NCBI GenBank assembly: GCA_035702585.1
Contig: DASSQI010000002.1
Location: 59-64,058 of the forward strand
DNA from: Anaeromyxobacteraceae bacterium
GTDB taxonomy: Bacteria > Myxococcota > Myxococcia > Myxococcales > Anaeromyxobacteraceae
DNA: 64,000 nucleotides
Direction of reading: 5' to 3'
Shown here: piece after piece, positions 1 through 64,000 of the stretch
Position numbering within the stretch: position 1 is the stretch's first letter
Layout of the letters: every line of letters begins with the position of its first letter
Translations under genes and position numbers: made by a program
The notes under the pieces: generated by a model
The model's database searches: none
The model's input: only the letters and a program-made list of their open reading frames with translations
What the model was told of the DNA's origin: nothing

Positions 1-2
1 AG

Positions 3-401
3 CAGTCGCTCGCGGAGCGGACGCAGCGCGTCGAGGCGCTCGAGGCAGAGCGCGAGCGGGTCCGCGCCGAGGCGGCTCGCGCCCGGCAGGAGGTCGACGC
101 GCGCGCCGCCGCGGCCGAGGCCCGCGCGGCCGACCTGGAGCGGCGCCTCGCGCGCGTCGCCGAGGAGCGCAACGCGTCGGAGTCGAGGGCGCTCGACTCG
201 CTGCGCGCGGCGCAGGGACGGTTCCAGGAGGAGCTCACGCGGCGCGAGGCGGCCCGGGCTGCGGAGCTGGAGCGGCTCCGGGGCGTCGTGCAGGAGCGCG
301 CGCGCCGCGAGCGGCTGCTCGAGATCGAGGTGCAGCGGCTGCGCGGCTCGAACGTGGCGGTGATCGCCTCGCCGCCGGCCGCGACCAACGTGGACGGGTG
401 A
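3..401 (+). CDS. C-terminal part of an Ala/Arg/Glu-rich coiled-coil protein (5' end outside window)
   Basis: Frame open from window edge to TGA 399-401, translated by hand (absent from ORF track, no start): QSLAERTQRVEALEAERERV...LRGSNVAVIASPPAATNVDG; coiled-coil-like composition, G/C-ending codons. Confidence 0.6.
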   Translation, partial: QSLAERTQRVEALEAERERVRAEAARARQEVDARAAAAEARAADLERRLARVAEERNASESRALDSLRAAQGRFQEELTRREAARAAELERLRGVVQERARRERLLEIEVQRLRGSNVAVIASPPAATNVDG

Positions 402-435
402 GCGGGAGCGGGGCGAGGATGCAATCCTCGTTCGA

Positions 436-1968
436 TCAGACCTCGACCGCCGCCGTGACCCGCACGTCGCGGCGACGGTGCGGGTCGTCGCGCATGCCGG
501 GCGCGTAGGCCCGCACGGTGTTCCGCCCGCCGCGCTTCGCCGCGAACAGCGCCGCGTCCGCGCAGTCGACGAGGGCGTCGATGCGGTTCGCGTCGAGCCG
601 CAGCACCGCCACGCCGACGGAGATCGTGACGCGGCCGCCCTCCGCGCCGGCGTTGACGAGGTTCGCGTCCTCGACGGCGCGCCGCAGCTTCTCGGCGATG
701 CCGACCGCCGCCTCGCGATCCGCCCGCGCGAGCACCACCGCGAACTCCTCACCGCCGTGGCGCGCGAGCAGGTCCACCTTGCGGATGCCGGCCTGCAGGA
801 TCTCGGCGATCTGGCGCAGCACCTTGTCGCCCGCGAGGTGCCCGTGGGCATCGTTCAGCTCGCCGAAGCGGTCGACGTCGATCATCGCCACGGCGAACGT
901 GTGGTCGAACCGCTCGGCGCGCTCGGTCTCGAGCTCCAGGCGCTGGAAGAGCGCGCGCCGGTTCGAGGTGCCCGTGAGCGCGTCCGAGAGCGACAGCGTG
1001 ACCGCGTGCTGGTGCAGGCGCGCGTTCGCGACGGCCATCGCCACCTGCTGCGCGGCGAGCTCGACGAAGCGGACGTCCTCGTCGTCGAAGGCGTTCGGGG
1101 CGGGCCGGTAGAGGTCGAGGACGCCCACGCAGGCGCCCTGGTGCACGAGCGGGACGGCGAGGAGGGAGCCGGGGCCGGGCGGCAGCCAGGTGCTCGGGGT
1201 GGTCCGCGAGTCCGCGTGGATGTCCGGGATGCGGACCACCACGCCGTCGCGCGCGGCCGAGCCCGCGGCCCCCTCGCCCATGGCGAGCCGCGACCCCTCG
1301 GCGCGCGCGTGGACCCCCGCCGCGCTCTTCACGAAGAGGTCGCCCTGGCGCTCGTCCACGAGGAACAGCGCGAACGCCCGGAACCCGAGCCGCTCGCCCA
1401 CGAGCGTCGCGACCTCGCGGCAGAGCGTGTCGAGATCGAGCGTCGCGTTGAGCGACCGGGACAGGTCCGAGAGCAGCGACAGCTCGCTGACGCGCCCCTC
1501 GAGCTTCCGGTTCGCCTCGTCTACGAGCGCGTGCTGCCGCTCCACCTCGGCCTTGAGCGCGAGCTCGCGCTGCATCGACGCCATCGCGAGCGCGTCGTCG
1601 GTCCTGAGCACGTTGAGGTCGGTGATCGCCTTCAGCGTCGCGTTGAAGCTGTCCGCGAGCTCCGCCAGCTCGTCCGAGCCTCGGACCGGGACGCGGTGCA
1701 GGAAGTCGCCCTGGCGCGCCCGCCGCAGCGCGAGCTTCATCTCGCGGAGGGGGCGGTGCACGATGACCTCGATCGCGACGAAGTGGACTGCGATCGTCAC
1801 GAGCGCGAGGATCGTCACCCACGCAGCGATCTCGCCCCAGAGCCCCGGCGCGACCTGGCGGGTCTCGACCCTGAGCCACACGACGCCTGCGAGCGCGACC
1901 AGGATCGAGGGGATGCCGACGGCGACGAGGAGCTTCCGGGCGAGCCGCTTTCGGACGAAGGCGAACAT
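436..1968 (-). CDS. membrane-anchored HAMP-GAF-GGDEF diguanylate cyclase
   Basis: ORF 436-2055; GGDEF signature RHGGEEFAVVL, HAMP-like SDELAELADSFNATL, N-terminal TM helix; start moved to internal Met (MFAFVRKRLARKLL) because the upstream 29 aa are Arg/Pro-rich read-through. Confidence 0.85.
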   Translation of the reverse strand: MFAFVRKRLARKLLVAVGIPSILVALAGVVWLRVETRQVAPGLWGEIAAWVTILALVTIAVHFVAIEVIVHRPLREMKLALRRARQGDFLHRVPVRGSDELAELADSFNATLKAITDLNVLRTDDALAMASMQRELALKAEVERQHALVDEANRKLEGRVSELSLLSDLSRSLNATLDLDTLCREVATLVGERLGFRAFALFLVDERQGDLFVKSAAGVHARAEGSRLAMGEGAAGSAARDGVVVRIPDIHADSRTTPSTWLPPGPGSLLAVPLVHQGACVGVLDLYRPAPNAFDDEDVRFVELAAQQVAMAVANARLHQHAVTLSLSDALTGTSNRRALFQRLELETERAERFDHTFAVAMIDVDRFGELNDAHGHLAGDKVLRQIAEILQAGIRKVDLLARHGGEEFAVVLARADREAAVGIAEKLRRAVEDANLVNAGAEGGRVTISVGVAVLRLDANRIDALVDCADAALFAAKRGGRNTVRAYAPGMRDDPHRRRDVRVTAAVEV

Positions 1969-2066
1969 CGAGCGGCCTCGAACGTAGCGGCAGCGGGGCG
2001 CGGGCACAACGGGGTTCCTGCCGCCGCGCTGGCATCGCGACGCCGGCCGGGGCATGAAGGAGCACG

Positions 2067-2813
2067 ATGGAGATCCTGCGCGCCCGCCTCCTGGAGCAGT
2101 TTCCGCACGGCTTCACCACTCGCGACGGCGGGGTCTCGCCGGCGCCGTGGCAGGCCATGAACCTGGGCGGCGCGGTGGGCGACGATCCGGAGCGCGTCGC
2201 CGAGAACTGGGGCCGGCTGCGCGGCGCGGTCGGCCTCGGCTTCGCGCGCGTCAGGCAGGTGCACGGCGACAGGGTGATCGTCGCGAGCGAGCCCCACGAG
2301 CCGCGCGAGGACGCCGACGCGGTCGCGACGGCCACGGCAGGGGTCGCGGCGTGCGTGTCGGTCGCCGACTGCGTCCCGGTCCTGCTGGCGGACCCGCGGT
2401 CCGGCGCCGTCGCGGCGGTGCACGCCGGCTGGCGCGGGTCGATCGCGGCGATCGCGGCCCGCGCGGTGGAGCTGCTCGCGCGACGGTTCGGGGCGGAGCC
2501 GGGCGAGCTGCTCGCGGCCGTCGGGCCTTCCAGCGGGCCCTGCTGCTACGAGGTCGATCCGCAGCTCGCGGCGCGCTTCGTCGCCGCGTTCGGCGAGGCG
2601 GTCGCGAACGCCAGCCCCGCGCAACCACGGCTCGATCTGTGGATGGCGAACGAGCGGGCGCTCCGTTGCGCGGGGGTTCGCGCCGGCAACATCGAGGTGC
2701 TCGGGCGCTGCACGTCGTGCGAGGCGGAGCTGTTCTACTCGCACCGGCGCGATCGTGGGTTGACCGGCCGACAGGTGGGATTCATCGCACCGCGCGGCGC
2801 CTCCCTTCCTTGA
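2067..2813 (+). CDS. pgeF: YfiH/PgeF family purine nucleoside phosphorylase / polyphenol-oxidase-like protein
   Basis: 248-aa ORF with family motifs FTTRDGGVS, VRQVHGD, VADCVPVLL, VHAGWRG, GPCCYEVD. Confidence 0.85.
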   Translation: MEILRARLLEQFPHGFTTRDGGVSPAPWQAMNLGGAVGDDPERVAENWGRLRGAVGLGFARVRQVHGDRVIVASEPHEPREDADAVATATAGVAACVSVADCVPVLLADPRSGAVAAVHAGWRGSIAAIAARAVELLARRFGAEPGELLAAVGPSSGPCCYEVDPQLAARFVAAFGEAVANASPAQPRLDLWMANERALRCAGVRAGNIEVLGRCTSCEAELFYSHRRDRGLTGRQVGFIAPRGASLP

Positions 2814-2878
2814 CCGAGGGACACGCACGCATAGGATCGCCCGGTGCCGCGCCCACGCGGCGACCCGGGGAGTCCTCC

Positions 2879-4207
2879 ATGAGAGCAGCTGCCGCCGCCA
2901 TTGCCGTCGCACTTCCCGCGCTCGCGCTCGCCCAGGCCGGTGCCCTGAACGCCGCCCGGGAGGCCGGCGCGAAGCAGGGCGCCGCGACGGAGGCGCGCAT
3001 GAAGGCCGCGGACGCGGCGTCGAGGAGCGAGCTTCCGGCGAGGTTGCCCGTCTCGCTGCCGGACGCCGATGCCGGCGCCGCGACGCTGCCGACCGACGCG
3101 GATGCCGCGGCGCTCGACGCCGCCGTCGACGAGGCGGCCGCCGGCGCGCCGACCTCCGTCGAGGTGGCGGGCCACGGCGAGACGTACACGGTCGTGCGCG
3201 GCGACACGCTGTGGGACCTGTCGGCGCGCTTCCTCTCCGATCCGTGGTCGTGGCCGAAGATCTGGTCCAGCAACCCCCAGATCGCGAACCCGCACTGGAT
3301 CTACCCCGGCAACGTGCTGCGCATCGGGCCCGGCGGCACGCTCGAGCCGGTCGTGGCGGGAGACGATCAGCCGCCGGCCGACGACCTCGGTGACATCCAG
3401 GCGCCTCGAGACCTCGCCGACTTCTCGAAGGGCGAGCTCGGCAAGTCCGGCCTCGCGCTCGACGACCCCGACGACGTCCTCGTCACGGGGCCGAAGCGCA
3501 TCGGCTTCGTGCCTGGGAAAGGCACGCTCACGCGGCGCGACAGCTTCGTCACCCGCCGCGAGCTCGCCGACTCCGGCGTCATCACGGCCGCGTTCGAGGA
3601 CAAGCTGCTCCTGACGGTGCACGACCGCGCGTACGCCGACTTCCGGGGCGGCGCGGTGAAGGCCGGCGACACGTACGCGGTCTTCACGACCGAGCGCGAG
3701 ATCCTGCACCCGGTGACGAAGCAGCCGTTCGGGTACCGCACGCGCATCCTCGGGAAGGTGCGCGTGGTGGCGGTGGACGACGCGAGGTCGGCCACGATCG
3801 AGGTGGTCGAGGCGTACGCGCCGATCGAGCGCGGCGCGTGGCTCGCGGCGGGCGGTGACAAGGGCCTGCGGCGCGTGCAGCAGCGGCCTGCGACGAAGGA
3901 GATCGACGGCGTCATCGTGGCGTCGCAGAGCGACGACGTCGCCGAGATCGCCGAGCACCACGTCGTCTACGTGGACAAGGGCACCGCCGACGGCGTCCAG
4001 GAGGGCAACGTCTTCACGGTCCTCCGCAGCGGCGATCCGTACGGCAAGCAGGCGACCCTCACGCCCGACGAGACGCTGCCGAACGAGGAGATCGGCGCGC
4101 TGCTCGTGGTGGACGCGAAGGAGAACGCCTCGACCGCGCTCGTCGTGCGCAGCGCGCGGGAGCTGGTGATCGGCGATCGCGCCGTCGCCCGCGCCTCGTC
4201 CAACTGA
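2879..4207 (+). CDS. secreted LysM peptidoglycan-binding domain protein
   Basis: In frame within ORF 2054-4207; start at MRAAAAAIAVALPALALAQA signal peptide; LysM motif YTVVRGDTLWDLSARFLSDPWSWPKIWSSNPQIANPHWIYPGNVLRI. Confidence 0.8.
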   Translation: MRAAAAAIAVALPALALAQAGALNAAREAGAKQGAATEARMKAADAASRSELPARLPVSLPDADAGAATLPTDADAAALDAAVDEAAAGAPTSVEVAGHGETYTVVRGDTLWDLSARFLSDPWSWPKIWSSNPQIANPHWIYPGNVLRIGPGGTLEPVVAGDDQPPADDLGDIQAPRDLADFSKGELGKSGLALDDPDDVLVTGPKRIGFVPGKGTLTRRDSFVTRRELADSGVITAAFEDKLLLTVHDRAYADFRGGAVKAGDTYAVFTTEREILHPVTKQPFGYRTRILGKVRVVAVDDARSATIEVVEAYAPIERGAWLAAGGDKGLRRVQQRPATKEIDGVIVASQSDDVAEIAEHHVVYVDKGTADGVQEGNVFTVLRSGDPYGKQATLTPDETLPNEEIGALLVVDAKENASTALVVRSARELVIGDRAVARASSN

Positions 4208-4259
4208 CGCCGGGCGTCGTTGACCAACGTCATACCCGGCCGGTATACGCCGGCCTCCG

Positions 4260-5126
4260 ATGCAGCTCGAGCCCCGCACGCTCCGTCCGGGCGATGCAGA
4301 GTACCCGGCGCCCCTCGCGCGGATCCCGGATCCGCCGCAGCGGCTGCGCGTGCGCGGTGACCTGCGCGCGGGCGCGCCGCGCGTCGCCATCGTCGGCCCG
4401 CGCCAGCCGGACGAATACGGTGTCGACGTCGCCCGCGAGCTGGCGACCGGGCTGGCTCGAGCAGGCGTGACGGTCGTCTCGGGCGGCGCCGCCGGGATCG
4501 ACGCCGCCGCGCACGATGCGGCGATGCGGGCGGGCGGCCACACGATCGCCGTGTTCGGGACCGGCATCGACGTCCTGTTCCCGGCGTCGAACCGCGGGTT
4601 GTTCGCGCGGATCCTGGAGACGGGCGGGGCGCTCGTCAGCGGCCTCGAGGACGGGCAGCGCGGCGCCCAGTGGACTTTCCCCGAGCGGAACCGCCTCGTC
4701 AGCGGGATGTCGGCGGCGGTGGTCGTCGTGCAGGCGGCGCCGGGGAGCGGCGCCCTCATCACGGCCGATCACGCGTTCGCGCAGCGCGTGGAGGTCCTCG
4801 CGGTGCCCGGTGACGTGCGGAATCCCCTGTCAGCAGGCCCGCATGCGCTGCTCCGGCGCGGAGCGGGGCTGGTGGCGAGCGCTCGCGACGTCCTGGCCGT
4901 GATTGGCCTCGAGGGCCAGCTGACGCTAGGAATGGGGGCGGCGCCCGCCCTCGAGGGGGCGGAGGCCGCGCTCTATGGGGTGCTCGCCCGCGTGCCCCGG
5001 CACGCGGATGAGCTTGCGAGGGCAGCGAGATTACCTGCCGGGCAGGCGATCGCTGGGCTGCTGGCCCTCGAGGTCCGAGGGTTGTGCGAGCAGCGCCCGG
5101 GCAACTACTTTGCGCGCCGCAGTTGA
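4260..5126 (+). CDS. dprA: DNA-processing protein DprA
   Basis: 288 aa; Rossmann-like DprA core VAIVGPR...VVSGGAAGIDAAAHDAA...FPERNRLVSG; position directly upstream of topA. Confidence 0.85.
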   Translation: MQLEPRTLRPGDAEYPAPLARIPDPPQRLRVRGDLRAGAPRVAIVGPRQPDEYGVDVARELATGLARAGVTVVSGGAAGIDAAAHDAAMRAGGHTIAVFGTGIDVLFPASNRGLFARILETGGALVSGLEDGQRGAQWTFPERNRLVSGMSAAVVVVQAAPGSGALITADHAFAQRVEVLAVPGDVRNPLSAGPHALLRRGAGLVASARDVLAVIGLEGQLTLGMGAAPALEGAEAALYGVLARVPRHADELARAARLPAGQAIAGLLALEVRGLCEQRPGNYFARRS

Positions 5127-5160
5127 GGGCGCCCGTAACTTGAGGAAGAGCACGAACGAA

Positions 5161-7587
5161 ATGGCCGTGACCGCGAAGACCGACGGTGAGAAAGCCCCCC
5201 GAAAGCCGAAGGCTGCCCCGAAGAAGAGGGCGTCGACCGGCTCCGGCCCGGCGCTGGTGGTGGTCGAGTCGCCCGCCAAGGCGAAGACGATCAAGAAGTA
5301 CCTGGGCCGCAAGTTCGACGTGAAGGCGTCGGTCGGCCACGTGAAGGACCTCCCGACCTCCAAGCTCGGCGTCGACATCGAGAAGGGGTTCGCGCCCGAC
5401 TACGTGCCGATCAAGGGCAAGGCGAAGGTCCTCTCCGAGATCAAGCGCGCCGCGAAGAACGCCGAGCACGTCTTCCTCGCGACCGACCCCGACCGCGAAG
5501 GGGAGGCCATCGCCTGGCACATCGCCGAGGAGATCGGCGTCGAGGGCGGAGACGGCCGCGTCCGCCGCGTGCTGTTCAACGAGATCACGAAGAACGCGAT
5601 CCTGAAGGCCATCGCCGAGCCGCAGGACCTCGATCGCCGCAAGTTCGACTCGCAGCAGGCGCGCCGGATCCTCGATCGGCTCGTCGGCTACCAGATCAGC
5701 CCGATTCTCTGGAAGAAGGTCCGCCGCGGCCTCTCCGCCGGCCGGGTGCAGTCGGTCGCGGTGCGCCTCGTCGTCGAGCGCGAGCGCGAGATCCAGGCGT
5801 TCAAGCCCGAGGAGTACTGGACCATCGAGGCGGACCTCGCCGCGCAGCTGCCGCCCGAGTTCCGCGCCAGGCTGGTCAAGGTCGACGGCCAGAAGGCGGA
5901 GCTCAAGGAAGAGGCGACGACGCGCGCGCTGGTCGACGAGATCCAGAACGCGCCGTTCTCGGTCGCGTCGGTGGAGCGCAAGGAGCGCCGCCGCAACGCG
6001 CCGCCGCCGTTCACGACCGCGAAGCTGCAGCAGGAGGCCGCGAACCGGCTCGGCTTCAGCGCGAAGAAGACGATGACGCTCGCGCAGCGGCTGTACGAGG
6101 GCGTGGAGCTCGGCGACGAGGGCGCGATCGGCCTCATCACGTACATGCGCACCGACTCGGTGCGCCTGTCGAACGAGGCGGTCGACGCAGTCCGCACCCA
6201 CATCGCGGACCGCTACGGCAAGGACCACCTCCCGGACCAGCCGAACGTCTACAAGACGAAGCAGAAGTCGGCACAGGAGGCGCACGAGGCGGTCCGCCCG
6301 ACGACGCTGGAGTGGACGCCCGAGCGCGCGGCGCCGTACTTCGACGAGATGGGCGAGCGCGACATGCTGCGCCTGTACGAGCTCATCTGGAACCGCTTCG
6401 TCGCGTGCCAGATGCTCCCGGCGGTCTACGATCAGACCACCGCCGACATCTCGGCCGGCCGCGCGACGTTCCGCGCGGTGGGCTCGATCCTCAAGTTCCC
6501 CGGCTACCTCGCCGTGTACGGCGCGAAGCCGCCCGAGGAGGAGGCGGGCGCGCAGGAGGATGAGAAGGGCGAGGAGTCGGAGAAGAAGAACCAGGAGCGG
6601 CTCCTGCCTCCGCTCGAGCGCGGGATGGCGCTCACGCTGAAGAAGCTCGATCCGGAGCAGCACTTCACGCAGCCGCCGCCGCGCTTCAACGAGTCCTCGC
6701 TCATCAAGGAGCTCGAGGAGCGGGGCATCGGCCGGCCCTCGACGTACGCCGCGATCCTCTCGACGATCCAGGAGAAGACCTACGTCGAGAAGGTGGAGCG
6801 GAACTTCAAGCCGACCGCGCTGGGGTTCGTCGTCACGGACGAGCTCGTCCGTGCGTTCCCGCGCGAGATGGACGTCGCGTTCACCGCAGGGATGGAGGAG
6901 CGGCTCGACGAGATCGAGGAGGGCAACGCCGGCTGGCAGGCGGTGCTCGGCGACTTCTACCGCGATTTCAAGGAGGACCTCGCCAAGGCCGAGGTCCAGA
7001 TGCGCGACGTGAAGCGCCAGGAGACCCCGACCGATCTCGCGTGCGAGAAGTGCGGCAAGCCGATGATCATCAAGTGGGGCCGCATGGGCGAGTTCCTCGC
7101 CTGCTCCGGCTATCCGGAGTGCCGCAACACGATGAACTTCCGGCGCGAGGAAGACGGCACGATCGTCCCCGAGAAGGAAGAGGACGTCCCGACGGACGAG
7201 AAGTGCCCGAACTGCGGCTCGCCGATGGTCGTCAAGAAGGGCCGCTTCGGCCGCTTCCTCGCGTGCACCCGCTACCCGGAGTGCAAGACGTCGAAGCCGA
7301 TCTCGATCGGCGTGACCTGCCCGAAGGGCTGCGGCGGCTACATCAGCGAGCGGCGCTCCAAGCGCGGCAAGACGTTCTACGGCTGCTCGTCGTACCCGAA
7401 CTGCGACTTCGTCGCGTGGGACAGGCCGCGCAACGAGACTTGCCCCGCGTGCGGGAACACCTGGCTCGTCGAGAAGTACTCGAAGAAGCTGGGCTCGTTC
7501 ATCGCGTGCGGGAACAAGGAGTGCGACTACCGGCGCATGCCCGAGCCGGGCAGCGCCGACGCCTCGACGGAGCCGTCGGCGGCCTGA
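5161..7587 (+). CDS. topA: DNA topoisomerase I
   Basis: In frame in ORF 4975-7587; start at MAVTAKTDGE; TOPRIM VVVESPAKAKTIKKYLG, DPDREGEAIAWH; four C-terminal CxxC...C zinc ribbons. Confidence 0.95.
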   Translation: MAVTAKTDGEKAPRKPKAAPKKRASTGSGPALVVVESPAKAKTIKKYLGRKFDVKASVGHVKDLPTSKLGVDIEKGFAPDYVPIKGKAKVLSEIKRAAKNAEHVFLATDPDREGEAIAWHIAEEIGVEGGDGRVRRVLFNEITKNAILKAIAEPQDLDRRKFDSQQARRILDRLVGYQISPILWKKVRRGLSAGRVQSVAVRLVVEREREIQAFKPEEYWTIEADLAAQLPPEFRARLVKVDGQKAELKEEATTRALVDEIQNAPFSVASVERKERRRNAPPPFTTAKLQQEAANRLGFSAKKTMTLAQRLYEGVELGDEGAIGLITYMRTDSVRLSNEAVDAVRTHIADRYGKDHLPDQPNVYKTKQKSAQEAHEAVRPTTLEWTPERAAPYFDEMGERDMLRLYELIWNRFVACQMLPAVYDQTTADISAGRATFRAVGSILKFPGYLAVYGAKPPEEEAGAQEDEKGEESEKKNQERLLPPLERGMALTLKKLDPEQHFTQPPPRFNESSLIKELEERGIGRPSTYAAILSTIQEKTYVEKVERNFKPTALGFVVTDELVRAFPREMDVAFTAGMEERLDEIEEGNAGWQAVLGDFYRDFKEDLAKAEVQMRDVKRQETPTDLACEKCGKPMIIKWGRMGEFLACSGYPECRNTMNFRREEDGTIVPEKEEDVPTDEKCPNCGSPMVVKKGRFGRFLACTRYPECKTSKPISIGVTCPKGCGGYISERRSKRGKTFYGCSSYPNCDFVAWDRPRNETCPACGNTWLVEKYSKKLGSFIACGNKECDYRRMPEPGSADASTEPSAA

Positions 7588-7592
7588 TCACC

Positions 7593-7611
7593 CCGCGGGC
7601 TTCAGCCGCGG
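7593..7611. terminator. hairpin between convergent topA and DksA-like gene (bidirectional terminator candidate)
   Basis: ccgcgg-gcttcag-ccgcgg stem-loop 6 nt after topA stop and 11 nt before the antisense gene stop; no U-tract. Confidence 0.45.
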
Positions 7612-7621
7612 AACAGGTGTC

Positions 7622-8005
7622 CTAGCCAGGCTCCTGCACCTGCGCCTCGCGCACGAGGCCGCGCTCGCGGCGCGTCGCGCAGTCGGTGCACAGCGTCGCG
7701 AACGGCAGCGCCTTGAGGCGCCGGACGTCGATCTCGCTGTCGCAGTCGAGGCAGACGCCGTAGTCGCCCGCCTCCATGCGCGCGAACGCGGCGTCGATCA
7801 TGGCCACCTGCCGCCGCTGGACCTCGCCGATGCGCGACAGCGTGTACTCCTCGTGCTCCTGCTGCGCGCCCTCCTCGAACTCGGGATCGCGCTCCGCGCC
7901 GCGAAGCGCCTCCAGCGCCTGTTGCGCGCGGGTGGCAGTCTCGAGGATCGTGCGGCGGCGCTTCTGCAGTGTCGTCTTCAGATCCGCGATCTCTTCGGGA
8001 CGCAC
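7622..8005 (-). CDS. DksA/TraR family C4-type zinc-finger protein
   Basis: C-terminal part of ORF 7622-8212; CLDCDSEI...CTDC zinc finger after coiled-coil; GTG start at 8005 preceded by AGGAGG (cccaggaggatctcgaccGTG). Confidence 0.75.
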   Translation of the reverse strand: MRPEEIADLKTTLQKRRRTILETATRAQQALEALRGAERDPEFEEGAQQEHEEYTLSRIGEVQRRQVAMIDAAFARMEAGDYGVCLDCDSEIDVRRLKALPFATLCTDCATRRERGLVREAQVQEPG

Positions 8006-8265
8006 GGTCGAGATCCTCCTGGGGGTGGAGACACGAAAAGCGCGCCCCGGAGGCCGCCACCGGATCACTCCGGTGCGCTCCCGCGCGCGCTTGACCAAAA
8101 GTTGGTGTCGCAAGGTGGCGAAGCGCAACCCCGCTGACGGGACAGGGGGCGCCTGGGGAGGAGGCGAGGGAGCTCGCACGTCGACTTGCTCGCCTCGGCG
8201 GTAGTTCACCAAACGTCAACATGATCGGGCGGCGAGCCGCGCCCGAGAGGAAGAGGTGAGGCGAG

Positions 8266-9588
8266 ATGGGTGAGCGAGTCACGATCGTGGGCGCCGGGCT
8301 CGCGGGCAGCGAGGCCGCGTGGCAGCTCGCGCAGGCGGGCGTCGACGTGGAGCTCCGCGAGATGAAGCCCGAGCGGCGCTCGCCGGCGCACCACCTCGAC
8401 GGCTTCGCCGAGCTGGTCTGCTCGAACTCGCTGCGCTCCGACAACCCGGAGAACGCCGTCGGCCTGCTGCACGAGGAGCTTCGAAGGCTCGGCAGCGTGG
8501 TCCTCGCGTGCGCGGACGCGACGCGCGTGCCCGCCGGTGACGCGCTCGCCGTCGACCGCGAGCGGTTCAGCGCGCTCGTGACGGCGCGCCTGCGCGAGCA
8601 CCCCCGCATCCACGTCGTACCCGGCGAGGTCGCGACGCTGCCGCCGCCCCCCGCGCTCGCGATCGTCGCCACCGGGCCGCTCACGTCCGACGCGCTCGCC
8701 GCCGAGATCGCGGCGCTCTGCGGCGGCAAGCTCCACTTCTACGACGCGATCGCGCCGATCGTCTCGGCGGACTCGGTCGACGCCACGATCGCCTTCCCCG
8801 CCTCGCGGTACGGCAAGGGAGACGGCGCGGACTACCTGAACCTGCCGTTCGACGAGCCGCAGTATCGCGCGTTCGTGGAGGCGCTGCTCTCGGGCGAGAA
8901 GGTCGCGCCGCACGGCTTCGAGGAGCCGAGGTACTTCGAGGGCTGTCTACCCATCGAAGTGATGGCGGAGAGAGGGCCAGACGTGCTCGCTTACGGCCCC
9001 ATGAAGCCGGTCGGCCTCGAGGACCCGCGGACGGGCCGCCGGCCCTTCGCGGTGGTGCAGCTCCGGCGCGAGGACGTCGAGGGGACCGCGTACAACATGG
9101 TCGGCTTCCAGACGCGGCTCACGTGGGGCGAGCAGAAGCGCATCTTCCGCGAGCGCGTCCCCGGTCTCGCGAGCGCCGAGTTCGTCCGGCTCGGGCAGAT
9201 CCACCGGAACACGTTCGTCGAGGCGCCGCGCGTGCTCTCCCGGGACCTGTCGGTGCGGGAGCGGCCGCACGTGTTCCTCGCGGGACAGATGACCGGCGTC
9301 GAGGGCTACGTCGAGTCGACCGCGTGCGGCCTGCTCGCCGCGCGCGCGGTGCTCGATCGCGTCGCGGGGCGCCCCTTCCGGCCGCCGCCCGCGGCGACGG
9401 CGATCGGCGCGCTCCACCGCCACCTCACGGGCGACGCGCACCCCGCCGATTACGAGTACCAGCCGACGAACGTCGTGTTCGCGCTGTTCCCGCCGCTGCA
9501 GGGTCGCTTTCGTGGAAAGCAGGCGCGCAAGGCCGCCCACGCGGAGCGCGCGCGCCAGGAGATTCGGTCATGGCTCTCCGCAGCCTGA
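8266..9588 (+). CDS. trmFO: methylenetetrahydrofolate--tRNA-(uracil-5)-methyltransferase TrmFO
   Basis: 440 aa; FAD motif [41 protein letters not shown]. Confidence 0.9.
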
Positions 9589-11216
9589 TGCACGTGGTTC
9601 GCCGCCGGTCGAGCACCGCCGCTCTCCGGCGAGGCATCCCGCTGATCGGGGCCGCCGCGGCGCTCCCGCTGGTCGCGGCCGTCGCGGTGCTTGCGCTGTC
9701 GTGCACGCGCGCGGAGCAGTCGCGTCCCGCGGGGCTCGGCAAGCCGATCGCGTCGGGGGCCGTCGTCGCCGTGAAGGCGTCGCCGAGCGGCGCGTTCGTC
9801 GCGTGGCTCGGCGCGTGCTCCAAGGTCACGAGCGGCATCGTCGCGCTGGGCACGCAGTCCTGTGAGCTGCGCGTCGCGCCCACGGGCGGCGCGGCCACCG
9901 GCAACGGCGGAGAGGGGCTCCTCGTCGCGAAGGGCGTGACGACGCTGCCGCACGGCTTCGTCTGGGCCGACGGGCAGACGCTGCTCGCGCTCGAGTCGTA
10001 CGAGCACGCCGCCGGCGAGGGCACCCTCGTCGTCTGGGACGGGTCGACGCGCCGCCTCGCCGACAAGGTGCGCTTCTACGCGGCGACGCCGGACGGCCAG
10101 CGGGTGGGCTGGGTCGCGAACGGCGTGCTCTCCGTGCTCGACCGCGCCGGCGACCGCGAGCCGGTGGTGATGGGAGACGACGTCGCGACGTTCGAGTTCG
10201 GGCCGCCCTCGACCGCGCCGATGGTTCTGCTCGCGCGACGCCAGTCGAGCGCCGGCGGAGACCTCCTCGTCCTCGCCGCGGGCAAGCTCACGCCGGTCGC
10301 GACGCGCACCGCGGAGTACCGCTTCTCTCCGGCCGGAGACTTCGCCTACACCGTCCGGGAGGGCGCGACCGACGCGCTCACGTTCGCGCGCGCCTCCGCG
10401 CCGAAGGCGGCGGTCCCGGTGCGCCGCAACGTGCACTCCTTCACGTTCGCGCCCGACGGATCCGCGATCGCGTTCGTCGCCGACGTCGCCCCCGGGCGCC
10501 AGGGCGATCTCTGGGTCGCGCGCGTCGCCGGCGAGGGTGCGCGGCCGGGCGCGCCCGAGAAGGTCGCGAGCGGCGTGGGTGAGGTCCGGTGGGCGCCGCG
10601 AGGCGGCGCGCTCGCGTGGCTCGCCGAGTTCGAGCCCGGGATGCGGTCCGGCGCGCTGACGGTACGGCCGGCTCCGGGCGCGGCTCCCGTGCAGCTCGCC
10701 TCCAAGGTGTCCGCCTACGAGTTCTCACCCGACGGCGGAGCCGTCGCGTTCCTCGAGCACGTCGTCCAGGGCGGCTACTCCGTCGACCTCCGTCTCGCGC
10801 GCCTCGGCGCCGACCCGCGGGCCGAGACGGTGGCCCGCGGCGTGTTCGGGTTCGACTTCGCGCCCGAGGGCGACTTCCTCTACTTCCGCGACGCCTGCGT
10901 CCAGAACGGCGAGTCCTGCGACCTCGAGCGCATCCCTGCGGCGGGCCTCGCTCCCGGCGCGAAGCCCGAGCGGCTCGCGCAGGCGGTGAAGAGCTTCGAC
11001 TTCGACCGCCGCAACGCGGAACGGCTCCTCCTCGCGGTGCAGCCCCCTGGGGGCAAGCCGGTCGGGATCTCCGTCTGGCGCGCCGGCAAGCTCACCGACG
11101 TCGATCGCGGGTTCGTGCCTGGCACGGGCACGTTCCTCGCGCCGGACTCCTCGCGGCTCGTCTACGCAGTACAGGAGAAGGGCCGCGAGGGCGTGTACCT
11201 CGCGGAGCTGAAGTAA
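9570..11216 (+). CDS. lipoprotein, probably beta-propeller (TolB-like repeats)
   Basis: In frame in ORF 9123-11216; start [13 protein letters not shown]..., lipobox VLALSC; repeated F-SPDG/APDG-type blades ([39 protein letters not shown]); overlaps trmFO end by 19 nt. Confidence 0.7.
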
Positions 11217-11226
11217 CCGAGCGGGG

Positions 11227-11298
11227 CCGCCGCACGAACCGGCGGCGGAGCCGCCCGACGAACCGGCACCGGAGCCGCCGCACGAACCGGCGGCGGAG
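11227..11298. repeat. 3 x 24-bp tandem repeat, intergenic
   Basis: ccgccgcacgaaccggcggcggag / ccgcccgacgaaccggcaccggag / ccgccgcacgaaccggcggcggag; units 1 and 3 identical. Confidence 0.9.
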
Positions 11299-11354
11299 CC
11301 CGCCAGGCGAGCACGTAATTTCCGCTCGCCGCTGGCCGGTGGCACGATGGCGCG

Positions 11355-12269
11355 GTGACAGACGTCTCCGCGCTCGGTCCCGAGCTGCAGCGGTTCGCGC
11401 GCCACCTCGAGACCGAGCGGCGCGCGTCCGCGCACACGCGCAAGGCGTACCTCACCGATCTCTCGCAGTACGCCGCCTACCTCGCCGAGCTGAGCGTCCC
11501 CGCGACGCAGGCGACGCCAGCGGTCGTGCGCGGGTTCATGGCCCGCATAGCCGGCACCTGCGGCGCGACGAGCCTGGGCCGGAAGCTCTCCGCGGTGCGC
11601 ACGTTCCACCGGTTCCTCGTGCGGGAGGGGCTCGCTGCGTCCAATCCGGCGCGCCTCGTCGCCTCGCCGAAGAAGCCGAGGAACCTGCCGCAGGTGCTGC
11701 CCGAGGAGGAGATCGCGGCGCTCGTCGAGGCCCCGGCGCTGGCGAAGCCGCTGCAGCTTCGGGATCGTGCGTTCCTCGAGCTCCTCTACGCGAGCGGACT
11801 CCGCGTCGCCGAGCTCGCCGCGCTCGACGTGGGAGATCTCGAGCTCGGCGCGGGACTCGTCCGCGTGCTCGGCAAGCGCAACAAGGAGCGGGTCGTCCCG
11901 TTCGGACGGAAGGCGCGCGAGGCGCTCCGGCGCTGGCTCGCCGACGGCCGCCCGGCCCTCGTGGCGGGTCCCGACCACGCTCGCGCGGCGAGCGCGCTGT
12001 TCCTCAACTACCGCGGCGGGCGGCTCTCGACGCGGTCCGTGGCGCGCCGGCTGTCGAAGTGGGTGCTCGCGTCGGGGCTCCCGCGTCACGTCCACCCGCA
12101 CGTGCTGCGCCACTGCTTCGCGACCCACCTGCTGTCGAGCGGCGCCGACCTGCGCGCCATCCAGGAGCTGCTCGGTCACGCCTCGCTCTCGACGACGCAG
12201 CGCTACACCCACGTCGACTGGAAGAAGCTCGCCGCCGTCTACGACTCGGCGCACCCCCGGGCGAAGTGA
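11355..12269 (+). CDS. xerC: tyrosine recombinase XerC
   Basis: 304 aa, GTG start; catalytic region HPHVLRHCFATHLL...GHASLSTTQRYTHV; sits immediately upstream of hslVU as in many bacteria. Confidence 0.9.
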   Translation: MTDVSALGPELQRFARHLETERRASAHTRKAYLTDLSQYAAYLAELSVPATQATPAVVRGFMARIAGTCGATSLGRKLSAVRTFHRFLVREGLAASNPARLVASPKKPRNLPQVLPEEEIAALVEAPALAKPLQLRDRAFLELLYASGLRVAELAALDVGDLELGAGLVRVLGKRNKERVVPFGRKAREALRRWLADGRPALVAGPDHARAASALFLNYRGGRLSTRSVARRLSKWVLASGLPRHVHPHVLRHCFATHLLSSGADLRAIQELLGHASLSTTQRYTHVDWKKLAAVYDSAHPRAK

Positions 12270-12295
12270 CGCCGTCGGGCGAAGTGACGCCGTCG
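12260..12295. repeat. 2 x 18-bp tandem duplication spanning the xerC stop codon
   Basis: ggcgaagtgacgccgtcg repeated exactly; first copy contains TGA 12267-12269. Confidence 0.9.
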
Positions 12296-12368
12296 CGCGC
12301 CCCGCGGCCCGGCCTTTCTCGGCAAACGAGGCATGCCCGGAAGGAGCGTCCCGACTAAACCCAGCACC

Positions 12369-12908
12369 ATGTTCCACGGGACTACCGTGCTCTGCGTCCG
12401 GCGCGACGGGAAGACCGTCATGGCCAGCGACGGTCAGGTCACGCTCGACAAGACGGTGATGAAGTCGACCGCGCGGAAGGTGCGGCGGCTCGCGGAGGGG
12501 CAGGTCCTCGCGGGGTTCGCCGGCGCGACCGCGGACGCGTTCCAGCTCTTCGAGCTGTTCGAGAAGAAGCTCAAGGAGCACGCCCGCTCGCTGCCGCGCG
12601 CGTCGGTGGAGCTCGCGAAGCAGTGGCGCACCGATCGCTTCCTGCGCCGCCTCGAGGCGCTGCTCGTCGTCGCCGACTCCGAGCACGTCCTCGTGCTCTC
12701 CGGGGCCGGCGACGTGCTCGAGCCGGACGTCGTGCCAGGAGGCGCCGTCGCCGCGGTCGGCTCCGGCGCGCCGTACGCGCTCGCGGCCTCCCGCGCGCTG
12801 CTCGCTCACTCCGCGCTCTCCGCGCGGCAGGTCGCCGAGGAGTCGATGAAGCTCGCCGCCGAGATCTGCATCTACACGAACGCGAACCTCACCATCGAGG
12901 AGCTCTGA
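12369..12908 (+). CDS. hslV: ATP-dependent protease subunit HslV
   Basis: In ORF 12333-12908; start [15 protein letters not shown] (Thr nucleophile), [10 protein letters not shown], typical length. Confidence 0.9.
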
Positions 12909-12909
12909 C

Positions 12910-14304
<1,395 letters not shown>

Positions 14305-14312
14305 GCCGCGCG

Positions 14313-14333
14313 GCGCCGGCCCAGGGCCGGCGC
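14313..14333 (+). terminator. GC-rich hairpin after hslU
   Basis: gcgccggcc-cag-ggccggcgc, perfect 9-bp stem 9 nt after stop; no U-tract. Confidence 0.45.
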
Positions 14334-14473
14334 GGCAGCCCACGGGCGTTCCCGCGGCAGCCTGCCCGCCGACCCGGAGCTCTGCCTGCCGCTCCTCGGA
14401 GGACGCACCCGCGCGCGCAGCGCGGTCAGGGCGAGGAGAGGCGTCCTTTGGGGCGACGCCTTACCGTTTGCCC

Positions 14474-15007
14474 ATGAAATCCGCACACGCGTCGGCGACG
14501 CTCGGCGAGCTCGAGATCCCGCTCGAGCGCGACGTCTTCCTGCGGTCCCTGCTGCGCCACCTCGCCGGTGCCATCGAGGACGTGGTCGGCACCGACGAGG
14601 CGTCGGGGTTCATCTCCATCGTCGGCATGCGAATGGGAGAGGAGCTCGGGAATTCCTACCGCGACGCGCTGGGTGTCGCGCGCCTCGACCGCGAGACGCT
14701 GGCAGCCGTCCTCGTCGACCTCAAGCGTCGTATCCAGGGCGACTTCTTCGTGGTGGAGGAGCGGCCCGATCGCATCGTCTTCGGGAACCACCGGTGCCCG
14801 TTCGGGGACAAGGTCATCGGGCGGCCCTCGCTGTGCATGATGACCTCCAACGTGTTCGGCGCCATCGCCGCCGACACCGTCGGGTACGCCAAGGTCGCCA
14901 TCGAGAGCGCCATCGCGAGAGGGGACGCCGGGTGCCGCGTCGTCGTGCATCTCGAGCCGACGGCCGAGTCGGGTGCCGTCGAAGGTCGCGAGTACGTCCG
15001 TCGATGA
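14474..15007 (+). CDS. small ligand-binding-type protein (V4R / methanogen-output-domain-1-like), coupled to the next kinase
   Basis: ORF 14468-15007 (TTG) with ATG at 14474; conserved-looking CPFG and C-MM-SNVFGA segments; stop overlaps kinase start (ATGA at 15004-15007). Family name from memory of similar annotations only. Confidence 0.6.
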   Translation: MKSAHASATLGELEIPLERDVFLRSLLRHLAGAIEDVVGTDEASGFISIVGMRMGEELGNSYRDALGVARLDRETLAAVLVDLKRRIQGDFFVVEERPDRIVFGNHRCPFGDKVIGRPSLCMMTSNVFGAIAADTVGYAKVAIESAIARGDAGCRVVVHLEPTAESGAVEGREYVRR

Positions 15008-16209
15008 ACCCGGTCGTGCAGTGGTTCGCGGTGTTCGGATCGCGCGTTCCGGATCCCTTGCTGCTGCTCGATCCCGCGGGTGTCGTGCTGGGGGCCAACG
15101 CCGCCGTCGGCGGCTGGTTCACGCTGCCGGTCTCCGAGCTCACCGGGCGCAGACTCTCCGAGCTCGTCGCGACGCCTCCGGAGGACCTCGAGCGCCAGCT
15201 GTGGGTATGGTCCGCGACCACGTCCCCGGTCCCAGGGTCGTTCATCGTGCGCGACGGGCGCGAGTCACGGCGCGTGCGCTGTCATGGCGCGCGGCTGCCG
15301 ACGGCGGACGGGTGCGCGGCCGTCCTCGTCAGGATGGCGCGCCCTCCGGAGGTGGATCGCTTCGCCGTGCTGACGCAGCAGATCACTCTACTGAACCGGG
15401 AGATCGCGGAGCGAAAGCACGTCGAGGCGCAGCGCGAGGCGCTCCTGGAAGATCTCTCGGAGACGGTCCGCCTGGCGGAGATGCTCATGGCGATCCTCGG
15501 CCACGATCTGCGCAATCCGCTCGGCGCGATCGTCACCGCGGCGCACCTCGCACGCGTCCGCTCCGGGGACCCGCAGATCCACGGGTACGCGGACCGCATC
15601 CAGCGGAGCGCGGCGCGCATGTCGCGCCTCATCAACCAGCTGCTCGACGTGACGCGGCTCCGCCTCGGGCGCGGGATGCGCGTCGATGCGAGCCCGACCG
15701 ATCTCGGCGCCATCGTCGAGCACGTGGTCGCGGAGGTGACCACCGCCCACCCCGAGCGCCACGTCCTCACCGAGGTGGACGGCGACGCGCTCGGCAGCTG
15801 GGATCGCGATCGGCTCGCGCAGGTCGTCGCGAACCTCATCTCGAACGCCTTCGAGCACGGCGCCCCCGCGTCGCCGGTGAGGATCACCGTGGACGGCTCG
15901 ACGTCGGGCGGCGTGGCGCTCCACGTGTCGAACCAGGGGCCGCCCATCTCGCCGGACCGGCTGCCGCGGCTCTTCGAGCCGTTCGAGCAGGGCGACGGAT
16001 CGCGCGGCTTCGGGCTGGGGCTCTACATCGCGCGGGAGATCGCCCGCGCACACCACGGCGACATCTCGGTGACGTCCGAGTCGGGCGTGACCGTGTTCAC
16101 GCTGCACATCCCGCGCAGCGCGGATGCGCCGGAGGATCAGCGGAGCACGTCCAGCGCCGCGTCGATGTCGCGGAGCGCCGCGAGCGCGCCGCTCGCGATC
16201 GACAGGTGA
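15004..16209 (+). CDS. PAS-domain sensor histidine kinase
   Basis: In ORF 14794-16209; start MNPVVQWFAV; HisKA H-box ILGHDLRNPL, HATPase N-box ISNAFEHG and G-boxes GFGLGLYIAREIARAHHG. Confidence 0.85.
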   Translation: MNPVVQWFAVFGSRVPDPLLLLDPAGVVLGANAAVGGWFTLPVSELTGRRLSELVATPPEDLERQLWVWSATTSPVPGSFIVRDGRESRRVRCHGARLPTADGCAAVLVRMARPPEVDRFAVLTQQITLLNREIAERKHVEAQREALLEDLSETVRLAEMLMAILGHDLRNPLGAIVTAAHLARVRSGDPQIHGYADRIQRSAARMSRLINQLLDVTRLRLGRGMRVDASPTDLGAIVEHVVAEVTTAHPERHVLTEVDGDALGSWDRDRLAQVVANLISNAFEHGAPASPVRITVDGSTSGGVALHVSNQGPPISPDRLPRLFEPFEQGDGSRGFGLGLYIAREIARAHHGDISVTSESGVTVFTLHIPRSADAPEDQRSTSSAASMSRSAASAPLAIDR

Positions 16210-16967
16210 GGCGCGCGGATCTCGGGCTCCCGCGGGTTCACGCGGATCACCGTCGCGCCCGACCTGCCGCCGAGCCGCTCCGAGTGCCACCGGATCGTCG
16301 GGATCGCGCTCCCTGCGCCGAGCTCGATCACCACGAGCCGATCGCCGGCGCGCTCCCTCACCCAGTCGTCGAACCGCGCCTCCTGCGCGTCGGTCCGCGA
16401 CGACAGCCACGCACCGTCGCCGAACATGAGGATGTTGGGCCGAGCCACCGCGACGCAGCGGGGGCACCGCGGGATGCGCCTGGCGCGCATCGTCGAGTCG
16501 TCGACCGCCACGTCCTCCTGGTTCTTCCAGATCGAGCCGCTGCACGGCTCGGTGCACTGCAGGTGATGGATCGAGCCGTGCACCTCCAGTACCTGCTCGG
16601 GGCTGAAGCCCGCCTTCTGGAATTGCCCGTCGACGTTCGAGGTGACGACGAACGACGGCAGCCGCAGCCGGTCGATCCAGCCGAGGAGGATCGAGAACCC
16701 TTCGTGCGGAGCCGTCCGCCGGTACAGGTTCGCGCGGTGTCCGTAGAACCCCCAGCCGAACGCCGGATCGCCTTCGAAATGCACGGGATTCGCAGCATCC
16801 ATGAAGGAGATCCCGAGCCGCTCGTACGGCGGGTAGGCCTTCCAGAACCCTTGATCACCGCGGAAATCGGGCAACCCCGAGTCGACGCCCATCCCGGCGC
16901 CCGCGCTGACGACGAGCGCGGAGGCGGATCGCAGGGCGGCGGCGGCGCGAGCGGGCACGTCGGTCAT
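16137..16967 (-). CDS. SIR2-family NAD-dependent protein deacylase (sirtuin)
   Basis: In ORF 16137-17330; start MTDVPARAAAAL; GAGMGVDSGLPDFRG, catalytic EVHGSIHHLQC, Zn ribbon C..C...CPRC; 3' end overlaps the convergent kinase gene by 73 bp. Confidence 0.85.
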   Translation of the reverse strand: MTDVPARAAAALRSASALVVSAGAGMGVDSGLPDFRGDQGFWKAYPPYERLGISFMDAANPVHFEGDPAFGWGFYGHRANLYRRTAPHEGFSILLGWIDRLRLPSFVVTSNVDGQFQKAGFSPEQVLEVHGSIHHLQCTEPCSGSIWKNQEDVAVDDSTMRARRIPRCPRCVAVARPNILMFGDGAWLSSRTDAQEARFDDWVRERAGDRLVVIELGAGSAIPTIRWHSERLGGRSGATVIRVNPREPEIRAPHLSIASGALAALRDIDAALDVLR

Positions 16968-17000
16968 GGACGCCTTGTAGCGCGGTCGCACCCCGCCCGG

Positions 17001-17052
17001 CGACGCCTGCGCCGGAGCACGCCCGGGGACGCCTGCGCCGGAGCACGCCCGG
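17001..17052. repeat. 2 x 26-bp tandem repeat in sirtuin/mgtC divergent intergenic region
   Basis: gacgcctgcgccggagcacgcccgg occurs twice (17002-17026, 17028-17052) separated by one g. Confidence 0.85.
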
Positions 17053-17247
17053 CGCGAAGGATCCCGCGCGCAGCGGGCGCGAGGTGGATCCGGCGCGATC
17101 CGGCGACCTCGGCGCCGACGCCTGGTGGGGTGGATCCAGTGCCGCGCAGGCGCGGAAGGGCCGATAATCGTGGCAGCCGCGGAAGCTGCTGGCGGGCGGA
17201 CCATGACGGTCCTGCACGCCGGCGGATCGCGGCACGGGAGGCAGCGG

Positions 17248-17940
17248 ATGCACGTCTCGCTCGCGGAGGTCGCCTGGCACATGCTGGCCGCGCTCGCGGC
17301 CGGCGCCGTGATCGGCACCGAGCGCAGCATCCACGGCCGGGCGGCGGGATTCCGGACTCACACCCTCGTGTGCATGTCCGCGAGCCTGCTCATGCTCATC
17401 ACCGTGTTCGAGAGTCAGTGGGTGCCCGCCACGAGCGGCGACTCGGTCCGGATCGATCCCACGCGCATGGCGCAGGGCATCATGACGGGCATCGGCTTCC
17501 TCGGCGCCGGCGTCATCTTCAAGGAGGGGATCACCGTCCGCGGCCTCACGACGGCCGCGTCGATCTGGACGACGTCGGCGATCGGCATCCTCATGGGCAC
17601 CGGGCTCTACGCAGCCGGGACGCTCGCGACCGTGCTGACGCTGGGCGTGCTCTCGATCTTCCGGCTCATCGAGCTCCGCTTCCCGACCCAGCTGTACGCG
17701 CGGCACATGCTGCGGTTCCAGCGCGGCGAAGCGATGACGGAGGCGGAGATCCGCGCGCTCCTCACGAAGCACGGCTTCAAGATCTCCGACCTGAGCTACG
17801 CGGTCCTCGACAGCGAGCAGGCGTTCGAATACCGCATGGCGATCAGCACGCTGCGCGGCGAGAACATGGCGCGCCTCGCTGACACGCTGCAGTCGCTCCC
17901 GCGAGTCCGCGCGTTCTCGATCTCGCCGTCGGGGGACTAG
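17248..17940 (+). CDS. mgtC: MgtC/SapB family membrane protein
   Basis: In ORF 17125-17940; start MHVSLAEV after gggagg; GTERSIHGRAAGFRTH, MAQGIMTGIGFLGAGVIFKEG, GLTTAASIWTTSAIG. Confidence 0.85.
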   Translation: MHVSLAEVAWHMLAALAAGAVIGTERSIHGRAAGFRTHTLVCMSASLLMLITVFESQWVPATSGDSVRIDPTRMAQGIMTGIGFLGAGVIFKEGITVRGLTTAASIWTTSAIGILMGTGLYAAGTLATVLTLGVLSIFRLIELRFPTQLYARHMLRFQRGEAMTEAEIRALLTKHGFKISDLSYAVLDSEQAFEYRMAISTLRGENMARLADTLQSLPRVRAFSISPSGD

Positions 17941-18014
17941 CGGCGTCGTCGGGGGACCAGCGCGGGAGCCGTTCGAGCGGGGCTTGCCTGCGGCTCACGT
18001 GATATAACGCCCCG

Positions 18015-19220
18015 ATGCCCAGCCACACCGAGGCGTGGATGGACCGCGCGAAGCGCGTCCTGACCCCGAACTATCGACAGCAGCCGCTCGCGCTCGTCCG
18101 AGGCGAGGGCGTCCGCGTCTGGGACGCCGACGGCAACGAGTACTTCGACCTCCTCTGCGGCGTCGCGGTGAACGCGCTCGGCCACTGCCACCCGGCGCTG
18201 GTCCGCGCGATCGAGGAGCAGGCGCGCACGCTGTGGCACGTGTCGAACCACTACTTCATCCCTCGCCAGATCGAGCTCGCCGAGGCGCTGCTCGAGGCGA
18301 CTCCGTTCGCGAAGCGCGTCTTCTTCTGCAACAGCGGCGCCGAGGCGAACGAGGCGATGCTGAAGCTGGCGCGCAGGTACCACTCCGATCGCGGCGAGCC
18401 CCAGCGCAACGAGATCATCGCGACCCACAACTCCTTCCACGGCCGCTCGCTGTTCACCCTGAGCTGCACCGGCCAGCCGAAGTACCAGCACGGCTTCGAG
18501 CCGCTCGTCCCCGGCGTCCTGCACGTGCCGTACGGCGACGCCGCGGCGCTCGAGGCGGCGCTCTCGGAGCGCACCGCCGGCTTCATCGTCGAGCCGATCC
18601 AGGGCGAGTCCGGCGTCCTGCCCGCGCCCGAGGGCTATCTCGCCAGGGCGCGCGAGCTGACCCGCGAGGCCGGCGCCCTGCTGCTCGTCGACGAGATCCA
18701 GACCGGCATGGGCCGCACCGGCCGGATGTGGGCGCACGAGTGGGAGGGCATCGAGCCCGACCTGATGTCCTCCGCGAAGGCGCTCGGCAACGGCTTCCCG
18801 ATCGGCGCGCTCCTCGCGTCCGAGGAGGTCGGCACGCACCTCTCGTCCGGGACTCACGGCAGCACGTTCGGCGGCAACACGCTGGGCTGCGCCGTCGCGC
18901 TCGCCTCGCTGCGCGAGATCCGCGCCGCGCTCCCGCACTCGCGAGAGATCTCGGAGCGACTGTTCAAGGCCCTCGGCGCGCTCCAGGCGGGCGGGCGCGT
19001 CGCCGGCGTCCGCGGCCGTGGAATGCTCATCGGCGTCCGCGTGCAGGGGGTCGACGCAGCCGAGGTCATGCGCGCGGCGCGCGCGCGCGGGCTGCTCGTG
19101 AACGCGATCGGCTCCGACGTGATCCGCCTCGCGCCGCCGCTCACCCTCACCGCCGACGAGGCCGACGAGGCGGTGAAGCGCTTCGCGGCCGCACTCGCCG
19201 CTGCTCCTGCGAAGGGGTGA
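18015..19220 (+). CDS. argD: acetylornithine aminotransferase
   Basis: 401 aa; class III aminotransferase motifs FFCNSGAEANEAMLKLAR, LLLVDEIQTGMGRTG, SSAKALGNGFPIGA. Confidence 0.9.
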   Translation: MPSHTEAWMDRAKRVLTPNYRQQPLALVRGEGVRVWDADGNEYFDLLCGVAVNALGHCHPALVRAIEEQARTLWHVSNHYFIPRQIELAEALLEATPFAKRVFFCNSGAEANEAMLKLARRYHSDRGEPQRNEIIATHNSFHGRSLFTLSCTGQPKYQHGFEPLVPGVLHVPYGDAAALEAALSERTAGFIVEPIQGESGVLPAPEGYLARARELTREAGALLLVDEIQTGMGRTGRMWAHEWEGIEPDLMSSAKALGNGFPIGALLASEEVGTHLSSGTHGSTFGGNTLGCAVALASLREIRAALPHSREISERLFKALGALQAGGRVAGVRGRGMLIGVRVQGVDAAEVMRAARARGLLVNAIGSDVIRLAPPLTLTADEADEAVKRFAAALAAAPAKG

Positions 19221-19225
19221 TCGCC

Positions 19226-20155
19226 ATGGCCACCGCCGATCGTCGCAAGCGCGACTTCCTGCGCGTCACCGACCTCTCCCGCGAGGACCTGCTCGCGCTG
19301 CTCGAGCGCGCCGCCGAGTGGAAGCTGCTCGGCAAGGACGGGCCGCGCCCGCTGGAGCGGCAGACGATCGGCCTCGTCTTCGAGAAGGCCTCCACCCGCA
19401 CGCGCGTGTCGTTCCACGTCGCCGCCTGCCAGCTCGGAGGCGACGCGATGATGCTGTCGCCGCGTGACACGCAGCTCGGCCGCGGCGAGCCGATCCGCGA
19501 TACGGCGCGCGTGCTGGGCCGCTACCTCGACGCGCTCGTCGTGCGCACCTTCGAGCACTCGAAGCTCGAGGAGATGGCGCACTACGCCGGCGTGCCCGTC
19601 GTGAACGCGCTCACCGACTCGTCGCACCCGTGCCAGCTCCTCGCCGATCTGCTCACGGTCAGCGAACGGTTCGGCGCGGACTCGCTCACGCGGGGCGACC
19701 TCGACATCGCCTGGGTGGGCGACGGTAACAACATGGCGAACAGCTGGATCGAGTCGGCGCTCGTGCTCGGCTTCAGCCTCCGGATCGCGTGCCCCAAGGG
19801 CTACGATCCGGACCCGCAGCTCGTGGCGAAGGCGGGCGGCAAGGTCCGCATCGTGCGGAGCCCGGCGGAGGCCGTCTCCGGCGCGCTCGTCGTGAACACG
19901 GACGTGTGGGCCAGCATGGGTCAGGAGGCCGAGGCCGAGGCGCGGCGCAGGGCCTTCAGCGGCTTCATCGTGGACCGCGACCTGCTGGCGAAGGCCGATC
20001 CGCGCGCGATCGTCCTCCACTGCCTGCCTGCTCACCGCGGCGAGGAGATCTCGGAAGAGGTCCTCGAGGGCCCCCAGTCGGCGGTGTTCGATCAGGCGGA
20101 GAACAGGCTCCACGCGCAGAAGGCGCTCCTCGAGCTGCTCATGGCCGAGCGGTGA
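19226..20155 (+). CDS. argF: ornithine carbamoyltransferase
   Basis: In frame in ORF 18035-20155; start MATADRRKRDFL; FEKASTRTRVSF, DSSHPCQLLADL, HCLPAHRGEE. Confidence 0.92.
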   Translation: MATADRRKRDFLRVTDLSREDLLALLERAAEWKLLGKDGPRPLERQTIGLVFEKASTRTRVSFHVAACQLGGDAMMLSPRDTQLGRGEPIRDTARVLGRYLDALVVRTFEHSKLEEMAHYAGVPVVNALTDSSHPCQLLADLLTVSERFGADSLTRGDLDIAWVGDGNNMANSWIESALVLGFSLRIACPKGYDPDPQLVAKAGGKVRIVRSPAEAVSGALVVNTDVWASMGQEAEAEARRRAFSGFIVDRDLLAKADPRAIVLHCLPAHRGEEISEEVLEGPQSAVFDQAENRLHAQKALLELLMAER

Positions 20156-20255
20156 TGCTGCGCGCGCGCCGAGGTGCACGGCGGCGCGCGCCGGGCCCCT
20201 GCCGCGGCGTTGAAGGAAGCTCCGGAGGCCTGTAATCTCGGGAGGATTCCACGGG

Positions 20256-21227
20256 GTGTCCTTGTCCGTCCGGCCCAACGATGAACCCGCCCTCGATCCC
20301 GCGGCGCTGGCGGAGGACGTCGATCTCGCGCTCGAGGTGCGACGCGAGATCCTGCTCCTCGACGCGCGCCTGGAGCGGATGACGCACCACGAGCTGCTCG
20401 GCGTCGGGCGGCGCGCCACCGCCGAGGAAGCGCGGGCCGCCTACCTCGAGCGCGTGAAGCGCTACCACCCGGATCGTCACGCCGGGAAGCGGCTCGGGAC
20501 GTTTCGCGCCCGGCTCGACCGGATCACCCGCCGGCTGACCGAGGCCCGCGAGGTGCTGTCGAATCCGGAGCGCCGGGCCGAGTACGAGCGCAACACCGCC
20601 ACCCCCGACGACGTCGTCCGCATCGAGGTGCGCCGCCTCGAGGACGAGCTCCGCGCCGAGGAGCGCCGCTCCAGGCTCGGTCGCACGAATCCGCTGCTCG
20701 CGCGCACCACGCGCGTGGCCGAGCTGGTGAAGCGCGGCAAGGACGAGCTCGCCGCCGGGAAGCCGGACCGGGCCGCGAACGACTTCGCGACGGCGCTCGC
20801 GCTCGACCCGCGACACGTCGAGGCGCGGGTGCTCGGCGAGGAGGCGCGTCGCAGGGCCGCCTCGTTCCGGGCCGAGAGCGCGTGGACGGAGGGCCTGGCG
20901 GCGGAGGCATCCGGGCGTGACGGGCTCGCGCTCGAGCGCTTCCGGCAGGTCCTCGAGGGCAATCCGTCCCACCCGCGCGCGGCGCTCGCGGCCACGCGTG
21001 CGGCGCTGAGGCTCGGGCGCGTCGGTGAGGCGCGCGAGCTCGCGCAGGCGGCGGTACGCGCGTCACCCAGGACAGCCGCGGCGCACGCGGCGCTCGGCGA
21101 GGCCCTCGCCGCCGCGGGCGAGAAGGGCGACGCGAAGAAGGCGCTGGAGCGCGCGCTCGAGATCGATCCCCGGCTCGACGACGCGAAGGTCCTGCTGCGG
21201 AAGCTCCGCTGGAGCCTGTTCGGATGA
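20256..21227 (+). CDS. J-domain protein with C-terminal TPR repeats
   Basis: 323 aa, GTG start; J domain HHELLGV...AYLERVKRYHPDRH (HPD motif); TPR-like Ala-rich repeats. Confidence 0.8.
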   Translation: MSLSVRPNDEPALDPAALAEDVDLALEVRREILLLDARLERMTHHELLGVGRRATAEEARAAYLERVKRYHPDRHAGKRLGTFRARLDRITRRLTEAREVLSNPERRAEYERNTATPDDVVRIEVRRLEDELRAEERRSRLGRTNPLLARTTRVAELVKRGKDELAAGKPDRAANDFATALALDPRHVEARVLGEEARRRAASFRAESAWTEGLAAEASGRDGLALERFRQVLEGNPSHPRAALAATRAALRLGRVGEARELAQAAVRASPRTAAAHAALGEALAAAGEKGDAKKALERALEIDPRLDDAKVLLRKLRWSLFG

Positions 21228-23080
21228 CCACCGACCACGAGCCGGTCATCGGCATCGACCTCGGCACGACGAACTCGGTCGTCGCCGCCGTCGTGAACGG
21301 CTCCCCTCGCGTGATCCCGAACCGCGGCGGACAGCTCCTCACGCCGTCCATCGTCGCCGTCGCGAAGAACGGGAAGCAGCTCGTCGGCCAGCTCGCGCGC
21401 CGGCAGGCGATCACGAACCCGCAGAACACGATCCACGCCGCCAAGCGGCTCATCGGCAGGCGCTGGGGCTCGCGCGAGGTGGAGGACGCCCGCAAGGTCC
21501 TGCCGTACGAGCTGGTCGCCGGGCCGGGCGGCCACGACGTCCGCGTCGTCCTCGACGGGAATCCCATCTCGGTCCCTGAGGTCTCCGCGATGGTGCTCGC
21601 GGAGCTGAAGGCGGACGCCGAGGCGTTCTTCGGCCGCGTGATCTCGCGCGCCGTGATCACCGTGCCGGCCTACTTCAACGACGGGCAGCGGCAGGCGACG
21701 CGCGACGCCGGACGGCTCGCCGGCCTCGACGTGCTGCGCATCGTGAACGAGCCGACCAGCGCTGCGCTCGCGTACGGATTCGGCCGCGGGCTCGAGGAGA
21801 AGGTCGTCGTCTTCGACCTCGGCGGCGGGACGTTCGACGTCTCGATCCTCGACGTCTCGAAGAGCGTGTTCGACGTCGTCGCGGTCGGAGGGGACACCTA
21901 CCTCGGCGGCGAGGATTTCGACCGGCGCGTCATCGACGCGCTCGTGTTCGGCTTCGCGCGCGACCACGACGGGCTCGATCTGCGCCAGGATCGGATGGCG
22001 ATGCAGCGCATCCGCGACGCCGCCGAGCGCGCGAAGTGCGAGCTCTCCACCGTGCCGACCGCCGCGGTGCACCTGCCGTTCATCGCCGGCGGGACCGCTG
22101 GGCACCCGGCGCTCCACCTCGAGGCGCAGCTCACGCGCGAGCAGCTCGAGGACATGACGCGCGACCTGGTGGACCGCTGCATCCAGGTCACCGCGAAGAC
22201 GCTCAAGGAGGCCGGCCTCCGCCCGCAGCAGATCGGGGAGGTGCTCCTCGTCGGCGGTCAGACGCGCATGCCACGGGTGCAGCAGGCGGTGCGGGAGCTC
22301 TTCGGGCGCGAGCCGTCGCGCGGCGTGCACCCGGAGGAGGTCGTCGCGCTCGGCGCCGCGATCCAGGCGCAGGCGCTCACGGAGCCGGAGGCCAGCGCCG
22401 CAGAGGTGCTGCTCCTCGACGTGACCCCGCGCGATCTCGGCATCATGGTGGCCGGCGGGTTCTTCCAGACGGTCATCCCGCGGAACACGACGGTGCCGGC
22501 GAGCCAGACGCACGTCTTCACGACGTCGCAGGACTACCAGCCCACCGTGCGGATCTCGGTGCTGCAGGGCGAGAGCGAGCTCGCGGCCGAGAACGAGCTG
22601 CTCGGTGAGTTCATCCTCGAGGGCCTGCGCTCGGCGCGCCGCGGCGAGGTCGAGATCGAGGTGGCGTTCGACATCAGCGCGGACGGCATCGTGGGCGTCT
22701 CCGCCCGCGACGTGCACACCGGCCGGCAGCAGTCGATCACCGTCACGGCGACGTCGGGCCTCACCGAGCAGGAGATCCAGCAGATCCTCGCCGAGGGCGC
22801 GAGCCAGGCGCCCGCGCCTGCGGACGAGTCGGGTGCTCGCCGCCGGGCCGCGCTCGAGGCCGCCCTCGAGGAGATCGCCTCGCTCGAGCCCGCGGTGGCG
22901 CTCGCGCTCCAGCGCAGCCGGTTCGGCACCGACGCCCTCGACCGCGCGCACCGGCTCACGAAGCAGGCGCGCGAGGCGCTCGCGAGCGGCGACGGGCAGC
23001 GCATCGAAGCGGAGGCGCGCGACGTCGACCGGACGCTCCAGCTCTTCAGGTCGCTCGCGTCGGGCGGAGGCGTGGCGTGA
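21224..23080 (+). CDS. Hsp70 family chaperone (non-canonical DnaK paralogue)
   Basis: 618 aa; IGIDLGTTNSVVA, DLGGGTFDVSIL, VLLVGGQTRMPRV; start overlaps J-protein stop (ATGA). Confidence 0.9.
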   Translation: MTTDHEPVIGIDLGTTNSVVAAVVNGSPRVIPNRGGQLLTPSIVAVAKNGKQLVGQLARRQAITNPQNTIHAAKRLIGRRWGSREVEDARKVLPYELVAGPGGHDVRVVLDGNPISVPEVSAMVLAELKADAEAFFGRVISRAVITVPAYFNDGQRQATRDAGRLAGLDVLRIVNEPTSAALAYGFGRGLEEKVVVFDLGGGTFDVSILDVSKSVFDVVAVGGDTYLGGEDFDRRVIDALVFGFARDHDGLDLRQDRMAMQRIRDAAERAKCELSTVPTAAVHLPFIAGGTAGHPALHLEAQLTREQLEDMTRDLVDRCIQVTAKTLKEAGLRPQQIGEVLLVGGQTRMPRVQQAVRELFGREPSRGVHPEEVVALGAAIQAQALTEPEASAAEVLLLDVTPRDLGIMVAGGFFQTVIPRNTTVPASQTHVFTTSQDYQPTVRISVLQGESELAAENELLGEFILEGLRSARRGEVEIEVAFDISADGIVGVSARDVHTGRQQSITVTATSGLTEQEIQQILAEGASQAPAPADESGARRRAALEAALEEIASLEPAVALALQRSRFGTDALDRAHRLTKQAREALASGDGQRIEAEARDVDRTLQLFRSLASGGGVA

Positions 23081-23769
23081 CGGTCGCGAACCGCTGGCTG
23101 GAGGACGGGATCCGGGCGTACGGGCGCGGCCAGGTCTCGGAGGCGGAGCGCTGCTGGCGTGAGGCGCTGGCGCTCGATCCCGCGAACGAGCGGGCGAGAT
23201 CGTACCTCGCGTCGCTCATCCACGCCGCGGCCCTCGCCGCCCCCGCTGCCGCAGCCGCGCGGGCGAGGACGGGGCCGTCGTGCGCGTGGGACGAGCAGCC
23301 GGGGCGCGTCCCCGTCATGGAGATCTCCGCCGATGCGGGCGGCCACGACGTGGTCTCGGCGCTCGTGGACTCGCCGCGGCACGCGTCACGCGAGGAGCAG
23401 GTCGCCGACCTGATGCAGCTCGCGCGCGACCGGTTCGCGCTGGGGGACTTCTCGGGATCGCTCGAGGTCATCGAGCGGATCCTCGCGCTCGAGCCCGCGC
23501 ACGGGGAGGCGCTCGCGTACCTGCGCGAGAACGAGTCGACGCTCGTCCACATGTACGAGTCGAAGATCGGCCCGCTCGACGCGGTGCCGCGCCTCGCGCT
23601 GCGGCCCGAGGAGGTCACGTGGCTGCAGCTCGATCACCGCGCGGGGTTCGTGCTCGCGCAGGTGGACGGGACCGCGAGCTTCGACGACCTCTTCGCGCTC
23701 TCCGGCCTCTCGCGCCTCGACACCGCCCGGATCCTGGCGCGCTTCGTCACGGACGGCATCGTCCGCTGA
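23077..23769 (+). CDS. TPR-containing hypothetical protein coupled to Hsp70
   Basis: 230 aa; start overlaps Hsp70 stop (GTGA); N-terminal TPR (CWREALALDPANERARSYLA), conserved-looking C-terminal segment LQLDHRAGFVLAQVDGTASFDDL. Confidence 0.7.
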   Translation: MTVANRWLEDGIRAYGRGQVSEAERCWREALALDPANERARSYLASLIHAAALAAPAAAAARARTGPSCAWDEQPGRVPVMEISADAGGHDVVSALVDSPRHASREEQVADLMQLARDRFALGDFSGSLEVIERILALEPAHGEALAYLRENESTLVHMYESKIGPLDAVPRLALRPEEVTWLQLDHRAGFVLAQVDGTASFDDLFALSGLSRLDTARILARFVTDGIVR

Positions 23770-23775
23770 AGCTTG

Positions 23776-24693
23776 TCAGCGCACGACCGCAGTCCAGAGC
23801 CCCTCGAGCACCTTGGCGCCGCGCTGGTTCACGGTGCTGGACCGCACCGCGACGACGTCGAGCTTGCCGCGCTTCTCGATCGACGCCACCTCGCCGACGG
23901 TCTCGAGGCGATCGCCCGGCCGGACCGGCTCGCCGTACACCAGCTCCTGCTCTCCGTGCAGGACGCGCGGGAGGTTCATCGCGAGCGCGGGATCGACGAG
24001 CGCGGCGGCGAACGGCTGCATCGCGAACACGGCGCCGAAGGTGGGCGGGGCGATGACGCTGCCGTAACGAGACTGCCTGCCCGCGTCCTCGTCCACGAAC
24101 CACGGGTGCGGCGCCGGGTCGGCCGCGTGCTCGTACATGCGCGTCGGCACCCCGCCCGCGACGGCGAGCGCGAAGTCGCGGATCTTCTCGAGCGACGCCT
24201 CGTACCGGTAGGGCCCGTAGCGCCGCCCGACGTTCGGGGGAGGCGCCGCGTCCGCAGCGGGCACCGCGACCGGCTCGGCCGAGCGCTGCCCCTCGCTCCA
24301 GTCCGCCTCGGCGAGCGCGTTCCGGAGCACGTCCTCGCCGCGCTGATTCCGCACCGACACCTCGACGCGGACCGCGCTGCCCTCCACCGACGTGCAGCGC
24401 CCCTCGAACGTCACGGTGTCGTCGATCAGCACCGGCCGCGAGAAGCGCGCGAACAGCCGCCGGAACCTGCCCGGATCCCCGAAGTAGCCGGCGCATGCCT
24501 CGGCGAGCCACGCGTACGTGCACATGCCCTGGAGGATCGGGCCCGGCAGCCCTGCCGCGCGCGCGACCTCCGCGTCGACGTGGATCGGGTTGAAGTCGCC
24601 GGACGCGGCCGCGTAGTAGATCGGCCGAAGCCGATCGCAGGTGCGGACGTGCGTGAACGTCTCGCCAGCGCGGAAATCCGACAGGGTCTTCAT
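23776..24693 (-). CDS. MaoC-like (R)-hydratase, double hot-dog fold
   Basis: 305 aa; YAAASGDFNPIHVDAEVARAAGLPGPILQGM in N-half, second hot-dog half downstream. Confidence 0.85.
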   Translation of the reverse strand: MKTLSDFRAGETFTHVRTCDRLRPIYYAAASGDFNPIHVDAEVARAAGLPGPILQGMCTYAWLAEACAGYFGDPGRFRRLFARFSRPVLIDDTVTFEGRCTSVEGSAVRVEVSVRNQRGEDVLRNALAEADWSEGQRSAEPVAVPAADAAPPPNVGRRYGPYRYEASLEKIRDFALAVAGGVPTRMYEHAADPAPHPWFVDEDAGRQSRYGSVIAPPTFGAVFAMQPFAAALVDPALAMNLPRVLHGEQELVYGEPVRPGDRLETVGEVASIEKRGKLDVVAVRSSTVNQRGAKVLEGLWTAVVR

Positions 24694-25793
24694 GCGAGCG
24701 GGTCCTCCGCGTCGGCGGTCGAGAGCACCGGCCGTCGCGACGCGTAGTGGGACTTCACGAACTCGACGAGCCTGTCGAGGTACGAGGTGATCGGCGGGCA
24801 GGTGATGCCCGTGCCCGCGAGCAGGTCGAGCATGTTCCGGCAGTTGTAGATGGTGAGCCGGTTGATCATCTGGATCGCGCTCCGCTGCGGGCGCGCGAGC
24901 CGCTCGATGAACGGCAGGCGCAGCAGCGTCTCGACCGCGAGCGCGGGGAGGGCGACCGGCGGCAGCGTCTTGCCCTCGCGCGCGGCGATCAGCTCGTAGA
25001 CGCGGCGGACGGGCAGGGGCGCCGGATCGACGAGGTGCACCGTCTTGCCGGCGGCGGACGGGTGCGCGCCGATCGTGAGCGCGGCCTCCACGACGAAGTC
25101 CACCGGCACCGCGTTGAGCGGCGCGCCGTTCTGCGGCGGCAGCGGGAGCGGCACCGCGAGCGGCGTCGCGACGAGGAGCATGGCGAGGAAATAGGGTCCC
25201 TCGAACCGGTCGATCTCGCCGGTGCGGGAGTCACCGACGACCATGCTCGGCCGGTAGATTACGGCGGGCAGCTCCTGCTGCGCCCTCCGCACGAGCTTCT
25301 CCGCCTCGAACTTCGAGCGCGCGTAGGCGTCGTCGAACCGCTGGCCGTTGTCGAGCTCGTCCTCGAGGATGACCCCTTCCCGGTTGCCCGAGACGTAGGC
25401 GCTCGAGAAGTGGTGGAGGCGGCGCAGGTTCGGGGCTGCGCGCGCGAGCTCCAGCACGTTGCGCGTGCCCTCTACGTTCGTCGCGCGAATGGCGCGCGGG
25501 TCGGCCGTGAGATCGGCGAGCGCGGCGAGGTGCCAGATCTCGGTCGTGCTCGCGGCCGCCTTCTTGTACTCGGCGCCCGAGAGGCCGAGGTGCATCTGGG
25601 TCACGTCCCCTTCGAGGACTTCGAACGGGGCGTCCAGCGCCTCGAGCGTGCGCCGCGCGGTCTCCGCCTGGGGAGCGCGCACCAGCATCACCCATCGTGA
25701 ATCGCGGCCGCGCCGCTGCTCGACCATGCGGCGCACGAGGCGCTGCCCGATGAAGCCGGGATAGTCGGTGACGAAGATCGACTCGGCGGGCAC
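24690..25793 (-). CDS. SDR-family NAD-dependent epimerase/reductase (thioester-reductase-like)
   Basis: 367 aa; nucleotide-binding VTDYPGFIGQRL, YARSKFEAE catalytic Y-x3-K; stop overlaps MaoC start. Confidence 0.8.
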   Translation of the reverse strand: MPAESIFVTDYPGFIGQRLVRRMVEQRRGRDSRWVMLVRAPQAETARRTLEALDAPFEVLEGDVTQMHLGLSGAEYKKAAASTTEIWHLAALADLTADPRAIRATNVEGTRNVLELARAAPNLRRLHHFSSAYVSGNREGVILEDELDNGQRFDDAYARSKFEAEKLVRRAQQELPAVIYRPSMVVGDSRTGEIDRFEGPYFLAMLLVATPLAVPLPLPPQNGAPLNAVPVDFVVEAALTIGAHPSAAGKTVHLVDPAPLPVRRVYELIAAREGKTLPPVALPALAVETLLRLPFIERLARPQRSAIQMINRLTIYNCRNMLDLLAGTGITCPPITSYLDRLVEFVKSHYASRRPVLSTADAEDPLA

Positions 25794-25800
25794 GCCGAGG

Positions 25801-26424
25801 TCAATATCGTTTCGGGCTGCCCTTGGGAAGGTTCCGCGAGAGGTCCGAGAGGAGCGCGTCGGCCTTCGCGGCGAGGTCCTCGAGCGTCCCGTCGTTCACG
25901 ACGACGAAGTCGGCGCGGCGCGCCTTCTCGTCGAGCGGGAGCTGCGCGGCCATGCGCGCCTCGGCCTCGGCGGCGGAGAGCCCGTCCCGCGCCGCCAGGC
26001 GCGCGAGCTGCGCCTCATGCGGGGCCCACACCACGACGACGGCGTCCACGTCGCGCTCGCGCCCCGCCTCGTACAGGAGCGGGACGTCGTACAGCACGAG
26101 AGGGGTGCCCGCCTCGGAGAGGCGCTGCACCTCGTCCGCCATCGCCGCGCGAACGAGGGGGTGGACGATCTTCTCGAGCTTCACCCTGGCATCGCGGTCG
26201 GAGAAGACGCGCGCCGCCATCCGCTTCCGGTCGAGCCCCCCCGATGCGTCGAGGACCTCCTCGCCGAAGGTGCTGACGATCTCGGCGAGCCCTGGCGAGC
26301 CGGGCGCGACGACGTCGCGGGCGAGCCGATCGGCGTTTATGACGGCCGCGCCGCGCGCCCGCAGCAGCGCCGAGAAGGCGGTCTTGCCCGAGCCGATCCC
26401 GCCGGTGAGTCCGATGATCCTCAT
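25801..26424 (-). CDS. coaE: dephospho-CoA kinase
   Basis: 207 aa; MRIIGLTGGIGSGKT P-loop, typical length. Confidence 0.9.
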   Translation of the reverse strand: MRIIGLTGGIGSGKTAFSALLRARGAAVINADRLARDVVAPGSPGLAEIVSTFGEEVLDASGGLDRKRMAARVFSDRDARVKLEKIVHPLVRAAMADEVQRLSEAGTPLVLYDVPLLYEAGRERDVDAVVVVWAPHEAQLARLAARDGLSAAEAEARMAAQLPLDEKARRADFVVVNDGTLEDLAAKADALLSDLSRNLPKGSPKRY

Positions 26425-26434
26425 GCCGACGGCC

Positions 26435-26980
26435 TCATCGCGCCGGTGTGCCGTCCTGCGCGGCCGCGTCTTGCTCCGCTGGGGCCGCGGGCGCCTGGCT
26501 CGAGTCGCCGTCGCGCCGGCTGCGGGCCGCCGCCGGCTGCGGCGTATGGAACCGTATCGCCTCCACGGACCCGTCCTTCGCGAAGAAGACCATCACCCCG
26601 AGCGAGCGATAGACCCAGACCGGCTTGAAGTCGTCCGTGAAGGTCTTCTGGCCGCTCTTGCCGTACGTGCCCTCGACCGACTCGCGATCGAGCTGCGCCG
26701 CCGGGAAGACCGTGATCTCGTCGACGACGCCGTCCGCGCGCGTGAAGAACTGCGCCTGCCGCGTGCCCGCGATGGCCTGCTCCTCGCGGTAGACGAGCGC
26801 GCCGCGCGCGCCGACCTTGCCCTGCGTCGAGGGCTCGCCGAACTTCTTCACGACCTCGGCCTGCGTGGTCACGCCCGGAGTGACGCCCTGCCACGGCTTC
26901 GCGAGGGCCGGGGACGCGGCGGTGGCGATCACGAGCGCGAAAGCGGCTGCGAGGACGCGGGCGAGGTGGACGGCGAGCAT
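26435..26980 (-). CDS. secreted hypothetical protein
   Basis: In ORF 26435-27247; start MLAVHLARVLAAAFALVIATAASPALA (signal peptide); G/C-ending codons. Confidence 0.65.
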   Translation of the reverse strand: MLAVHLARVLAAAFALVIATAASPALAKPWQGVTPGVTTQAEVVKKFGEPSTQGKVGARGALVYREEQAIAGTRQAQFFTRADGVVDEITVFPAAQLDRESVEGTYGKSGQKTFTDDFKPVWVYRSLGVMVFFAKDGSVEAIRFHTPQPAAARSRRDGDSSQAPAAPAEQDAAAQDGTPAR

Positions 26981-27020
26981 GCGCGGATTATAGTGCCGCC
27001 GCCTCGATTCCCGAGAGAAG

Positions 27021-27638
27021 GTGTCCGTGAAAGTCCTGAGCGCCGAGTTCCTGCGCACCTCGACCCACCGTGGCCAATGGCCGCCCGAAAAGCTGCCGGA
27101 GTTCGCGTTCGTCGGCCGCAGCAACGTCGGCAAGTCGTCGATGCTGAACGCCCTCACCCGGCGGGACAAGCTCGCACGCGTGTCGGCGACGCCCGGACGC
27201 ACCCAGGCGCTCCAGTTCTTCGAGGTGTCGGTGAAGCCGAGCCCCACCGTGAAGGCGGTCCGGCTGCGCTTCTGCGATCTGCCCGGCTACGGCTGGGCGC
27301 AGGTGTCGAAGGCCGATCGCGAGCGCTGGGGCGAGATGATCGAGGAGTACATCCGCGATCGCGAGCAGCTGCTCGCCGTCGTGCTGATCGTGGACGCGCG
27401 TCATCCGCCGCAGCCGAGCGACCGCGACGCTCTCGAGTTCGTGACCTCGCTCGGACGGCGCGCGGTCGTGGCCGCGACGAAGATGGACAAGCTCACGCGC
27501 AACCAGCGGCTCTCGGCGGGCAAGCAGATCGAGCGCGACCTCGGCCTCACAGCCGGCGAGGTGGTGCCGTTCTCCGCGATGGAGGGGACCGGGACCGACG
27601 CGCTCTGGTCGAGGCTCCTCGCCTTCGCGCGCGAGTGA
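27021..27638 (+). CDS. engB: ribosome-biogenesis GTPase YsxC/EngB
   Basis: 205 aa; G1 GRSNVGKSS, DLPGYG, TKMDK; second in-frame GTG at 27027 is better spaced from gagaagg. Confidence 0.9.
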   Translation: MSVKVLSAEFLRTSTHRGQWPPEKLPEFAFVGRSNVGKSSMLNALTRRDKLARVSATPGRTQALQFFEVSVKPSPTVKAVRLRFCDLPGYGWAQVSKADRERWGEMIEEYIRDREQLLAVVLIVDARHPPQPSDRDALEFVTSLGRRAVVAATKMDKLTRNQRLSAGKQIERDLGLTAGEVVPFSAMEGTGTDALWSRLLAFARE

Positions 27639-27726
27639 CAGCCGTGGTTCGGCCGGTCTGATCCCGCCGCGGAAGGGAGCAGGCCCTCTGGGCGCCGCTA
27701 TCGGCCGCCGAGGAGCGTCCACTCTC

Positions 27727-27782
27727 ACGAGCGCGCCCGCTCCGGCGCGCGCTGACGAGCGCGCCCGCTCCGGCGCGCGCTG
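27727..27782. repeat. 2 x 28-bp perfect tandem repeat, each unit a hairpin
   Basis: acgagcgcgcccgctccggcgcgcgctg twice; internal inverted repeat agcgcgcc/ggcgcgct; partial third copy at 27846-27862. Confidence 0.9.
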
Positions 27783-27915
27783 GTCGCGGCTCCTCGCCAA
27801 CGCCGTGGGTGAGGCAGCGCGCCGGGCCATCGAGGAATGCCGCTCACGAGCGCGCCCGCTCCCGCTCGTCGTCCGAGCAGAAGCGGGCGCATCGCGCCGC
27901 GAGGCCTCGTCGGGA

Positions 27916-28221
27916 TCAGGGGACGATGCTGGACGGCGCGGATTCGTCGCCGAGGTGCAGGTCGGTGTCGTGCTCTCCGTGACGGCGGTTGACGCGGTTG
28001 CGCCAGGTGTCGCCGACCACGTTCCGCATCTCGTTGCCCGGCCGCGGCGCGAACATGAGCCCGATCCCGGCACCGACCGCGATCCCCAGCGCGAACAGCC
28101 CGAGGCCGCTGAAGAAGTCACCGGTGGGCGAGCGCTCCTCGAGCCCCATCCTCCGGAGCAGCCGGTCCCTGTTCATCTCCTTCCGCATCATCCGCGCGGT
28201 GCGATTCCAGTTCATCGACAT
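27916..28221 (-). CDS. YtxH-like small membrane/stress protein
   Basis: In ORF 27916-28605; start MSMNWNRTARMM; single hydrophobic helix FFSGLGLFALGIAVGAGIGLMFAP flanked by charged tails. Confidence 0.65.
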   Translation of the reverse strand: MSMNWNRTARMMRKEMNRDRLLRRMGLEERSPTGDFFSGLGLFALGIAVGAGIGLMFAPRPGNEMRNVVGDTWRNRVNRRHGEHDTDLHLGDESAPSSIVP

Positions 28222-28264
28222 TGCGTGTCTCCCTGTCCGTTGAAGGTCTTGAAGGGCGCCTGGT

Positions 28265-28540
28265 CTAGAAGGGCGCCTCGGCCGTCTGCCGACCGCGGAG
28301 CTGCTGCGCGAACCCGAACACGCGCTCTCTGACGCTCGGCAGCGCGAGCAGCCCGAGGCTCGCGCGCGCGAGCCATCGCGTAGGACGGGAGAAGAGGCCT
28401 CCGCCGAGCAGGTAGCCGGCACCGATCGCCACACCGACCGCCGCCCAGGGCCGATCTCGCACGCGAGACGTGAGCACCTGACTGACCTCCCGCACCCCCG
28501 GCAGCTCTCGCTGCTCCTGCCCGACGTTCGCCACGGCCAT
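28265..28540 (-). CDS. small membrane protein, hypothetical
   Basis: In ORF 28265-29140; start MAVANVGQEQ preceded by GGAGGG; helix WAAVGVAIGAGYLLGGGLF. Confidence 0.6.
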   Translation of the reverse strand: MAVANVGQEQRELPGVREVSQVLTSRVRDRPWAAVGVAIGAGYLLGGGLFSRPTRWLARASLGLLALPSVRERVFGFAQQLRGRQTAEAPF

Positions 28541-28671
28541 CCCTCCCCGCGACCGGCACCGGCCGCCTCGGTGAAAAGGGTGCGCATCCGTGCGCCCTGA
28601 GACACCCCGCCGCGCGGGCGAGGCCCAACCGGTCGGTCGCTGAGCGTCTACCGCACGGTCGGTCGCTGTCG

Positions 28672-29457
28672 TCACCGCACGGTCGCCACCCCGGCCGCTT
28701 GCACGTCGCGGGCGAGCGGCGGTCTCCGCGCCTGCGCCTCGAGCTCGATCTCGAGCACGATCGGGAGGTGGTCGGACGCGAGCCGCGCGGTCTGGCTCGT
28801 GAGCACCTCGGCGCCGAGCACGCGGACGGCAGGACCGACGAACGCGCGATCGAGGCGCAAGAAAGGAAGCCGGGACGGGAACGTCGGCCCCGCGGAACGT
28901 CCGAGGACCGCGCCGTCGCGGAGGTGGCGCCCGATCCAGCGCGGCACCGCCGAGATGCGTGGCCACGGCGAGTTGAAGTCGCCGACCAGGACGAGCGGGT
29001 AGAGGAGCGCCGCGTCGCGCAGGATGTCGGCGGACAGGAGCTGGGACGCCTGGCGCCTGCGCTCCCGCCACGCGAGGCCAAGGTGGACGTTGAAGAAGTG
29101 GAGCGCGCCGCCGGGCACGTCGATGTCGGTGCGGAGACAACCGCGCGGCTCGCGCCCCGCCACTGATAGGTCGTAGGTGCGCGTCGCGGTGATCGGGTGG
29201 CGCGCGAGCGTCGCATTCCCGAACGGGAACCCCCGGCGAAGCTCCGTCGTCGCGTACGCGACGGAGAGCCCGGTGAGCTGCTCGAGCGCCGTCTTCGGAT
29301 CGGCGAGGCCCTCGCGACCGCGCAGCGCTCCGACCTCCTGCAGCCCTGCGACGTCCACCCGGGCGTCGATGATGACCTGCGCGACGCGATCGGGATCGTG
29401 CCGGCGACTCCGGCCGTGCATCCCGTGCACGTTCCAGGTCATCAGACGGAGCGACAT
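28672..29457 (-). CDS. endonuclease/exonuclease/phosphatase (EEP) family protein
   Basis: In ORF 28672-30594; start MSLRLMTWNVHG; GLQEV, LVLVGDFNS, ASDHLPIV EEP motifs; starts 1 nt after upstream stop. Confidence 0.85.
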   Translation of the reverse strand: MSLRLMTWNVHGMHGRSRRHDPDRVAQVIIDARVDVAGLQEVGALRGREGLADPKTALEQLTGLSVAYATTELRRGFPFGNATLARHPITATRTYDLSVAGREPRGCLRTDIDVPGGALHFFNVHLGLAWRERRRQASQLLSADILRDAALLYPLVLVGDFNSPWPRISAVPRWIGRHLRDGAVLGRSAGPTFPSRLPFLRLDRAFVGPAVRVLGAEVLTSQTARLASDHLPIVLEIELEAQARRPPLARDVQAAGVATVR

Positions 29458-29458
29458 C

Positions 29459-31360
29459 TCAGCCGGTCTCCCGATCCTCGGTCGAGGTCTGCCGACCTTC
29501 CGGCGAGGTTTGCCGACCTTCGATCGAGGTGTGCCGACCTTCGGGCGAGGCCTCCCGATCCTCGGTCGAGGTCTGCGGACCCGCTGTCGAGGCCGAGCCT
29601 GGCGTCTTCGCATGCGCCGCGTCGAGCGGGCGCCGGACGCTCCTTCGCCGCTCGTGTGCAGGCTGGCGATAGTCGTCCGCGAAGAACCGATACAGCTCCG
29701 CGGGGCGGCGGACCTCGTCGAACCGGAACGCGCATCCGCGCGGGTGGATGACGAACGTGTCGATCTCCTCGGGCGCGACGCCGCCGTGCGATCCGAACTC
29801 CCACGCGTAGGCGACGGGCTTCTGCCCGGGACCGCGCCAGCCCTGCACGACGAGGTCGCCCGACTCCTCCAGCGCGAGCAGGTCGGCGAGGTAGTCGGCG
29901 AGGAGCGAGGGGTCGGGGTGGGGGAGGCGCGCGACGTCGTCCGGCGCGGAGAGATCGAGCTCGTCACCGTGGAGCAGCGCCACGCCGCGGTCTCCGCCGC
30001 GGACCGCCACCAGGCCCACGGCCCGGGTTTCGCGCAGCGCCTCGAGGACTCCGGGATGCTCGCGGCGGATGTCGTCGAGCGTCGCGGGCCTGTCGCGGTC
30101 GAGGAAGTACACGTGAGCGAGGTCGCCCGCCTCGGCGGTGGCGACCTTGCCCGTATGCGTCTGGCCGAGCTCGCGGCCGAGCAGCGTCTTCTCGAACGCG
30201 TCGAGCTGGCGTCGCGCCGCCCTGCGCGCGATCCGCGGCAGCGCGCCGCGCAGGCTGCGAAGGACGTGGCGCACTCCGCGCGCCTGCGCGAGCCGGTGCG
30301 CTGCGAGGCCGCCGAGCGAGCGTGGCACCGAGACGCCTCCGTCGGCGAGCGCGATGTACTCGGGCAGCGACAGGCCCGTGAGCGTCTCGAACGGCTCGGT
30401 GGCGACGTGGCCGTGATCGGAGAAGACGTAGACGTCGTAGCGCATCTCCGGCACCGCCTCGGCGGCGGCGAAGAGCGCGGCCACCGCGCGATCCGTCGAC
30501 TGCAGGCCCGAGACCGCGAGCGCCGACTCGGGGCCGCGGCGGTGCGCGAACTCGTCGTACGCGACGAAGTCCACGTAGACGATCGGTATGCCACGCGCGA
30601 GGTCGATGACGATGCCCTGGACGGCGAGCTCGCGCATGAAGGCGTTCACGAGCAGGCGGTGGATGAAGAAGCGCGGCTCGTGCTTCATGCGGCCGAGCGT
30701 CGCGATCCTCGCGATGCCCTCGGCGATGCCGGCGATCGTCTCCCACACGCCGCGCGCGAGCACGCCCGCCGCCGTGATGCTGTGGACGAGCGTGGTGGCG
30801 AGGTGATCCCACGCGTTGAAGCCGGCCGAGAGCGGCGCGAGCTTGAAGTCGGGCAGGCCCGACAGGCAGAACTGCGACAGCTTCGCGGCGCCGCTGAAGA
30901 TCGCGAAGTACGACGTGCCGTCCCGCAGGAGCCCGGGGTTTCGCTCGGCGAACCGCGTCTCGACGCGGCAGGCGTCCACCGCGGTGTCCATCCGGATCTC
31001 GCGGCCGGTCGCGCGGTCGTACCAGACGAACCCCGGGACCGACGGCGACACTCCGTAGAAGAGCCCGGCCTGGAACGCCGGCGTCGAGGCCGGCGCGCCC
31101 GACCTGCACGACGAGAGGACCTGACCTCCTCGCGACAGCCGGTCGGCGAGGAACGGCATGTGACCCTTCGCGATCGCCCACTCGAGGCGCTGCCGCGACA
31201 CTCCGTCGAGCTGCACCAGGAGCAGGCGCCGGCCGCCCTCGAGCGGTCCTGGATGTAGAGCTCCGCGCCGCGCCACGGGGATGAGCAGCTTGCGGACCGC
31301 CCACCGGACGAAACGCGACAGCTGATCCTGCGCGCGGCCGGCCTTCGGAATGCTGGCCAT
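29459..31360 (-). CDS. alkaline phosphatase / nucleotide pyrophosphatase (type I phosphodiesterase) family protein
   Basis: 633 aa; LLLVQLDGVS, PASTPAFQAGLFYG, VYVFSDHGH metal-site-like motifs; C-terminus made of heptad repeats. Confidence 0.8.
   Translation of the reverse strand: MASIPKAGRAQDQLSRFVRWAVRKLLIPVARRGALHPGPLEGGRRLLLVQLDGVSRQRLEWAIAKGHMPFLADRLSRGGQVLSSCRSGAPASTPAFQAGLFYGVSPSVPGFVWYDRATGREIRMDTAVDACRVETRFAERNPGLLRDGTSYFAIFSGAAKLSQFCLSGLPDFKLAPLSAGFNAWDHLATTLVHSITAAGVLARGVWETIAGIAEGIARIATLGRMKHEPRFFIHRLLVNAFMRELAVQGIVIDLARGIPIVYVDFVAYDEFAHRRGPESALAVSGLQSTDRAVAALFAAAEAVPEMRYDVYVFSDHGHVATEPFETLTGLSLPEYIALADGGVSVPRSLGGLAAHRLAQARGVRHVLRSLRGALPRIARRAARRQLDAFEKTLLGRELGQTHTGKVATAEAGDLAHVYFLDRDRPATLDDIRREHPGVLEALRETRAVGLVAVRGGDRGVALLHGDELDLSAPDDVARLPHPDPSLLADYLADLLALEESGDLVVQGWRGPGQKPVAYAWEFGSHGGVAPEEIDTFVIHPRGCAFRFDEVRRPAELYRFFADDYRQPAHERRRSVRRPLDAAHAKTPGSASTAGPQTSTEDREASPEGRHTSIEGRQTSPEGRQTSTEDRETG
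29466..29591. repeat. 6 x 21-bp tandem repeat encoding the C-terminal heptads of the phosphatase-family protein
   Basis: Units g(t/c)(c/t/g)t(c/g)ccga(t/c)c(c/t)t(c)(g)g... at 29466, 29487, 29508, 29529, 29550, 29571; protein reads STEDREA SPEGRHT SIEGRQT SPEGRQT STEDRET. Confidence 0.85.
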
Positions 31361-31424
31361 GCCGCTTCCAAGCTCGGGGCGGTGCGGTGAGCGAGCAAGC
31401 CCCGCACGCGGGGCGCCCGCCCAC

Positions 31425-31549
31425 GAGCTCAGCTGCCGCTCGCCTGCCAGCGTATCTCGACGACCGTGAGCGAGACCGAGCCCAAGAGCTCAGCTCAGCT
31501 GCGGCCCGCTCGCCAGCGTATCTCGACGACAGTGAGCGAGACCGAGCCC
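31425..31549. repeat. about 60-bp tandem duplication of the greB 3' end
   Basis: 31425-31483 and 31486-31549 align (gagctcagct...cgccagcgtatctcgacgac(c/a)gtgagcgagaccgagccc); second copy holds the real greB stop. Confidence 0.85.
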
Positions 31550-31989
31550 GCCGGGCGACTCACGCGCACCTGCTGGCCCTCGGCCTTGCCGAGCAGGGCG
31601 CGGCCGAGCGGCGCGTCGACGCTGAGGAGCCCCCGCTCGACGTCGAACTCGTCCGGACCGACGAGCCGCCACGTCTGCTCCTCGCCGTCTTCGTCCTCGA
31701 CGGTGACCCACGCGCCGAAGTAGGCACGCCCGCTCGGGTGAGGGCGCGGCTCCACGACGGTGAGCGCGTCCATGCGCTGCGACAGGAACCGCAGGCGGCG
31801 GTCGAGCTCGCGCAGCTTGCGCTTCCCGTAGATGTACTCGGCGTTCTCGCTGCGGTCGCCGAGCGCCGCGGCGGCCTCCACCTCGGCCACGATCTTCGGC
31901 CGCAAGACCGACCAGATGCGCTCGTGCTCCTCGGCGAGTCGCCGGAACCCCTCGGGCGTTATGTAGCGCGGTCGGACCGGTTCGCTCAT
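31495..31989 (-). CDS. greB: transcription elongation factor GreB
   Basis: 164 aa; ITPEGFRRL, acidic-tip region GDRSENAEY, C-terminal FKBP-like domain; GreA/GreB length. Confidence 0.9.
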   Translation of the reverse strand: MSEPVRPRYITPEGFRRLAEEHERIWSVLRPKIVAEVEAAAALGDRSENAEYIYGKRKLRELDRRLRFLSQRMDALTVVEPRPHPSGRAYFGAWVTVEDEDGEEQTWRLVGPDEFDVERGLLSVDAPLGRALLGKAEGQQVRVSRPAGSVSLTVVEIRWRAGRS

Positions 31990-32015
31990 TCGCGGGTGAT
32001 GATAACCTCCGCCGG

Positions 32016-32921
32016 GTGAAGGTCTCCGACATCCTCAGGTTCGCGCGCGAGCGCGGTGAGCCCATCTTCTCGTTCGAGCTGTTCCCGCCCAAGACCGACG
32101 ACGGGGTCCGTCAGCTCTTCGAGACCGTGGGCGCGCTGCGCCCGCTCGCGCCCGCGTTCATCTCGGTCACCTACGGTGCCGGGGGCTCCACGCGCGAGCG
32201 GACGCTCGAGCTCGTCCGCCGGCTGAAGCGGGAGAGCGAGGTCGAGGCGGTCGCCCACATCACCTGCGTGGGCGCGTCGCGGCAGGAGATCGCCGCGGTC
32301 CTCGACGAGATCGCGGCCGCCGGCATCCAGAACGTCATCGCGCTGCGCGGAGATCCGCCGCGGGGGACGGCGCGGTTCGAGCCGCACCCCGACGGCTTCT
32401 CGTACGCGAGCGAGCTCGTCGCGTTCATCCGGTCGGAACCGACGCGCTGGCCGTTCTGTCTCGGAGCGGCCGCCTATCCGGAGGGCCACGTCGAGACGCC
32501 GGACCTCGAGCGCGATCTCGCGAACCTCAAGGTGAAGGTCGAGGCAGGCGCCGACTTCCTCGTGACGCAGCTCTTCTTCGACAACGCGCGCTACTTCCGG
32601 TTCGTGGAGCGCGCGCGCGCCGCCGGCGTGAAGGCGCCGATCCTCGCCGGGATCATGCCGTTCACGAACGTCGATCAGATCGAGCGGTTCACCGCGCTGT
32701 GCGGCGCGTGCATCCCCGCGCCGCTCCGCGCGGCCATGGAGGTCCGCCGCGACGACCCCGACGCCGCCATGCAGCTCGGCGTCGCCTACGCGACGCTGCA
32801 GTGCGCCGATCTGCTCCGCAGCGGCGCTCCTGGGCTGCACTTCTACACGCTGAATCGATCGCCCTCGACACGCGCGATCGTGGCCGCGCTGCGCGCGTCG
32901 GAGCCCTGGCGAACGGGGTAG
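32016..32921 (+). CDS. metF: methylenetetrahydrofolate reductase
   Basis: 301 aa; FSFELFPPKT, ISVTYGAGGSTR, ALRGDPP, ITQLFFD-like VTQLFFDN. Confidence 0.92.
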   Translation: MKVSDILRFARERGEPIFSFELFPPKTDDGVRQLFETVGALRPLAPAFISVTYGAGGSTRERTLELVRRLKRESEVEAVAHITCVGASRQEIAAVLDEIAAAGIQNVIALRGDPPRGTARFEPHPDGFSYASELVAFIRSEPTRWPFCLGAAAYPEGHVETPDLERDLANLKVKVEAGADFLVTQLFFDNARYFRFVERARAAGVKAPILAGIMPFTNVDQIERFTALCGACIPAPLRAAMEVRRDDPDAAMQLGVAYATLQCADLLRSGAPGLHFYTLNRSPSTRAIVAALRASEPWRTG

Positions 32922-32931
32922 CATCTCGGCT

Positions 32932-32960
32932 TTGACAGCAAGGGCGCTGTTGGGTAGCTT
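32932..32960 (+). promoter_or_regulatory. sigma70-type promoter for tRNA-Glu
   Basis: TTGACA (32932-32937) - 17 nt - TAGCTT (32955-32960), 9 nt before tRNA 5' end. Confidence 0.55.
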
Positions 32961-32969
32961 CCCGGCCCC

Positions 32970-33042
32970 GACCCCATCGTCTAGAGGCCCAGGACACGGC
33001 CCTTTCAAGGCTGGAACCGGAGTTCGAATCTCCGTGGGGTCA
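32970..33042 (+). tRNA. tRNA-Glu (anticodon UUC)
   Basis: Cloverleaf folded by hand: acceptor GACCCCA/TGGGGTC, anticodon loop CTTTCAA, T-arm CGGAG-TTCGAAT-CTCCG; 73 nt, CCA not encoded. Confidence 0.93.
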
Positions 33043-33067
33043 TCGCTGGCGCGGCTTCAGCCGCGCC
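33034..33067. repeat. direct repeat copy 1 (tRNA-Glu 3' end + terminator stem)
   Basis: gtggggtcatcgctggcgcggcttcagccgcgcc; identical 34-mer at 34067-34100. Confidence 0.9.
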
Positions 33068-33073
33068 TTTCTT
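33048..33073 (+). terminator. rho-independent terminator after tRNA-Glu
   Basis: ggcgcgg-cttcag-ccgcgcc hairpin followed by tttctt. Confidence 0.7.
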
Positions 33074-33085
33074 ATCTCCGCGGGG

Positions 33086-33565
33086 TCACTTCGTTGCGCG
33101 CCCGTCGCGTTCGAGCGCGAGCTTTCCGTTCGCTTCCACGCTCGGGCCTCGCGCCCGCCACAGGCGGATCGCCATCGTCCCGCACGCGCCGATCATCGCC
33201 GCGCTGACGAGCACGAGCATGGCGAGCACGGCGTTCTCCGCGAGCGGGGAAGCCTCGAACCCGGCCCCGGCGATCGGCGTTCCCTTCGACGAGCCGAGGA
33301 TCGCGCTCGCGGTGGTCGTCGCCCAGTTGGCCCACGTCCCGAATACCAGGAGGCCGTAGGTGACGCGCGCGGCGCGAGCACCGAGTGCCAGCTCTCTCCA
33401 GGCGAGTCCGACCACGATAAGGAAGATCCCGTTCAGCACCGCCTCGAGATGTGCGGCGAGGCCTGCGCGTGGGTTCGTCATCGACTGGACGGCGAGTCCA
33501 GTGAGCAGGCCGACGAGGAAGAGGGTCATGCCGTGGCGGACGAGGCGTCGGGGGTGATCCGGCAT
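33086..33565 (-). CDS. four-helix integral membrane protein (resembles proteins annotated hydroxylaminobenzene mutase / hydrogenase-like)
   Basis: In ORF 33086-33676; start MPDHPRRLVRHGMTLFLVGLLTG; four hydrophobic segments; family name is a recollection, not a search result. Confidence 0.6.
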   Translation of the reverse strand: MPDHPRRLVRHGMTLFLVGLLTGLAVQSMTNPRAGLAAHLEAVLNGIFLIVVGLAWRELALGARAARVTYGLLVFGTWANWATTTASAILGSSKGTPIAGAGFEASPLAENAVLAMLVLVSAAMIGACGTMAIRLWRARGPSVEANGKLALERDGRATK

Positions 33566-33832
33566 GCGTGCCCTCCGTAGAGAAGTGGCGCCCGGCCGGA
33601 GTCCGCTACGCGGTAGAGCACCACCGGGACGCGGACCGGGTGCGTACCGTCGAAATCTGGTAGCTGCCCCTTGCATTCATGCAGGCGCGGCTTCGCCCGC
33701 GCCCTCTTTGTCGGCGCCAGCGCTCCTGAGCGAAGCGAGCCATTTCGAGGAGTCGTCCGCAATCGCGGAACGGCGTCCGCGATGACCACCACTGCCAGCA
33801 GTCCCAGGATCAGTTCTCATCCCGACGCTCGA

Positions 33833-33949
33833 CCGGCGTTCACCTTGCTCCTCGCATCGATGTTCCTCGCAGAGCGCGTGACGCCGCTACGGGTCGGCGG
33901 TGGCGCGCTCATCCTCGCCGCCGCGCTGCTCCTCGCCCGCCCGGAGGGG
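33833..33949 (+). pseudogene. C-terminal remnant of an EamA/DMT-type transporter gene
   Basis: Within ORF 33671-34111: PAFTLLLASMFLAERVTPLRVGGGALILAAALLLARPEG resembles the last two helices of EamA transporters; nothing upstream resembles the other eight helices. Confidence 0.45.
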
Positions 33950-34066
33950 TCCTCCGTCACCGGAGATCGTCGGGGTGGATCACTTTCAGACCGTCGGAAG
34001 CATCGGCATCCCCGACGTACAGGAGTGCAACGGCTGAACGTCGCCGCCCAGACCGTACGGGACCGG

Positions 34067-34100
34067 GTGGGGTCATCGCTGGCGCGGCTTCAGCCGCGCC
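34067..34100. repeat. direct repeat copy 2 (displaced tRNA-Glu 3' end + terminator stem)
   Basis: Exact 34-nt match to 33034-33067; lies 1 nt before the stop of the next minus-strand gene. Confidence 0.9.
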
Positions 34101-34101
34101 G

Positions 34102-34752
34102 TCATGGATGAGCCGTACCGTAGTTGCCGCGCTCCACACGCACGACGCTGCCATCTTCCAGCGTGACGATCGACCTGAATTGCTGCGGACCGAAATCGTA
34201 GGTCCACAGCTCGATGTCCACGTTCACGAGAGCTGGTCCAGAAGGCAGCGCCGTCCCAGCGCGTGATGAAGCGCGAGGCCGCTTCTCGCTCCGGAACTCT
34301 CGTGCTGCAGGCCCCCCGCACTTCGCGAGGAGGTCCAGCTTCGCGTCTCCGACGCGAATCGCTGCGGAGTCGCAACGTGCCCGGCCGGACCCGCGGTCAC
34401 GTAGGAGCTCCGGCGGGTAACCGTACCCCCCTCGCTCGATGGCGACCACTCTGCCGGCCTGCAGTGTGACCACCTGGAGGAACTGTGCGGGTCCGAAGTT
34501 GTAGGTCCAGCGTTCGGCTTCGGTGCTCGCCGTTGCTGCTGGTTGCCCGTCGACCGTTTCGATGATCGCGCGGCCGTCGGCGATCTGCTCGTCCAGCGCC
34601 GGCTTGCCGCACTTGGCGACCAGGTCGAGCTTCGTGTCGCCGATCTGCACGATCCCGCTGCCGCAATTGATGGAGGAGTCCGCCACCGCTCGCGACGCGG
34701 CGGGCAACAAACCAAGAGCGAAGACGAGGCGCAAAGTGCAATGAGGCAGCAT
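34102..34752 (-). CDS. secreted protein with two tandem DUF2845-like domains
   Basis: In ORF 34102-35046; start MLPHCTLRLVFALGLL; two repeats of C-G-(I/A)-GD-KLDL-AKCG...ERWTYNFGP/ELWTYDFGP...G-VV-IERG. Confidence 0.75.
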   Translation of the reverse strand: MLPHCTLRLVFALGLLPAASRAVADSSINCGSGIVQIGDTKLDLVAKCGKPALDEQIADGRAIIETVDGQPAATASTEAERWTYNFGPAQFLQVVTLQAGRVVAIERGGYGYPPELLRDRGSGRARCDSAAIRVGDAKLDLLAKCGGPAAREFRSEKRPRASSRAGTALPSGPALVNVDIELWTYDFGPQQFRSIVTLEDGSVVRVERGNYGTAHP

Positions 34753-34986
34753 GGTCGTCCCCGGAGGGGCCAGAGTCGCGGCGCTGCCGCGCATCACCAG
34801 TCGCGGCGGCAAACGTACTGTCCGTTCGCGCGCGCAGAGTGTTTCCGGCGTGTCGAAGCGTGAAGACTCCGGCGCGTGAACGACGCCAACTGCTCTCGCC
34901 GACCGGCAGAAGTAGTTGTCGCTCATCAGGCGCGCTCTGGTTCTTCGGCGATGACTGCTCCCGGACGTGGGGCAGGGCGCATGAGC

Positions 34987-35020
34987 GAGCTCGACTGGAT
35001 GGAGCGCGGCGGTGGCCCGC
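34987..35020. repeat. 34-nt copy of an internal segment of the downstream reductase gene
   Basis: gagctcgactggatggagcgcggcggtggcccgc identical to 35156-35189. Confidence 0.85.
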
Positions 35021-35086
35021 AACTCCTGTTCTTGGATGGTCGGCACCCGAGTGGCGCGCCAGGGAGCCTCCGTCTAGATCCGCCGC

Positions 35087-35617
35087 GTGGACCGCCCCGC
35101 CACCGCCGCCTTCCTCGGCATGAGCCTCGACGGCTTCATCGCCGGGCCTCATGACGAGCTCGACTGGATGGAGCGCGGCGGTGGCCCGCCGGAAGACCAC
35201 GGGTTCAATGCGTTCTTCGCGTCGGTCGACCAGCTGCTCATAGGGAGGCGCACATGGGAGGTGGTGGGGCGCTTCCCGGCGTGGCCTTACGAGGGGAAGC
35301 CGGTGGCGGTGCTCACGCGGCGCCCGGGAGAGACGCGCCACGGCGAGCGGCTCCTGTCGGGCGAGCCCGCCGAGGTGCTGAAGGCCCTCGGGGACGGCGG
35401 CGCCCGGCGCGTTTACGTCGATGGCGGAGCGGTCGTGAGCCAATTTCTGGCCGCCGGCCTCCTCGACGAACTCACCGTCTCGATCCTGCCGGTGGTGCTC
35501 GGCGCCGGTATCCCGCTCTTCCAGGCGACCGGCCCTGAGCGCTGGCTTTCGCTGGCGGCCCACCAGGCGTGGCGTAGCGGGCTCGTGCAACTCAGGTACG
35601 AGCGGCGCGACACGTGA
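35087..35617 (+). CDS. dihydrofolate reductase family protein (RibD C-terminal-like)
   Basis: 176 aa, GTG start; SLDGFIAGP, QLLIGRRTWE, VYVDGGAVVSQFL, LDELTVSILPVVLGAGIPLF. Confidence 0.8.
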   Translation: MDRPATAAFLGMSLDGFIAGPHDELDWMERGGGPPEDHGFNAFFASVDQLLIGRRTWEVVGRFPAWPYEGKPVAVLTRRPGETRHGERLLSGEPAEVLKALGDGGARRVYVDGGAVVSQFLAAGLLDELTVSILPVVLGAGIPLFQATGPERWLSLAAHQAWRSGLVQLRYERRDT

Positions 35618-35715
35618 AGGTGCACGAGCTCGCTCGCCGCCGCGGCTGAAGTCGCCCTCAACGGGTCGCGCTGTCAGCTTCCGCCCGCAGCGTCCTCTTC
35701 CCTTCGGCGGTCGGA

Positions 35716-35759
35716 GAAGCAGCCCACTCCACCCGCCTTCAGGGAAGCGGCCCACTCCA
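35716..35759 (+). promoter_or_regulatory. 16-nt direct repeat pair upstream of the GG-leader peptide gene
   Basis: gaagcAgcccactcca (35716-35731) and gaagcGgcccactcca (35744-35759), 28-nt period, second copy ends 20 nt before ATG. Confidence 0.35.
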
Positions 35760-35779
35760 ACCCGGAACGAGGAACGACG

Positions 35780-35989
35780 ATGCGAAAGGTCAGGACTGCA
35801 GGCGCCCGCAGCAGCGAGATCCGCGCGGTTTCCGACGAGGATCTCGGCGGAGTGACCGGCGGGCTGAAGTGGGTTCCCGGCACCAAGAACCCCGACGTCG
35901 TCGACGCGCGGGGAGGAAAGTTCGACTTCGGATTCATCACCGTCACCCTCGACCGGAGTGGGAAGGTGAGCAGCGTGTCCTTGAGGTGA
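35780..35989 (+). CDS. small peptide with double-glycine-type leader (bacteriocin/RiPP-like precursor candidate)
   Basis: 69 aa; RBS gaggaa 5 nt before ATG; leader MRKVRTAGARSSEIRAVSDEDLGGVTGG then 41-aa Cys-free core; own terminator downstream. Confidence 0.6.
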   Translation: MRKVRTAGARSSEIRAVSDEDLGGVTGGLKWVPGTKNPDVVDARGGKFDFGFITVTLDRSGKVSSVSLR

Positions 35990-36084
35990 GATACGCGCCG
36001 GCAGTAGGGCGCGTCGACCGCGGCGAGACGATCGGACGAGGATTCCGGACGTCGAAACCGTACAGGGCCCGGGAAGTCGAAACC

Positions 36085-36109
36085 AAAGGCCCGGCCACGC
36101 CGGCCTTTT
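36085..36109 (+). terminator. rho-independent terminator after the GG-leader peptide gene
   Basis: aaaggcc(c)ggc-cac-gccggccttt hairpin (one bulge) ending in tttt. Confidence 0.6.
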
Positions 36110-36247
36110 CCGTTCGGCCCGTACCGTCGACTTGGCGCGCCTCCCCGGACAGGCGGTCGGGCATGATCCGCACCCGACGCGCACCAACCTCGCGGGACGT
36201 GCCTCCCGGCTCGATGCTCGACAGGCTACTTTCCTGTCTACGGGGAG

Positions 36248-36724
36248 GTGTACGTGGCCCACCGTGCTTTCGTCGCAGTGCTGCTCCTTGCCATTGGTTG
36301 CGCTCACAACGCCAGGCGTGAGCCCGCTGTCGATTCCGTGGGCGGCGAGCAGGCCATCCGCGCCGTCGAAGAGCAAGAACGGCTCGCGGTGCTCCATCGG
36401 GACTTCGCTGCGCTGGAGCGTATCTGGTCCGACGACTTCATCGTGAACACGCCACGCAGCGACGTCAGCCCGAATCGGAAGGCGGTGCTGGAGCTGTTCC
36501 GCAGGGGCGTCGCGAACTACCGCACGTTCGAGCGCAGGATCGAGGTGATCCGCGTCTCGGACGACCACGCTGTCGTCATGGGGAGCGAGACGGTGCAGCC
36601 CGCAGGCGATGCTGTGGCGGATCGGGCGGTCGAGCGGAGGTTCACGAACGTCTGGAGGCGCGAGGACGGGACATGGCGCCTGTGGGTACGTCACGCGAAT
36701 GTTCTGCCGCCCGCGAGACATTAG
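36248..36724 (+). CDS. NTF2-like (SnoaL/DUF4440-type) lipoprotein
   Basis: 158 aa, GTG start after ggggagg; lipobox LLAIGC; DFAALERIWSDDFIVNTP...FTNVWRREDGTWRLWVRH typical of DUF4440 fold. Confidence 0.75.
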   Translation: MYVAHRAFVAVLLLAIGCAHNARREPAVDSVGGEQAIRAVEEQERLAVLHRDFAALERIWSDDFIVNTPRSDVSPNRKAVLELFRRGVANYRTFERRIEVIRVSDDHAVVMGSETVQPAGDAVADRAVERRFTNVWRREDGTWRLWVRHANVLPPARH

Positions 36725-36948
36725 GCCCGTGCCGCGTGGGATGTGGCCGACGCGGCCGACGCGCAGAAACTCTCGATGGCTTCGGTGAGGTTCAGAGGGC
36801 CGGAAGGCGCACGAAATACCTCGTCCTCGACCCAGCAGAAAAGCCAGTCGCTGTCTGAGCGGTCAACTTTGATTTCACCGAACGCGATGCCGCTCAGGTG
36901 AGTCCGTGCAAGGTCGTCGATATCGAGCGTCCAACCGGGATTGTCCAC
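36721..36948 (-). CDS. small acidic hypothetical protein directly downstream of the HNH nuclease gene
   Basis: 75 aa, GTG start 32 nt after HNH stop, TAA stop; 21 of 75 codons end in A/T (unusually many for this window); Asp/Glu-rich. Confidence 0.5.
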   Translation of the reverse strand: MDNPGWTLDIDDLARTHLSGIAFGEIKVDRSDSDWLFCWVEDEVFRAPSGPLNLTEAIESFCASAASATSHAARA

Positions 36949-36980
36949 GATGTCGAGGCCTGCACGTCATCGTCTGCGCG

Positions 36981-38753
36981 TCATCGCCTGCGGTGAGACG
37001 ACACCTCGGCCCACGTGAGAGCCCCGGGCCTACGCGCGTGGTGCAATCGGTACCGACCGCCGCGCGGCGGCCCTCGTGATGTCGCGGAATCGTCACGGCG
37101 CTCGGGGAGGTCGCCGGGGCTGTCTGCCGTGCGCCGCCCCAGCGGTGGCGCCATGGCCGCATCGACCGTCGGCGGGTGCGGCTGCGCTCGACTACTGCTC
37201 GCCGTCTGATCCTTCTGTAACGGCCGGCTTGCCTCGCCGGCGGCCCTCGCAGGCTGTTCCTTCTGCGACGACGGGCTCGCCTCCACCGCGCGCGCCGCGG
37301 TAGTGAACCGTTTCATCCACTCGAACCCGAACTCCTGCTCCGCCGCGAGCTTGTTATGCGTTCGGCAGAGGACCCGAACGTTGTCGACGGTGGACGGACC
37401 GCCGCGTGCCCTCGGAATCTTGTGGTCGAACTCGAGCTGCTTGCGGGACCCGCAGATGCCGCCCGATGCGAGCGGCCATTGGCAGCATCCCCGGTCGCGT
37501 TTGAACACGTCGCGCTTCACGTGCGCCGGGATGTAGCCGGGCTGCTTCGAGGCGCGCGCCTCGGCGCGCGGGTTGCGCACGAGACCCTTGCGAACGGCGA
37601 GGTGCTCCAGAACGAGGTCGAGCCCCGTCTCGAGGATTCGCGCGAAGTCGGCCGACTCTCGGGAATGCGAGAGCGCGTCGCGCGCCGCCTTCAGCTTGTC
37701 CACGAAGCTCTTCGACACCGTGATGTGGAGCCTGCGCAGCTCGGCGCTCAGCACCTCGAGCATCTCCGCAGCCGACGCGAGCTGCTGGGGCGCGGGAATC
37801 GTCGCGCCGGTCGCCGCCGCCATGCCGGACGCGGCGTCTCCATCGTCGACCGCGGGCATCCATTCGGCGTGCAGCGGCGCGGAACCGGGGACCCCCGGGT
37901 CGCTGCCGGGGAGCTGTGAGGCGCAATGCGAGACCAGCCGGGCGTGACTCGAGGGCTGGGAAGCGCTCGAGGGCTGGGAAGCGACTGCCGAAAGGTGCGC
38001 GGCGGAACCCGAGGGCTGCGGAGCAGAACCCGAGCGCTGCGGAGCTGAACCCGAGAGCGGTGAAGCGAAACCGGAGGCGCTCGTTGCGGAACCCGACAGC
38101 GGCACACCGGCCGCGATACCCGGCAAATTCGTATGTGGCTGATCGGCGCGCCGAGCATCGTCGCGCAGAGGCTCCGGCGAATGGGGCGCGTTCGGACCGG
38201 AACTGCCTGCCCCGGCAACATTGCCTGCCCCGGTGAATCGCCCGATCGGCCTCGCTGCTCCGCCGAGCGTCGCCGTTACGGTCGCCGCGCCCGCGAACGG
38301 GGTGGGATTTTTCGCCGCGACGTTAGGCGTCGCGATCGGCCCGAACACCGCGCGCTGCGGCACGGGCCTGTCCGGCGACAGCTCGGCGACGATCTCCTTC
38401 GCCTCGGTCTTCGACGCACCGTAGAACCGAGGCAGGACGTGCGCGCGGTTCTCGGGCGTGAGGACCTTCGCGAGTTCGACGACGGTCATGATGCACAGGC
38501 GCCCATCGCGGAGCGGCTCGATGATCTCGGGGAACTTGTGCAGGAGCTTCGCCGCGGTCGCGCGGTAGTAGGCCGACCCGCTGGAGAGCCGCAGCTCGCG
38601 GTGGAGGAAGTAGTAGAGGCTCGAGTGGCCGAGCTGCATCCATAAACGGTGCCGATCGAAGTCCACGAGCGCGAGCAGGAACTCTGCCATTGAGTGGTGC
38701 TCCTTGCGGAGCAGAGCTTCGAGCTTGAGGTATTGCTCGCGTGCATTGGACAT
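36981..38753 (-). CDS. HNH endonuclease with DUF222-like N-terminal domain
   Basis: In ORF 36981-38984; start MSNAREQYLKLEALL; HNH core CCQWP...GICGSRKQLEFDHKIPRARGGPSTVDNVRVLCRTHN; repetitive Ser/Gly/Pro linker; long Arg-rich tail of doubtful reality. Confidence 0.85.
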   Translation of the reverse strand: MSNAREQYLKLEALLRKEHHSMAEFLLALVDFDRHRLWMQLGHSSLYYFLHRELRLSSGSAYYRATAAKLLHKFPEIIEPLRDGRLCIMTVVELAKVLTPENRAHVLPRFYGASKTEAKEIVAELSPDRPVPQRAVFGPIATPNVAAKNPTPFAGAATVTATLGGAARPIGRFTGAGNVAGAGSSGPNAPHSPEPLRDDARRADQPHTNLPGIAAGVPLSGSATSASGFASPLSGSAPQRSGSAPQPSGSAAHLSAVASQPSSASQPSSHARLVSHCASQLPGSDPGVPGSAPLHAEWMPAVDDGDAASGMAAATGATIPAPQQLASAAEMLEVLSAELRRLHITVSKSFVDKLKAARDALSHSRESADFARILETGLDLVLEHLAVRKGLVRNPRAEARASKQPGYIPAHVKRDVFKRDRGCCQWPLASGGICGSRKQLEFDHKIPRARGGPSTVDNVRVLCRTHNKLAAEQEFGFEWMKRFTTAARAVEASPSSQKEQPARAAGEASRPLQKDQTASSSRAQPHPPTVDAAMAPPLGRRTADSPGDLPERRDDSATSRGPPRGGRYRLHHARRPGALTWAEVSSHRRR

Positions 38754-38951
38754 GGGCGAAGCATTGCGCTTGCCTCTGACAGAATTATATCGACGAGGTG
38801 GGTCAATTGCGCACCGGGCCGGCGACTCATGCAGATCGGCGCAGGACGTGCATGTCGCAACTTCAACCAGTTGAAGCGCACGGATAGTGAACCTGATGGC
38901 CTGAGTCGCGCGGCAGGACATCGGCTCGCCGTGAGCCTCGCGCGACGCGCG

Positions 38952-39030
38952 TGCACGGGTCGTACACTCCGCGCTCAGCTGCACGGGTCGTACACTCCGC
39001 GCTCCGTCACGGGTTCGTACACCTCCTCGC
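38952..39030. repeat. about 2.8 x 28-bp tandem repeat upstream of the HNH gene
   Basis: tgcacgggtcgtacactccgcgctc(agc/cgt) at 38952 and 38980, degenerate third unit cacgggttcgtacacctcctcgcg. Confidence 0.8.
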
Positions 39031-39070
39031 GAGTGACTTCCGTATGGCCGGCGCGCGGTACGATGCCCGA

Positions 39071-39247
39071 ATGGCGAGGCGCACCTGGGTGATCCTGTTG
39101 ACGCTGGCGACCATCGTCGCCCTGTGCTTCGTCTGCACGCCCGCCGTCCGGGAGTTCATCGCGGTGGACAGGTGCATGGACAGCGGTGGCTGCTGGGTGC
39201 GGAGCCGCCACAGGTGCGAGTACGCCCAGGCCAACTGCAAGCCGTAG
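39071..39247 (+). CDS. possible small Cys-rich membrane protein
   Basis: 58 aa within ORF 38951-39247; MARRTWVILLTLATIVALCFVC then 5 further Cys; no RBS obvious. Confidence 0.35.
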   Translation: MARRTWVILLTLATIVALCFVCTPAVREFIAVDRCMDSGGCWVRSRHRCEYAQANCKP

Positions 39248-39454
39248 GACGCCTCGACGGAGCGAAACCGCTATCCGGTACCCCCCGGCGCGCACCGCGG
39301 GCGTTGCGGGCGCGGAGCGCACGAAGGCTCCATCGCGGTTCTCTTGCGGATGATGCCCGGCGTCGCCCCCCGCGATCCCTCTCGGTAGCGGCCCAGGACG
39401 TCGGCCGGCGAACCGTTCTCGCGCATCTTGGCGTCGCGACCGCGATGATGCGGC

Positions 39455-39652
39455 TCAGTCGTTGCGCGGCATCGAGTTCACCGCGGCCTGTCCGAGATTC
39501 GACCCCGTGTTCACGAGGGCGCCGATTCCTGCCACAGCGCGCTTCAGGTTCGTCGCGGCGCGCTGAAAAACCTCGGCTCCGGCGTAGAACGCGATGCTCG
39601 CCACGATCTCCGCGCTGCTGGAGGAGCGCCTCAGGTACGACTTGATGTCCAT
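39455..39652 (-). CDS. small hypothetical protein downstream of the STAS gene (same strand)
   Basis: 65 aa from internal Met of ORF 39455-39673 (MDIKSYLRRSSSS...), ggggga upstream; no family recognised. Confidence 0.45.
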   Translation of the reverse strand: MDIKSYLRRSSSSAEIVASIAFYAGAEVFQRAATNLKRAVAGIGALVNTGSNLGQAAVNSMPRND

Positions 39653-39716
39653 CTCGGTTCCCCCTTGAAACAAGCTGCAGCGCTGCGGAGCGCGCTCGCG
39701 GGCACGGCGCGCGCCG

Positions 39717-40010
39717 TCACGAGGTCGCGTGGTCGTTCGCAGCCTTCGACAGCAGCTTCAGGATGCGGTGATGCCGCTCGCACAGCCCGCGGAAACGCAG
39801 GTCGAGCGCATCGCCCCGTGCCGCGGGCAGGAGCGCCGCGAGACCTGTCGGCGTGATCTCGCGCGCCTTGCTGAAGTCGATCACGACGTTCGCTGGACCG
39901 AGCTTCGACGGTGGCAGCACGAGCAACAATCGCGCGGCAGCGGCGTCGTCGAAGACACCCTGGACCGAGATCACTGCGTCGCGACCGCTCTGAGTGATTG
40001 CGATGGCCAT
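39717..40010 (-). CDS. STAS-domain anti-sigma-factor antagonist-like protein
   Basis: 97 aa; SpoIIAA-like layout: ISVQGVFD, VVIDFSKAREITPTGLAALL. Confidence 0.8.
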   Translation of the reverse strand: MAIAITQSGRDAVISVQGVFDDAAAARLLLVLPPSKLGPANVVIDFSKAREITPTGLAALLPAARGDALDLRFRGLCERHHRILKLLSKAANDHATS

Positions 40011-40146
40011 CGAACCTCACGTCGAACCGGGAGTTGCCAACGTGAGAACGCAGCGGAGGGGCGGCAACTCGCGACTTGCTCTGCGTCATGCTTGAGCCCT
40101 TCTGGGAGCGATTAGGTTCAGGCGACGCGCTAGCGGTGTTCACCTC

Positions 40147-40230
40147 GACGGCTCGCGACGGCTCGCGACGGCTCCCGGCGGCTCGGGACGGCTCCCGACG
40201 GCTCGCGACGGCTCCCGGCGGCTCGGGACG
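40147..40230. repeat. 8.4 x 10-bp phased tandem array (higher-order 40-bp unit x 2)
   Basis: gacggctcgc gacggctcgc gacggctccc ggcggctcgg gacggctccc gacggctcgc gacggctccc ggcggctcgg gacg; between divergent STAS and kinase genes. Confidence 0.9.
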
Positions 40231-40371
40231 CGCATCCCCGCGGCAAACGTTCGCTGACATCCGACGGCAGGCCGACGAGCATCGGACCCCAGGCCGACCA
40301 GCATCGGACCGCGACCGCGGGTCCCTCGTCCGCCTGCGTGTATGCTGATGATTGAAGATTGACGCTCCGGC

Positions 40372-42120
40372 GTGATTTGGCGCAAGGCAAACGCCTTCAC
40401 CATGGGACCCCCGCGTGTTACGACGGGGTTCGCGCATGACGATCGATTCGCCGTGACGGCAGACAGCATCTACATCGGCGAGACCCATCCCGCGCTGACA
40501 CAGCGTCGCCTCCGCACGTCCGTGCTGCTGGGCATCGCGACGGTGCCGCTCGTGGCCGCAGCGCTGCTCCTCGGTCATCAGATGCACCAGCCGTGGCCTG
40601 CGCGGTACTACCTCGCGGTCCACGTCTCGGCGGAGACGCTGGTCACCGTGGTCGCGTTCGCGACGTTCGCCGTGCAGTGGTACGCCGCAGGGGCACGTCT
40701 CAACGACGCCCGCGCGAGATTCATCGGGTCCGCATTCCTGGCTGTCTCGCTCCTCGAGATCGCCCACACGCTCGCGTTCCCGGGAATGCCTGGGCTGGTC
40801 TGGCTGGACAGCTCGACCGAGAGGGGAATCGTCTACTGGATCTCGGCGCGGCTCTGGACCGTTCTCGCGCTCCTCGCCGCTGCTGCCATCCCTCCGGACA
40901 GCAAGTCGCGAGCGCTTCGCCGCGACGTGCTGCTCGCGTGGACGATCGCTGGTGTCGTGACTGTTCTCGCCGTGGACTACCTGTGGATCTCACGAAGACC
41001 GGTGTTCTTCGTCGAGGGCATCGGTCTCACGCCATTGAAGAAGGGTCTCGAGGCGCTCGTGGCCGCAGCGGCGCTCGTCGGGGCGGCCGTGTACCGGAAG
41101 ATTGCGCGCAAGCGCGGCGACCGCAGCGCTGCCGATCTGTCGGCCGCGCTATGGCTCACCGTCCTGTCGGAGCTCTGCTTCACGCTCTACGCGCGCGCCT
41201 ACGACAGCTTCAATCTCCTCGGGCACGTGTACCTGCTCCTCGCGTCGTACGGCGTCTTTCACGCGCTGTTCTCGGACGCGGTGCTCCGCCCATACGAGCG
41301 CCTCGGCGCGGCGAGCCGCGAGCTGGCGGCGAGCAACGACCAGCTGAAGAGTCTGCAGCGGCACGTCGAGGAAGAGCTTGCCGTCACGATTCGCAACCTC
41401 GAGTCGCTGCAAGTGCAGCGCGAGGATCTGCTGCGAGCGGTCTCACACGACTTGAGAACGCCGCTCCAGATCGTCCTGCTCCAGGCGGAACGGCTGTCGA
41501 GGTGTGGCGGAGACGCAGCGCGGACCGTGAACGCCGCCCAGAGCATCATCGCCGCTGGCCGACAGATGGCGGCGATGATCCAGGATCTCGTCGATTCCGT
41601 TCACCTCGAGAGCGGAACCGTCAAGGTCGCGCCACAGACGCTTTCGCTCCCGGCTTTCGTCGCGGACCTCGTGCATGTCGCGAGGGGGCCACTCGACACG
41701 GGCAGGGTCGTGCTGGAGCTGCCCGAGGACTTGCCGGAAGTCGAAGCGGATCCCACCAGGCTGGCGCGCGTGGTCCAGAATCTGCTCGGGAACGCTCTCA
41801 AGTACTCGGCCCCCGGAACGCCGGTCGCAGTCCGCGCATCCGCGTCGGAAGACGAGATCGCGATCTCCGTTGCGGACCGTGGCGCCGGGATTCCTGCCGA
41901 GCACGTTCCTCACCTGTTCGAGCGGTTCTATCGTGGTGAGCACAGCGGCAAGTCGGATGGGCTCGGGCTCGGGCTCTACATCTCGCGCATGATCGTCGAG
42001 GCCCACGGCGGGCGCATCTGGTGCGAGAGCGAGGCGGGTCGCGGCAGCACGTTCAACTTCACGCTGCCGCTCGCGACTGCCGGCCAGGGCGCACGCGCCG
42101 GCGAAGCTCCGCGCGCCTGA
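40372..42120 (+). CDS. sensor histidine kinase with multi-pass membrane sensor domain (MASE3-like)
   Basis: 582 aa (GTG; alternative ATG at 40402); about 7 hydrophobic helices, then H-box VSHDLRTPL, N-box LLGNALKYS, GLGLGLYISRMIVEAHGG. Confidence 0.85.
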   Translation: MIWRKANAFTMGPPRVTTGFAHDDRFAVTADSIYIGETHPALTQRRLRTSVLLGIATVPLVAAALLLGHQMHQPWPARYYLAVHVSAETLVTVVAFATFAVQWYAAGARLNDARARFIGSAFLAVSLLEIAHTLAFPGMPGLVWLDSSTERGIVYWISARLWTVLALLAAAAIPPDSKSRALRRDVLLAWTIAGVVTVLAVDYLWISRRPVFFVEGIGLTPLKKGLEALVAAAALVGAAVYRKIARKRGDRSAADLSAALWLTVLSELCFTLYARAYDSFNLLGHVYLLLASYGVFHALFSDAVLRPYERLGAASRELAASNDQLKSLQRHVEEELAVTIRNLESLQVQREDLLRAVSHDLRTPLQIVLLQAERLSRCGGDAARTVNAAQSIIAAGRQMAAMIQDLVDSVHLESGTVKVAPQTLSLPAFVADLVHVARGPLDTGRVVLELPEDLPEVEADPTRLARVVQNLLGNALKYSAPGTPVAVRASASEDEIAISVADRGAGIPAEHVPHLFERFYRGEHSGKSDGLGLGLYISRMIVEAHGGRIWCESEAGRGSTFNFTLPLATAGQGARAGEAPRA

Positions 42121-42124
42121 TGTC

Positions 42125-42158
42125 GACGGCAGAAGCTCGCTGACGGCAGAAGCTCGCT
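42125..42158. repeat. 2 x 17-bp tandem repeat 5 nt after the kinase stop
   Basis: gacggcagaagctcgct twice, then partial gacg. Confidence 0.85.
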
Positions 42159-42384
42159 GACGCGCCGGATCAGGCAGAGCCAGCGAGAACCCATTTCCGA
42201 TGCCGCGGCTCGACCGCGCTTTGGGGCGGGCCGAGCAGCTGGCGCCTCACGGGCCTGCCGGCAGCGCGCCGCCCTCCACGCAGGCGAGCGCTCCTGTCTC
42301 GCGTTGGGTCGTGTCCCGTCTTGGCGGGCGCGACCAACGTTTGATCCACAGACGCAGAAGTCCACGGCGTCGCCTGAGGGGCAC

Positions 42385-43725
42385 ATGAGCCGGTTGGGAT
42401 GCGCTGCGCTGGTCTTCGCGCTTGCCTCGTCCTCGTGCGGCGGGAGTGACTCGAAAGGAACGGCTCCGCCGTCGCCGTCGCCGTCGCCGTCGCTCTCGCC
42501 GAGTCCTGGTCCATCGCCATCGCCGAGCCCTACGCTGTCGCCCGCTCCGAGCCCGTCGCCGTCACCGAGCGCGTCACCGACACCGAGCCCGTCACCGACA
42601 CCGAGCCCGTCACCGACTGCGACGCCAGAGAGCCCAGGCTCGACGGTCTGGAGCGTGCTGCTCGACGGGTCGGATCCCGCTGCAACCGTGACGAGGGATG
42701 GACGCGTCGCCGTCCTGAGCCTCGCGCCATCGGGAGCGCCGCGCCTGATGTCTCTGGATCCCGTCAACGGACAGGTCGCGGGCCAGCGGACCTATGGCCC
42801 CAACGAGATTCCGCTCGATCGCGTGACGGCAGACCTCCGGTCGGACGGCGTCATCGCGTCCGGCATCGTCGAGCGCTCGAGCAGCGTCAACATGCGCGAC
42901 ATCGCCCTTCGTCTCGACGGAGCCGGTGCCCCGATTGAAGAACTGTGGCGAGCGCAAGATCTCCACACGAGCCCGGCGAGCGCCGCTGATGGCGCGGTGG
43001 CTTACGGCTCGCAGGCCGCAGGCGTTCCGGACGGGCAGATCGTGCTGCGCCTCCCAGACGGATCGCTCCGCACGTTGCTCGGCGGAATCATCCCGCGGTC
43101 GGTCGCGTTCGCGGGGAACGGCGACGTCGTCGCCGTGTTCGTCGGCGTCGGACTCGTTGCTCCGCCCGAATGGCAGGGCACCTGGCTGGCCCGCTTCGGG
43201 CGCGACGCATCGCTCAAGTGGCGATGCGCGATCCGCGCGACGACGACCGATGCACCCCACCTCGCCGTCGCGACCGACGGGACGATCGTCTTCACTCTTC
43301 GTCCCGCGAACGTCGGCGAGTCCGTGAACGTCACCTGGGGCCAGATTGAAGTGAGCGGCGTGTACTCGCTCGTCGTACTGGCCGCGAGCGGCACCGGTGA
43401 ACCGCGATGGGCGCGGGGCTTCGGCGACGCCACGATCGCGTACTCCGCGGCGATCGATCCTGAGCGCGGCATCGCGCTGGTCGCGGTCGCACCCGCGGGG
43501 ACTTGTCCTGTAATGGCGGTGGAGCTCCTGGCATTCGACGCGAGCCGCCGTTGGCGGCGCGAGTTCGCGTGCGGCGGTGGAACGATTGCCGCCGCGAGCG
43601 CCGTCGCCGGCAGGAACGCGCCAATCTACGTCGCAGGTGTCGTGAGCGGCTCGTTCGACTTCGGGAAGGGCGCCGTGACGGCTGCATCTGGCGGGAGCCC
43701 GTTCGTGGTGAGACTCGTTCCGTAG
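42385..43725 (+). CDS. lipoprotein with long Pro/Ser linker
   Basis: In ORF 42304-43725; start MSRLGCAALVFALASSSC (lipobox); about 50 aa of (S/T)P repeats, then probable beta-rich domain. Confidence 0.75.
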   Translation: MSRLGCAALVFALASSSCGGSDSKGTAPPSPSPSPSLSPSPGPSPSPSPTLSPAPSPSPSPSASPTPSPSPTPSPSPTATPESPGSTVWSVLLDGSDPAATVTRDGRVAVLSLAPSGAPRLMSLDPVNGQVAGQRTYGPNEIPLDRVTADLRSDGVIASGIVERSSSVNMRDIALRLDGAGAPIEELWRAQDLHTSPASAADGAVAYGSQAAGVPDGQIVLRLPDGSLRTLLGGIIPRSVAFAGNGDVVAVFVGVGLVAPPEWQGTWLARFGRDASLKWRCAIRATTTDAPHLAVATDGTIVFTLRPANVGESVNVTWGQIEVSGVYSLVVLAASGTGEPRWARGFGDATIAYSAAIDPERGIALVAVAPAGTCPVMAVELLAFDASRRWRREFACGGGTIAAASAVAGRNAPIYVAGVVSGSFDFGKGAVTAASGGSPFVVRLVP

Positions 43726-43812
43726 ACGTCCGCGACGAGCACGCGACACCCCTTCGGTCCCGAGCCGCAGAAGGCGGGAACGGCAAGAGATTCGCATCGG
43801 GAGATCGGCACC

Positions 43813-44286
43813 ATGAGATGGATTGCGCTTGCGGCGGCTGCCATCGCGGTGCTCGGTTGCGGGAGCGATTCGTCGGACAGGGCGCCTTCTGGGCAGCAGC
43901 AAACGACGGCTCAGCTGTGCGCCGCGATCGCCGTCCACTACAGGGCCGCGTTGGACAGAGCGGTCGTCTGCGATCCCGCCGCGACCGGCGCCTGCATCGC
44001 TGGAGGGCCCTCGTTCGACACGGCCGTGCCCGTGCCTGCATCGGGGCCGAGCGGAATGACCGACGCGCTCTGCTTCTGCCCGCCGGGACCGGCGGTCACT
44101 CCCGCTGGCAAGGCGACCCTCGATCCGATCATCGGACGGTACAAGGCGGCGGGCTGCTCGATCGCGTGCCCGTGTCCCACGCAGGCCCCGGGGACCGTCA
44201 TCGTGCCCGTCTGTACGCCCTCTGCGGCTGGAGCGGGGCAATGCACGTTGCAGTACCGCGCTGCTGACGGTAGCAATCTTCGTTGA
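43813..44286 (+). CDS. Cys-rich lipoprotein, hypothetical
   Basis: 157 aa; MRWIALAAAAIAVLGC lipobox; 10 further Cys. Confidence 0.7.
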   Translation: MRWIALAAAAIAVLGCGSDSSDRAPSGQQQTTAQLCAAIAVHYRAALDRAVVCDPAATGACIAGGPSFDTAVPVPASGPSGMTDALCFCPPGPAVTPAGKATLDPIIGRYKAAGCSIACPCPTQAPGTVIVPVCTPSAAGAGQCTLQYRAADGSNLR

Positions 44287-44448
44287 GCGGCGTCGGAAAT
44301 TCGAGGTGCGCCGTCCGGTTTTCGATGCGCGCCGACGTGCGACGCGAGATCGGACGCGCGGTTAGCGGTGGCATGCGCGATGCTGGGTCTCGTGCTCATC
44401 GACGCGGTCGAGGAGCCAAGCCGCCGCAACGCCGACGCGTGAGGGACG

Positions 44449-44940
44449 ATGAGCTCGAGGGTCTTGGCGTTTGCGGTTCTCGCGATGGTCGCCTGCGGGA
44501 GCAGCCACGGGGGATTACCGCCGGTTTCGGATCTGGGCTCGAGACACATCGTCGTCCCGCCGACGCCCGCGTATTCAGGGGGGTGCAAGGTCTCGGAGAT
44601 GCAAAGGGTGGTCGCAACCGAGGCCGACTGGCAGCAGACCTGGGCGGAGCTGTTCGCCTGTCAGTCGCCGGCACCTCCTGTCCCGCCTATCGACTTCACG
44701 CACGAGATGCTGGTCCTCGCAGCGGTCGGAGCGCGCGGCAGCAGCGGGTACTCCGTAGCGATCGAGGGCGCAGCGGTCCGCAGCGACGGTGCGCTGCACG
44801 TGAACGTCGTCGAATACCGACCTGGGCGCGGGTGCGCGGTCGCGACGGTGATCACGTATCCGGTCGCAGTGGCGCGGGTTTCCCGTGTCGACGTCCCAGT
44901 GGCCTTTCACGATCGCGTGCAGACGCTGGACTGCGAATGA
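44449..44940 (+). CDS. PrcB-like (protease complex subunit PrcB C-terminal domain) lipoprotein
   Basis: 163 aa; RBS gaggga; lipobox LAMVAC; WQQTWAELF...PPIDFTHEMLVLAAVGARGSSGYSVAIEG pattern recalled from PrcB_C family. Confidence 0.65.
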   Translation: MSSRVLAFAVLAMVACGSSHGGLPPVSDLGSRHIVVPPTPAYSGGCKVSEMQRVVATEADWQQTWAELFACQSPAPPVPPIDFTHEMLVLAAVGARGSSGYSVAIEGAAVRSDGALHVNVVEYRPGRGCAVATVITYPVAVARVSRVDVPVAFHDRVQTLDCE

Positions 44941-44996
44941 ACACCGTTGCGCGGAAGGGGCGCGAACGACGTCGTCCTGGGCATGGGGGGTGCGCC

Positions 44997-45270
44997 GTGA
45001 ACAAGTCGATGCTCGGACTCGCCGTCGCCGTGTTGATCGCGTGTTCAGGGGCGGGGAGCGATGACACGCCGCGCGCGGAGGCGGACGCGATATCTCAGCC
45101 AACGGGGTTCGTCGGAGCGCGGGACGGGTACGCTCGATCCCGACGGCGTCCTGCACGTGAGGCTCTTCTCGACCTGGACGTGCGGAGGAATCACGACCGC
45201 ACGGCAGGCCATCTTCACGATGAGCCGCGTGCCCGCGCTGGCGGCTCACGAAAGCTCGTGGCTGCTGTAG
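44997..45270 (+). pseudogene. lipoprotein gene split over two frames (frameshift or sequencing error)
   Basis: Signal/lipobox VNKSMLGLAVAVLIACSGAGS in frame of ORF 44283-45281; protein-like, G/C3-rich continuation TGTLDPDGVLHVRLFSTWTCGG...SSWLL in ORF 45061-45270 frame. Confidence 0.45.
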
Positions 45271-45319
45271 CAGTGACCTGACCGTACCGTGGACGGCCCG
45301 GGCCTCGCGTGGATCCCGG

Positions 45320-45781
45320 CTACTTCTTCTTCGGCGGTTCCTTGTAGAACCCCACCGCGCACACCTGGTCGCCCACCTTGGTGACGAGGCTGATCTTCGG
45401 CTGCTGGTCGGAGCTTCCCGGCCGCGCGTACATGTACTCGACCTCCGCGATCTCGCCCGGTCGAGCGACCTTCCTGATCTCCGCCCCAAACGGTTTTCCG
45501 GCCGAGTCCTTCAACGCTCCCTGATCCACTCCGATCCGCTTCGGATTGGCGCCGTGCGCGGACACCTTTCCGTCCGGGCCGCTGCAGAACGGATACAGAT
45601 CGCGGTCGTTGTACTCGCCGCGCGTGATCTTCGAGAGCGTCCCGGTCTTGTCCGTCTTCACGTCGGCTACGACCTTGTCGAGCATCGCCTTCGCTTCGGC
45701 CCTCGTGCCGTATTCTTCGGCTGCGATCGCGACGGTCGCGGCGAGCGCCGCCAGAGCCACGGTCCAACGATACTGGCGCAC
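45320..45781 (-). CDS. periplasmic single-Cache-domain protein
   Basis: 153 aa; signal peptide; NDRDLYPFCSGPDGKVSAHGANPKRIG...DSAGKPFGAEI...VCAVGFYK matches stand-alone sCache proteins. Confidence 0.8.
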   Translation of the reverse strand: MRQYRWTVALAALAATVAIAAEEYGTRAEAKAMLDKVVADVKTDKTGTLSKITRGEYNDRDLYPFCSGPDGKVSAHGANPKRIGVDQGALKDSAGKPFGAEIRKVARPGEIAEVEYMYARPGSSDQQPKISLVTKVGDQVCAVGFYKEPPKKK

Positions 45782-46082
45782 GTCGAACCCCCTTGAGCGT
45801 GCCTCGTCCGACCGCTCGGCTGCTCTGCGATCGCGGACGGGCCATGGCGCGTGGTCTAAGCACGATGCCGCGAACCGCGCCGGGAATCCGGGCTCGGCAG
45901 GAAGTGGTACTCGGCGTCAACCCGCTCGCGATGACCTTTTCAACTTCGGGCGTGAGGTGGGTTCGGCCGTCACGCCAACGAAGCCACTGGCGATCCGCGC
46001 CCGCCGGCGAGCTGCTGCATCAGCCGCTGTACGAGAGACGACCTCCGCTCGCGCGCTCCGGACGCGCACCCGGCGAGAGCCG

Positions 46083-46346
46083 TCACATCGCGGTGATCGG
46101 GTGGTGTCCCGAGGACGACCGGAACTTCGCCACCTCGCCGCGCGCGTTCCGTCCTGTTCCGCCGCGGAGCAACAGCCAGGCTCCGAGCAACAGCTCGCCC
46201 GCCGCTATCGCCTGCGCGGTCGCCGTCGGCTTGCGCAGCTTGTACAGCGACTTCCCCCAGAAGCTGGTCCAGCCCTTGCGGTCCAGGAACTGCCACGCAG
46301 CGTCCGCGACGGACGCAGCGCCGAGCAGGCGCACGATCATCGTCAT
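46083..46346 (-). CDS. small hypothetical protein
   Basis: 87 aa; GGAGGG RBS before ATG; nearly all codons G/C-ending; no family recognised. Confidence 0.6.
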   Translation of the reverse strand: MTMIVRLLGAASVADAAWQFLDRKGWTSFWGKSLYKLRKPTATAQAIAAGELLLGAWLLLRGGTGRNARGEVAKFRSSSGHHPITAM

Positions 46347-46403
46347 CCCTCCCCGCCGAAAGATAGGCGCGCCGACGTCGGGCGCAGCCTCTGAAGTGCT
46401 GCT

Positions 46404-47231
46404 TCAGCGGGGAGTCCACACCTCGACGCAGCATGCGCCCGTCACGCGCGTCGCGTCCGGCAGGCGGTGGGCGCGCTCCGCGATCGCGGCTGCCGCGAGG
46501 TGGTGAGCCGACGGGCCCATCGCGACGAGCGCCTCGCAATCGGATCGCGTCAGCACCATCTCCCACCTGACCTGCCGTGACTCCGCGCGAGCGAAGCCGG
46601 GAGACAGCGCCGCGTCGAGCCGCGTCTGCTTCTCCGCGTCGACCCGGATGAGGTCGAAGGCCGTCCGGAGCTCCGCGAGGTGATCGGGCAGCGGAGTGGC
46701 GACCAGCAACGCGCCGTCGTCGCGGACGATGCGGCGAAGCTCTGCGCCGTTCCGTGGCGCGAACACCAGCATCGCGAGCGCCGCGACGCCATCGGCGACC
46801 GGAAGCGTCCGGCGCGTGTCCGCCACGACCGCCGAGACTCTGGGGTGCGCACGTGCGGCGCGGCGAGCAGCCGCGGCCGACACGTCGATCGCCAGACCCG
46901 CGGGTGTCGGCAGCGCGTCGAGGACTTTCGAGAGGTGCCGTGCCGTGCCCGAGCCGAGCTCGACCGCGATGCCCGGGCCGGCGCGCTGCGCGACCATCGC
47001 CAGCTCTGCCGACAGCGGGTCGAAGTGGCCGGCGCTCAGGAACGTGTCGCGTGCGGAAACCATCGCGTCCGTATCGCCGACGCGAGCACTCCGCCCGACG
47101 ACGAAGTTCACGTACCCGGTTCGCGCCAGGTCGAACGCGTGGCCGGCGCCGCAGCGAAGCGTGCGCCCCTCGAGCGTCAGGTGATCACGGCAGCAGGGGC
47201 ATTGCAGGACGGCGACGACCTCGGGGTGCAT
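46404..47231 (-). CDS. RlmA-like 23S rRNA (guanine-N1)-methyltransferase
   Basis: In ORF 46404-47777; start MHPEVVAVLQCPCC; N-terminal Zn finger C-CC...C-GH, GYVNF, DAMVSARDTFLSAGHFDPL, SAM site VELGSGTA. Confidence 0.8.
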   Translation of the reverse strand: MHPEVVAVLQCPCCRDHLTLEGRTLRCGAGHAFDLARTGYVNFVVGRSARVGDTDAMVSARDTFLSAGHFDPLSAELAMVAQRAGPGIAVELGSGTARHLSKVLDALPTPAGLAIDVSAAAARRAARAHPRVSAVVADTRRTLPVADGVAALAMLVFAPRNGAELRRIVRDDGALLVATPLPDHLAELRTAFDLIRVDAEKQTRLDAALSPGFARAESRQVRWEMVLTRSDCEALVAMGPSAHHLAAAAIAERAHRLPDATRVTGACCVEVWTPR

Positions 47232-47353
47232 CTCGTTCTCCCGAGTTGCCGATAGCTTCAGATGTAGCCGGCGGTCAACGATCGTCGCGATTCTACCGGT
47301 CAGGGCCGTGCCCCGGAGCGAGGTCCTTTCGTTCACATTCCGCGGTGCCGGCG

Positions 47354-47719
47354 TCAGGCGATCGGTGACGAGCCGCCCGCCGGGTCTGCGAACCGCGTCA
47401 CCGCCTCGAGCAGCTCCGAGAGCTCGAACGGCTTGCGAAAGACGAGGTTCGCGCCCGGCACGTGCAGCACCGAGCTCGCTGTCACGACGATGACCGGTAG
47501 CCGGGCGTACTGCGGCACCTTCCGGAGCTGCCGGATGAGCGTCGCGCCGTCCATGTGCGGCATCATGAGATCCGTGACGATGACGGCCGGCGAGGTCGAG
47601 GCGAGCGCGCGGAGCGCCGCCTGCCCGTGTTCGGCGGGCACGACGTCGAACCCCTCGGCGCTGAGCTCGTCGACCATGATCTCCCGGATGTCCGGGTCGT
47701 CTTCGACGACGAGCACCAT
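47354..47719 (-). CDS. single-domain response regulator (receiver only)
   Basis: ORF 47354-47749, probably from MVLVVEDDPD; phospho-acceptor VTDLMMPHMDG, VVTA, KPF. Confidence 0.8.
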   Translation of the reverse strand: MVLVVEDDPDIREIMVDELSAEGFDVVPAEHGQAALRALASTSPAVIVTDLMMPHMDGATLIRQLRKVPQYARLPVIVVTASSVLHVPGANLVFRKPFELSELLEAVTRFADPAGGSSPIA

Positions 47720-47805
47720 GTGTGATTGCACAGCCCTGATGGTGTGCACACCGCGGCGAGTTCGCCGCGTGGCGCACGCTCGATCGGCCGGTCAGTGCCA
47801 GCCGC

Positions 47806-47811
47806 TACAAT
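47806..47811 (+). promoter_or_regulatory. possible -10 element (TACAAT) 6 nt before the EEP gene ATG
   Basis: gccgcTACAATggagcgATG; no convincing -35; would imply a leaderless or very short-leader transcript. Confidence 0.25.
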
Positions 47812-47817
47812 GGAGCG

Positions 47818-48696
47818 ATGTTCAGTCGAGCCGCGCCCCTGCTGATCGCCGCAGCCGTCACGGCGTGCGTCCCGCGCCCCCAGCTCGCGGCGCCCACGCC
47901 ACCCGCGACGGTGAAGGTCGCGACATGGAACGTGAAGGACTTCTTCGACGCGAAGGACGACCCTCGCAAGGAGGACGACGTCCCCGCCGAGGCGGCGGTC
48001 GCGCGCAAGATCGAGCTGCTGGCGACTGTGCTTCGCGAGATCGACGCCGACGTCATCCTGCTCCAGGAGGTCGAGAACGTCGAGCTGCTGCAACGGCTCG
48101 CCGTCGCCGCTGCTCCGCTCCACTACGGCGCATACCTGCGGGAAGGCGCGGATCCGAGGGGGATCGACGTGGCGCTCCTCGCGCGCACGCGGCTGCTCCG
48201 CTACGACGGCCACCTGCACGATCTCGACTCGAGCGGGAAGCCGCTGTGGTCTCGCGATCTCGTCGAGGCGCACCTCGACGCGGGAGGGCGACAGCTCGTG
48301 ATCGTCGGGTCGCACCTCAAGTCGAAGCGTATCTCGCGCTCCGACGACCGGAGGCGCGAGCAGGCCGAGCGAATGAGGGCGGTGGCGGACGACGTCCGAG
48401 CGCGCTGGCCGGCGGCGCTCGTCGTCATCGCCGGCGATCTGAACGACGATCCCGACAGCTGGTCGCTGCAGCCGCTGCTCGAGGACGGGACGTGGGTCGA
48501 TCTCGGGTCGCGCCTCCCGGACGATGCGGCGTGGACCTGGTCGTCGAGAGGTCGCGGGCGATCGCGACTCGACTACCTCATCGTCCCGCGGGCGCAGGAG
48601 GCGCGCGTGCGCAGCCTCACGGTGTGGTCCTCGCCCGCGGTGATGCAGGCGTCCGATCATCGCCCCGTCGTGGCGGTGATCGAGGTGGGACGGTGA
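47818..48696 (+). CDS. lipoprotein endonuclease/exonuclease/phosphatase (EEP) family protein
   Basis: 292 aa; MFSRAAPLLIAAAVTAC lipobox; VATWNVKDFFD, VILLQEVEN, AGDLNDD, ASDHRPV. Confidence 0.85.
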   Translation: MFSRAAPLLIAAAVTACVPRPQLAAPTPPATVKVATWNVKDFFDAKDDPRKEDDVPAEAAVARKIELLATVLREIDADVILLQEVENVELLQRLAVAAAPLHYGAYLREGADPRGIDVALLARTRLLRYDGHLHDLDSSGKPLWSRDLVEAHLDAGGRQLVIVGSHLKSKRISRSDDRRREQAERMRAVADDVRARWPAALVVIAGDLNDDPDSWSLQPLLEDGTWVDLGSRLPDDAAWTWSSRGRGRSRLDYLIVPRAQEARVRSLTVWSSPAVMQASDHRPVVAVIEVGR

Positions 48697-48794
48697 TGCG
48701 CCCGGGGCAGGGCGAGCGTGTGGTGATCGACGCGAGCGGTGACACCATCTCGATCTCGCCCGGCGTGGCCGCGCTCACAGGAGAGCCTCGGTGA
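48696..48794 (+). CDS. 32-codon mini-ORF bridging the EEP and radical-SAM genes (hypothetical)
   Basis: ATG shares its A with EEP stop (tgATG); its TGA overlaps the GTG of the next gene (GTGA); MRPGQGERVVIDASGDTISISPGVAALTGEPR; 27 of 32 codons end in G/C. Confidence 0.35.
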   Translation: MRPGQGERVVIDASGDTISISPGVAALTGEPR

Positions 48795-49492
48795 CGCCGA
48801 GCGGCTCGCGCGATGGCTGTTCGACCGCGAGCAATCCGCGCGACGTCCTGAACGTCGCGGCCCGGATCGTGGCGACCGAGGCGGAGGGCCCTGGGCTCAG
48901 ATACGCCCTATGGGTCCAGGGTTGTCCGCTGCGTTGCGACGGGTGCTGCAACCCGGGGATGCTCCCGTTCGTCAGGGCGACGGAGCTGACGGTGGGCGAG
49001 GTGGCCGCGGAGCTTTGCTCGACCCCGCTCATCGACGGCGTCACCTTCCTCGGCGGTGAGCCGTTTGCGCAGGCCGAGCCGCTCGCCCGGGTAGCGCATG
49101 CGGCGCGCGAGCGCGGCCTCTCGGTGCTCGTGTTCAGCGGCTACACCATCGAGGAGCTGCGCGCGCCCGACCGGCGGTCGTGGACCGCGCTCCTCGCCGA
49201 GACCGATCTCCTCGTGGACGGTCGCTATCAGGCTGGAAATCCTGCCGTCCTGCGGTTCGTTGGGTCCGCGAACCAGCGGCTTCACGCGCTCACGGGGCGA
49301 GGAGCAGCCCTCGCGCGCGAGTTCGAGCGCGGGCCCGACCTCGTCGAGGTGCGCATCGACGGGGCGTCCGCGCCCGTTCTCGGTTCATCTGTTCCACCCG
49401 TCCGCGGAGTGTCCGTGACGATGAACGGCACGCCGGACGGCATCTCAATTTGCTGTGAACCGCGATCAGGTGACACGGCCCGGAAAGCCTGA
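48791..49492 (+). CDS. NrdG/PflA-like radical-SAM activase-family protein (4Fe-4S single-cluster domain)
   Basis: 233 aa; LNVAARIVATEAEGPGLRYALWVQGCPLRCDGCCNP (C-x3-C-x2-C), GVTFLGGEP, VFSGY; no glycyl-radical enzyme gene nearby. Confidence 0.8.
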   Translation: MTPSGSRDGCSTASNPRDVLNVAARIVATEAEGPGLRYALWVQGCPLRCDGCCNPGMLPFVRATELTVGEVAAELCSTPLIDGVTFLGGEPFAQAEPLARVAHAARERGLSVLVFSGYTIEELRAPDRRSWTALLAETDLLVDGRYQAGNPAVLRFVGSANQRLHALTGRGAALAREFERGPDLVEVRIDGASAPVLGSSVPPVRGVSVTMNGTPDGISICCEPRSGDTARKA

Positions 49493-49598
49493 GAACCACG
49501 ATTCAGGGACACGGCGTGGAGCGCCGAGCCGGGCGATTCCCCAATCTGGCCAGCTGCTTGGAGTGGCGATCCGCGAGACCGCGTCTCACCTTGGGACG

Positions 49599-49982
49599 GT
49601 GCCCTGCGATGGCGCGATCCTGGTCGTCGACGACGATCCCGACAACAGGGAGGCGGTGGCTGCGTCCTTCGCGAGGCTGGGCTGCTGCGTCGCGACGGCT
49701 CGCGACGGCGTCGACGCGCTCGAGCAGCTCTCTCGTCGGCGCGTGTGCCTCGTCATGCTGGACATGAACATGCCTCGGCTCGACGGCGCCGGGTTCGTTC
49801 GCGCGGTGCGCGGTGGTGTGCGCCCCGACCTGCCGATCGTGACGATGTCCGCGGGCGAGGATTGCGTGAGGCCCGAGGCCGTGCGGCAGCACCTCAAGAA
49901 GCCGTTCGATCCCGAGGTGCTGGCCGGCCTCGCCGCCGGTGTGTGTGACCAGCCACGATGGCTGCGCTGCCGGGGCAGCTGA
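49599..49982 (+). CDS. single-domain response regulator (receiver only)
   Basis: In ORF 49455-49982; ILVVDDDPDNRE, LDMNMPRLDG, VTMSA, KKPF; start uncertain (GTG 49563 or 49599; codons upstream are poor). Confidence 0.75.
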   Translation: MPCDGAILVVDDDPDNREAVAASFARLGCCVATARDGVDALEQLSRRRVCLVMLDMNMPRLDGAGFVRAVRGGVRPDLPIVTMSAGEDCVRPEAVRQHLKKPFDPEVLAGLAAGVCDQPRWLRCRGS

Positions 49983-50024
49983 GTCCGTCAACGACGTCGC
50001 CGCGAAAGGCTGAGTCCGTCAACG
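49978..50024. repeat. 16-nt direct repeat (31-nt period) spanning the receiver stop codon
   Basis: gctgagtccgtcaacg at 49978-49993 (contains TGA 49980-49982) and 50009-50024. Confidence 0.85.
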
Positions 50025-50081
50025 CAGAGACGACGGCATCGCTGGGGCATCGGCAGGCGCGAGCGCACCCCCGCTCTTTCG

Positions 50082-53000
50082 TCATGCCGCGCGCAACGTC
50101 GCGTACTTCTGCATCAACGCAGGGGGAATGGGCACGTCCAGCTCCCAGAGGACGTTCATCGGCCGACTCCCCTGGTGCGAGCGGTAACGCGCGGGCCCGA
50201 GGAACGTGAACTGGTCCTCGACCGTCGGTCGCACGAACAGGAGGAAGCGCCAGCCGTCCGCTGCGCCTGAGGCGTAGCGTCTGCCGGTGGGAGAGGTGTC
50301 GCTCGTCGTACTCTGCGTCTGCCAGTGGAAGAGCGTCGGCGAGAGCGCGTAATCCTCGTACGAGGTCGTCGGCGAGAAGTGCTCGGCGGACTTGCGAAGC
50401 GTCACGAAGAGCAGCTCGATCTTCTCGTCGCGCAGCCGGTACGTGCCCTCCATCGAGAACACCTGGCGCTCGGGAGTAGACCGCCCGATCGCGGCGAAGA
50501 CCTCCTCGCGGGCATAGGTCCGGTGCGGTGCGAGCGGCCACTCGGGGGGCACGTCCGCGGGCCGGGAGGGCAACGAGACCCGATCCTCGAGCACGCTGCG
50601 CAGCTGCTTCAGCTCGTCGCACAGCGCCGGGTTCGACGTGATCGTCGCGAGCGCCGCCCCGAGGTCCGCGCCCGCTTGCACGGGGGCGGCGGAGTCGGAC
50701 CCCGAACGCGCACGGCGCGCTGGCGCGAGGATGCGCAGCCACAGCATCACGAGTCGGCGACGCGCACGCTCGTCGAGCGGCGTGCCGGCGCTCAGGTCTC
50801 CGTCGGCGAGCGTTTCGAGCTGCGCCAGCCGCGCTGGCTCGTCGACGTGCAGCAGGTTGCGCAGGCGCCTGCCGATCTCCTGCTCGCCCGGGGGCGGCGC
50901 CGCATCGAGCAGTCCGGCGGCGCGCCGCAGAGCCGTCCAGCCCCCCACGCCCGGCTTGTATACGTCCTGCACGTCACGGCCCGTCGCGTCGAGGAACGAC
51001 GCCAGCGTCACCGCGGGGCCGTGCTGGCGGACCAGTGCGCGGAGCTCGTCTGCGAGACGCTTCGTCCCGCCCTGGAGCGAGCCTCTCAGGTTCGCGAGCA
51101 CGTGCTCGCGTGCGATGCGCTCGAGCTCGACGTGGCAGCCGGACGGTAGCGTCGGGAAGCTCTCCTCGACGGCACGTCTCAGGTGCCCGCGCGAGACACC
51201 CGTGATCGCCGTCAGCTTCACGTCGAACCGGTACTCCGCGCGGGCCTGGCCGATGAAGTCGAGGACCAGCGTCGAGATCTTGCCGGAGTGCAGGCGCAAC
51301 CCGCGCCCGAGCTGCTGGAGGAAGATCGTGGCGCTCTCGGTCGGTCGCAGCAGGAGCAGCGTGTCGACGAATGGCAGGTCGACGCCCTCGTTGTAGAGGT
51401 CGCACGTGAACAGGAACGCCACCTCGCCCGCCTTGAGGCGCCGCGGCGCATCGCTTCGAGCGTCGGTCGGCGTCGCTCCGTGCACCGCGAGCGCCGGGAT
51501 TCCGGCCGCCGTGAACACCCGCGCCATGTACTCGGCGTGAGCGACGGAGACGCAGAACCCGAGACCTCGAACACGCGTGGGGTCGGGAACGAGGCTGCGG
51601 AGCTTCGCGATGACGAGCTGGGCCCGGCGATCATTGCCGGTGTACAGGTTGTCGAGTTCGGTCGTGTCGTAACCGCCGCGCTTCCATGCGACCTGCTTCA
51701 GCGACACAGGGTCGGCTATCCCGTAGTACTCGAACGGCGTGAGGAGCTGCTTCTCGAGCGCGTGCCACAGGCGGATGTCCGCTGCCACCCGGTGGTCGAA
51801 CCACTGGAGGATGTCTTCGCCGTCCGGTCGTTCCGGTGTCGCCGTCAGGCCGAGCAGGATCTCCGGGTCGAGTTGCCGCAGCACCCGGTCGTAGCTTCTG
51901 GCCGCCGCGTGGTGGAACTCGTCCACGACGACGAAGTGCCAGTGGCGCGCGAGCCCCGTGAGCTCGTCGCGGCGTGCGTCGAGGGACTGGATGGTCGCGA
52001 ACAGGTGGTCGTATGAGGCGGGCTTTGCGCCGTCGGCCAGCAGCTCGCCGAAGTTCGCGTCGCGCAGCACGTTCTGGAACGCGAGCTGCGCCTGCTCGAG
52101 CAGCTCCCTCCGGTGCGCCACGAAGAGCAGACGAGGGCGCACGCCGCCCCGGATCTGCCGCGCGTAGTCGAACGCGGCGATCATCGTCTTCCCGGTGCCT
52201 GTCGCGGCGACCACGAGGTTGCGACGGCGCTGGTGCTCCTCGCGCTCCACCGTGAGGCGGTCCAGGATCTCGCGCTGGAACTCGTACGGGCGAAGATCGA
52301 AGAACAGGCTGGGCCGTCGCGAGGAGCCGGAGCGTTCACCGGTGAGCGCGGCGGACAGCCTCGTCACCGCGCTGTCGTCGTCGGGATCGTATCGCTCGAA
52401 CTCACCGTCTTCCCACAGGGAGTCGAACGCGCCGCGGAACTTGCGGACGATGTGACCCGCGTCGGCCTCGCTCGCCTTCAGGCTCCATTCGAGGCCGTCG
52501 GACAGCGCCGCCGAAGAGACGTTCGCCGAGCCGACGTACACGGAGCTGAACCCGGTCCCCCGGTGGAAGAGCCAGGCCTTCGCGTGCAGGCGCGTACGCC
52601 TCGAGTCGTAGGAGACGCGGACCTCGGCGCCGGGCAGGCGCGCGATGGCGTCGAGCGCCTCGCGCTCGGTCGCGCCCATGTACGTCGTCGTCAGTACGCG
52701 TAGCCGACGGCCGTCGTTCGCGAACCGCTCGAACGGCTCCTTCAGCCGGCGCCAGCCGTGCCATTTGATGAACGACACGAGCATGTCCGCGGCGTCCGCG
52801 CTCGCGATCTCCGCCGCGAGCTCGGCGCCGAGCCGCGGCTCGCCCTTCGCGTGGGTCAGGAGCGTGGATGTCGCGAGCGGAACCGAGGGCCGCGGCGGTG
52901 GGGCTGGCGGCACGTGGATCGCGAGCAGCAACTCCGGCGGCACGACGACCTCCGCGCCCCGAAGTCCCTCGTCGTCGGCCCGCGTGCGGAGCGCCGTGAG

Positions 53001-53225
53001 CAGCTCGTTCACGAGGGCCGCCTGGCGCTCCACGCCGCGCTCCTTCGTGCGCAGTGCCGCTAGCACGCGAGCGAGCTCATCTCCGAAGTGCCGCGCAAGC
53101 CGTTCGTGCGCGAACGCGACGTCCAGCGGCTCGCGCGCGGCGGGCGCGGTGGCGCCCTCGAGGCACTCGGCCGTCGCCCGCGTGACGATAGAGTCGTAGA
53201 GCCCGGGCGGCAGGCGGCGCGGCAT
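50082..53225 (-). CDS. PLD-family nuclease / SF2 (ResIII-type) helicase / DUF3427 fusion protein
   Basis: In ORF 50082-53318, start MPRRLPPGLYDS; HKD motif LHAKAWLF...GSANVS; Walker A VVAATGTGKT, VVVDEFHHAA, LGLTATPER, helicase-C FTCDLYNEGVDLP...QQLGRGLR; C-terminal LLFVTL...FHWQTQ...FLLFVR...FTFLG typical of DUF3427. Confidence 0.9.
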   Translation of the reverse strand: MPRRLPPGLYDSIVTRATAECLEGATAPAAREPLDVAFAHERLARHFGDELARVLAALRTKERGVERQAALVNELLTALRTRADDEGLRGAEVVVPPELLLAIHVPPAPPPRPSVPLATSTLLTHAKGEPRLGAELAAEIASADAADMLVSFIKWHGWRRLKEPFERFANDGRRLRVLTTTYMGATEREALDAIARLPGAEVRVSYDSRRTRLHAKAWLFHRGTGFSSVYVGSANVSSAALSDGLEWSLKASEADAGHIVRKFRGAFDSLWEDGEFERYDPDDDSAVTRLSAALTGERSGSSRRPSLFFDLRPYEFQREILDRLTVEREEHQRRRNLVVAATGTGKTMIAAFDYARQIRGGVRPRLLFVAHRRELLEQAQLAFQNVLRDANFGELLADGAKPASYDHLFATIQSLDARRDELTGLARHWHFVVVDEFHHAAARSYDRVLRQLDPEILLGLTATPERPDGEDILQWFDHRVAADIRLWHALEKQLLTPFEYYGIADPVSLKQVAWKRGGYDTTELDNLYTGNDRRAQLVIAKLRSLVPDPTRVRGLGFCVSVAHAEYMARVFTAAGIPALAVHGATPTDARSDAPRRLKAGEVAFLFTCDLYNEGVDLPFVDTLLLLRPTESATIFLQQLGRGLRLHSGKISTLVLDFIGQARAEYRFDVKLTAITGVSRGHLRRAVEESFPTLPSGCHVELERIAREHVLANLRGSLQGGTKRLADELRALVRQHGPAVTLASFLDATGRDVQDVYKPGVGGWTALRRAAGLLDAAPPPGEQEIGRRLRNLLHVDEPARLAQLETLADGDLSAGTPLDERARRRLVMLWLRILAPARRARSGSDSAAPVQAGADLGAALATITSNPALCDELKQLRSVLEDRVSLPSRPADVPPEWPLAPHRTYAREEVFAAIGRSTPERQVFSMEGTYRLRDEKIELLFVTLRKSAEHFSPTTSYEDYALSPTLFHWQTQSTTSDTSPTGRRYASGAADGWRFLLFVRPTVEDQFTFLGPARYRSHQGSRPMNVLWELDVPIPPALMQKYATLRAA

Positions 53226-53392
53226 TCGCCGACCGTAACACGGGGACGGACATCCGCTGCGAACACGGTGGCTGGGGCGCGATCGAGCCACGCCGAGCGT
53301 GATTCCACGGGCGTCCACCGGTAAAGTGCGGCCACGAACCGGCGCGAGCCGTGACTCGAGGCCCGCCGCGGTTCCGTCGTGACCCAGTTCTG

Positions 53393-53465
53393 GGGGCGCT
53401 AGCTCAATCGGTAGAGCAGCGGCCTTTTAAGCCGTTGGCTCCGGGTTCGAGTCCCGGGCGCCCCA
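53393..53465 (+). tRNA. tRNA-Lys (anticodon UUU)
   Basis: Cloverleaf by hand: acceptor GGGGCGC/GCGCCCC, D-arm GCTC-AATCGGTA-GAGC, anticodon loop CTTTTAA, T-arm CCGGG-TTCGAGT-CCCGG; 73 nt. Confidence 0.93.
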
Positions 53466-53496
53466 CTCTCAATACCTCAGATGGAGATCGACGGCG

Positions 53497-53546
53497 CACC
53501 GGGTGAACGTCGCCGCTGGAGAACGACGGCGGCGTTCACCCGGGTG
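53497..53546. terminator. long imperfect hairpin between tRNA-Lys and the cstA stop
   Basis: caccgggtgaacgtcgccg...cggcggcgttcacccgggtg, about 20-bp stem with one bulge and one mismatch; no U-tract. Confidence 0.45.
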
Positions 53547-53549
53547 GGC

Positions 53550-55250
53550 TCAGGCCGCCTTGGCCGTGGGCAGCGTCTCGGCGCGCGGCCTCGACACGGC
53601 GCGGGCCGCCTCGATGACGAGGAACGCGGTGAGCACGAACAGCAGCACCGCGACGACGACGTTCGCGATCGACGGGAACAGCAGGCGCCCCGTCTTCGCG
53701 TCCACGATCGCAGCGGTGAACTGCATCACCTGTCCCGCGAGCGACCACAGCGTGAAGATCATGAGGAACACCATCGGCGCGAACGTGAACCAGACGCGCT
53801 TGCCGCTCCTCTTCAGCCACACCGTGATGCCGAGCAGCGTCAGCGCCGCCAGGAGCTGGTTCGACGTCCCGAACAGCGTCCAGAACGTGCGATAGCCGCC
53901 GGGGCCCGTCGCGACGAGGACCGCGGCAGGGAGACCCGCGGTGATCGCCGTCGCGACCACGGCCGCGGTCCGGCCGTGGCTGTTGGAGAGCTCCTGCAGG
54001 ATGTAGCGGCCGAGCCGGGTCGCGACGTCGAGTGTGTCGAAGACGAACGTCGAGAACGCCATCGCGCCGAAGGTCGCCGCGAACAGGAACGCGCCGTCAC
54101 CCGTGATCACGGTGAGGAACCGGGCGATGCCGTCACCGTAGATACGGCCGGGAGCGCCGCCCTTCGCGGCCTCCGGCGCGACGATCATGATCGTCGCGAG
54201 CGCGATCACGGCCACGAACCCCTCGAGCAGCATGCCGCCGTACCCGACCGCCTTGCAGTCGCTCTCCTTCGCGATCTGCTTCGACGTCGTCCCGGAGCAG
54301 ACGAGGCCGTGGAACCCCGAGCACGCGCCGCACGCGATCGTCACGAACAGGAACGGCAGCATGGATCCCGACATGCCGAACATCGGGGCGGATGTGGTGA
54401 TCGGCTGCTTCACCTCGAAGCCGCCGAAGAAGATGCCGATGACGCCGACCGCGAGCGCCATGTACAGGACGAATCCGCCGAGGTAGCCGCGCGGCTGGAG
54501 CAGCATCCAGACCGGGAGCAGCGAAGCGACGAAGCAGTACGCCATGATCGTCACGGCCCAGGTCGTCTGCGAGTAGACGAGGAGCGTCGACACCTGCGTG
54601 CCGAGCCAGACGGCGCCCAGCGTCGCGGGCACGAAGATCACCGTCATGAGCCACAGCGGTGGGTCGAGCTTCTTCTGGATGAGGCCCATCACGATCGAGA
54701 GGAGCAGGTAGGTCGTCGACGCGAAGGCGACGGCGCCGCCCTTGTTGAACGCGAAGGTCCCCTGCAGCTCCTCCGTCTTGCCGACGAACGTGGCCGCGGT
54801 GATGTCGGCGAACGCGATGATGAGATAGACGAGCGCGATCCAGATGAACGCCAGCATCGCGAGCCACGCCCGCCGGCCGAGGTTCTCCTTCACGATCTCG
54901 GCGACCGAGCGCGCGCGGTGGCGGACGCTGGCGACGAGCGCCGAGAAGTCGTGCACGGCGCCGATGAACACGACGCCGAGCCCGATCCACAGGATCGCGG
55001 GCCCCCATCCGAACAGCTGGCACGCGAGGATTGGCCCGGCGATCGGACCCGCCGCCGCGATCGCGCTGAAGTGCTGACCGAGCAGGAAGAAGCGCTTGGT
55101 GGGGACGAAGTCGACGCCGTCGTTCACCTTCACGGCGGGGGTCGTCGCGTTGTCGTCGAGCGCGTACTGCCGCGCGATGAGACGGCCGTACAGCGTGTAT
55201 CCGAGTGTCAGGACGATGATGACGATCGTCGCCAGCAGAGTGAGGCTCAT
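53550..55250 (-). CDS. cstA: carbon starvation protein A (peptide/pyruvate transporter family)
   Basis: In ORF 53550-55388; start MSLTLLATIVIIV; LGQHFSAIAAAGPIAGPI, GAVHDFSALVASVRH, multi-pass membrane protein. Confidence 0.92.
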   Translation of the reverse strand: MSLTLLATIVIIVLTLGYTLYGRLIARQYALDDNATTPAVKVNDGVDFVPTKRFFLLGQHFSAIAAAGPIAGPILACQLFGWGPAILWIGLGVVFIGAVHDFSALVASVRHRARSVAEIVKENLGRRAWLAMLAFIWIALVYLIIAFADITAATFVGKTEELQGTFAFNKGGAVAFASTTYLLLSIVMGLIQKKLDPPLWLMTVIFVPATLGAVWLGTQVSTLLVYSQTTWAVTIMAYCFVASLLPVWMLLQPRGYLGGFVLYMALAVGVIGIFFGGFEVKQPITTSAPMFGMSGSMLPFLFVTIACGACSGFHGLVCSGTTSKQIAKESDCKAVGYGGMLLEGFVAVIALATIMIVAPEAAKGGAPGRIYGDGIARFLTVITGDGAFLFAATFGAMAFSTFVFDTLDVATRLGRYILQELSNSHGRTAAVVATAITAGLPAAVLVATGPGGYRTFWTLFGTSNQLLAALTLLGITVWLKRSGKRVWFTFAPMVFLMIFTLWSLAGQVMQFTAAIVDAKTGRLLFPSIANVVVAVLLFVLTAFLVIEAARAVSRPRAETLPTAKAA

Positions 55251-55441
55251 TGGGTTCCCCCCAGACGCGTCGCGGCCCGAATTGCACGGGGCGGCACGAA
55301 GTCCGGCAATCGTACAGCCCCCTGGGTGGCAGGTTGATTGGCCAGCGTGTGGCGCTGCGTTCGAGTGCGGCGCGTTGCCGCGGTCCAACTTGCGCCGCGT
55401 CCACGCGAGACGGCGATCTCGTGGGCACCTCGTGCGCAGGA

Positions 55442-55510
55442 CCCCGGTGACGGCGCGTTCACCTGGTGCGAAGGGCCCCGGTCACGGCGGGTTCCACCTG
55501 GTGCGAAAGG
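55442..55510. repeat. 2 x 34/35-bp tandem repeat in the cstA / iron-permease divergent region
   Basis: ccccggtgacggcgcgttcacctggtgcgaaggg / ccccggtcacggcgggttccacctggtgcgaaagg; a third cctggtgaatcgc fragment follows. Confidence 0.8.
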
Positions 55511-55625
55511 TCACTGCAGCGGGCCGGTCCCGCGCCCGCTCCGCCTGGTGAATCGCTTCCCGCGACGAGCAGTGACCGAGCGCTTGCTTTCGGCTGCACC
55601 GCAATCGAGTGCTTACCTTGTCGAC

Positions 55626-56033
55626 GTGAAGCGCGATTGGTTTGCCGGCCTGGCGTGGAAGACCTCCGAGGCCACGGGGACGCCGACCGGCTTCCTGGTC
55701 GCCGCCGCGATCGTCCTCGTCTGGGGCCTGACGGGGCCGCTGTTCCACTTCAGCGACACGTGGCAGCTCGTCATCAACACGGGGACGACCATCGTGACCT
55801 TCCTCATGGTCTTCCTCATCCAGGCGACGCAGAATCGCGAGACTCGCGCGTTGCACCTCAAGATGGACGAGCTCATCCGCGTGCAACGCAAGGCGAGGAA
55901 CATCTTCGCGGATCTCGAGCACGCTACCGAAGACGAGCTGAGCTCGCTCGAGGGGGAGTTCAGGAAGGTGCGCGCTCGCGCCGAGGCGCGGGCGAGCGTC
56001 ATGCAAGGGGAAAAGTCGCACAGCGAGCACTGA
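55626..56033 (+). CDS. low-affinity iron permease family (Fet4-like) membrane protein
   Basis: In ORF 55338-56033, GTG start; FLVAAAIVLVWGLTGPLFHFSDTWQLVINTGTTIVTFLMVFLIQATQNRE matches this family. Confidence 0.75.
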   Translation: MKRDWFAGLAWKTSEATGTPTGFLVAAAIVLVWGLTGPLFHFSDTWQLVINTGTTIVTFLMVFLIQATQNRETRALHLKMDELIRVQRKARNIFADLEHATEDELSSLEGEFRKVRARAEARASVMQGEKSHSEH

Positions 56034-56142
56034 CGGCACCGCCGCGGAAACCCTCGGCCGCTTCGCGCGCAGCGGGACGATCGAGCCGCCGCCGGCCGGG
56101 AGCGAGTCAGCGGGGGTGCTGGAGACGCGGAGCGATCGATGC

Positions 56143-57009
56143 TCAGCGCATCGATTCGGCGAGCGCACGTACCGCGGCGCGCGCTGCGCTCCGCGAGGGC
56201 GCACGCCACGGGCGCCCGTGCCCCGGCAGCACCCACTCGAACTCGAGGTCGGCGAGGCGCGCCATCGAGCGAACTTGAGCATCCCAGTCCCACCAGCAGA
56301 CCGCGCGCGACGCATCCAGCTGGCCCGCCGCGTTCGCCCACAGGTGATCTCCGGTGAACAGGAGCCTGTCGCGGACGAGGAGCGCCGACGACCCCGCGGT
56401 GTGCCCCGGCACGGGCACGACGAGCAGCTCGTCGGCGAGCGCGAAGGGATCATCACCCTGGACCTTCACCTCGACCGAGCGCGTGTCGCCCGTCACGTCG
56501 CGCGCATGGAGGACGCGATCGCAGCCGAGCGCCGAATGCCAGCGCGCATGGTCGGCGACGTCGTCGCGGTGAGTGAGGAACATCCAGCGGACGCCGCCGA
56601 GCTCGACGAGGCGCTTCAGCAGGGGCGCCGTGAACCGTGGCGAGTCCACGAGCACGTTGCCGGCCGAGGTCTGCACGAGCCACGCCGCCGCGCCGAAGGA
56701 GCTGCGGGCGGCATAGCCGCAGTCGAACAGCCCGGGCGCGATCTGCTCCGGCAGCGCGGCAGCGGCCTCGGCGACCCCCACCTTCGATCGCGAGCCGATC
56801 GCCGCCACGGGACACGACACGAGCGCGACCAGGGCGCGGCGCCGCTCGTCCGGATCGCTCGGCTGGCGCTGCACGAACGCGACCTCGTCCTCGTCACCGC
56901 CGAAGGTCTCGGGCGCGAAGCGGCGGCACGTGTCGCAGGCGATGCAGGATTCGTCGACGAACAGGTCGCCGGGGGCGTTCCGGGCGAGATCGCGGTGGGC
57001 GCGAGCCAC
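56143..57009 (-). CDS. MBL-fold metallo-hydrolase with N-terminal ferredoxin-like Cys motif
   Basis: In ORF 56143-57195; CIACDTCRRFAP, metal site FLTHRDDVADH, VPGHTAGS, LPGHG; start uncertain (GTG 57009 chosen; upstream part is Pro/Arg-rich). Confidence 0.8.
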   Translation of the reverse strand: MARAHRDLARNAPGDLFVDESCIACDTCRRFAPETFGGDEDEVAFVQRQPSDPDERRRALVALVSCPVAAIGSRSKVGVAEAAAALPEQIAPGLFDCGYAARSSFGAAAWLVQTSAGNVLVDSPRFTAPLLKRLVELGGVRWMFLTHRDDVADHARWHSALGCDRVLHARDVTGDTRSVEVKVQGDDPFALADELLVVPVPGHTAGSSALLVRDRLLFTGDHLWANAAGQLDASRAVCWWDWDAQVRSMARLADLEFEWVLPGHGRPWRAPSRSAARAAVRALAESMR

Positions 57010-57182
57010 CAGCCACGCATAACCGGGGTCGCGCGGCGCGGCAGGGGAGCTGGGTCCACGCGCATCACGTCGACCTTCGGTCGGTCCCCAGGGCGGCAGC
57101 GACGACGGCGACGACCACCCCCCATATGCTCGGTCCGGCGGTCGCCACTGCGCACGGTGATATGGTCTCGGCAGGGACCCCC

Positions 57183-58301
57183 ATGGCCGACGCACGCGAT
57201 CCCAAGCCTTCCCCGCGAGAGCTGAGCGAGCTGCGCACGCTCATCGACAACCTGGACGAGCAGATCCTGAGGCTCCTGAACGAGCGCGCCGCGATCGCCG
57301 CCGAGGTCGGGGAGTACAAGCGCGCTGCCCAGCCCGGAGCGGCGTTCCACGTGCCGGCGCGAGAGCGCGAGGTGCTCTCCCGGCTCGAGGCGCTGAACAG
57401 CGGGCCGTTCCCGACCGACGCGATCAGGGCCGTGTTCCAGGAGATCATGAGCGCGTGCCTCAGCCTCGAGCGTCCGCTCCGCGTCGCCTTCCTCGGCCCC
57501 GAGGGAGCGTTCTCGCACCAGGCGGTGAAGCACCAGTTCGGCCTGTCGGCGCATCCGCTGCCGCAGCGCTCGATCGCGGAGGTGTTCCACGCGGTCGAGG
57601 GGCACCAGTCGGACTACGGCGTCGTGCCGGTCGAGAACGCGACCGAGGGCGTCATCGACGCGACGCTCGACGCGTTCCTGGAGAGCCCCCTCCGCATCAT
57701 CGGGGAGATCCTGCTCCCGCTCGAGCTGGCGCTGCTCGTGCATCACGACGCCGACCCTGCGAAGGTCCTGCGCGTCTACGGCCAGGCCGAGTCGTTCCGG
57801 CACGCCGACGCGTGGCTCTCGGGGCACCTCGCATCGGCGGCGCGGGTCGTCGCGTCGACGGCGGTGGAGGCGGCGCGGCTCACCCGCGAGGATTTCGACG
57901 GCGCCGCCGTGGCGCCCGACGTCGTCGCGAAGCTGTTCGACCTGAAGGTGGCCGCGGAGAACGTCCAGGGCGCAGGCTCGGACGCGACGCGATTCTGGGT
58001 GCTGGGGACGAGGTCCCCGGCGCCGACCGGGCGCGACCGCACGAGCCTCGTCGTCTCGGTGAAGAACAGCCCCGGCGTGCTGCTCCGGGTGCTGGAGCCG
58101 CTCGCGCGACGGGGGATCGACCTCTCGCGCATCGAGAGCCGCCGCGCACGGCGCCGGTCGGGCGAGTACGTGTTCTTCCTCGACCTCGACGGGCACGAGG
58201 CCGAGGAGCGCGTCGCCGCCGCGCTCTCGGAGGTGGAGCAGGTCAGCGCCGGGCTGAAGCTGCTCGGGAGCTATCCCAGGGCCGAAGAGCTGCGCCGCTG
58301 A
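57183..58301 (+). CDS. pheA: bifunctional chorismate mutase / prephenate dehydratase
   Basis: In ORF 56637-58301; start MADARDPKPSPRELSELR; CM domain LRTLIDNLDEQILRLLNERA, PDT RVAFLGPEGAFSH, TRFWVLG, ACT TSLVVSVKNSPGVLLRVL. Confidence 0.92.
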   Translation: MADARDPKPSPRELSELRTLIDNLDEQILRLLNERAAIAAEVGEYKRAAQPGAAFHVPAREREVLSRLEALNSGPFPTDAIRAVFQEIMSACLSLERPLRVAFLGPEGAFSHQAVKHQFGLSAHPLPQRSIAEVFHAVEGHQSDYGVVPVENATEGVIDATLDAFLESPLRIIGEILLPLELALLVHHDADPAKVLRVYGQAESFRHADAWLSGHLASAARVVASTAVEAARLTREDFDGAAVAPDVVAKLFDLKVAAENVQGAGSDATRFWVLGTRSPAPTGRDRTSLVVSVKNSPGVLLRVLEPLARRGIDLSRIESRRARRRSGEYVFFLDLDGHEAEERVAAALSEVEQVSAGLKLLGSYPRAEELRR

Positions 58302-58390
58302 TGCTCACGCGCTCGGTTGCGTGAGGATCAGCGCCGCTGACGCTCACGCGCTCGGTTGCGTGAGGAGCTGTCGGCTGACGCTCACGCGCT
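58293..58390. repeat. about 2.5 x 38/39-bp tandem repeat, each full unit a hairpin, between convergent pheA and kinase genes
   Basis: Units begin near 58293, 58331, 58374; hairpins ctcacgc-gctcggtt-gcgtgag at 58304-58325 and 58343-58364; unit 1 holds the pheA stop, unit 3 the kinase stop. Confidence 0.85.
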
Positions 58391-61300
58391 GGCGCTTCGC
58401 AGCGGCAGCTCGATGTGGAACGTGCAGCCTTCGCCGGGCGCGCTCGACAGCGTGAGCGTACCGGCGTGTGCCTCGGTGATCTCTCGCGCGATGTAGAGGC
58501 CGAGGCCGAAGCCGCTCACGTTCATGTAGGAGACGGCCCGCTCGAACGGCCGGAAGACGCGCTCCAGATCCTCCGAGGCGATCCCGCGGCCGTGGTCGGT
58601 GATCGAGATCCGCGCGCTCGCGCCGTGCGACGAGATCGTGACGTCGATCGGCGCGCGCGGCGCGTACTTGAGCGCGTTCGTCAGCAGGTTCGTGAACACT
58701 TGCTCGAGGCGGACGCGATCCCACTCTCCGTGAATCTCCCGGGCCGCGTGCAGAGCGATCTCGCACTCGGCGAGCCGCGCCTCCTCGGCGTGGCGCTCGA
58801 TGACCTCCCGCGCCATGGACACGAGCTCCATCGGGCGGCGCTCGAGGCGCAGCCGCTTCGTCCCGATCCGCGTCGCGTCGAGGAGGTCGTCGACGAGCGA
58901 CCCGAGGCGGTGGATCTGCACGTCTGCGCGCGAGAGCAGGTCGTGCAACCGCTCGGGCGGGATGTTCGCGAGGTCGCCGCGGATGACCGCCCGCTTCACC
59001 GCCTGGATGCTGAGGCGCAGCGGCGTCAGCGGCGTCTTCAGCTCGTGCGACGCGATCGCGAGGAACTCGTCACGCGCGCGGATCGCCTCCTGGGCGCTGT
59101 GGAACAACGTGGCGTTCTCGAGCGCGAGCGCGGCGCGGTGCCCGAGCTCCTCGGCGACGACGAGGTCGTCGGGGAGCTGCAACGCGCTCTCCGCGCCCAT
59201 GAAGAGCGAGAGCGCCCCCACCGTCCGGCGGCGCGCGATGAGCGGCACCGTGACGTTCACGGGGTAGGTGTCGAGCTGCCGGAGCGGCTCCGGCCAGGGG
59301 TTCTCCGCTCCCGCGGAGCCTTGCGCGGGGAATGGGCGCCCCGACCTGAGCGCGTGCGCGATGCAGGGCACGGCTCCGAGCGACCCTGCAACGCAGTCCA
59401 GCGCCGTCGTCTCCGGCTCCTGGCCCGCGCCGTTCGCGCGCGCGAACCAGAGCCGCGCCGGGCCCGCGCCGGGCCGCACCCAGAGCAGCGCCGCCTCGGC
59501 GAGGTGCGGCACGGGCAGGTGGACCACGGTCTTCCCGGTCGCCTCGACGTCGAGCGACGCCGCGAGCTTCTCGCTGACCTGCGCGAGGAACCGCTCCATC
59601 GCGGCCTCGCGCGCGAGCAGCCGCTCCCGCTCCCTGTGGTAGTCGATCTTCTTCCGCAGCTCGGCCGGAGGGACGCGCAGCTCCGCGAGCAGCGCCGCGT
59701 ACGCCGAGGAGACGTCACGGGCCTCCTGTGTGGACACGAGCTGCTCCGCCTTCACCGCGGCGTGGGCCGCTGCCGTGCCGATCGAGGCCGCGAGCGCCGT
59801 CTCGGCCTCGGCCTCGAGCTGCGCGAGCTGGAGCGCGGTGAGGCCGCTGCCGTGCGACGCGCCGATCCTCGCCAGGCACGCGGCCGCGAGCGCCTCGGGC
59901 GCCGTGCCCGAGTGGTAGTGCGCGAACATCGCGACGAGGCGGCGCTGCTTCTCCTCGACCGTCGCGATCTCCGGCGCGTCGGGGAGAGGCAGCGCGGGCG
60001 ACGGCGCCGTCTCCGCGCGGAGGAGCCGCGCCACGCGCCGGTATTCTTCCGCGCCGGCTGGCGCCAGGATCGAGCCGACGACGAGCCCGACGCCGTTCAG
60101 GAGCAGCGACCAGAGCACGCAGTGAGTGACGGGGTCGAGGTCGCCGACGCCGAACAGCGCCTCCGGTCGGAGCGCGGAGACGTCCCACGGTCCCTCCGTG
60201 AGCAGGGACTGCGCGACGATGCCCGCGCGCGCGAGCGCAGGGATGACCATCGTGTAGATCCAGGTCGCGAACCCCGCCGCGAGGCCGGCGAGCGCCCCCG
60301 CCTTGCTCACGGTGCGCGACAGCAGTCCGGCGATCAGCGCCGGCGCGAGCTGCAGCACCGCGGCGAACGACACGAACCCCATCGTCGCGAGCTCGTACCG
60401 GTGGCCGAACCCGCGCTCGAACGCGAAGGCGGCGAGGATCACCGCCGCCGCCGCGGCCCAGCGGGTCAGCAGGAGGTGCCTGCGGAGGGGGTGCAGCCGT
60501 CTGAACGCGCCGAACAGCGGCAGCAGCAGGTGGTTCGAGATGGCGGTCGAGAGCGCCATCGTCTCCACGACGATCATGCCGGTGCCGGCCGAGAACCCGC
60601 CGACGAACACGAACCACGCGAGCAGGCGGTGGCCGGCCTCGTAGGGGATGTGGAGCACGTACTGATCGGCCTCTCCGATCGGATGACCGAGGAGCGGTCC
60701 CGCCAGCGCGATCGGCACGACGAAGAGGTTGATGACGAGGAGGTACGCGGGGAACGCCCACATGGCCGTGCGCACGTGGCGCTCGTCCGAGTTCTCCACG
60801 ACGGCCACGTGGAACTGGCGCGGCAGGACGAGCACCGCCGCGGCGGACACGAGCGTGTGGGCCACCCAGCTGGTCGGGCCGACGCCGCCGGCGAGATCGG
60901 ACGGGCCGGTCCGCGCCGCGAGCGCGCGCCCGAACAGGTCGCCGAAGCCGTCGAACATCACGTAGGTGATGAACCCGCCGGCGGCGACGAACGCGACGAG
61001 CTTGACGGCGCACTCGACCGCGAGCGCGGTCATCATCCCGGGGTGACGCTCCGTGGGCCTCACCCGCCGGATGCCGAACAGGATCGTGAAGAGCAGCATC
61101 AGCCCGACGATCCACGGGCCAGCGCTCTTGCCGATCGCCGGGTACGCCCACGACGGATCGCTCCCCGCGACGAGGCCGGTGGTCGCGATGAGGACCTTGA
61201 GCTGCAGCGCGAGGTACGGGACGAGGCCTGCCACCGTGAGCACGGTCGCGAGCTGCGCGATGCCCTGCGAGCGGCAGTACCGGAGCGACAGGAGATCCGG

Positions 61301-61627
61301 CAGTCCGGTGAGACCGTGCTGCTCCTTGAGCGCCACGAGCCTGCGCAGGAGCGGCCACCAGAAGACCGCGACGAGCGTCGGGCCGAGATAGACCGTCAGG
61401 AACAGGAGGCCGCCCGTCGCCGCGAGGCCGACGCTCCCGTAGTAGGTCCAGGTCGTGCAGTAGACCGCCTGCGAGAGCGAGTAGACGAGGGCGTTCCGCG
61501 ACACGTTCCTGCCGCGCTTCTCCGCGCGCTCCGCCCAGAGCGCCACGACGAGGAGCAGCCCGACGTAGGCGCCGACGACGGCGAGCGCGACGAGCAGATC
61601 ACGCACCGTGGTGGTTCCGGTCGTCAC
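58382..61627 (-). CDS. sodium:solute symporter (SSS) domain fused to GAF-like / HisKA / HATPase sensor histidine kinase
   Basis: 1081 aa; about 13 TM N-terminal SSS-like domain, then H-box IASHELKTPLTPL, N-box LLTNALKYA, GFGLGLYIAREITEAHAG. Confidence 0.88.
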   Translation of the reverse strand: MTTGTTTVRDLLVALAVVGAYVGLLLVVALWAERAEKRGRNVSRNALVYSLSQAVYCTTWTYYGSVGLAATGGLLFLTVYLGPTLVAVFWWPLLRRLVALKEQHGLTGLPDLLSLRYCRSQGIAQLATVLTVAGLVPYLALQLKVLIATTGLVAGSDPSWAYPAIGKSAGPWIVGLMLLFTILFGIRRVRPTERHPGMMTALAVECAVKLVAFVAAGGFITYVMFDGFGDLFGRALAARTGPSDLAGGVGPTSWVAHTLVSAAAVLVLPRQFHVAVVENSDERHVRTAMWAFPAYLLVINLFVVPIALAGPLLGHPIGEADQYVLHIPYEAGHRLLAWFVFVGGFSAGTGMIVVETMALSTAISNHLLLPLFGAFRRLHPLRRHLLLTRWAAAAAVILAAFAFERGFGHRYELATMGFVSFAAVLQLAPALIAGLLSRTVSKAGALAGLAAGFATWIYTMVIPALARAGIVAQSLLTEGPWDVSALRPEALFGVGDLDPVTHCVLWSLLLNGVGLVVGSILAPAGAEEYRRVARLLRAETAPSPALPLPDAPEIATVEEKQRRLVAMFAHYHSGTAPEALAAACLARIGASHGSGLTALQLAQLEAEAETALAASIGTAAAHAAVKAEQLVSTQEARDVSSAYAALLAELRVPPAELRKKIDYHRERERLLAREAAMERFLAQVSEKLAASLDVEATGKTVVHLPVPHLAEAALLWVRPGAGPARLWFARANGAGQEPETTALDCVAGSLGAVPCIAHALRSGRPFPAQGSAGAENPWPEPLRQLDTYPVNVTVPLIARRRTVGALSLFMGAESALQLPDDLVVAEELGHRAALALENATLFHSAQEAIRARDEFLAIASHELKTPLTPLRLSIQAVKRAVIRGDLANIPPERLHDLLSRADVQIHRLGSLVDDLLDATRIGTKRLRLERRPMELVSMAREVIERHAEEARLAECEIALHAAREIHGEWDRVRLEQVFTNLLTNALKYAPRAPIDVTISSHGASARISITDHGRGIASEDLERVFRPFERAVSYMNVSGFGLGLYIAREITEAHAGTLTLSSAPGEGCTFHIELPLRSASA

Positions 61628-61844
61628 GGGCGCGGTTCGCTCCGCCGTACGCGCGAGCGAGCGCGAACAGCGCGACGATGAGGAGGGCCCACGCGCCGAA
61701 CAGGTGGAGCCACGCCTGCGAGAGCGTGAGCCGTGGTATCCGCACGAGCGGCCAGCAGAAGAGGAGCAGGGCGATCGTCGCGATGGCGGCCGCGACGGCG
61801 TTCGTGCGCGCGGTGGTCCGTGCGCGATCCGACCTGGGGGTCAT
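61599..61844 (-). CDS. small two-helix membrane protein preceding the symporter-kinase (DUF485-like position)
   Basis: 81 aa in ORF 61599-62513; start overlaps receiver stop (ATGA); helices AVAAAIATIALLLFCWPLV and WLHLFGAWALLIVALFALA; overlaps kinase start by 29 nt. Confidence 0.6.
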   Translation of the reverse strand: MTPRSDRARTTARTNAVAAAIATIALLLFCWPLVRIPRLTLSQAWLHLFGAWALLIVALFALARAYGGANRARDDRNHHGA

Positions 61845-62221
61845 CGCTCGGCCGCGAGCGGCGGGGCGCAGTACCGCGCGATCGTCGCCATGAGGGCGTC
61901 GAGGTCGAACGGCTTCGGGATGTACACCTCCGCGAGGCTCGCCGCGATCGACGCCATCGCGCCGAACGCGGAGACGACGATGACCGGCAGGCGCGACAGC
62001 CCGGGGTCGCGGCGCATGAGCCCGAGCAGCTCCGCCCCGTCCATCTCCGGCATCATGATGTCGAGGACGACGAGCGATGGCGGCGAGGTTCGAAGGCGCT
62101 CCCAACCCTCGACACCGTTCGCCGCGAGCGACACGGTGTAGCCTTCCAGCTCCAGCGACATCCGGAGCAGGTCGCGCGTCGCGCCGTCGTCTTCCACGAC
62201 GAGGATTTCGGCGCCAGACAT
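61841..62221 (-). CDS. single-domain response regulator (receiver only)
   Basis: 126 aa in ORF 61841-62449; ILVVEDDGATRD, LDIMMPEMDG, VVSA, PKPF. Confidence 0.85.
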   Translation of the reverse strand: MSGAEILVVEDDGATRDLLRMSLELEGYTVSLAANGVEGWERLRTSPPSLVVLDIMMPEMDGAELLGLMRRDPGLSRLPVIVVSAFGAMASIAASLAEVYIPKPFDLDALMATIARYCAPPLAAER

Positions 62222-62364
62222 GGGCTCTCCGGTCGTCAAGATTACATGATGTCGCAGCGTGGGAGCGGCGCTGTACCCAGCGGGGTTGCTGCCCCAGACC
62301 GCCCCGGAACTCCGTGGCCTGAACGGCGCGACGCTGCCATTCCGGGACATACGCCCGCTCTCGG

Positions 62365-63060
62365 ATGGAGGCTCCCGTGGGTCGCTCTCGCCACCTCGTC
62401 CTCGCGCTCGCCCTCGGGCTCGCCGCCTTCGCGTCGGCGCGCCCGGCAACGGCCGCGACGCCCGCTCCGCGCGGCGCTCCGGCTGCCCGTTCGATCGAAC
62501 CGCTCGACGTCACCCGCGAGTTCTACAAGGCGCTCCACGCCGGCAACGCGCGCGCGGCGGCGAAGCTGACCTCGGCGTCCGACGCCGAGCCGGTGCTTCG
62601 CTCGTTCGTCCAGATCTCGCGCTCGTACCGCACGCTCGAGGAGGCGCTGGCGAAGCGCTTCGGGCCCGAAGCCGCAGAGCAGGTCGGCTACGGGCGGAAG
62701 GTTCAATCGGAGATCAAGGCGCTGCTCGGCGCGACGGTGGAGATCGACGGGGACACCGCGCGCGTCGCCGGGCTCGACGGCCACACGATCACCACCCTGA
62801 AGAACGTTCGCGGGGTGTGGCGCGTCGAGCTGGAGGAGGCGCTCGAGACGGCGGACGGGCGCGCTGCCTTCGCCGCCCAGGCGCGTGCGACCGAGGGCGC
62901 CGCGAAGAAGGTCGTCCCGCGGATCCGGAGCGGCAAGTACTCGACGCCGCGCGCGGCGGTGGACGACTTCGAGGCGCAGGTGGCGCGCGCCGCTGCCGGC
63001 GTGCGGGGAGGCATGCCGCCGGAGCGGGGCGCGCCCGAGCCGGAGGGCACGCAGCTCTGA
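62365..63060 (+). CDS. secreted hypothetical protein
   Basis: 231 aa; signal peptide LVLALALGLAAFASARPATA; no family recognised. Confidence 0.65.
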   Translation: MEAPVGRSRHLVLALALGLAAFASARPATAATPAPRGAPAARSIEPLDVTREFYKALHAGNARAAAKLTSASDAEPVLRSFVQISRSYRTLEEALAKRFGPEAAEQVGYGRKVQSEIKALLGATVEIDGDTARVAGLDGHTITTLKNVRGVWRVELEEALETADGRAAFAAQARATEGAAKKVVPRIRSGKYSTPRAAVDDFEAQVARAAAGVRGGMPPERGAPEPEGTQL

Positions 63061-63106
63061 GCGCGGCGCCGCCGTAGCTCCTCGACGCGAGGAGAGGCGG
63101 AGCTCG

Positions 63107-63463
63107 CTACGGAACGGATCGAGCCGCAGCCGCGACGGGCACCGGCGTCTTCGCCTGCGAGCGCTCGACCTGCGGCGCGGCGCGCGCGCCTTCCTGCTCG
63201 AGCCGCGCGAACCAGCGGGCCGCGCGCATCTTGAGCTGCGTCCAGCGGATCTCCTCGCGCGTGGCCTGCGGCGCTCCGGAGACCTCCTCGCGCGGAGGGG
63301 GCTTCTCGATCTGACGCGCACCGGCGCCGCGGGTGAAGACCTCCCCGTACTGCGACGCGTAGGTGCGAGCGCAGAAAGGGCATTGCCAGTAACGAACCGG
63401 GCTGCCAGGGGCGGACCGGCTCGTCATGAGGACGCGGCAGTGGGTGCACTCGACAGCGGTCAT
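63107..63463 (-). CDS. zinc-ribbon hypothetical protein
   Basis: 118 aa; CTHC...CPFC pair at N-terminus, charged helical tail. Confidence 0.6.
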   Translation of the reverse strand: MTAVECTHCRVLMTSRSAPGSPVRYWQCPFCARTYASQYGEVFTRGAGARQIEKPPPREEVSGAPQATREEIRWTQLKMRAARWFARLEQEGARAAPQVERSQAKTPVPVAAAARSVP

Positions 63464-63538
63464 CGCTTTCGGCAGATATCGCCTGCGGATCGGGTGGTCA
63501 AGAAAGCGACTGCGACGTACTCACGCGGGGTGAAGCGA

Positions 63539-64000
63539 ATGGCTTCGGTGGTGAACCTGGACGGCCGGATCGTCCCGCCGCGAGACGCGGTGGTCTCGGT
63601 GCTCGACCGCGGCTTCCTCCACGGCGACAGCGTCTACGAGGTCATCCGGACCTACGGTCTACGGCCGTTCGAGACGGGCGCGCACCTTTCGCGGCTGGCC
63701 CACTCCGCGGAGCGGATCGGGCTCGTGCTGCGCTGGGACCTGGCGAGGACGGCGGCGGAGATCACGCGCACGATCGAGGCGTCGCGCGGAGGGGACGTCG
63801 CGGTGCCAGGCGCCGCGCCGTGGAACGTCGGCGAGCGGTACGTGCGCGTGGTCATGACGCGCGGGGCGGGCGAGATCGGCGTCGATCCGGCGCTGGCGGC
63901 GGACCCGCTCGCCATCGTGATCGTCCAGCCGCTCTCCGGGCCGGCCATGGAGGAGTACCGGCACGGCGTCGCCGCGCGCGTGGTCGGGGTCGAGCACACC
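63539..64000 (+). CDS. class IV (branched-chain / D-amino-acid / ADC-lyase type) aminotransferase, 3' end outside window
   Basis: Translated by hand (no stop in window, so not in ORF track): MASVVNLDGRIVPPRDAVVSVLDRGFLHGDSVYEVIRTY...RVVMTRGAGEIGVDP; upstream in-frame GTG at 63530 also possible. Confidence 0.8.
   Translation, partial: MASVVNLDGRIVPPRDAVVSVLDRGFLHGDSVYEVIRTYGLRPFETGAHLSRLAHSAERIGLVLRWDLARTAAEITRTIEASRGGDVAVPGAAPWNVGERYVRVVMTRGAGEIGVDPALAADPLAIVIVQPLSGPAMEEYRHGVAARVVGVEHT

Follow-up and report, generated by a model that had tools for sequence, protein, structure and literature searches.

A short ORF in the window (the whole 64,000-nucleotide stretch of DNA analyzed) raises the question of whether a small secreted peptide can be recognized when the genes for its export are encoded elsewhere. 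A sequence-only reading had proposed that the ORF encodes a double-glycine (GG) leader peptide, exported by a C39-peptidase ABC exporter (PCAT) located outside the window. The elements that it listed, including the ORF, its ribosome-binding site (RBS), the GG motif, an upstream repeat pair and a downstream hairpin, were all present where it had placed them. The ORF (35780–35989, + strand) has no in-frame start codon 5' of its ATG and encodes a 69-aa product, comprising the leader MRKVRTAGARSSEIRAVSDEDLGGVTGG and the core LKWVPGTKNPDVVDARGGKFDFGFITVTLDRSGKVSSVSLR. A Shine–Dalgarno-like GAGGAA (35769–35774, + strand) could be read from the sequence 5 nt 5' of the ATG, and the GAACGAGGA at this site was also kept in an alignment with the homologous locus L004. 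The putative leader, residues 1–28 (35780–35863, + strand), ends in ...AVSDEDLGGVTGG, with V at position −12, D at −8, L at −7, V at −4 and GG at −2/−1. Residues 29–69, with the stop codon (35864–35989, + strand), form a Cys-free core of 41 aa with a net charge of +3, carrying the family motif (L/M)KW..G..N.DV(I/V)DARGG...T.D..G..SS.

The GC content of the ORF at codon positions 1, 2 and 3 was 0.59, 0.52 and 0.84, respectively, which is the pattern expected for coding DNA in a 72% GC genome. A word-index protein search returned two close homologues, both on short metagenome contigs: P0001 (locus L005), which is 99% identical to the window peptide and has the same neighboring genes, and P0002 (locus L004), which is 80% identical. 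When the ORF was compared with the L004 homologue, dN/dS was 0.32, and the single indel between them was 3 nt long and in frame. High-GC DNA is rich in spurious ORFs, and there were 73 ORFs of at least 30 aa in the surrounding 6 kb, so that an open frame arising by chance in GC-rich intergenic sequence had to be considered. However, the codon-position GC, the dN/dS value, the in-frame indel and the 43 homologous clusters found across phyla (see below) make this explanation extremely improbable, and we regard it as effectively refuted. Judged by these comparisons, the ORF is a real gene.

Nucleotide conservation with L004 starts ≈110 nt 5' of the ATG, near position 35670, and stops a few bases past the stop codon. 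Both flanking genes differ between the two loci, the upstream gene being RibD_C in the window and Lactamase_B in L004, which suggests that the upstream region and the ORF together form the conserved unit. In L004, the peptide gene is followed by a homologue of a stand-alone receiver gene found at 47354–47749 in the window, indicating that the window has ≈11 kb extra between the two genes, including an HNH-domain gene and a histidine kinase. This extra stretch suggests an accessory gene in a variable region. The peptide gene also lies in a stretch with lower GC content (0.66–0.70) than the genome (0.72). Searches for the peptide family in 40 relatives of the window genome (24 from the same family and 16 from the same order) and in 300 genomes representing 137 genera of the same phylum gave no match. 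Most likely, the peptide gene is a horizontally acquired accessory gene in a part of the contig that is variable and lower in GC.

We searched 1.84 billion representative proteins exhaustively with HMMER and obtained 45 clusters (at 50% identity) with E < 1e-3, of which 43 were genuine family members. The other two, P0015 and P0033, were long repetitive proteins and were rejected as false positives. The genuine members, mostly 58–112 aa in length, aligned end to end, giving a consensus with the leader R.L...EL..VSGG and the core MKW..G..N.DVIDARGGQ....G...T.D.NG..SS. Ten positions were at least 90% conserved: the GG, W31, V40, D42, A43, R44, G45, G46 and G61. In the leader, the most typical residues were L−12 (0.89), E−8 (0.80), L−7 (0.76) and V−4 (0.78), followed by the two glycines, which were 98% and 96% conserved among the 45 aligned sequences. 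That the ORF encodes a double-glycine-leader precursor was supported, and both the GG and the −12/−8/−7/−4 pattern are conserved family-wide. The most conserved part of these proteins is nevertheless the core.

The family core is not covered by any Pfam, NCBIfam or PHROG model, and the PHROG search returned no match of any kind. The window peptide itself had no NCBIfam match at E ≤ 1, and its only Pfam match was Lactococcin, with E = 0.27. No mention of the motif DVIDARGG was found in the literature searched. Members occur in Bradyrhizobium, Nitrobacter and other Alphaproteobacteria, in a Thiohalobacterales metagenome-assembled genome (MAG), in an Actinomycetota MAG, and in the GC-rich MAG from which the window comes. 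From its sequence, the window peptide is a member of a widespread, previously unmodelled family; the family is new, but the kind of system to which it belongs is well known. With the family alignment as input, AlphaFold2 produced a model with a mean pLDDT of 71, with a predicted helix at residues 19–24 (positions −10 to −5) and a predicted three-stranded β-sheet at residues 46–50, 53–57 and 63–68 (pLDDT 85–89). A Foldseek comparison of this model with the PDB gave no match at E ≤ 0.001, and a profile search against the PDB sequences gave nothing below E = 0.05.

[quoted passage not shown] The window leader fits this rule at the sequence level, with hydrophobic residues at −12, −7 and −4 (V−12, L−7 and V−4) and an acidic one at −8 (D−8), followed by G27 and G28 at −2/−1, where such leaders have Gly-Gly or alternatively GA or GS, closing a leader within the usual ≈15–30 aa. 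The window peptide therefore resembles the double-glycine leader substrates of the PCAT/AMS transporters (ComA, LahT, PCAT1; TIGR01847) in its ≈28-aa leader closing in GG, in the identity of these positions, and in the short predicted helix on the N-terminal side of the cut site. It also shares with them the presence of a PCAT with intact Gln, Cys, His and Asp residues in the genome, and relatives that adjoin HlyD–PCAT cassettes, as described below. In contrast to typical substrates, the window peptide falls below detection by the curated leader models, it is unlinked to a transporter and has no immunity gene beside it, and its core is hydrophilic and the most conserved part of the protein, rather than hypervariable or hydrophobic.

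Six family members did match the TIGR01847 (bacteriocin_sig) model, and one of them, P0008, scored above the cut-off (16.8 vs. 15.7 bits). This model is only 15 positions long, and most matches of this type are therefore lost by the HMMER filters. Four longer members (P0008, P0014, P0022 and P0023) have an extra N-terminal segment with sub-threshold matches to NHLP leader models; the best scores were E = 6e-7 for TIGR03793, in one member, and E = 3e-6 for TIGR04351. The same core can thus follow either of two leader types, the short GG leader or the long NHLP-like one. As both are known kinds of PCAT leader, this arrangement argues strongly, on comparative grounds, for an N-terminal part that serves as a removable export leader.

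The genomic context of the family was surveyed in one genome per prokaryote species, using the pattern DVIDARGGQ, derived from a 9-sequence sub-alignment. This search recovered 23 loci, from Bradyrhizobium, Nitrobacter, Xanthobacteraceae, Hyphomicrobiales, a Thiohalobacterales MAG and an Actinomycetota MAG; the pattern used biases the recovered loci toward Alphaproteobacteria. In three of them (L013, L017 and L029), the peptide gene lies within 1–2 kb of an HlyD+PCAT(+ABC) cassette, and in L029, from B. jicamae, three different GG-leader peptides are found in a row beside the cassette. The other 20 loci had no PCAT within up to 10 kb on each side, and five of these 20 contained tandem peptide pairs. 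All five of the unlinked holder genomes that were tested had a high-scoring PCAT elsewhere. Furthermore, in an even sample of 121 genomes from the family around Bradyrhizobium, the peptide was present in five and a strong C39 domain (E ≤ 1e-25) in 18 (15%), and all five peptide holders were among these 18. At face value, the hypergeometric probability of this overlap is ≈4e-5, a figure that overstates the evidence because the genomes are related and the counts are not independent. With the same caveat about relatedness, the family is associated with PCAT genes, and the proposed link between the peptide and PCATs gains support from both the cassette-adjacent homologues and the co-occurrence with a strong C39 domain.

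These loci also bear on a different explanation, that the ORF encodes a small intracellular protein, or one that is processed by something other than a PCAT, in which the GG is incidental and the protein works uncleaved. The absence of a transporter link in 20 of the 23 loci, the position of the Nitrobacter copy between the housekeeping genes dprA and plsY, and the failure of the window peptide to match any curated leader model would all be compatible with such a protein. However, the GG is nearly invariant and the −12/−8/−7/−4 pattern is kept across the 43 clusters; the leader is swapped between the short GG type and the NHLP-like type while the core stays constant; members adjoin PCAT cassettes in three genomes; and every holder tested carries a PCAT, compared to 15% of the sampled genomes. 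An uncleaved protein is, consequently, quite improbable.

The window belongs to a MAG that totals 3.53 Mb, is split into 285 contigs and is ≈90% complete. The sequence-only reading had found no PCAT in the window and placed the exporter elsewhere in the genome. A profile search of the genome was in keeping with this: the only Peptidase_C39 (PF03412) match was on another contig, C32, at 12660–14798 (131 bits). The LahT protease domain (6mpz, E = 3e-34) was the closest match to the first 150 residues of this protein, and Gln11, Cys17, His90 and Asp106 aligned with the oxyanion and catalytic residues of LahT (Gln21, Cys27, His101 and Asp117), showing that the catalytic site is intact and includes the Cys, His and Asp residues expected of a PCAT. 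Since the genome is only ≈90% complete, another PCAT may exist. Contig C32 matches the window's contig, C2, in GC content and in tetranucleotide signature (correlations to the genome mean of 0.996 and 0.998).

The PCAT is part of a cassette. It is preceded by an HlyD-like adaptor (C32:10879–12660), for which TIGR03794 was the second-best NCBIfam match, and followed by a second ABC subunit (C32:14785–16812; best match TIGR03797), whose N-terminal domain lacks the catalytic Cys. The PCAT itself had TIGR03796 as its best NCBIfam match (707 bits). A TolC-like protein (C32:16813–18429) is encoded on the opposite strand to the rest of the cassette. TIGR03794, TIGR03796 and TIGR03797 represent the three-gene NHLP export cassette described by Haft et al. 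2010 (PMC2887384); all three cassette proteins scored below the equivalog cut-offs of these models.

Directly past the cassette are three tandem paralogous GG-leader peptides of 71–76 aa, for example MTKTLTAPMKLADEMLSTVAGG followed by HDHG...NNSGTIIINVNTSA. In the last 14 leader residues, the window peptide and the C32 peptides have D−10, E−9, L−7, V−4 and the GG in common, with conservative changes at positions −12, −11 and −3. Homology between the cores was considered and rejected, as hhalign aligned only 18 leader columns, with a probability of 3%. Because the cores are not homologous and only the leader columns align, recognition of the window peptide by the C32 PCAT is assumed. A simple motif scan detected at least three further candidate genes for GG/GA-leader peptides, on contigs C138 and C179. 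Including the window peptide and the three on C32, the genome thus has about seven candidate PCAT substrates in four families, and the single PCAT of the genome probably serves at least four unrelated peptide families on four contigs. In this organism, it appears to be usual for the substrates of one PCAT to be scattered.

A similar dispersal is known from the NHLP/Nif11 system, in which precursors are scattered far from the exporter, as in this genome (PMC2887384). The likeness extends to the HlyD-like/PCAT/second-ABC cassette, which gives best or near-best matches to the models for that system, and to the NHLP-like N-terminal extensions of some family members. The two differ in that NHLP/Nif11 leaders (TIGR03793, TIGR03798) are long, ≈70–80 aa, whereas the window peptide has a short leader of 28 aa with no NHLP or Nif11 domain; the cassette falls below the equivalog cut-offs, and no TOMM or lanthionine enzymes were seen near any family member.

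Taken together, the family leader pattern, the intact PCAT, the adjacency to cassettes and the co-occurrence support the reading of an exported peptide with its exporter elsewhere. With a probability of about 70%, we propose that the ORF encodes a leader-dependent precursor that is cleaved by a C39 peptidase and exported by the C32 PCAT, yielding a product that is most likely unmodified. The 69-aa precursor, for which the coding status was established above, would be translated from its own small transcription unit. By the LahT/ComA rule, residues −12 to −4 would form a short amphipathic helix, placing V−12, L−7 and V−4 in the hydrophobic groove of the C39 domain. The C32 PCAT, the only one detected in the genome, would then cut after Gly28 and export the 41-residue core together with the HlyD-like adaptor, the Cys-less second ABC subunit and the TolC-like channel. 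The released product would most likely be an unmodified, hydrophilic and mildly cationic three-stranded β-sheet mini-peptide acting outside the cell.

Whether the product is modified could be addressed through the neighboring genes. No gene family was a conserved neighbor across lineages in the 23 loci; instead, the neighbors followed genus-level synteny, for example dprA–peptide–plsY in Nitrobacter. None of the genes that neighbor the peptide in the window (RibD_C, DUF4440, DUF2845, HNH) was found near family members elsewhere. Consequently, nothing in these neighborhoods points to a modification enzyme or an immunity gene linked to the peptide. The sequence-only reading had supposed that modification genes, like the exporter, were located elsewhere; this part did not hold up, as no modification enzyme is conserved beside the family in the 23 loci, making an unmodified peptide more likely.

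The contrary possibility is that the peptide is a RiPP precursor, with a core that is modified by an enzyme encoded elsewhere (for example, an ATP-grasp, radical SAM or LanM enzyme) before cleavage and export by the PCAT. RiPP precursors are often distant from their enzymes, and conserved K, W, D, T and S residues in the core could be cross-linked. Some family members have NHLP-like leaders, which are typical of RiPPs (PMC2887384). Moreover, ten family members weakly match TIGR04497, "putative ATP-grasp target RiPP" (TIGR04497/PF27893, GRASP_targ_2), in the leader end and the first ≈14 core residues. The profile likeness is confined to these parts, however, and the best relative reached E = 2.5e-4 and 21 bits, compared to a cut-off of 32 bits. 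The window peptide had no TIGR04497/PF27893 match and no conserved ATP-grasp neighbor, and a relationship of the family to TIGR04497 was rejected, as all of the matches were sub-threshold. No true TIGR04497 member was present in the five genomes searched, which included the window genome, or in a sample of genomes from its phylum. Further points against modification are that no modification enzyme is a conserved neighbor in the 23 loci, which cover several lineages, or is found beside the peptide in the window or in L004; that the core has no Cys; that it is predicted by AlphaFold2 to fold unaided into a β-sheet; and that RiPP cores following NHLP leaders are hypervariable as a rule, in contrast to this one, which is the most conserved part of the protein. 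A RiPP precursor is therefore unlikely, and we favor an unmodified product.

Such a product might be a toxin or a signal. In the window and in L004, no gene for a small membrane protein of the kind expected for immunity adjoins the peptide gene, and no such gene is conserved across the loci; the absence of an adjacent immunity-like gene is unusual for a bacteriocin. The window peptide resembles the class II bacteriocins and microcins, which use a PCAT together with an HlyD-type adaptor and TolC, in its GG leader, its small, Cys-free product with a +3 charge, the probable lack of modification, the tandem copies in several genomes and the tripartite, TolC-like exporter. The tandem duplicates, and the other bacteriocin-like peptides alongside in L029, also point in this direction. 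Unlike these toxins, the window product has no amphipathic or hydrophobic membrane-active segment and no adjacent immunity gene, conservation of the family core extends across phyla, and the gene keeps a syntenic position within Nitrobacter and within Bradyrhizobium. The core conservation and synteny fit a conserved partner or receptor better than a toxin in an arms race, and the hydrophilic conserved core, the stable syntenic orphan positions and the missing immunity gene leave room for a signalling role. We speculate that the family might be an unmodified, PCAT-exported, diffusible signal of ≈40 residues, used across phyla by Gram-negative soil bacteria, in which the invariant DV(I/V)DARGG loop binds a conserved receptor, rather than a toxin; we offer this as a tentative suggestion with a low probability of being correct. 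Such a signal, if it exists, would be an analogue of the streptococcal ComC/BlpC pheromones and would account for the conservation of the core, for the stable, syntenic orphan positions in Nitrobacter and Bradyrhizobium, and for the missing immunity gene.

GG-leader peptides that are distant from their exporter are routinely overlooked by gene finders and cluster-based mining, and one such gene here belongs to a coherent family of about 43 clusters. Compared to other PCAT cargos, its core is unusual in being so conserved and hydrophilic, which makes the family a tractable candidate when looking for new effectors or signals secreted by soil bacteria. The proposal would be simple to examine, as LahT150-type proteases and E. 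coli expression are standard.

The noncoding sequence on either side of the ORF was also analyzed. Downstream, a GC-rich hairpin followed by TTTT (36087–36109, + strand) consists of CCGGCCACGCCGG at 36091–36103 and then CCTTTT, ≈100 nt 3' of the stop codon. There were three terminator-like sites in the region, compared to 0.4 expected, two of the three being this hairpin counted on both strands. The U-tract of the hairpin is only 4 long, the fold of the hairpin and 3' region was not better than that of shuffled sequence (z = −0.9), and the hairpin is not conserved in L004, where the sequence diverges a few bases past the stop codon. It is a possible, weak intrinsic terminator candidate.

The upstream region that is conserved with L004 (35670–35779, + strand) probably comprises the promoter and 5' UTR. 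It held no recognizable sigma-70-like promoter, and its fold was not better than that of shuffled sequence (z = −0.6). An Rfam scan of 35400–36400 returned no family above the gathering score; one sub-threshold match, to the plant miRNA MIR164, was at 35570–35641, outside the upstream region. Within this region are two direct repeats of 24 nt, TCGGAGAAGCAGCCCACTCCACCC (35711–35734, + strand) and TCAGGGAAGCGGCCCACTCCAACC (35739–35762, + strand), which are 83% identical. Their cores, at 35716–35731 and 35744–35759, are identical at 15 of 16 positions and repeat with a 28-nt period, ending 20 nt before the ATG.

The sequence-only reading had suggested that the repeat pair was a response-regulator binding site. 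Direct repeats often control genes for GG-leader pheromones and bacteriocins, as in the ComE, BlpR and PlnC systems, and two 24-nt copies at a spacing compatible with the helical phase, just 5' of the RBS, could serve as a two-site operator through which a response regulator or other dimeric regulator controls the peptide gene. However, the 28-nt tandem duplication is present in the window and the near-identical L005, while L004 has a single copy, with the sequence on both sides of it conserved. Allowing up to 3 mismatches, the 22-nt repeat units had no other occurrence in the genome, including the PCAT locus, and the 10-mer core of the repeat occurred 11 times in the genome, compared to 15 expected from composition. 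Two-copy duplications of this type are commonplace: TRF detected 669 two-copy tandem arrays with periods of 18–45 nt in the 3.5-Mb genome, 17 of them on the window's contig. Finally, the response regulator that neighbors the peptide in L004, the homologue of the receiver gene in the window, consists of a receiver domain alone and has no DNA-binding domain. A two-site operator thus appears unlikely, and the repeat pair is best read, from its sequence and distribution, as a recent slipped-strand duplication in the promoter or transcript leader region, rather than a conserved operator. One of the two-copy arrays found by TRF on the window's contig is located at 17001–17052.

The genome that holds the window carries a complete export locus built around a C39-peptidase ABC transporter (PCAT) on another contig, C32, at positions 10879-19890 (9880-18887 in L006, the same locus), with genes for a HlyD-like adaptor, the PCAT, a second ABC subunit and a TolC-like gene. 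The C39 site of the PCAT is intact, and the N-terminal domain of the second ABC subunit has no Cys. Beyond the export genes, three paralogous GG-leader peptides, each 71-76 aa long, are encoded in tandem and share an ending (...DVDVSVDASNNSGTITINVNTSA); a sequence at L006 17513-17740(-) may be a fourth copy, degenerate and without a leader. The tandem peptides matched no model in an NCBIfam search, and a search of 40 related genomes found no convincing relative, the one match being weak (E = 6e-4).

Contig C138 of the same genome carries, at 19850-20382(+), a tandem pair of small paralogous ORFs whose leaders are of the GA/GG type; both are likely to be further substrates. Their leader/core junctions are ...KLADEQMKDVSGA|SGPLKEALETIKL... 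and MDTNRSGIRKLVDEQMKGVCGG|SPVITFLRVVELLKTV..., respectively, both end in ...LPTP..KMLKGKTPA, and the pair is unlinked to the PCAT. Contig C179 encodes another small ORF at 2391-2660(-) with a good GG leader (...IEPLREEDLSAVSGG) and a 37-aa core, RVAMGEFVVVKRLDKASTNLFKACASGKHLDTGVIVT, which weakly resembles, at a score below the cut-off, a stretch from within the T6SS tube protein Hcp/TssD (positions 59-93 of TIGR03344, E = 5e-4).

Two of the loci in other genomes where members of the window peptide's family lie beside HlyD-PCAT genes show further features, at 8600-10162 in Bradyrhizobium jicamae (locus L029) and at 1735-2659 in locus L013. The B. jicamae cassette adjoins a row of three unrelated GG-leader peptides. 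At both loci, a signal-peptide protein of about 150-200 aa (...SSAGVL...) is read divergently from HlyD; the two appear similar, as judged by eye, and may be accessory or immunity proteins. No counterpart was seen adjoining the PCAT cassette in the window's genome.

Between the stop codon of the 69-codon peptide gene and the terminator-like hairpin, the window contains a second direct-repeat pair, GGACGTCGAAACC (36047-36059) and GGAAGTCGAAACC (36072-36084), 12/13 identical with a period of 25 nt. This pair is not conserved in L004, the related contig with an 80%-identical homologue of the gene. Short duplications in which two copies stand in tandem with a period of 18-45 nt abound in this genome (669 TRF arrays in 3.5 Mb; for example, window 16994-17054, 27727-27782 and 40147-40230), and its intergenic repeat pairs should therefore not be taken as operators without evidence of conservation.

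Relative to L004, the window has about 11 kb of extra sequence (36000-47350) between the peptide gene and a receiver-domain gene. This stretch has a lower GC content of 0.66-0.70 and is possibly an inserted island; its genes include one for an HNH-domain protein of 667 aa (36981-38984(-)) and one for a sensor histidine kinase (40372-42120).

In Nitrobacter and its relatives (L012, L021-L025, L027 and L028), the peptide gene is fixed between dprA-like and plsY/dihydroorotase-like housekeeping genes, a positional stability that is unusual for a bacteriocin-type gene.

Follow-up and report, generated by a model that had tools for sequence, protein, structure and literature searches.

We analysed a 64,000-nt stretch (the window) of one Anaeromyxobacteraceae contig (DASSQI010000002.1, GCA_035702585.1; 71% G+C). 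At the locus described here, a 292-aa EEP-superfamily hydrolase gene (47818..48696, + strand; PF03372, 1.3e-19; PF19580, 1.9e-18) ends in TGA at 48694-96 and is followed on the same strand by a 98-nt strain-specific spacer with a 32-codon frame (48697..48794; frame, 48696-48794), a small NrdG/PflA-like radical-SAM enzyme of 233 aa (48791..49492; Fer4_12, 4e-29) and a stand-alone receiver (49599..49982; Response_reg, 1.2e-17). Another stand-alone receiver, of 131 aa (47354..47749, - strand; Response_reg, 1.6e-21), diverges from the EEP gene across a 68-nt intergenic region. Direct reading bore out what the first-pass annotation had recorded from the sequence (the EEP stop, ATG 48696, the mini-frame, the overlap at GTG 48791 and the receiver), and Pfam confirmed its EEP, radical-SAM and receiver domain calls. 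The divergent receiver, the predicted exported EEP lipoprotein and the small radical-SAM enzyme form a conserved cluster restricted to Anaeromyxobacteraceae.

Promoter and terminator scans, with a tool poorly suited to high-G+C genomes, returned nothing. PADLOC gave no defence-system matches for the EEP and radical-SAM proteins, fvmX6, fvmX7, g90 or g120, and literature searches on ‘NrdG-like’ proteins or EEP/radical-SAM pairing found nothing relevant.

The predicted EEP lipoprotein and the receivers

The EEP protein belongs to its superfamily by a wide margin (PF03372, 71.2 bits and PF19580, 67.0 bits, against gathering cut-offs of 24.5 and 27), and its catalytic residues N38, E84, H166, D207, N209, D280 and H281 are invariant in 52 homologues. 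The N terminus reads MFSRAAPLLIAAAVTA-C17, a putative signal sequence with a lipobox cysteine, and at least 90% of the same homologues keep this residue. We therefore predict an exported lipoprotein nuclease or phosphodiesterase. An AlphaFold2 model (pLDDT 91.6) confirmed the EEP fold, and Foldseek matched it about equally to TDP2, DNase I, neutral sphingomyelinase and Nocturnin (E values of 1e-13 to 1e-15). We rejected an assignment of substrate class by fold, as this search fails to separate nuclease from phosphatase or sphingomyelinase. Sequence searches of the PDB gave only weak TDP2 matches, and the ExeM/NucH extracellular endonuclease family (NF033681) was rejected at 48.6 bits against a cut-off of 300. 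The gene has a dN/dS of 0.16-0.22.

Orthologues of the upstream receiver, 72-81% identical, occupy the same divergent position at L083, L165 and L170, and a 124-aa Response_reg gene stands there on the P0019 contig. Judged by identity and position, this receiver is conserved in the subclade of the window and is the only one of the two that is. The open reading frame of the downstream receiver opens at 49455 with its domain at residues 55-156; because the domain begins only at residue 55, GTG 49599 is the likelier start, giving a 127-aa protein and leaving 106 nt between the radical-SAM stop and this start. This receiver has two contexts only, the window and L166 (38% identical), and on the P0129 contig a receiver lies directly 3′ of EEP with no radical-SAM gene between them. 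Phosphorelay control, as first proposed, had the adjacency of single-domain receivers as its sole basis and is not supported.

A radical-SAM enzyme of the FtsH-ternary-system family

The cluster-binding region of the radical-SAM protein reads EGPGLRYALWVQGC-PLR-C-DG-C-CNP, which is C-x3-C-x2-C followed by a fourth cysteine and then NP. C45, C49 and C52 are invariant in 60 homologues, as is G88-G89-E90, and the cluster motif, the GGE SAM-binding motif and a partial TIM barrel place the protein in the activase-like small-barrel type. NrdG and PflA are its best matches in both sequence and structure. The best PDB match of its AlphaFold2 model (pLDDT 81.7) is the pyruvate formate-lyase-activating enzyme (PFL-AE) in complex with its substrate peptide (3cb8; E = 1.4e-7), with EGPGLR aligned to DGPGIR of PflA; QueE and viperin are far poorer structural matches, and PDB sequence searches yielded only weak PflA matches. 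With the NrdG and PflA families (TIGR02491 and TIGR02493) the protein shares C-x3-C-x2-C, the (D/E)GPGxR loop, the GGEP motif and a truncated barrel, and with NrdG also the C-terminal motif RxxGSxNQ.

However, the protein falls below the cut-offs of both families. Although its match spans nearly the whole NrdG model (positions 10-153 of 154), it scores 92.8 bits (E = 1.9e-26) against a cut-off of 126.1, and an FtsH-linked relative scores 86.1 bits; the values for the PflA type are 53.8 against 231.75 (TIGR02493, PFLA) and 39.7 against 174.35 (PFLE_PFLC). It also has a C-terminal extension of about 50 aa, conserved in its family and missing from the 154-position NrdG model. The proposed subfamily searches thus left it outside NrdG, PflA and also QueE, which was rejected at 19.4 bits against 300 (TIGR04349; structural match 5tgs, E = 3.5e-3). 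The TatD-associated family put forward as a precedent (TIGR04038) is not among the 18 NCBIfam families matched at E ≤ 0.01. That family resembles our locus in concept, a small radical-SAM protein beside a metal-dependent nuclease-type hydrolase, but the neighbour here is an EEP-fold lipoprotein rather than a TatD TIM barrel.

In the NCBI annotation the radical-SAM gene encodes 207 aa and begins at GTG 48869 (P0001), a start that would abolish the overlap with the mini-frame and delete the conserved N-terminal strand VLNVAARI. Because this strand is conserved and the genes of relatives begin GTGACG (V-T), as does 48791, we consider GTG 48791 the better start and conclude from this comparison that the NCBI start cuts a conserved strand short. 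A Shine–Dalgarno-like AGGAGA (48779..48784, + strand) has its AGGAG core ending 7 nt 5′ of GTG 48791. At the other end of the gene, a repeat search identified a 36-nt tandem duplication (49453..49524, + strand; two copies, 72% identical) that spans the stop codon; at the position of the in-frame TGA in the second copy, the first reads TGT, which adds a 12-codon tail. The window copy thus has duplication scars at both ends, as well as a 15-aa insertion. Within the subclade its dN/dS is 0.28-0.45, and the gene is under purifying selection.

Activases of the NrdG/PflA type normally adjoin their glycyl-radical substrate enzyme. We saw no NrdD/Pfl-like gene in the window, in agreement with the first-pass annotation: in a limited test, no large frame had a glycyl-radical motif and none of the ten largest open reading frames had an NrdD or PFL domain. 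Nor is a glycyl-radical enzyme nearby in relatives; homologues of the protein, although named NrdG in databases, do not adjoin nrdD. Among 24 scanned loci without FtsH-system genes, only L160 has an adjacent NrdD-like frame.

The protein is instead one of a family with over 4,000 members, whose usual operon order is radical-SAM, fvmX6, fvmX5, FtsH-like AAA+/M41 protease and fvmX7. Genes of this system lie within 8 kb of the radical-SAM homologue at 65 of 80 genome loci, and the window protein is 42-57% identical to the proteins of these 65 loci. Our calls in relatives cover FtsH and fvmX5/6/7; representative Pfam values are 1.2e-19 (fvmX5), 6.1e-41 (AAA) and 3.1e-40 (Peptidase_M41) at L063, and 1.3e-138 (fvmX6) and 5.3e-106 (fvmX7) at L062. 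Such operons occur in aerobic Myxococcus, Nannocystis and Gemmataceae. In one sentence, Kaur et al. 2020 (eLife, PMC7159879) mention a radical-SAM enzyme of FtsH ternary systems and predict that it modifies a peptide effector of these conflict systems. From operon content rather than accession lists, we infer that theirs is the same family. The usual home of the family is thus a system already catalogued in Pfam, and the enzyme is not the undescribed orphan it was first taken for.

The ‘simple’ FtsH ternary (FtsH–vWA–MoxR) conflict systems (PMC7159879) have the same radical-SAM family, with shared motifs that include the C-terminal extension. By contrast, the 64-kb window has no FtsH or fvmX5/6/7 (tblastn with the L062 and L063 components gave no significant match) and has an EEP lipoprotein and stand-alone receivers instead. 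In the C-terminal extension, RRWIGS and INGFP of FtsH-linked proteins become LRFVGS and VNGTP in the EEP-linked clade. In a neighbour-joining tree rooted on L160, a true NrdD–NrdG pair, the EEP-linked clade is monophyletic in 170 of 200 bootstraps and nested within the FtsH-linked radiation in 141 of 200. On this phylogeny, the window enzyme is an offshoot of the FtsH-ternary-system family that left that system. As one contig of the genome is visible, an FtsH system or glycyl-radical enzyme could be encoded elsewhere.

A conserved gene pair and a strain-specific spacer

The pairing of EEP with the radical-SAM gene is not unique to this strain. EEP lies directly 5′ of the radical-SAM gene in 9 of 10 distinct related contig types and 11 of 13 contigs (L081/L082, L083, L164, L165, L166, L170, the P0019 contig, L167 and L127). 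Five of six close-relative junctions are direct GTGA stop/start overlaps of 4 nt and the sixth has a 7-nt gap; in most relatives GTGA couples translation of the two + strand genes. Overlap and adjacency persist although EEP has diverged to as little as about 48% identity and the flanks have changed, and EEP is the only gene kept beside the radical-SAM gene across both subclades; adjacency kept despite changed flanks usually signals functional partnership over mere co-expression. The clade comprises at least ten distinct contig types with intact radical-SAM frames at 55-77% identity, and a metagenome scan with the radical-SAM protein found no relative above 61% identity. No tblastn match to EEP occurred at the 80 genome loci of more distant radical-SAM homologues, so the linkage is confined to the closest clade.

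The two genes also occur apart. EEP orthologues without the radical-SAM gene are found in A. oryzae (L171) and on the P0129 contig (gene order GreA, MTHFR, EEP, receiver; syntenic with L170), and the radical-SAM gene lacks EEP at L168/L169. Since each occurs alone, a substrate relationship between them is unproven. A search for a residue class separating linked from unlinked EEPs gave nothing convincing, with little power given only two unlinked contexts. Of the ‘undescribed module’ first proposed, the recurrent EEP–radical-SAM pair stands; the enzyme family had been noted before, and the mini-ORF between the two genes is not conserved. We regard the locus as a variant, confined to one lineage and not described before, of an enzyme family that is known but has yet to be characterised.

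In the window, the last base of the EEP stop is the first of ATG 48696, which opens the 32-codon frame (MRPGQGERVVIDASGDTISISPGVAALTGEPR; 27 of 32 codons end in G/C), and the TGA of this frame at 48792-94 overlaps GTG 48791. This frame also forms the end of a longer, spurious open frame of 453 aa (47433-48794). Frames stay open for at least 32 codons at 71% of random positions and frames in the contig; a frame of this length is the norm here and not beyond chance. When junctions were read at base level, the spacer was absent from L081, L082, L083, L164, L165 and L166, which, by the first-pass annotation’s own standard, refutes the mini-ORF as a conserved element. The peptide had no tblastn match among 163 loci or the close relatives added later, and no match in Pfam or NCBIfam. 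The 90-aa gene at the same position in L167/L127 is unrelated to it. The 32-codon frame has no conserved peptide.

The spacer appears to have arisen as a tandem copy of the EEP 3′ end that has since degenerated. Its 98 nt align to the terminal ~97 nt of EEP (48596-48696) and are bounded by CGGTGA at 48691-96 and 48789-94. The DNA alignment scores 24, compared with 7.8 ± 2.5 for shuffles (0 of 2,000 reached 24) and, under the same alignment, 9.3 ± 2.9 for random genomic 101-mers (0 of 1,980), although at ~65-70% identity with indels the nucleotide evidence is moderate. Similarity of the mini-ORF peptide to the EEP C terminus was not significant, and the duplication claim rests on DNA only. At the first junction copy, an equivalent Shine–Dalgarno sequence, GAGGTG (48682-87), precedes GTG 48693 and ATG 48696. 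Short tandem duplications are pervasive in the contig (107 TRF rows) and include the next two gene ends. We rejected two other origins for the spacer: a mobile or repeated element, as the window contains it only once, and a structured RNA (fold z = -0.54). From these comparisons the mini-ORF looks like a strain-specific tandem-duplication scar rather than a gene, and the coding-like GC periodicity of its frame (0.72/0.59/0.84) would be accounted for by its origin in the EEP 3′ end.

Function and origin of the pair

On balance, and with some reserve, we favour as the best explanation of the whole locus a radical-SAM offshoot that came to lie beside EEP in a pairing that is most likely one of co-expression, with the mini-ORF as a scar. 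The enzyme would bind a [4Fe-4S] cluster through C-x3-C-x2-C, like NrdG and PflA, and would cleave SAM to a 5′-deoxyadenosyl radical. With an open, truncated barrel and a (D/E)GPGxR loop, it would be able to abstract a hydrogen atom from a protein or peptide and not from a small molecule, and we infer a protein or peptide substrate from these resemblances of fold and motif only. The substrate would not be the mini-ORF product, and probably not EEP. The pairing most likely co-expresses separate activities, one cytoplasmic and one extracytoplasmic, perhaps co-regulated by the receiver. Having left the FtsH system, the radical-SAM gene now lies 3′ of a resident chromosomal EEP gene. In the window, a tandem duplication of ~98 nt, comprising the EEP 3′ end and the junction, would have copied the SD–GTGA start signal and produced the mini-ORF as a by-product; the upstream copy of the signal may still initiate a short read-through frame that ends exactly at the radical-SAM start.

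Anaerobic sulfatase-maturating enzymes (anSMEs) are cytoplasmic radical-SAM proteins with SPASM auxiliary clusters that target a Cys/Ser motif on exported sulfatases. By analogy only, our enzyme is also a cytoplasmic radical-SAM protein encoded beside an exported hydrolase that it might modify before export, although it is without the SPASM domain and EEP has no identifiable target motif. A maturase of this kind, acting on the EEP precursor in the cytoplasm and placed at its nascent substrate by translational coupling, would fit the 4-nt overlap in five relatives, the adjacency kept at ~48% EEP identity, the constancy of EEP as the only neighbour in both subclades and the match to PFL-AE, whose substrate is a protein. 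We nevertheless regard it as unlikely: either gene persists without the other (EEP in A. oryzae and on the P0129 contig, the enzyme at L168/L169), linked EEPs have no distinctive Gly, Cys or Ser motif compared with the two unlinked ones, their catalytic residues are complete, so that known chemistry needs no extra modification, and the FtsH systems of the parent family contain no EEP (0 of 80 loci). Somewhat more doubtful still is a re-targeting of the enzyme from its FtsH partner to the EEP precursor or another protein that is not a glycyl-radical enzyme, on which it would make a radical modification or install a stable radical.

That the gene is a functionless leftover of an FtsH ternary system that has decayed, with the EEP adjacency as inherited synteny, seems to us less probable again. 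Intact frames in at least ten contig types at 55-77% identity, invariant cluster and SAM-binding motifs, a dN/dS well under 1 and a start-codon overlap and Shine–Dalgarno sequence that were kept, even regenerated after the duplication, all argue against decay, despite the nesting of the clade within the FtsH-linked radiation, the presence/absence polymorphism in a syntenic region (L170 compared with the P0129 contig), the scars and insertion of the window copy and a dN/dS higher than that of EEP. It is very unlikely that the enzyme is a genuine NrdG-type activase with NrdD or another glycyl-radical partner elsewhere in the genome. Anaeromyxobacteraceae include facultative anaerobes, only one contig of this genome is visible, the homologues bear the name NrdG and the NrdG model, nearly fully covered, is the best NCBIfam match; yet the score is below the cut-off, the conserved extension is missing from the model, relatives sit in FtsH operons of aerobic bacteria rather than beside nrdD, and the true pair at L160 is distant in the tree. 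Scarcely credible is a 32-codon frame that encodes a real radical-SAM substrate or a regulatory leader, which its non-conservation largely refutes. The exact overlaps at both ends, the upstream GAGGTG, the GC periodicity, the 90-aa gene at the same position in L167/L127 and the peptide partner predicted for the family (PMC7159879) would suit such a role, but the frame is absent from six close-relative junctions, is unrelated to the 90-aa protein, matches no family and is of a length that is the norm here, and the duplication of the EEP 3′ end explains the segment and its periodicity.

Two points of annotation are corrected here: the mini-ORF, which appears to be a duplication scar, and the NCBI start of the radical-SAM gene, which is too far downstream. 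More broadly, small NrdG-like radical-SAM proteins without a glycyl-radical partner number in the thousands in Myxococcota and Planctomycetota, aerobic and often multicellular bacteria, and routinely carry the wrong name ‘anaerobic ribonucleotide reductase activating protein’; the only published mention of the family is one predictive sentence on the modification of a peptide effector (PMC7159879). The clade described here shows that the enzyme can exit a five-gene FtsH system and be maintained by selection next to just one exported hydrolase. A non-functional pairing would illustrate how conflict-system effectors are stranded and re-used. A functional one would offer a two-gene system far simpler to reconstitute than the complete FtsH system, and were the re-targeting true, the pair would be the simplest natural context for the chemistry of more than 4,000 ‘NrdG-like without NrdD’ proteins.

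Family and usual gene context of the radical-SAM enzyme

The 233-aa radical-SAM protein encoded at 48791–49492 (+; Fer4_12, 4e-29) resembles both NrdG and PflA but scores below the membership cut-offs of both. It is NrdG-like, yet lies under every curated NCBIfam cut-off compared: 92.8 bits against 126.1 for NrdG (TIGR02491), 53.8 against 231.75 for PflA (TIGR02493) and 19.4 against 300 for QueE (TIGR04349). The TatD-linked radical-SAM family (TIGR04038), which the first-pass annotation had cited as a precedent for a nuclease-linked pairing, does not apply, as it gave no NCBIfam match at E ≤ 0.01. First described as an orphan, the enzyme instead belongs to a family of more than 4,000 homologues (E ≤ 1e-5) that usually heads FtsH-system operons. 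These proteins share the motifs TEAEGPGxRxAxWxQGCPxxCxGCCNP, GGEPF, DLLVDG and RxxGSxNQ, with the radical-SAM motifs intact in the window protein, and, unlike NrdG, are extended at the C terminus by about 50 aa.

The best structural match to an AF2 model of the enzyme (pLDDT 81.7) is the PFL-activating enzyme with bound peptide substrate (3cb8, E 1.4e-7); QueE and viperin are far poorer matches. Its (D/E)GPGxR loop aligns with DGPGIR of PflA, and in the work on 3cb8 the loop of this type in the PFL-activating enzyme is said to contact the substrate peptide. This alignment and the activase-like open barrel of the model suggest that the enzyme may act on a protein or peptide, which it would modify by 5'-deoxyadenosyl-radical chemistry.

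A genome scan with the protein recovered 80 loci, including in Myxococcus, Cystobacter, Nannocystis, Gemmataceae and Pirellulaceae, and we analysed their neighbours by de novo clustering and Pfam searches. The usual context is the radical-SAM gene followed by fvmX6 (1.3e-138), fvmX5 (1.2e-19), an FtsH-like AAA+/M41 protease and fvmX7 (5.3e-106). At least one FtsH-system gene is present in 65 of the 80 loci, and several of the other loci lack downstream sequence. In three loci scored as FtsH-negative, the downstream ORF has an N terminus like that of a diverged fvmX6 (L016, 8512–9741; L094, 6646–7827; L025, 8558–9340), so 65 may understate the linkage. Pfam names the fvmX5/6/7 families as ‘FtsH ternary system’ domains, and from operon content we infer that the radical-SAM protein of that system (Kaur et al. 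2020, PMC7159879) is of the same family. The window enzyme would work like, and descend from, that protein, but its locus is not such a system: fvmX6, fvmX5, the FtsH-like protease and fvmX7 are all absent from the window.

The EEP gene and its lineage-restricted pairing

Upstream of the radical-SAM gene, across a 98-nt spacer, lies a gene for a 292-aa EEP-superfamily protein (47818–48696, +; PF03372, 1.3e-19; PF19580, 1.9e-18). It is preceded by a divergent stand-alone receiver (47354–47749, −; Pfam Response_reg, 1.6e-21). A second receiver follows the radical-SAM gene in an ORF open from 49455; its likely start is GTG 49599, because the receiver domain begins only at residue 55 of the ORF. 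The adjacency of EEP and radical-SAM genes is not unique to this strain, as the EEP gene is directly upstream on L081/L082, L083, L164, L165, L166, L170, the contig of protein P0019, L167 and L127. The divergent receiver is kept in every contig of the window subclade that reaches far enough upstream (L083, L165, L170 and the P0019 contig). Among the 80 distant radical-SAM loci there is no EEP gene; the pairing is real but restricted to the closest clade.

The canonical EEP catalytic residues are all invariant among 52 homologues, at least 90% of which conserve Cys17 of an N-terminal lipobox-like signal. TDP2, DNase I, neutral sphingomyelinase and Nocturnin are matches of similar quality to the structural model (pLDDT 91.6), and the protein falls far under the ExeM/NucH cut-off. 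Most probably it is a phosphodiesterase or nuclease that is exported and anchored in the membrane, which would place it apart from the radical-SAM enzyme in the cytoplasm. The window also holds a second EEP paralogue at about 28747–29700 (−; PF03372, 2.4e-21), 29% identical to the L167 EEP, the 5' part of which contains a tandem array (21 nt × 6, or 42 nt × 2.7; repeats 29465–29592).

In a sister subclade (L167 and L127), in which the EEP is 48% identical to that of the window, a 90-aa protein with a coiled coil and a CxH...CxxC motif is encoded between the two genes (L167, 7732–8004; L127, 839–1108) and its frame shares 4 nt with the radical-SAM start. Downstream lies a gene for a 120-aa protein (L167, 8721–9083), which stays with the radical-SAM gene in L168 (2881–3243) and L169 (923–1285), where the EEP gene is absent. 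Neither has a significant family match; both are candidate partners or substrates of the radical-SAM enzyme.

Junction, spacer and tandem duplications

At base level, the junction is as first described: the EEP stop (TGA 48694–48696) shares its A with ATG 48696, which opens a 32-codon frame whose own TGA (48792–48794) overlaps the radical-SAM start, GTG 48791. This start is better than that of NCBI (GTG 48869, 207 aa), because the latter loses the conserved N-terminal strand VLNVAARI, the genes of relatives likewise begin with GTGACG (V-T), and AGGAGA stands upstream at 48779–48784.

The 32-codon open frame (48696–48794), first described as a mini-ORF, means little on a contig with 71% G+C, since 71% of random positions and frames there stay open for at least 32 codons; it forms the last part of a longer, spurious open frame of 453 aa. 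It is also not conserved. In the closest relatives, the radical-SAM proteins of which are 61–77% identical, EEP stop and radical-SAM start overlap directly as GTGA (L081, L082, L164, L165 and L166) or are 7 nt apart (L083), leaving no room for a small ORF at any of these six junctions, and tblastn of the peptide against the loci of relatives gave no match. The 90-aa protein of the sister subclade is unrelated to the 32-codon product. Elsewhere in the window, an 824-aa ORF (20477–22951, −) matches Pfam NAD-GH (PF10712, 5e-120) opposite a 618-aa ORF (21224–23080). PF10712 is a suspected product of antisense shadow frames, and the true gene at 20477–22951 may accordingly be on the + strand.

The hexamer CGGTGA occurs at both ends of the spacer (48691–48696 and 48789–48794), and the intervening 98 nt can be aligned to the 3'-terminal ~97 nt of the EEP gene. 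The alignment score of 24 was reached by none of 2,000 shuffles (7.8 ± 2.5) and none of 1,980 random genomic 101-mers (9.3 ± 2.9). The alignment is most simply explained if the spacer arose long ago when the 3' end of the EEP gene, with the stop/start junction, was duplicated in tandem. The downstream duplicate would have retained the Shine–Dalgarno sequence and GTG that serve the radical-SAM gene, and the upstream one a Shine–Dalgarno-like GAGGTG with GTG/ATG, opening the frame that extends to the second TGA. The coding-like GC periodicity of the short frame would follow from its origin in the EEP 3' end. Similarity of the peptide to the EEP C terminus is not significant, and a weak likeness is expected owing to indels after duplication. 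The window contains no second copy of the spacer, and the RNA fold predicted for this segment is unremarkable.

Short tandem duplications are pervasive, with 107 TRF rows in the 64 kb of the window. Periods are 17–66 nt in about two copies, often 90–100% identical, and unusually frequent (for example, 27727–27782, 31426–31549, 38951–39030, 42125–42162 and 58287–58390). At three successive gene ends the stop-codon region is included in a duplication: 98 nt for the EEP gene (48596–48794), 36 nt × 2 at 72% identity across the radical-SAM stop (49453–49524), and a perfect 16-nt GCTGAGTCCGTCAACG, with copies 31 nt apart, across the receiver stop (49978–50024). They may be characteristic of this genome or may be artefacts of assembly. 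A 21/42-nt array (repeats 38002–38103) also lies in a 667-aa ORF (36981–38984, −) with an HNH endonuclease motif (4.3e-6). The downstream receiver faces a convergent gene (50082–53318, −) for a 1078-aa protein that combines PLD, ResIII helicase and DUF3427 domains. Its match to the PADLOC model of a Type IV methyl-directed restriction enzyme is nearly end to end (E 6.5e-236), and its gene did not occur beside the radical-SAM gene in any relative. Together, the two genes hint at several defence or mobile-type genes on the contig.

Relationship between the two proteins

The reading that we rank first, and hold to be somewhat more probable than all others combined, is that the EEP and radical-SAM proteins are co-expressed with separate functions. 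In this lineage a resident EEP gene may have captured the radical-SAM gene on its downstream side, or the latter may have been left stranded next to it. EEP genes stand without a radical-SAM gene in Anaeromyxobacter oryzae (L171) and on the P0129 contig, which is syntenic with L170 (GreA, MTHFR, EEP, receiver), and no diagnostic residue difference separates linked EEPs from these two unlinked sequences. Ranked next, and improbable although worth serious attention, is maturation of the EEP precursor by the radical-SAM enzyme; the main argument for such a partnership is the GTGA overlap, long kept while the flanks changed.

Less probable again is that the radical-SAM gene is a non-functional relic: both genes are under purifying selection, as dN/dS is 0.28–0.45 for the radical-SAM gene and 0.16–0.22 for the EEP gene. 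We find it hard to credit that the enzyme is a true NrdG with its glycyl-radical partner encoded elsewhere. Our NJ tree is rooted on L160, a genuine NrdD–NrdG pair with a 1207-aa NrdD frame (~2200–5900; RITGYL 23 residues from its C terminus) directly upstream of the radical-SAM gene (6001–6408), which shows the position of true activases relative to the family. The EEP-linked proteins are monophyletic in 170 of 200 bootstraps of this tree, and in 141 of 200 replicates their clade falls within the FtsH-linked radiation. Last comes a real peptide encoded by the short frame, which, given the junctions of the relatives, we consider very improbable.

A literature search found nothing on an EEP-linked version of the enzyme. 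The EEP-linked locus is a previously undescribed variant of a known, biochemically uncharacterised radical-SAM family, and its main value would be as a minimal setting in which to work out the chemistry of that family.
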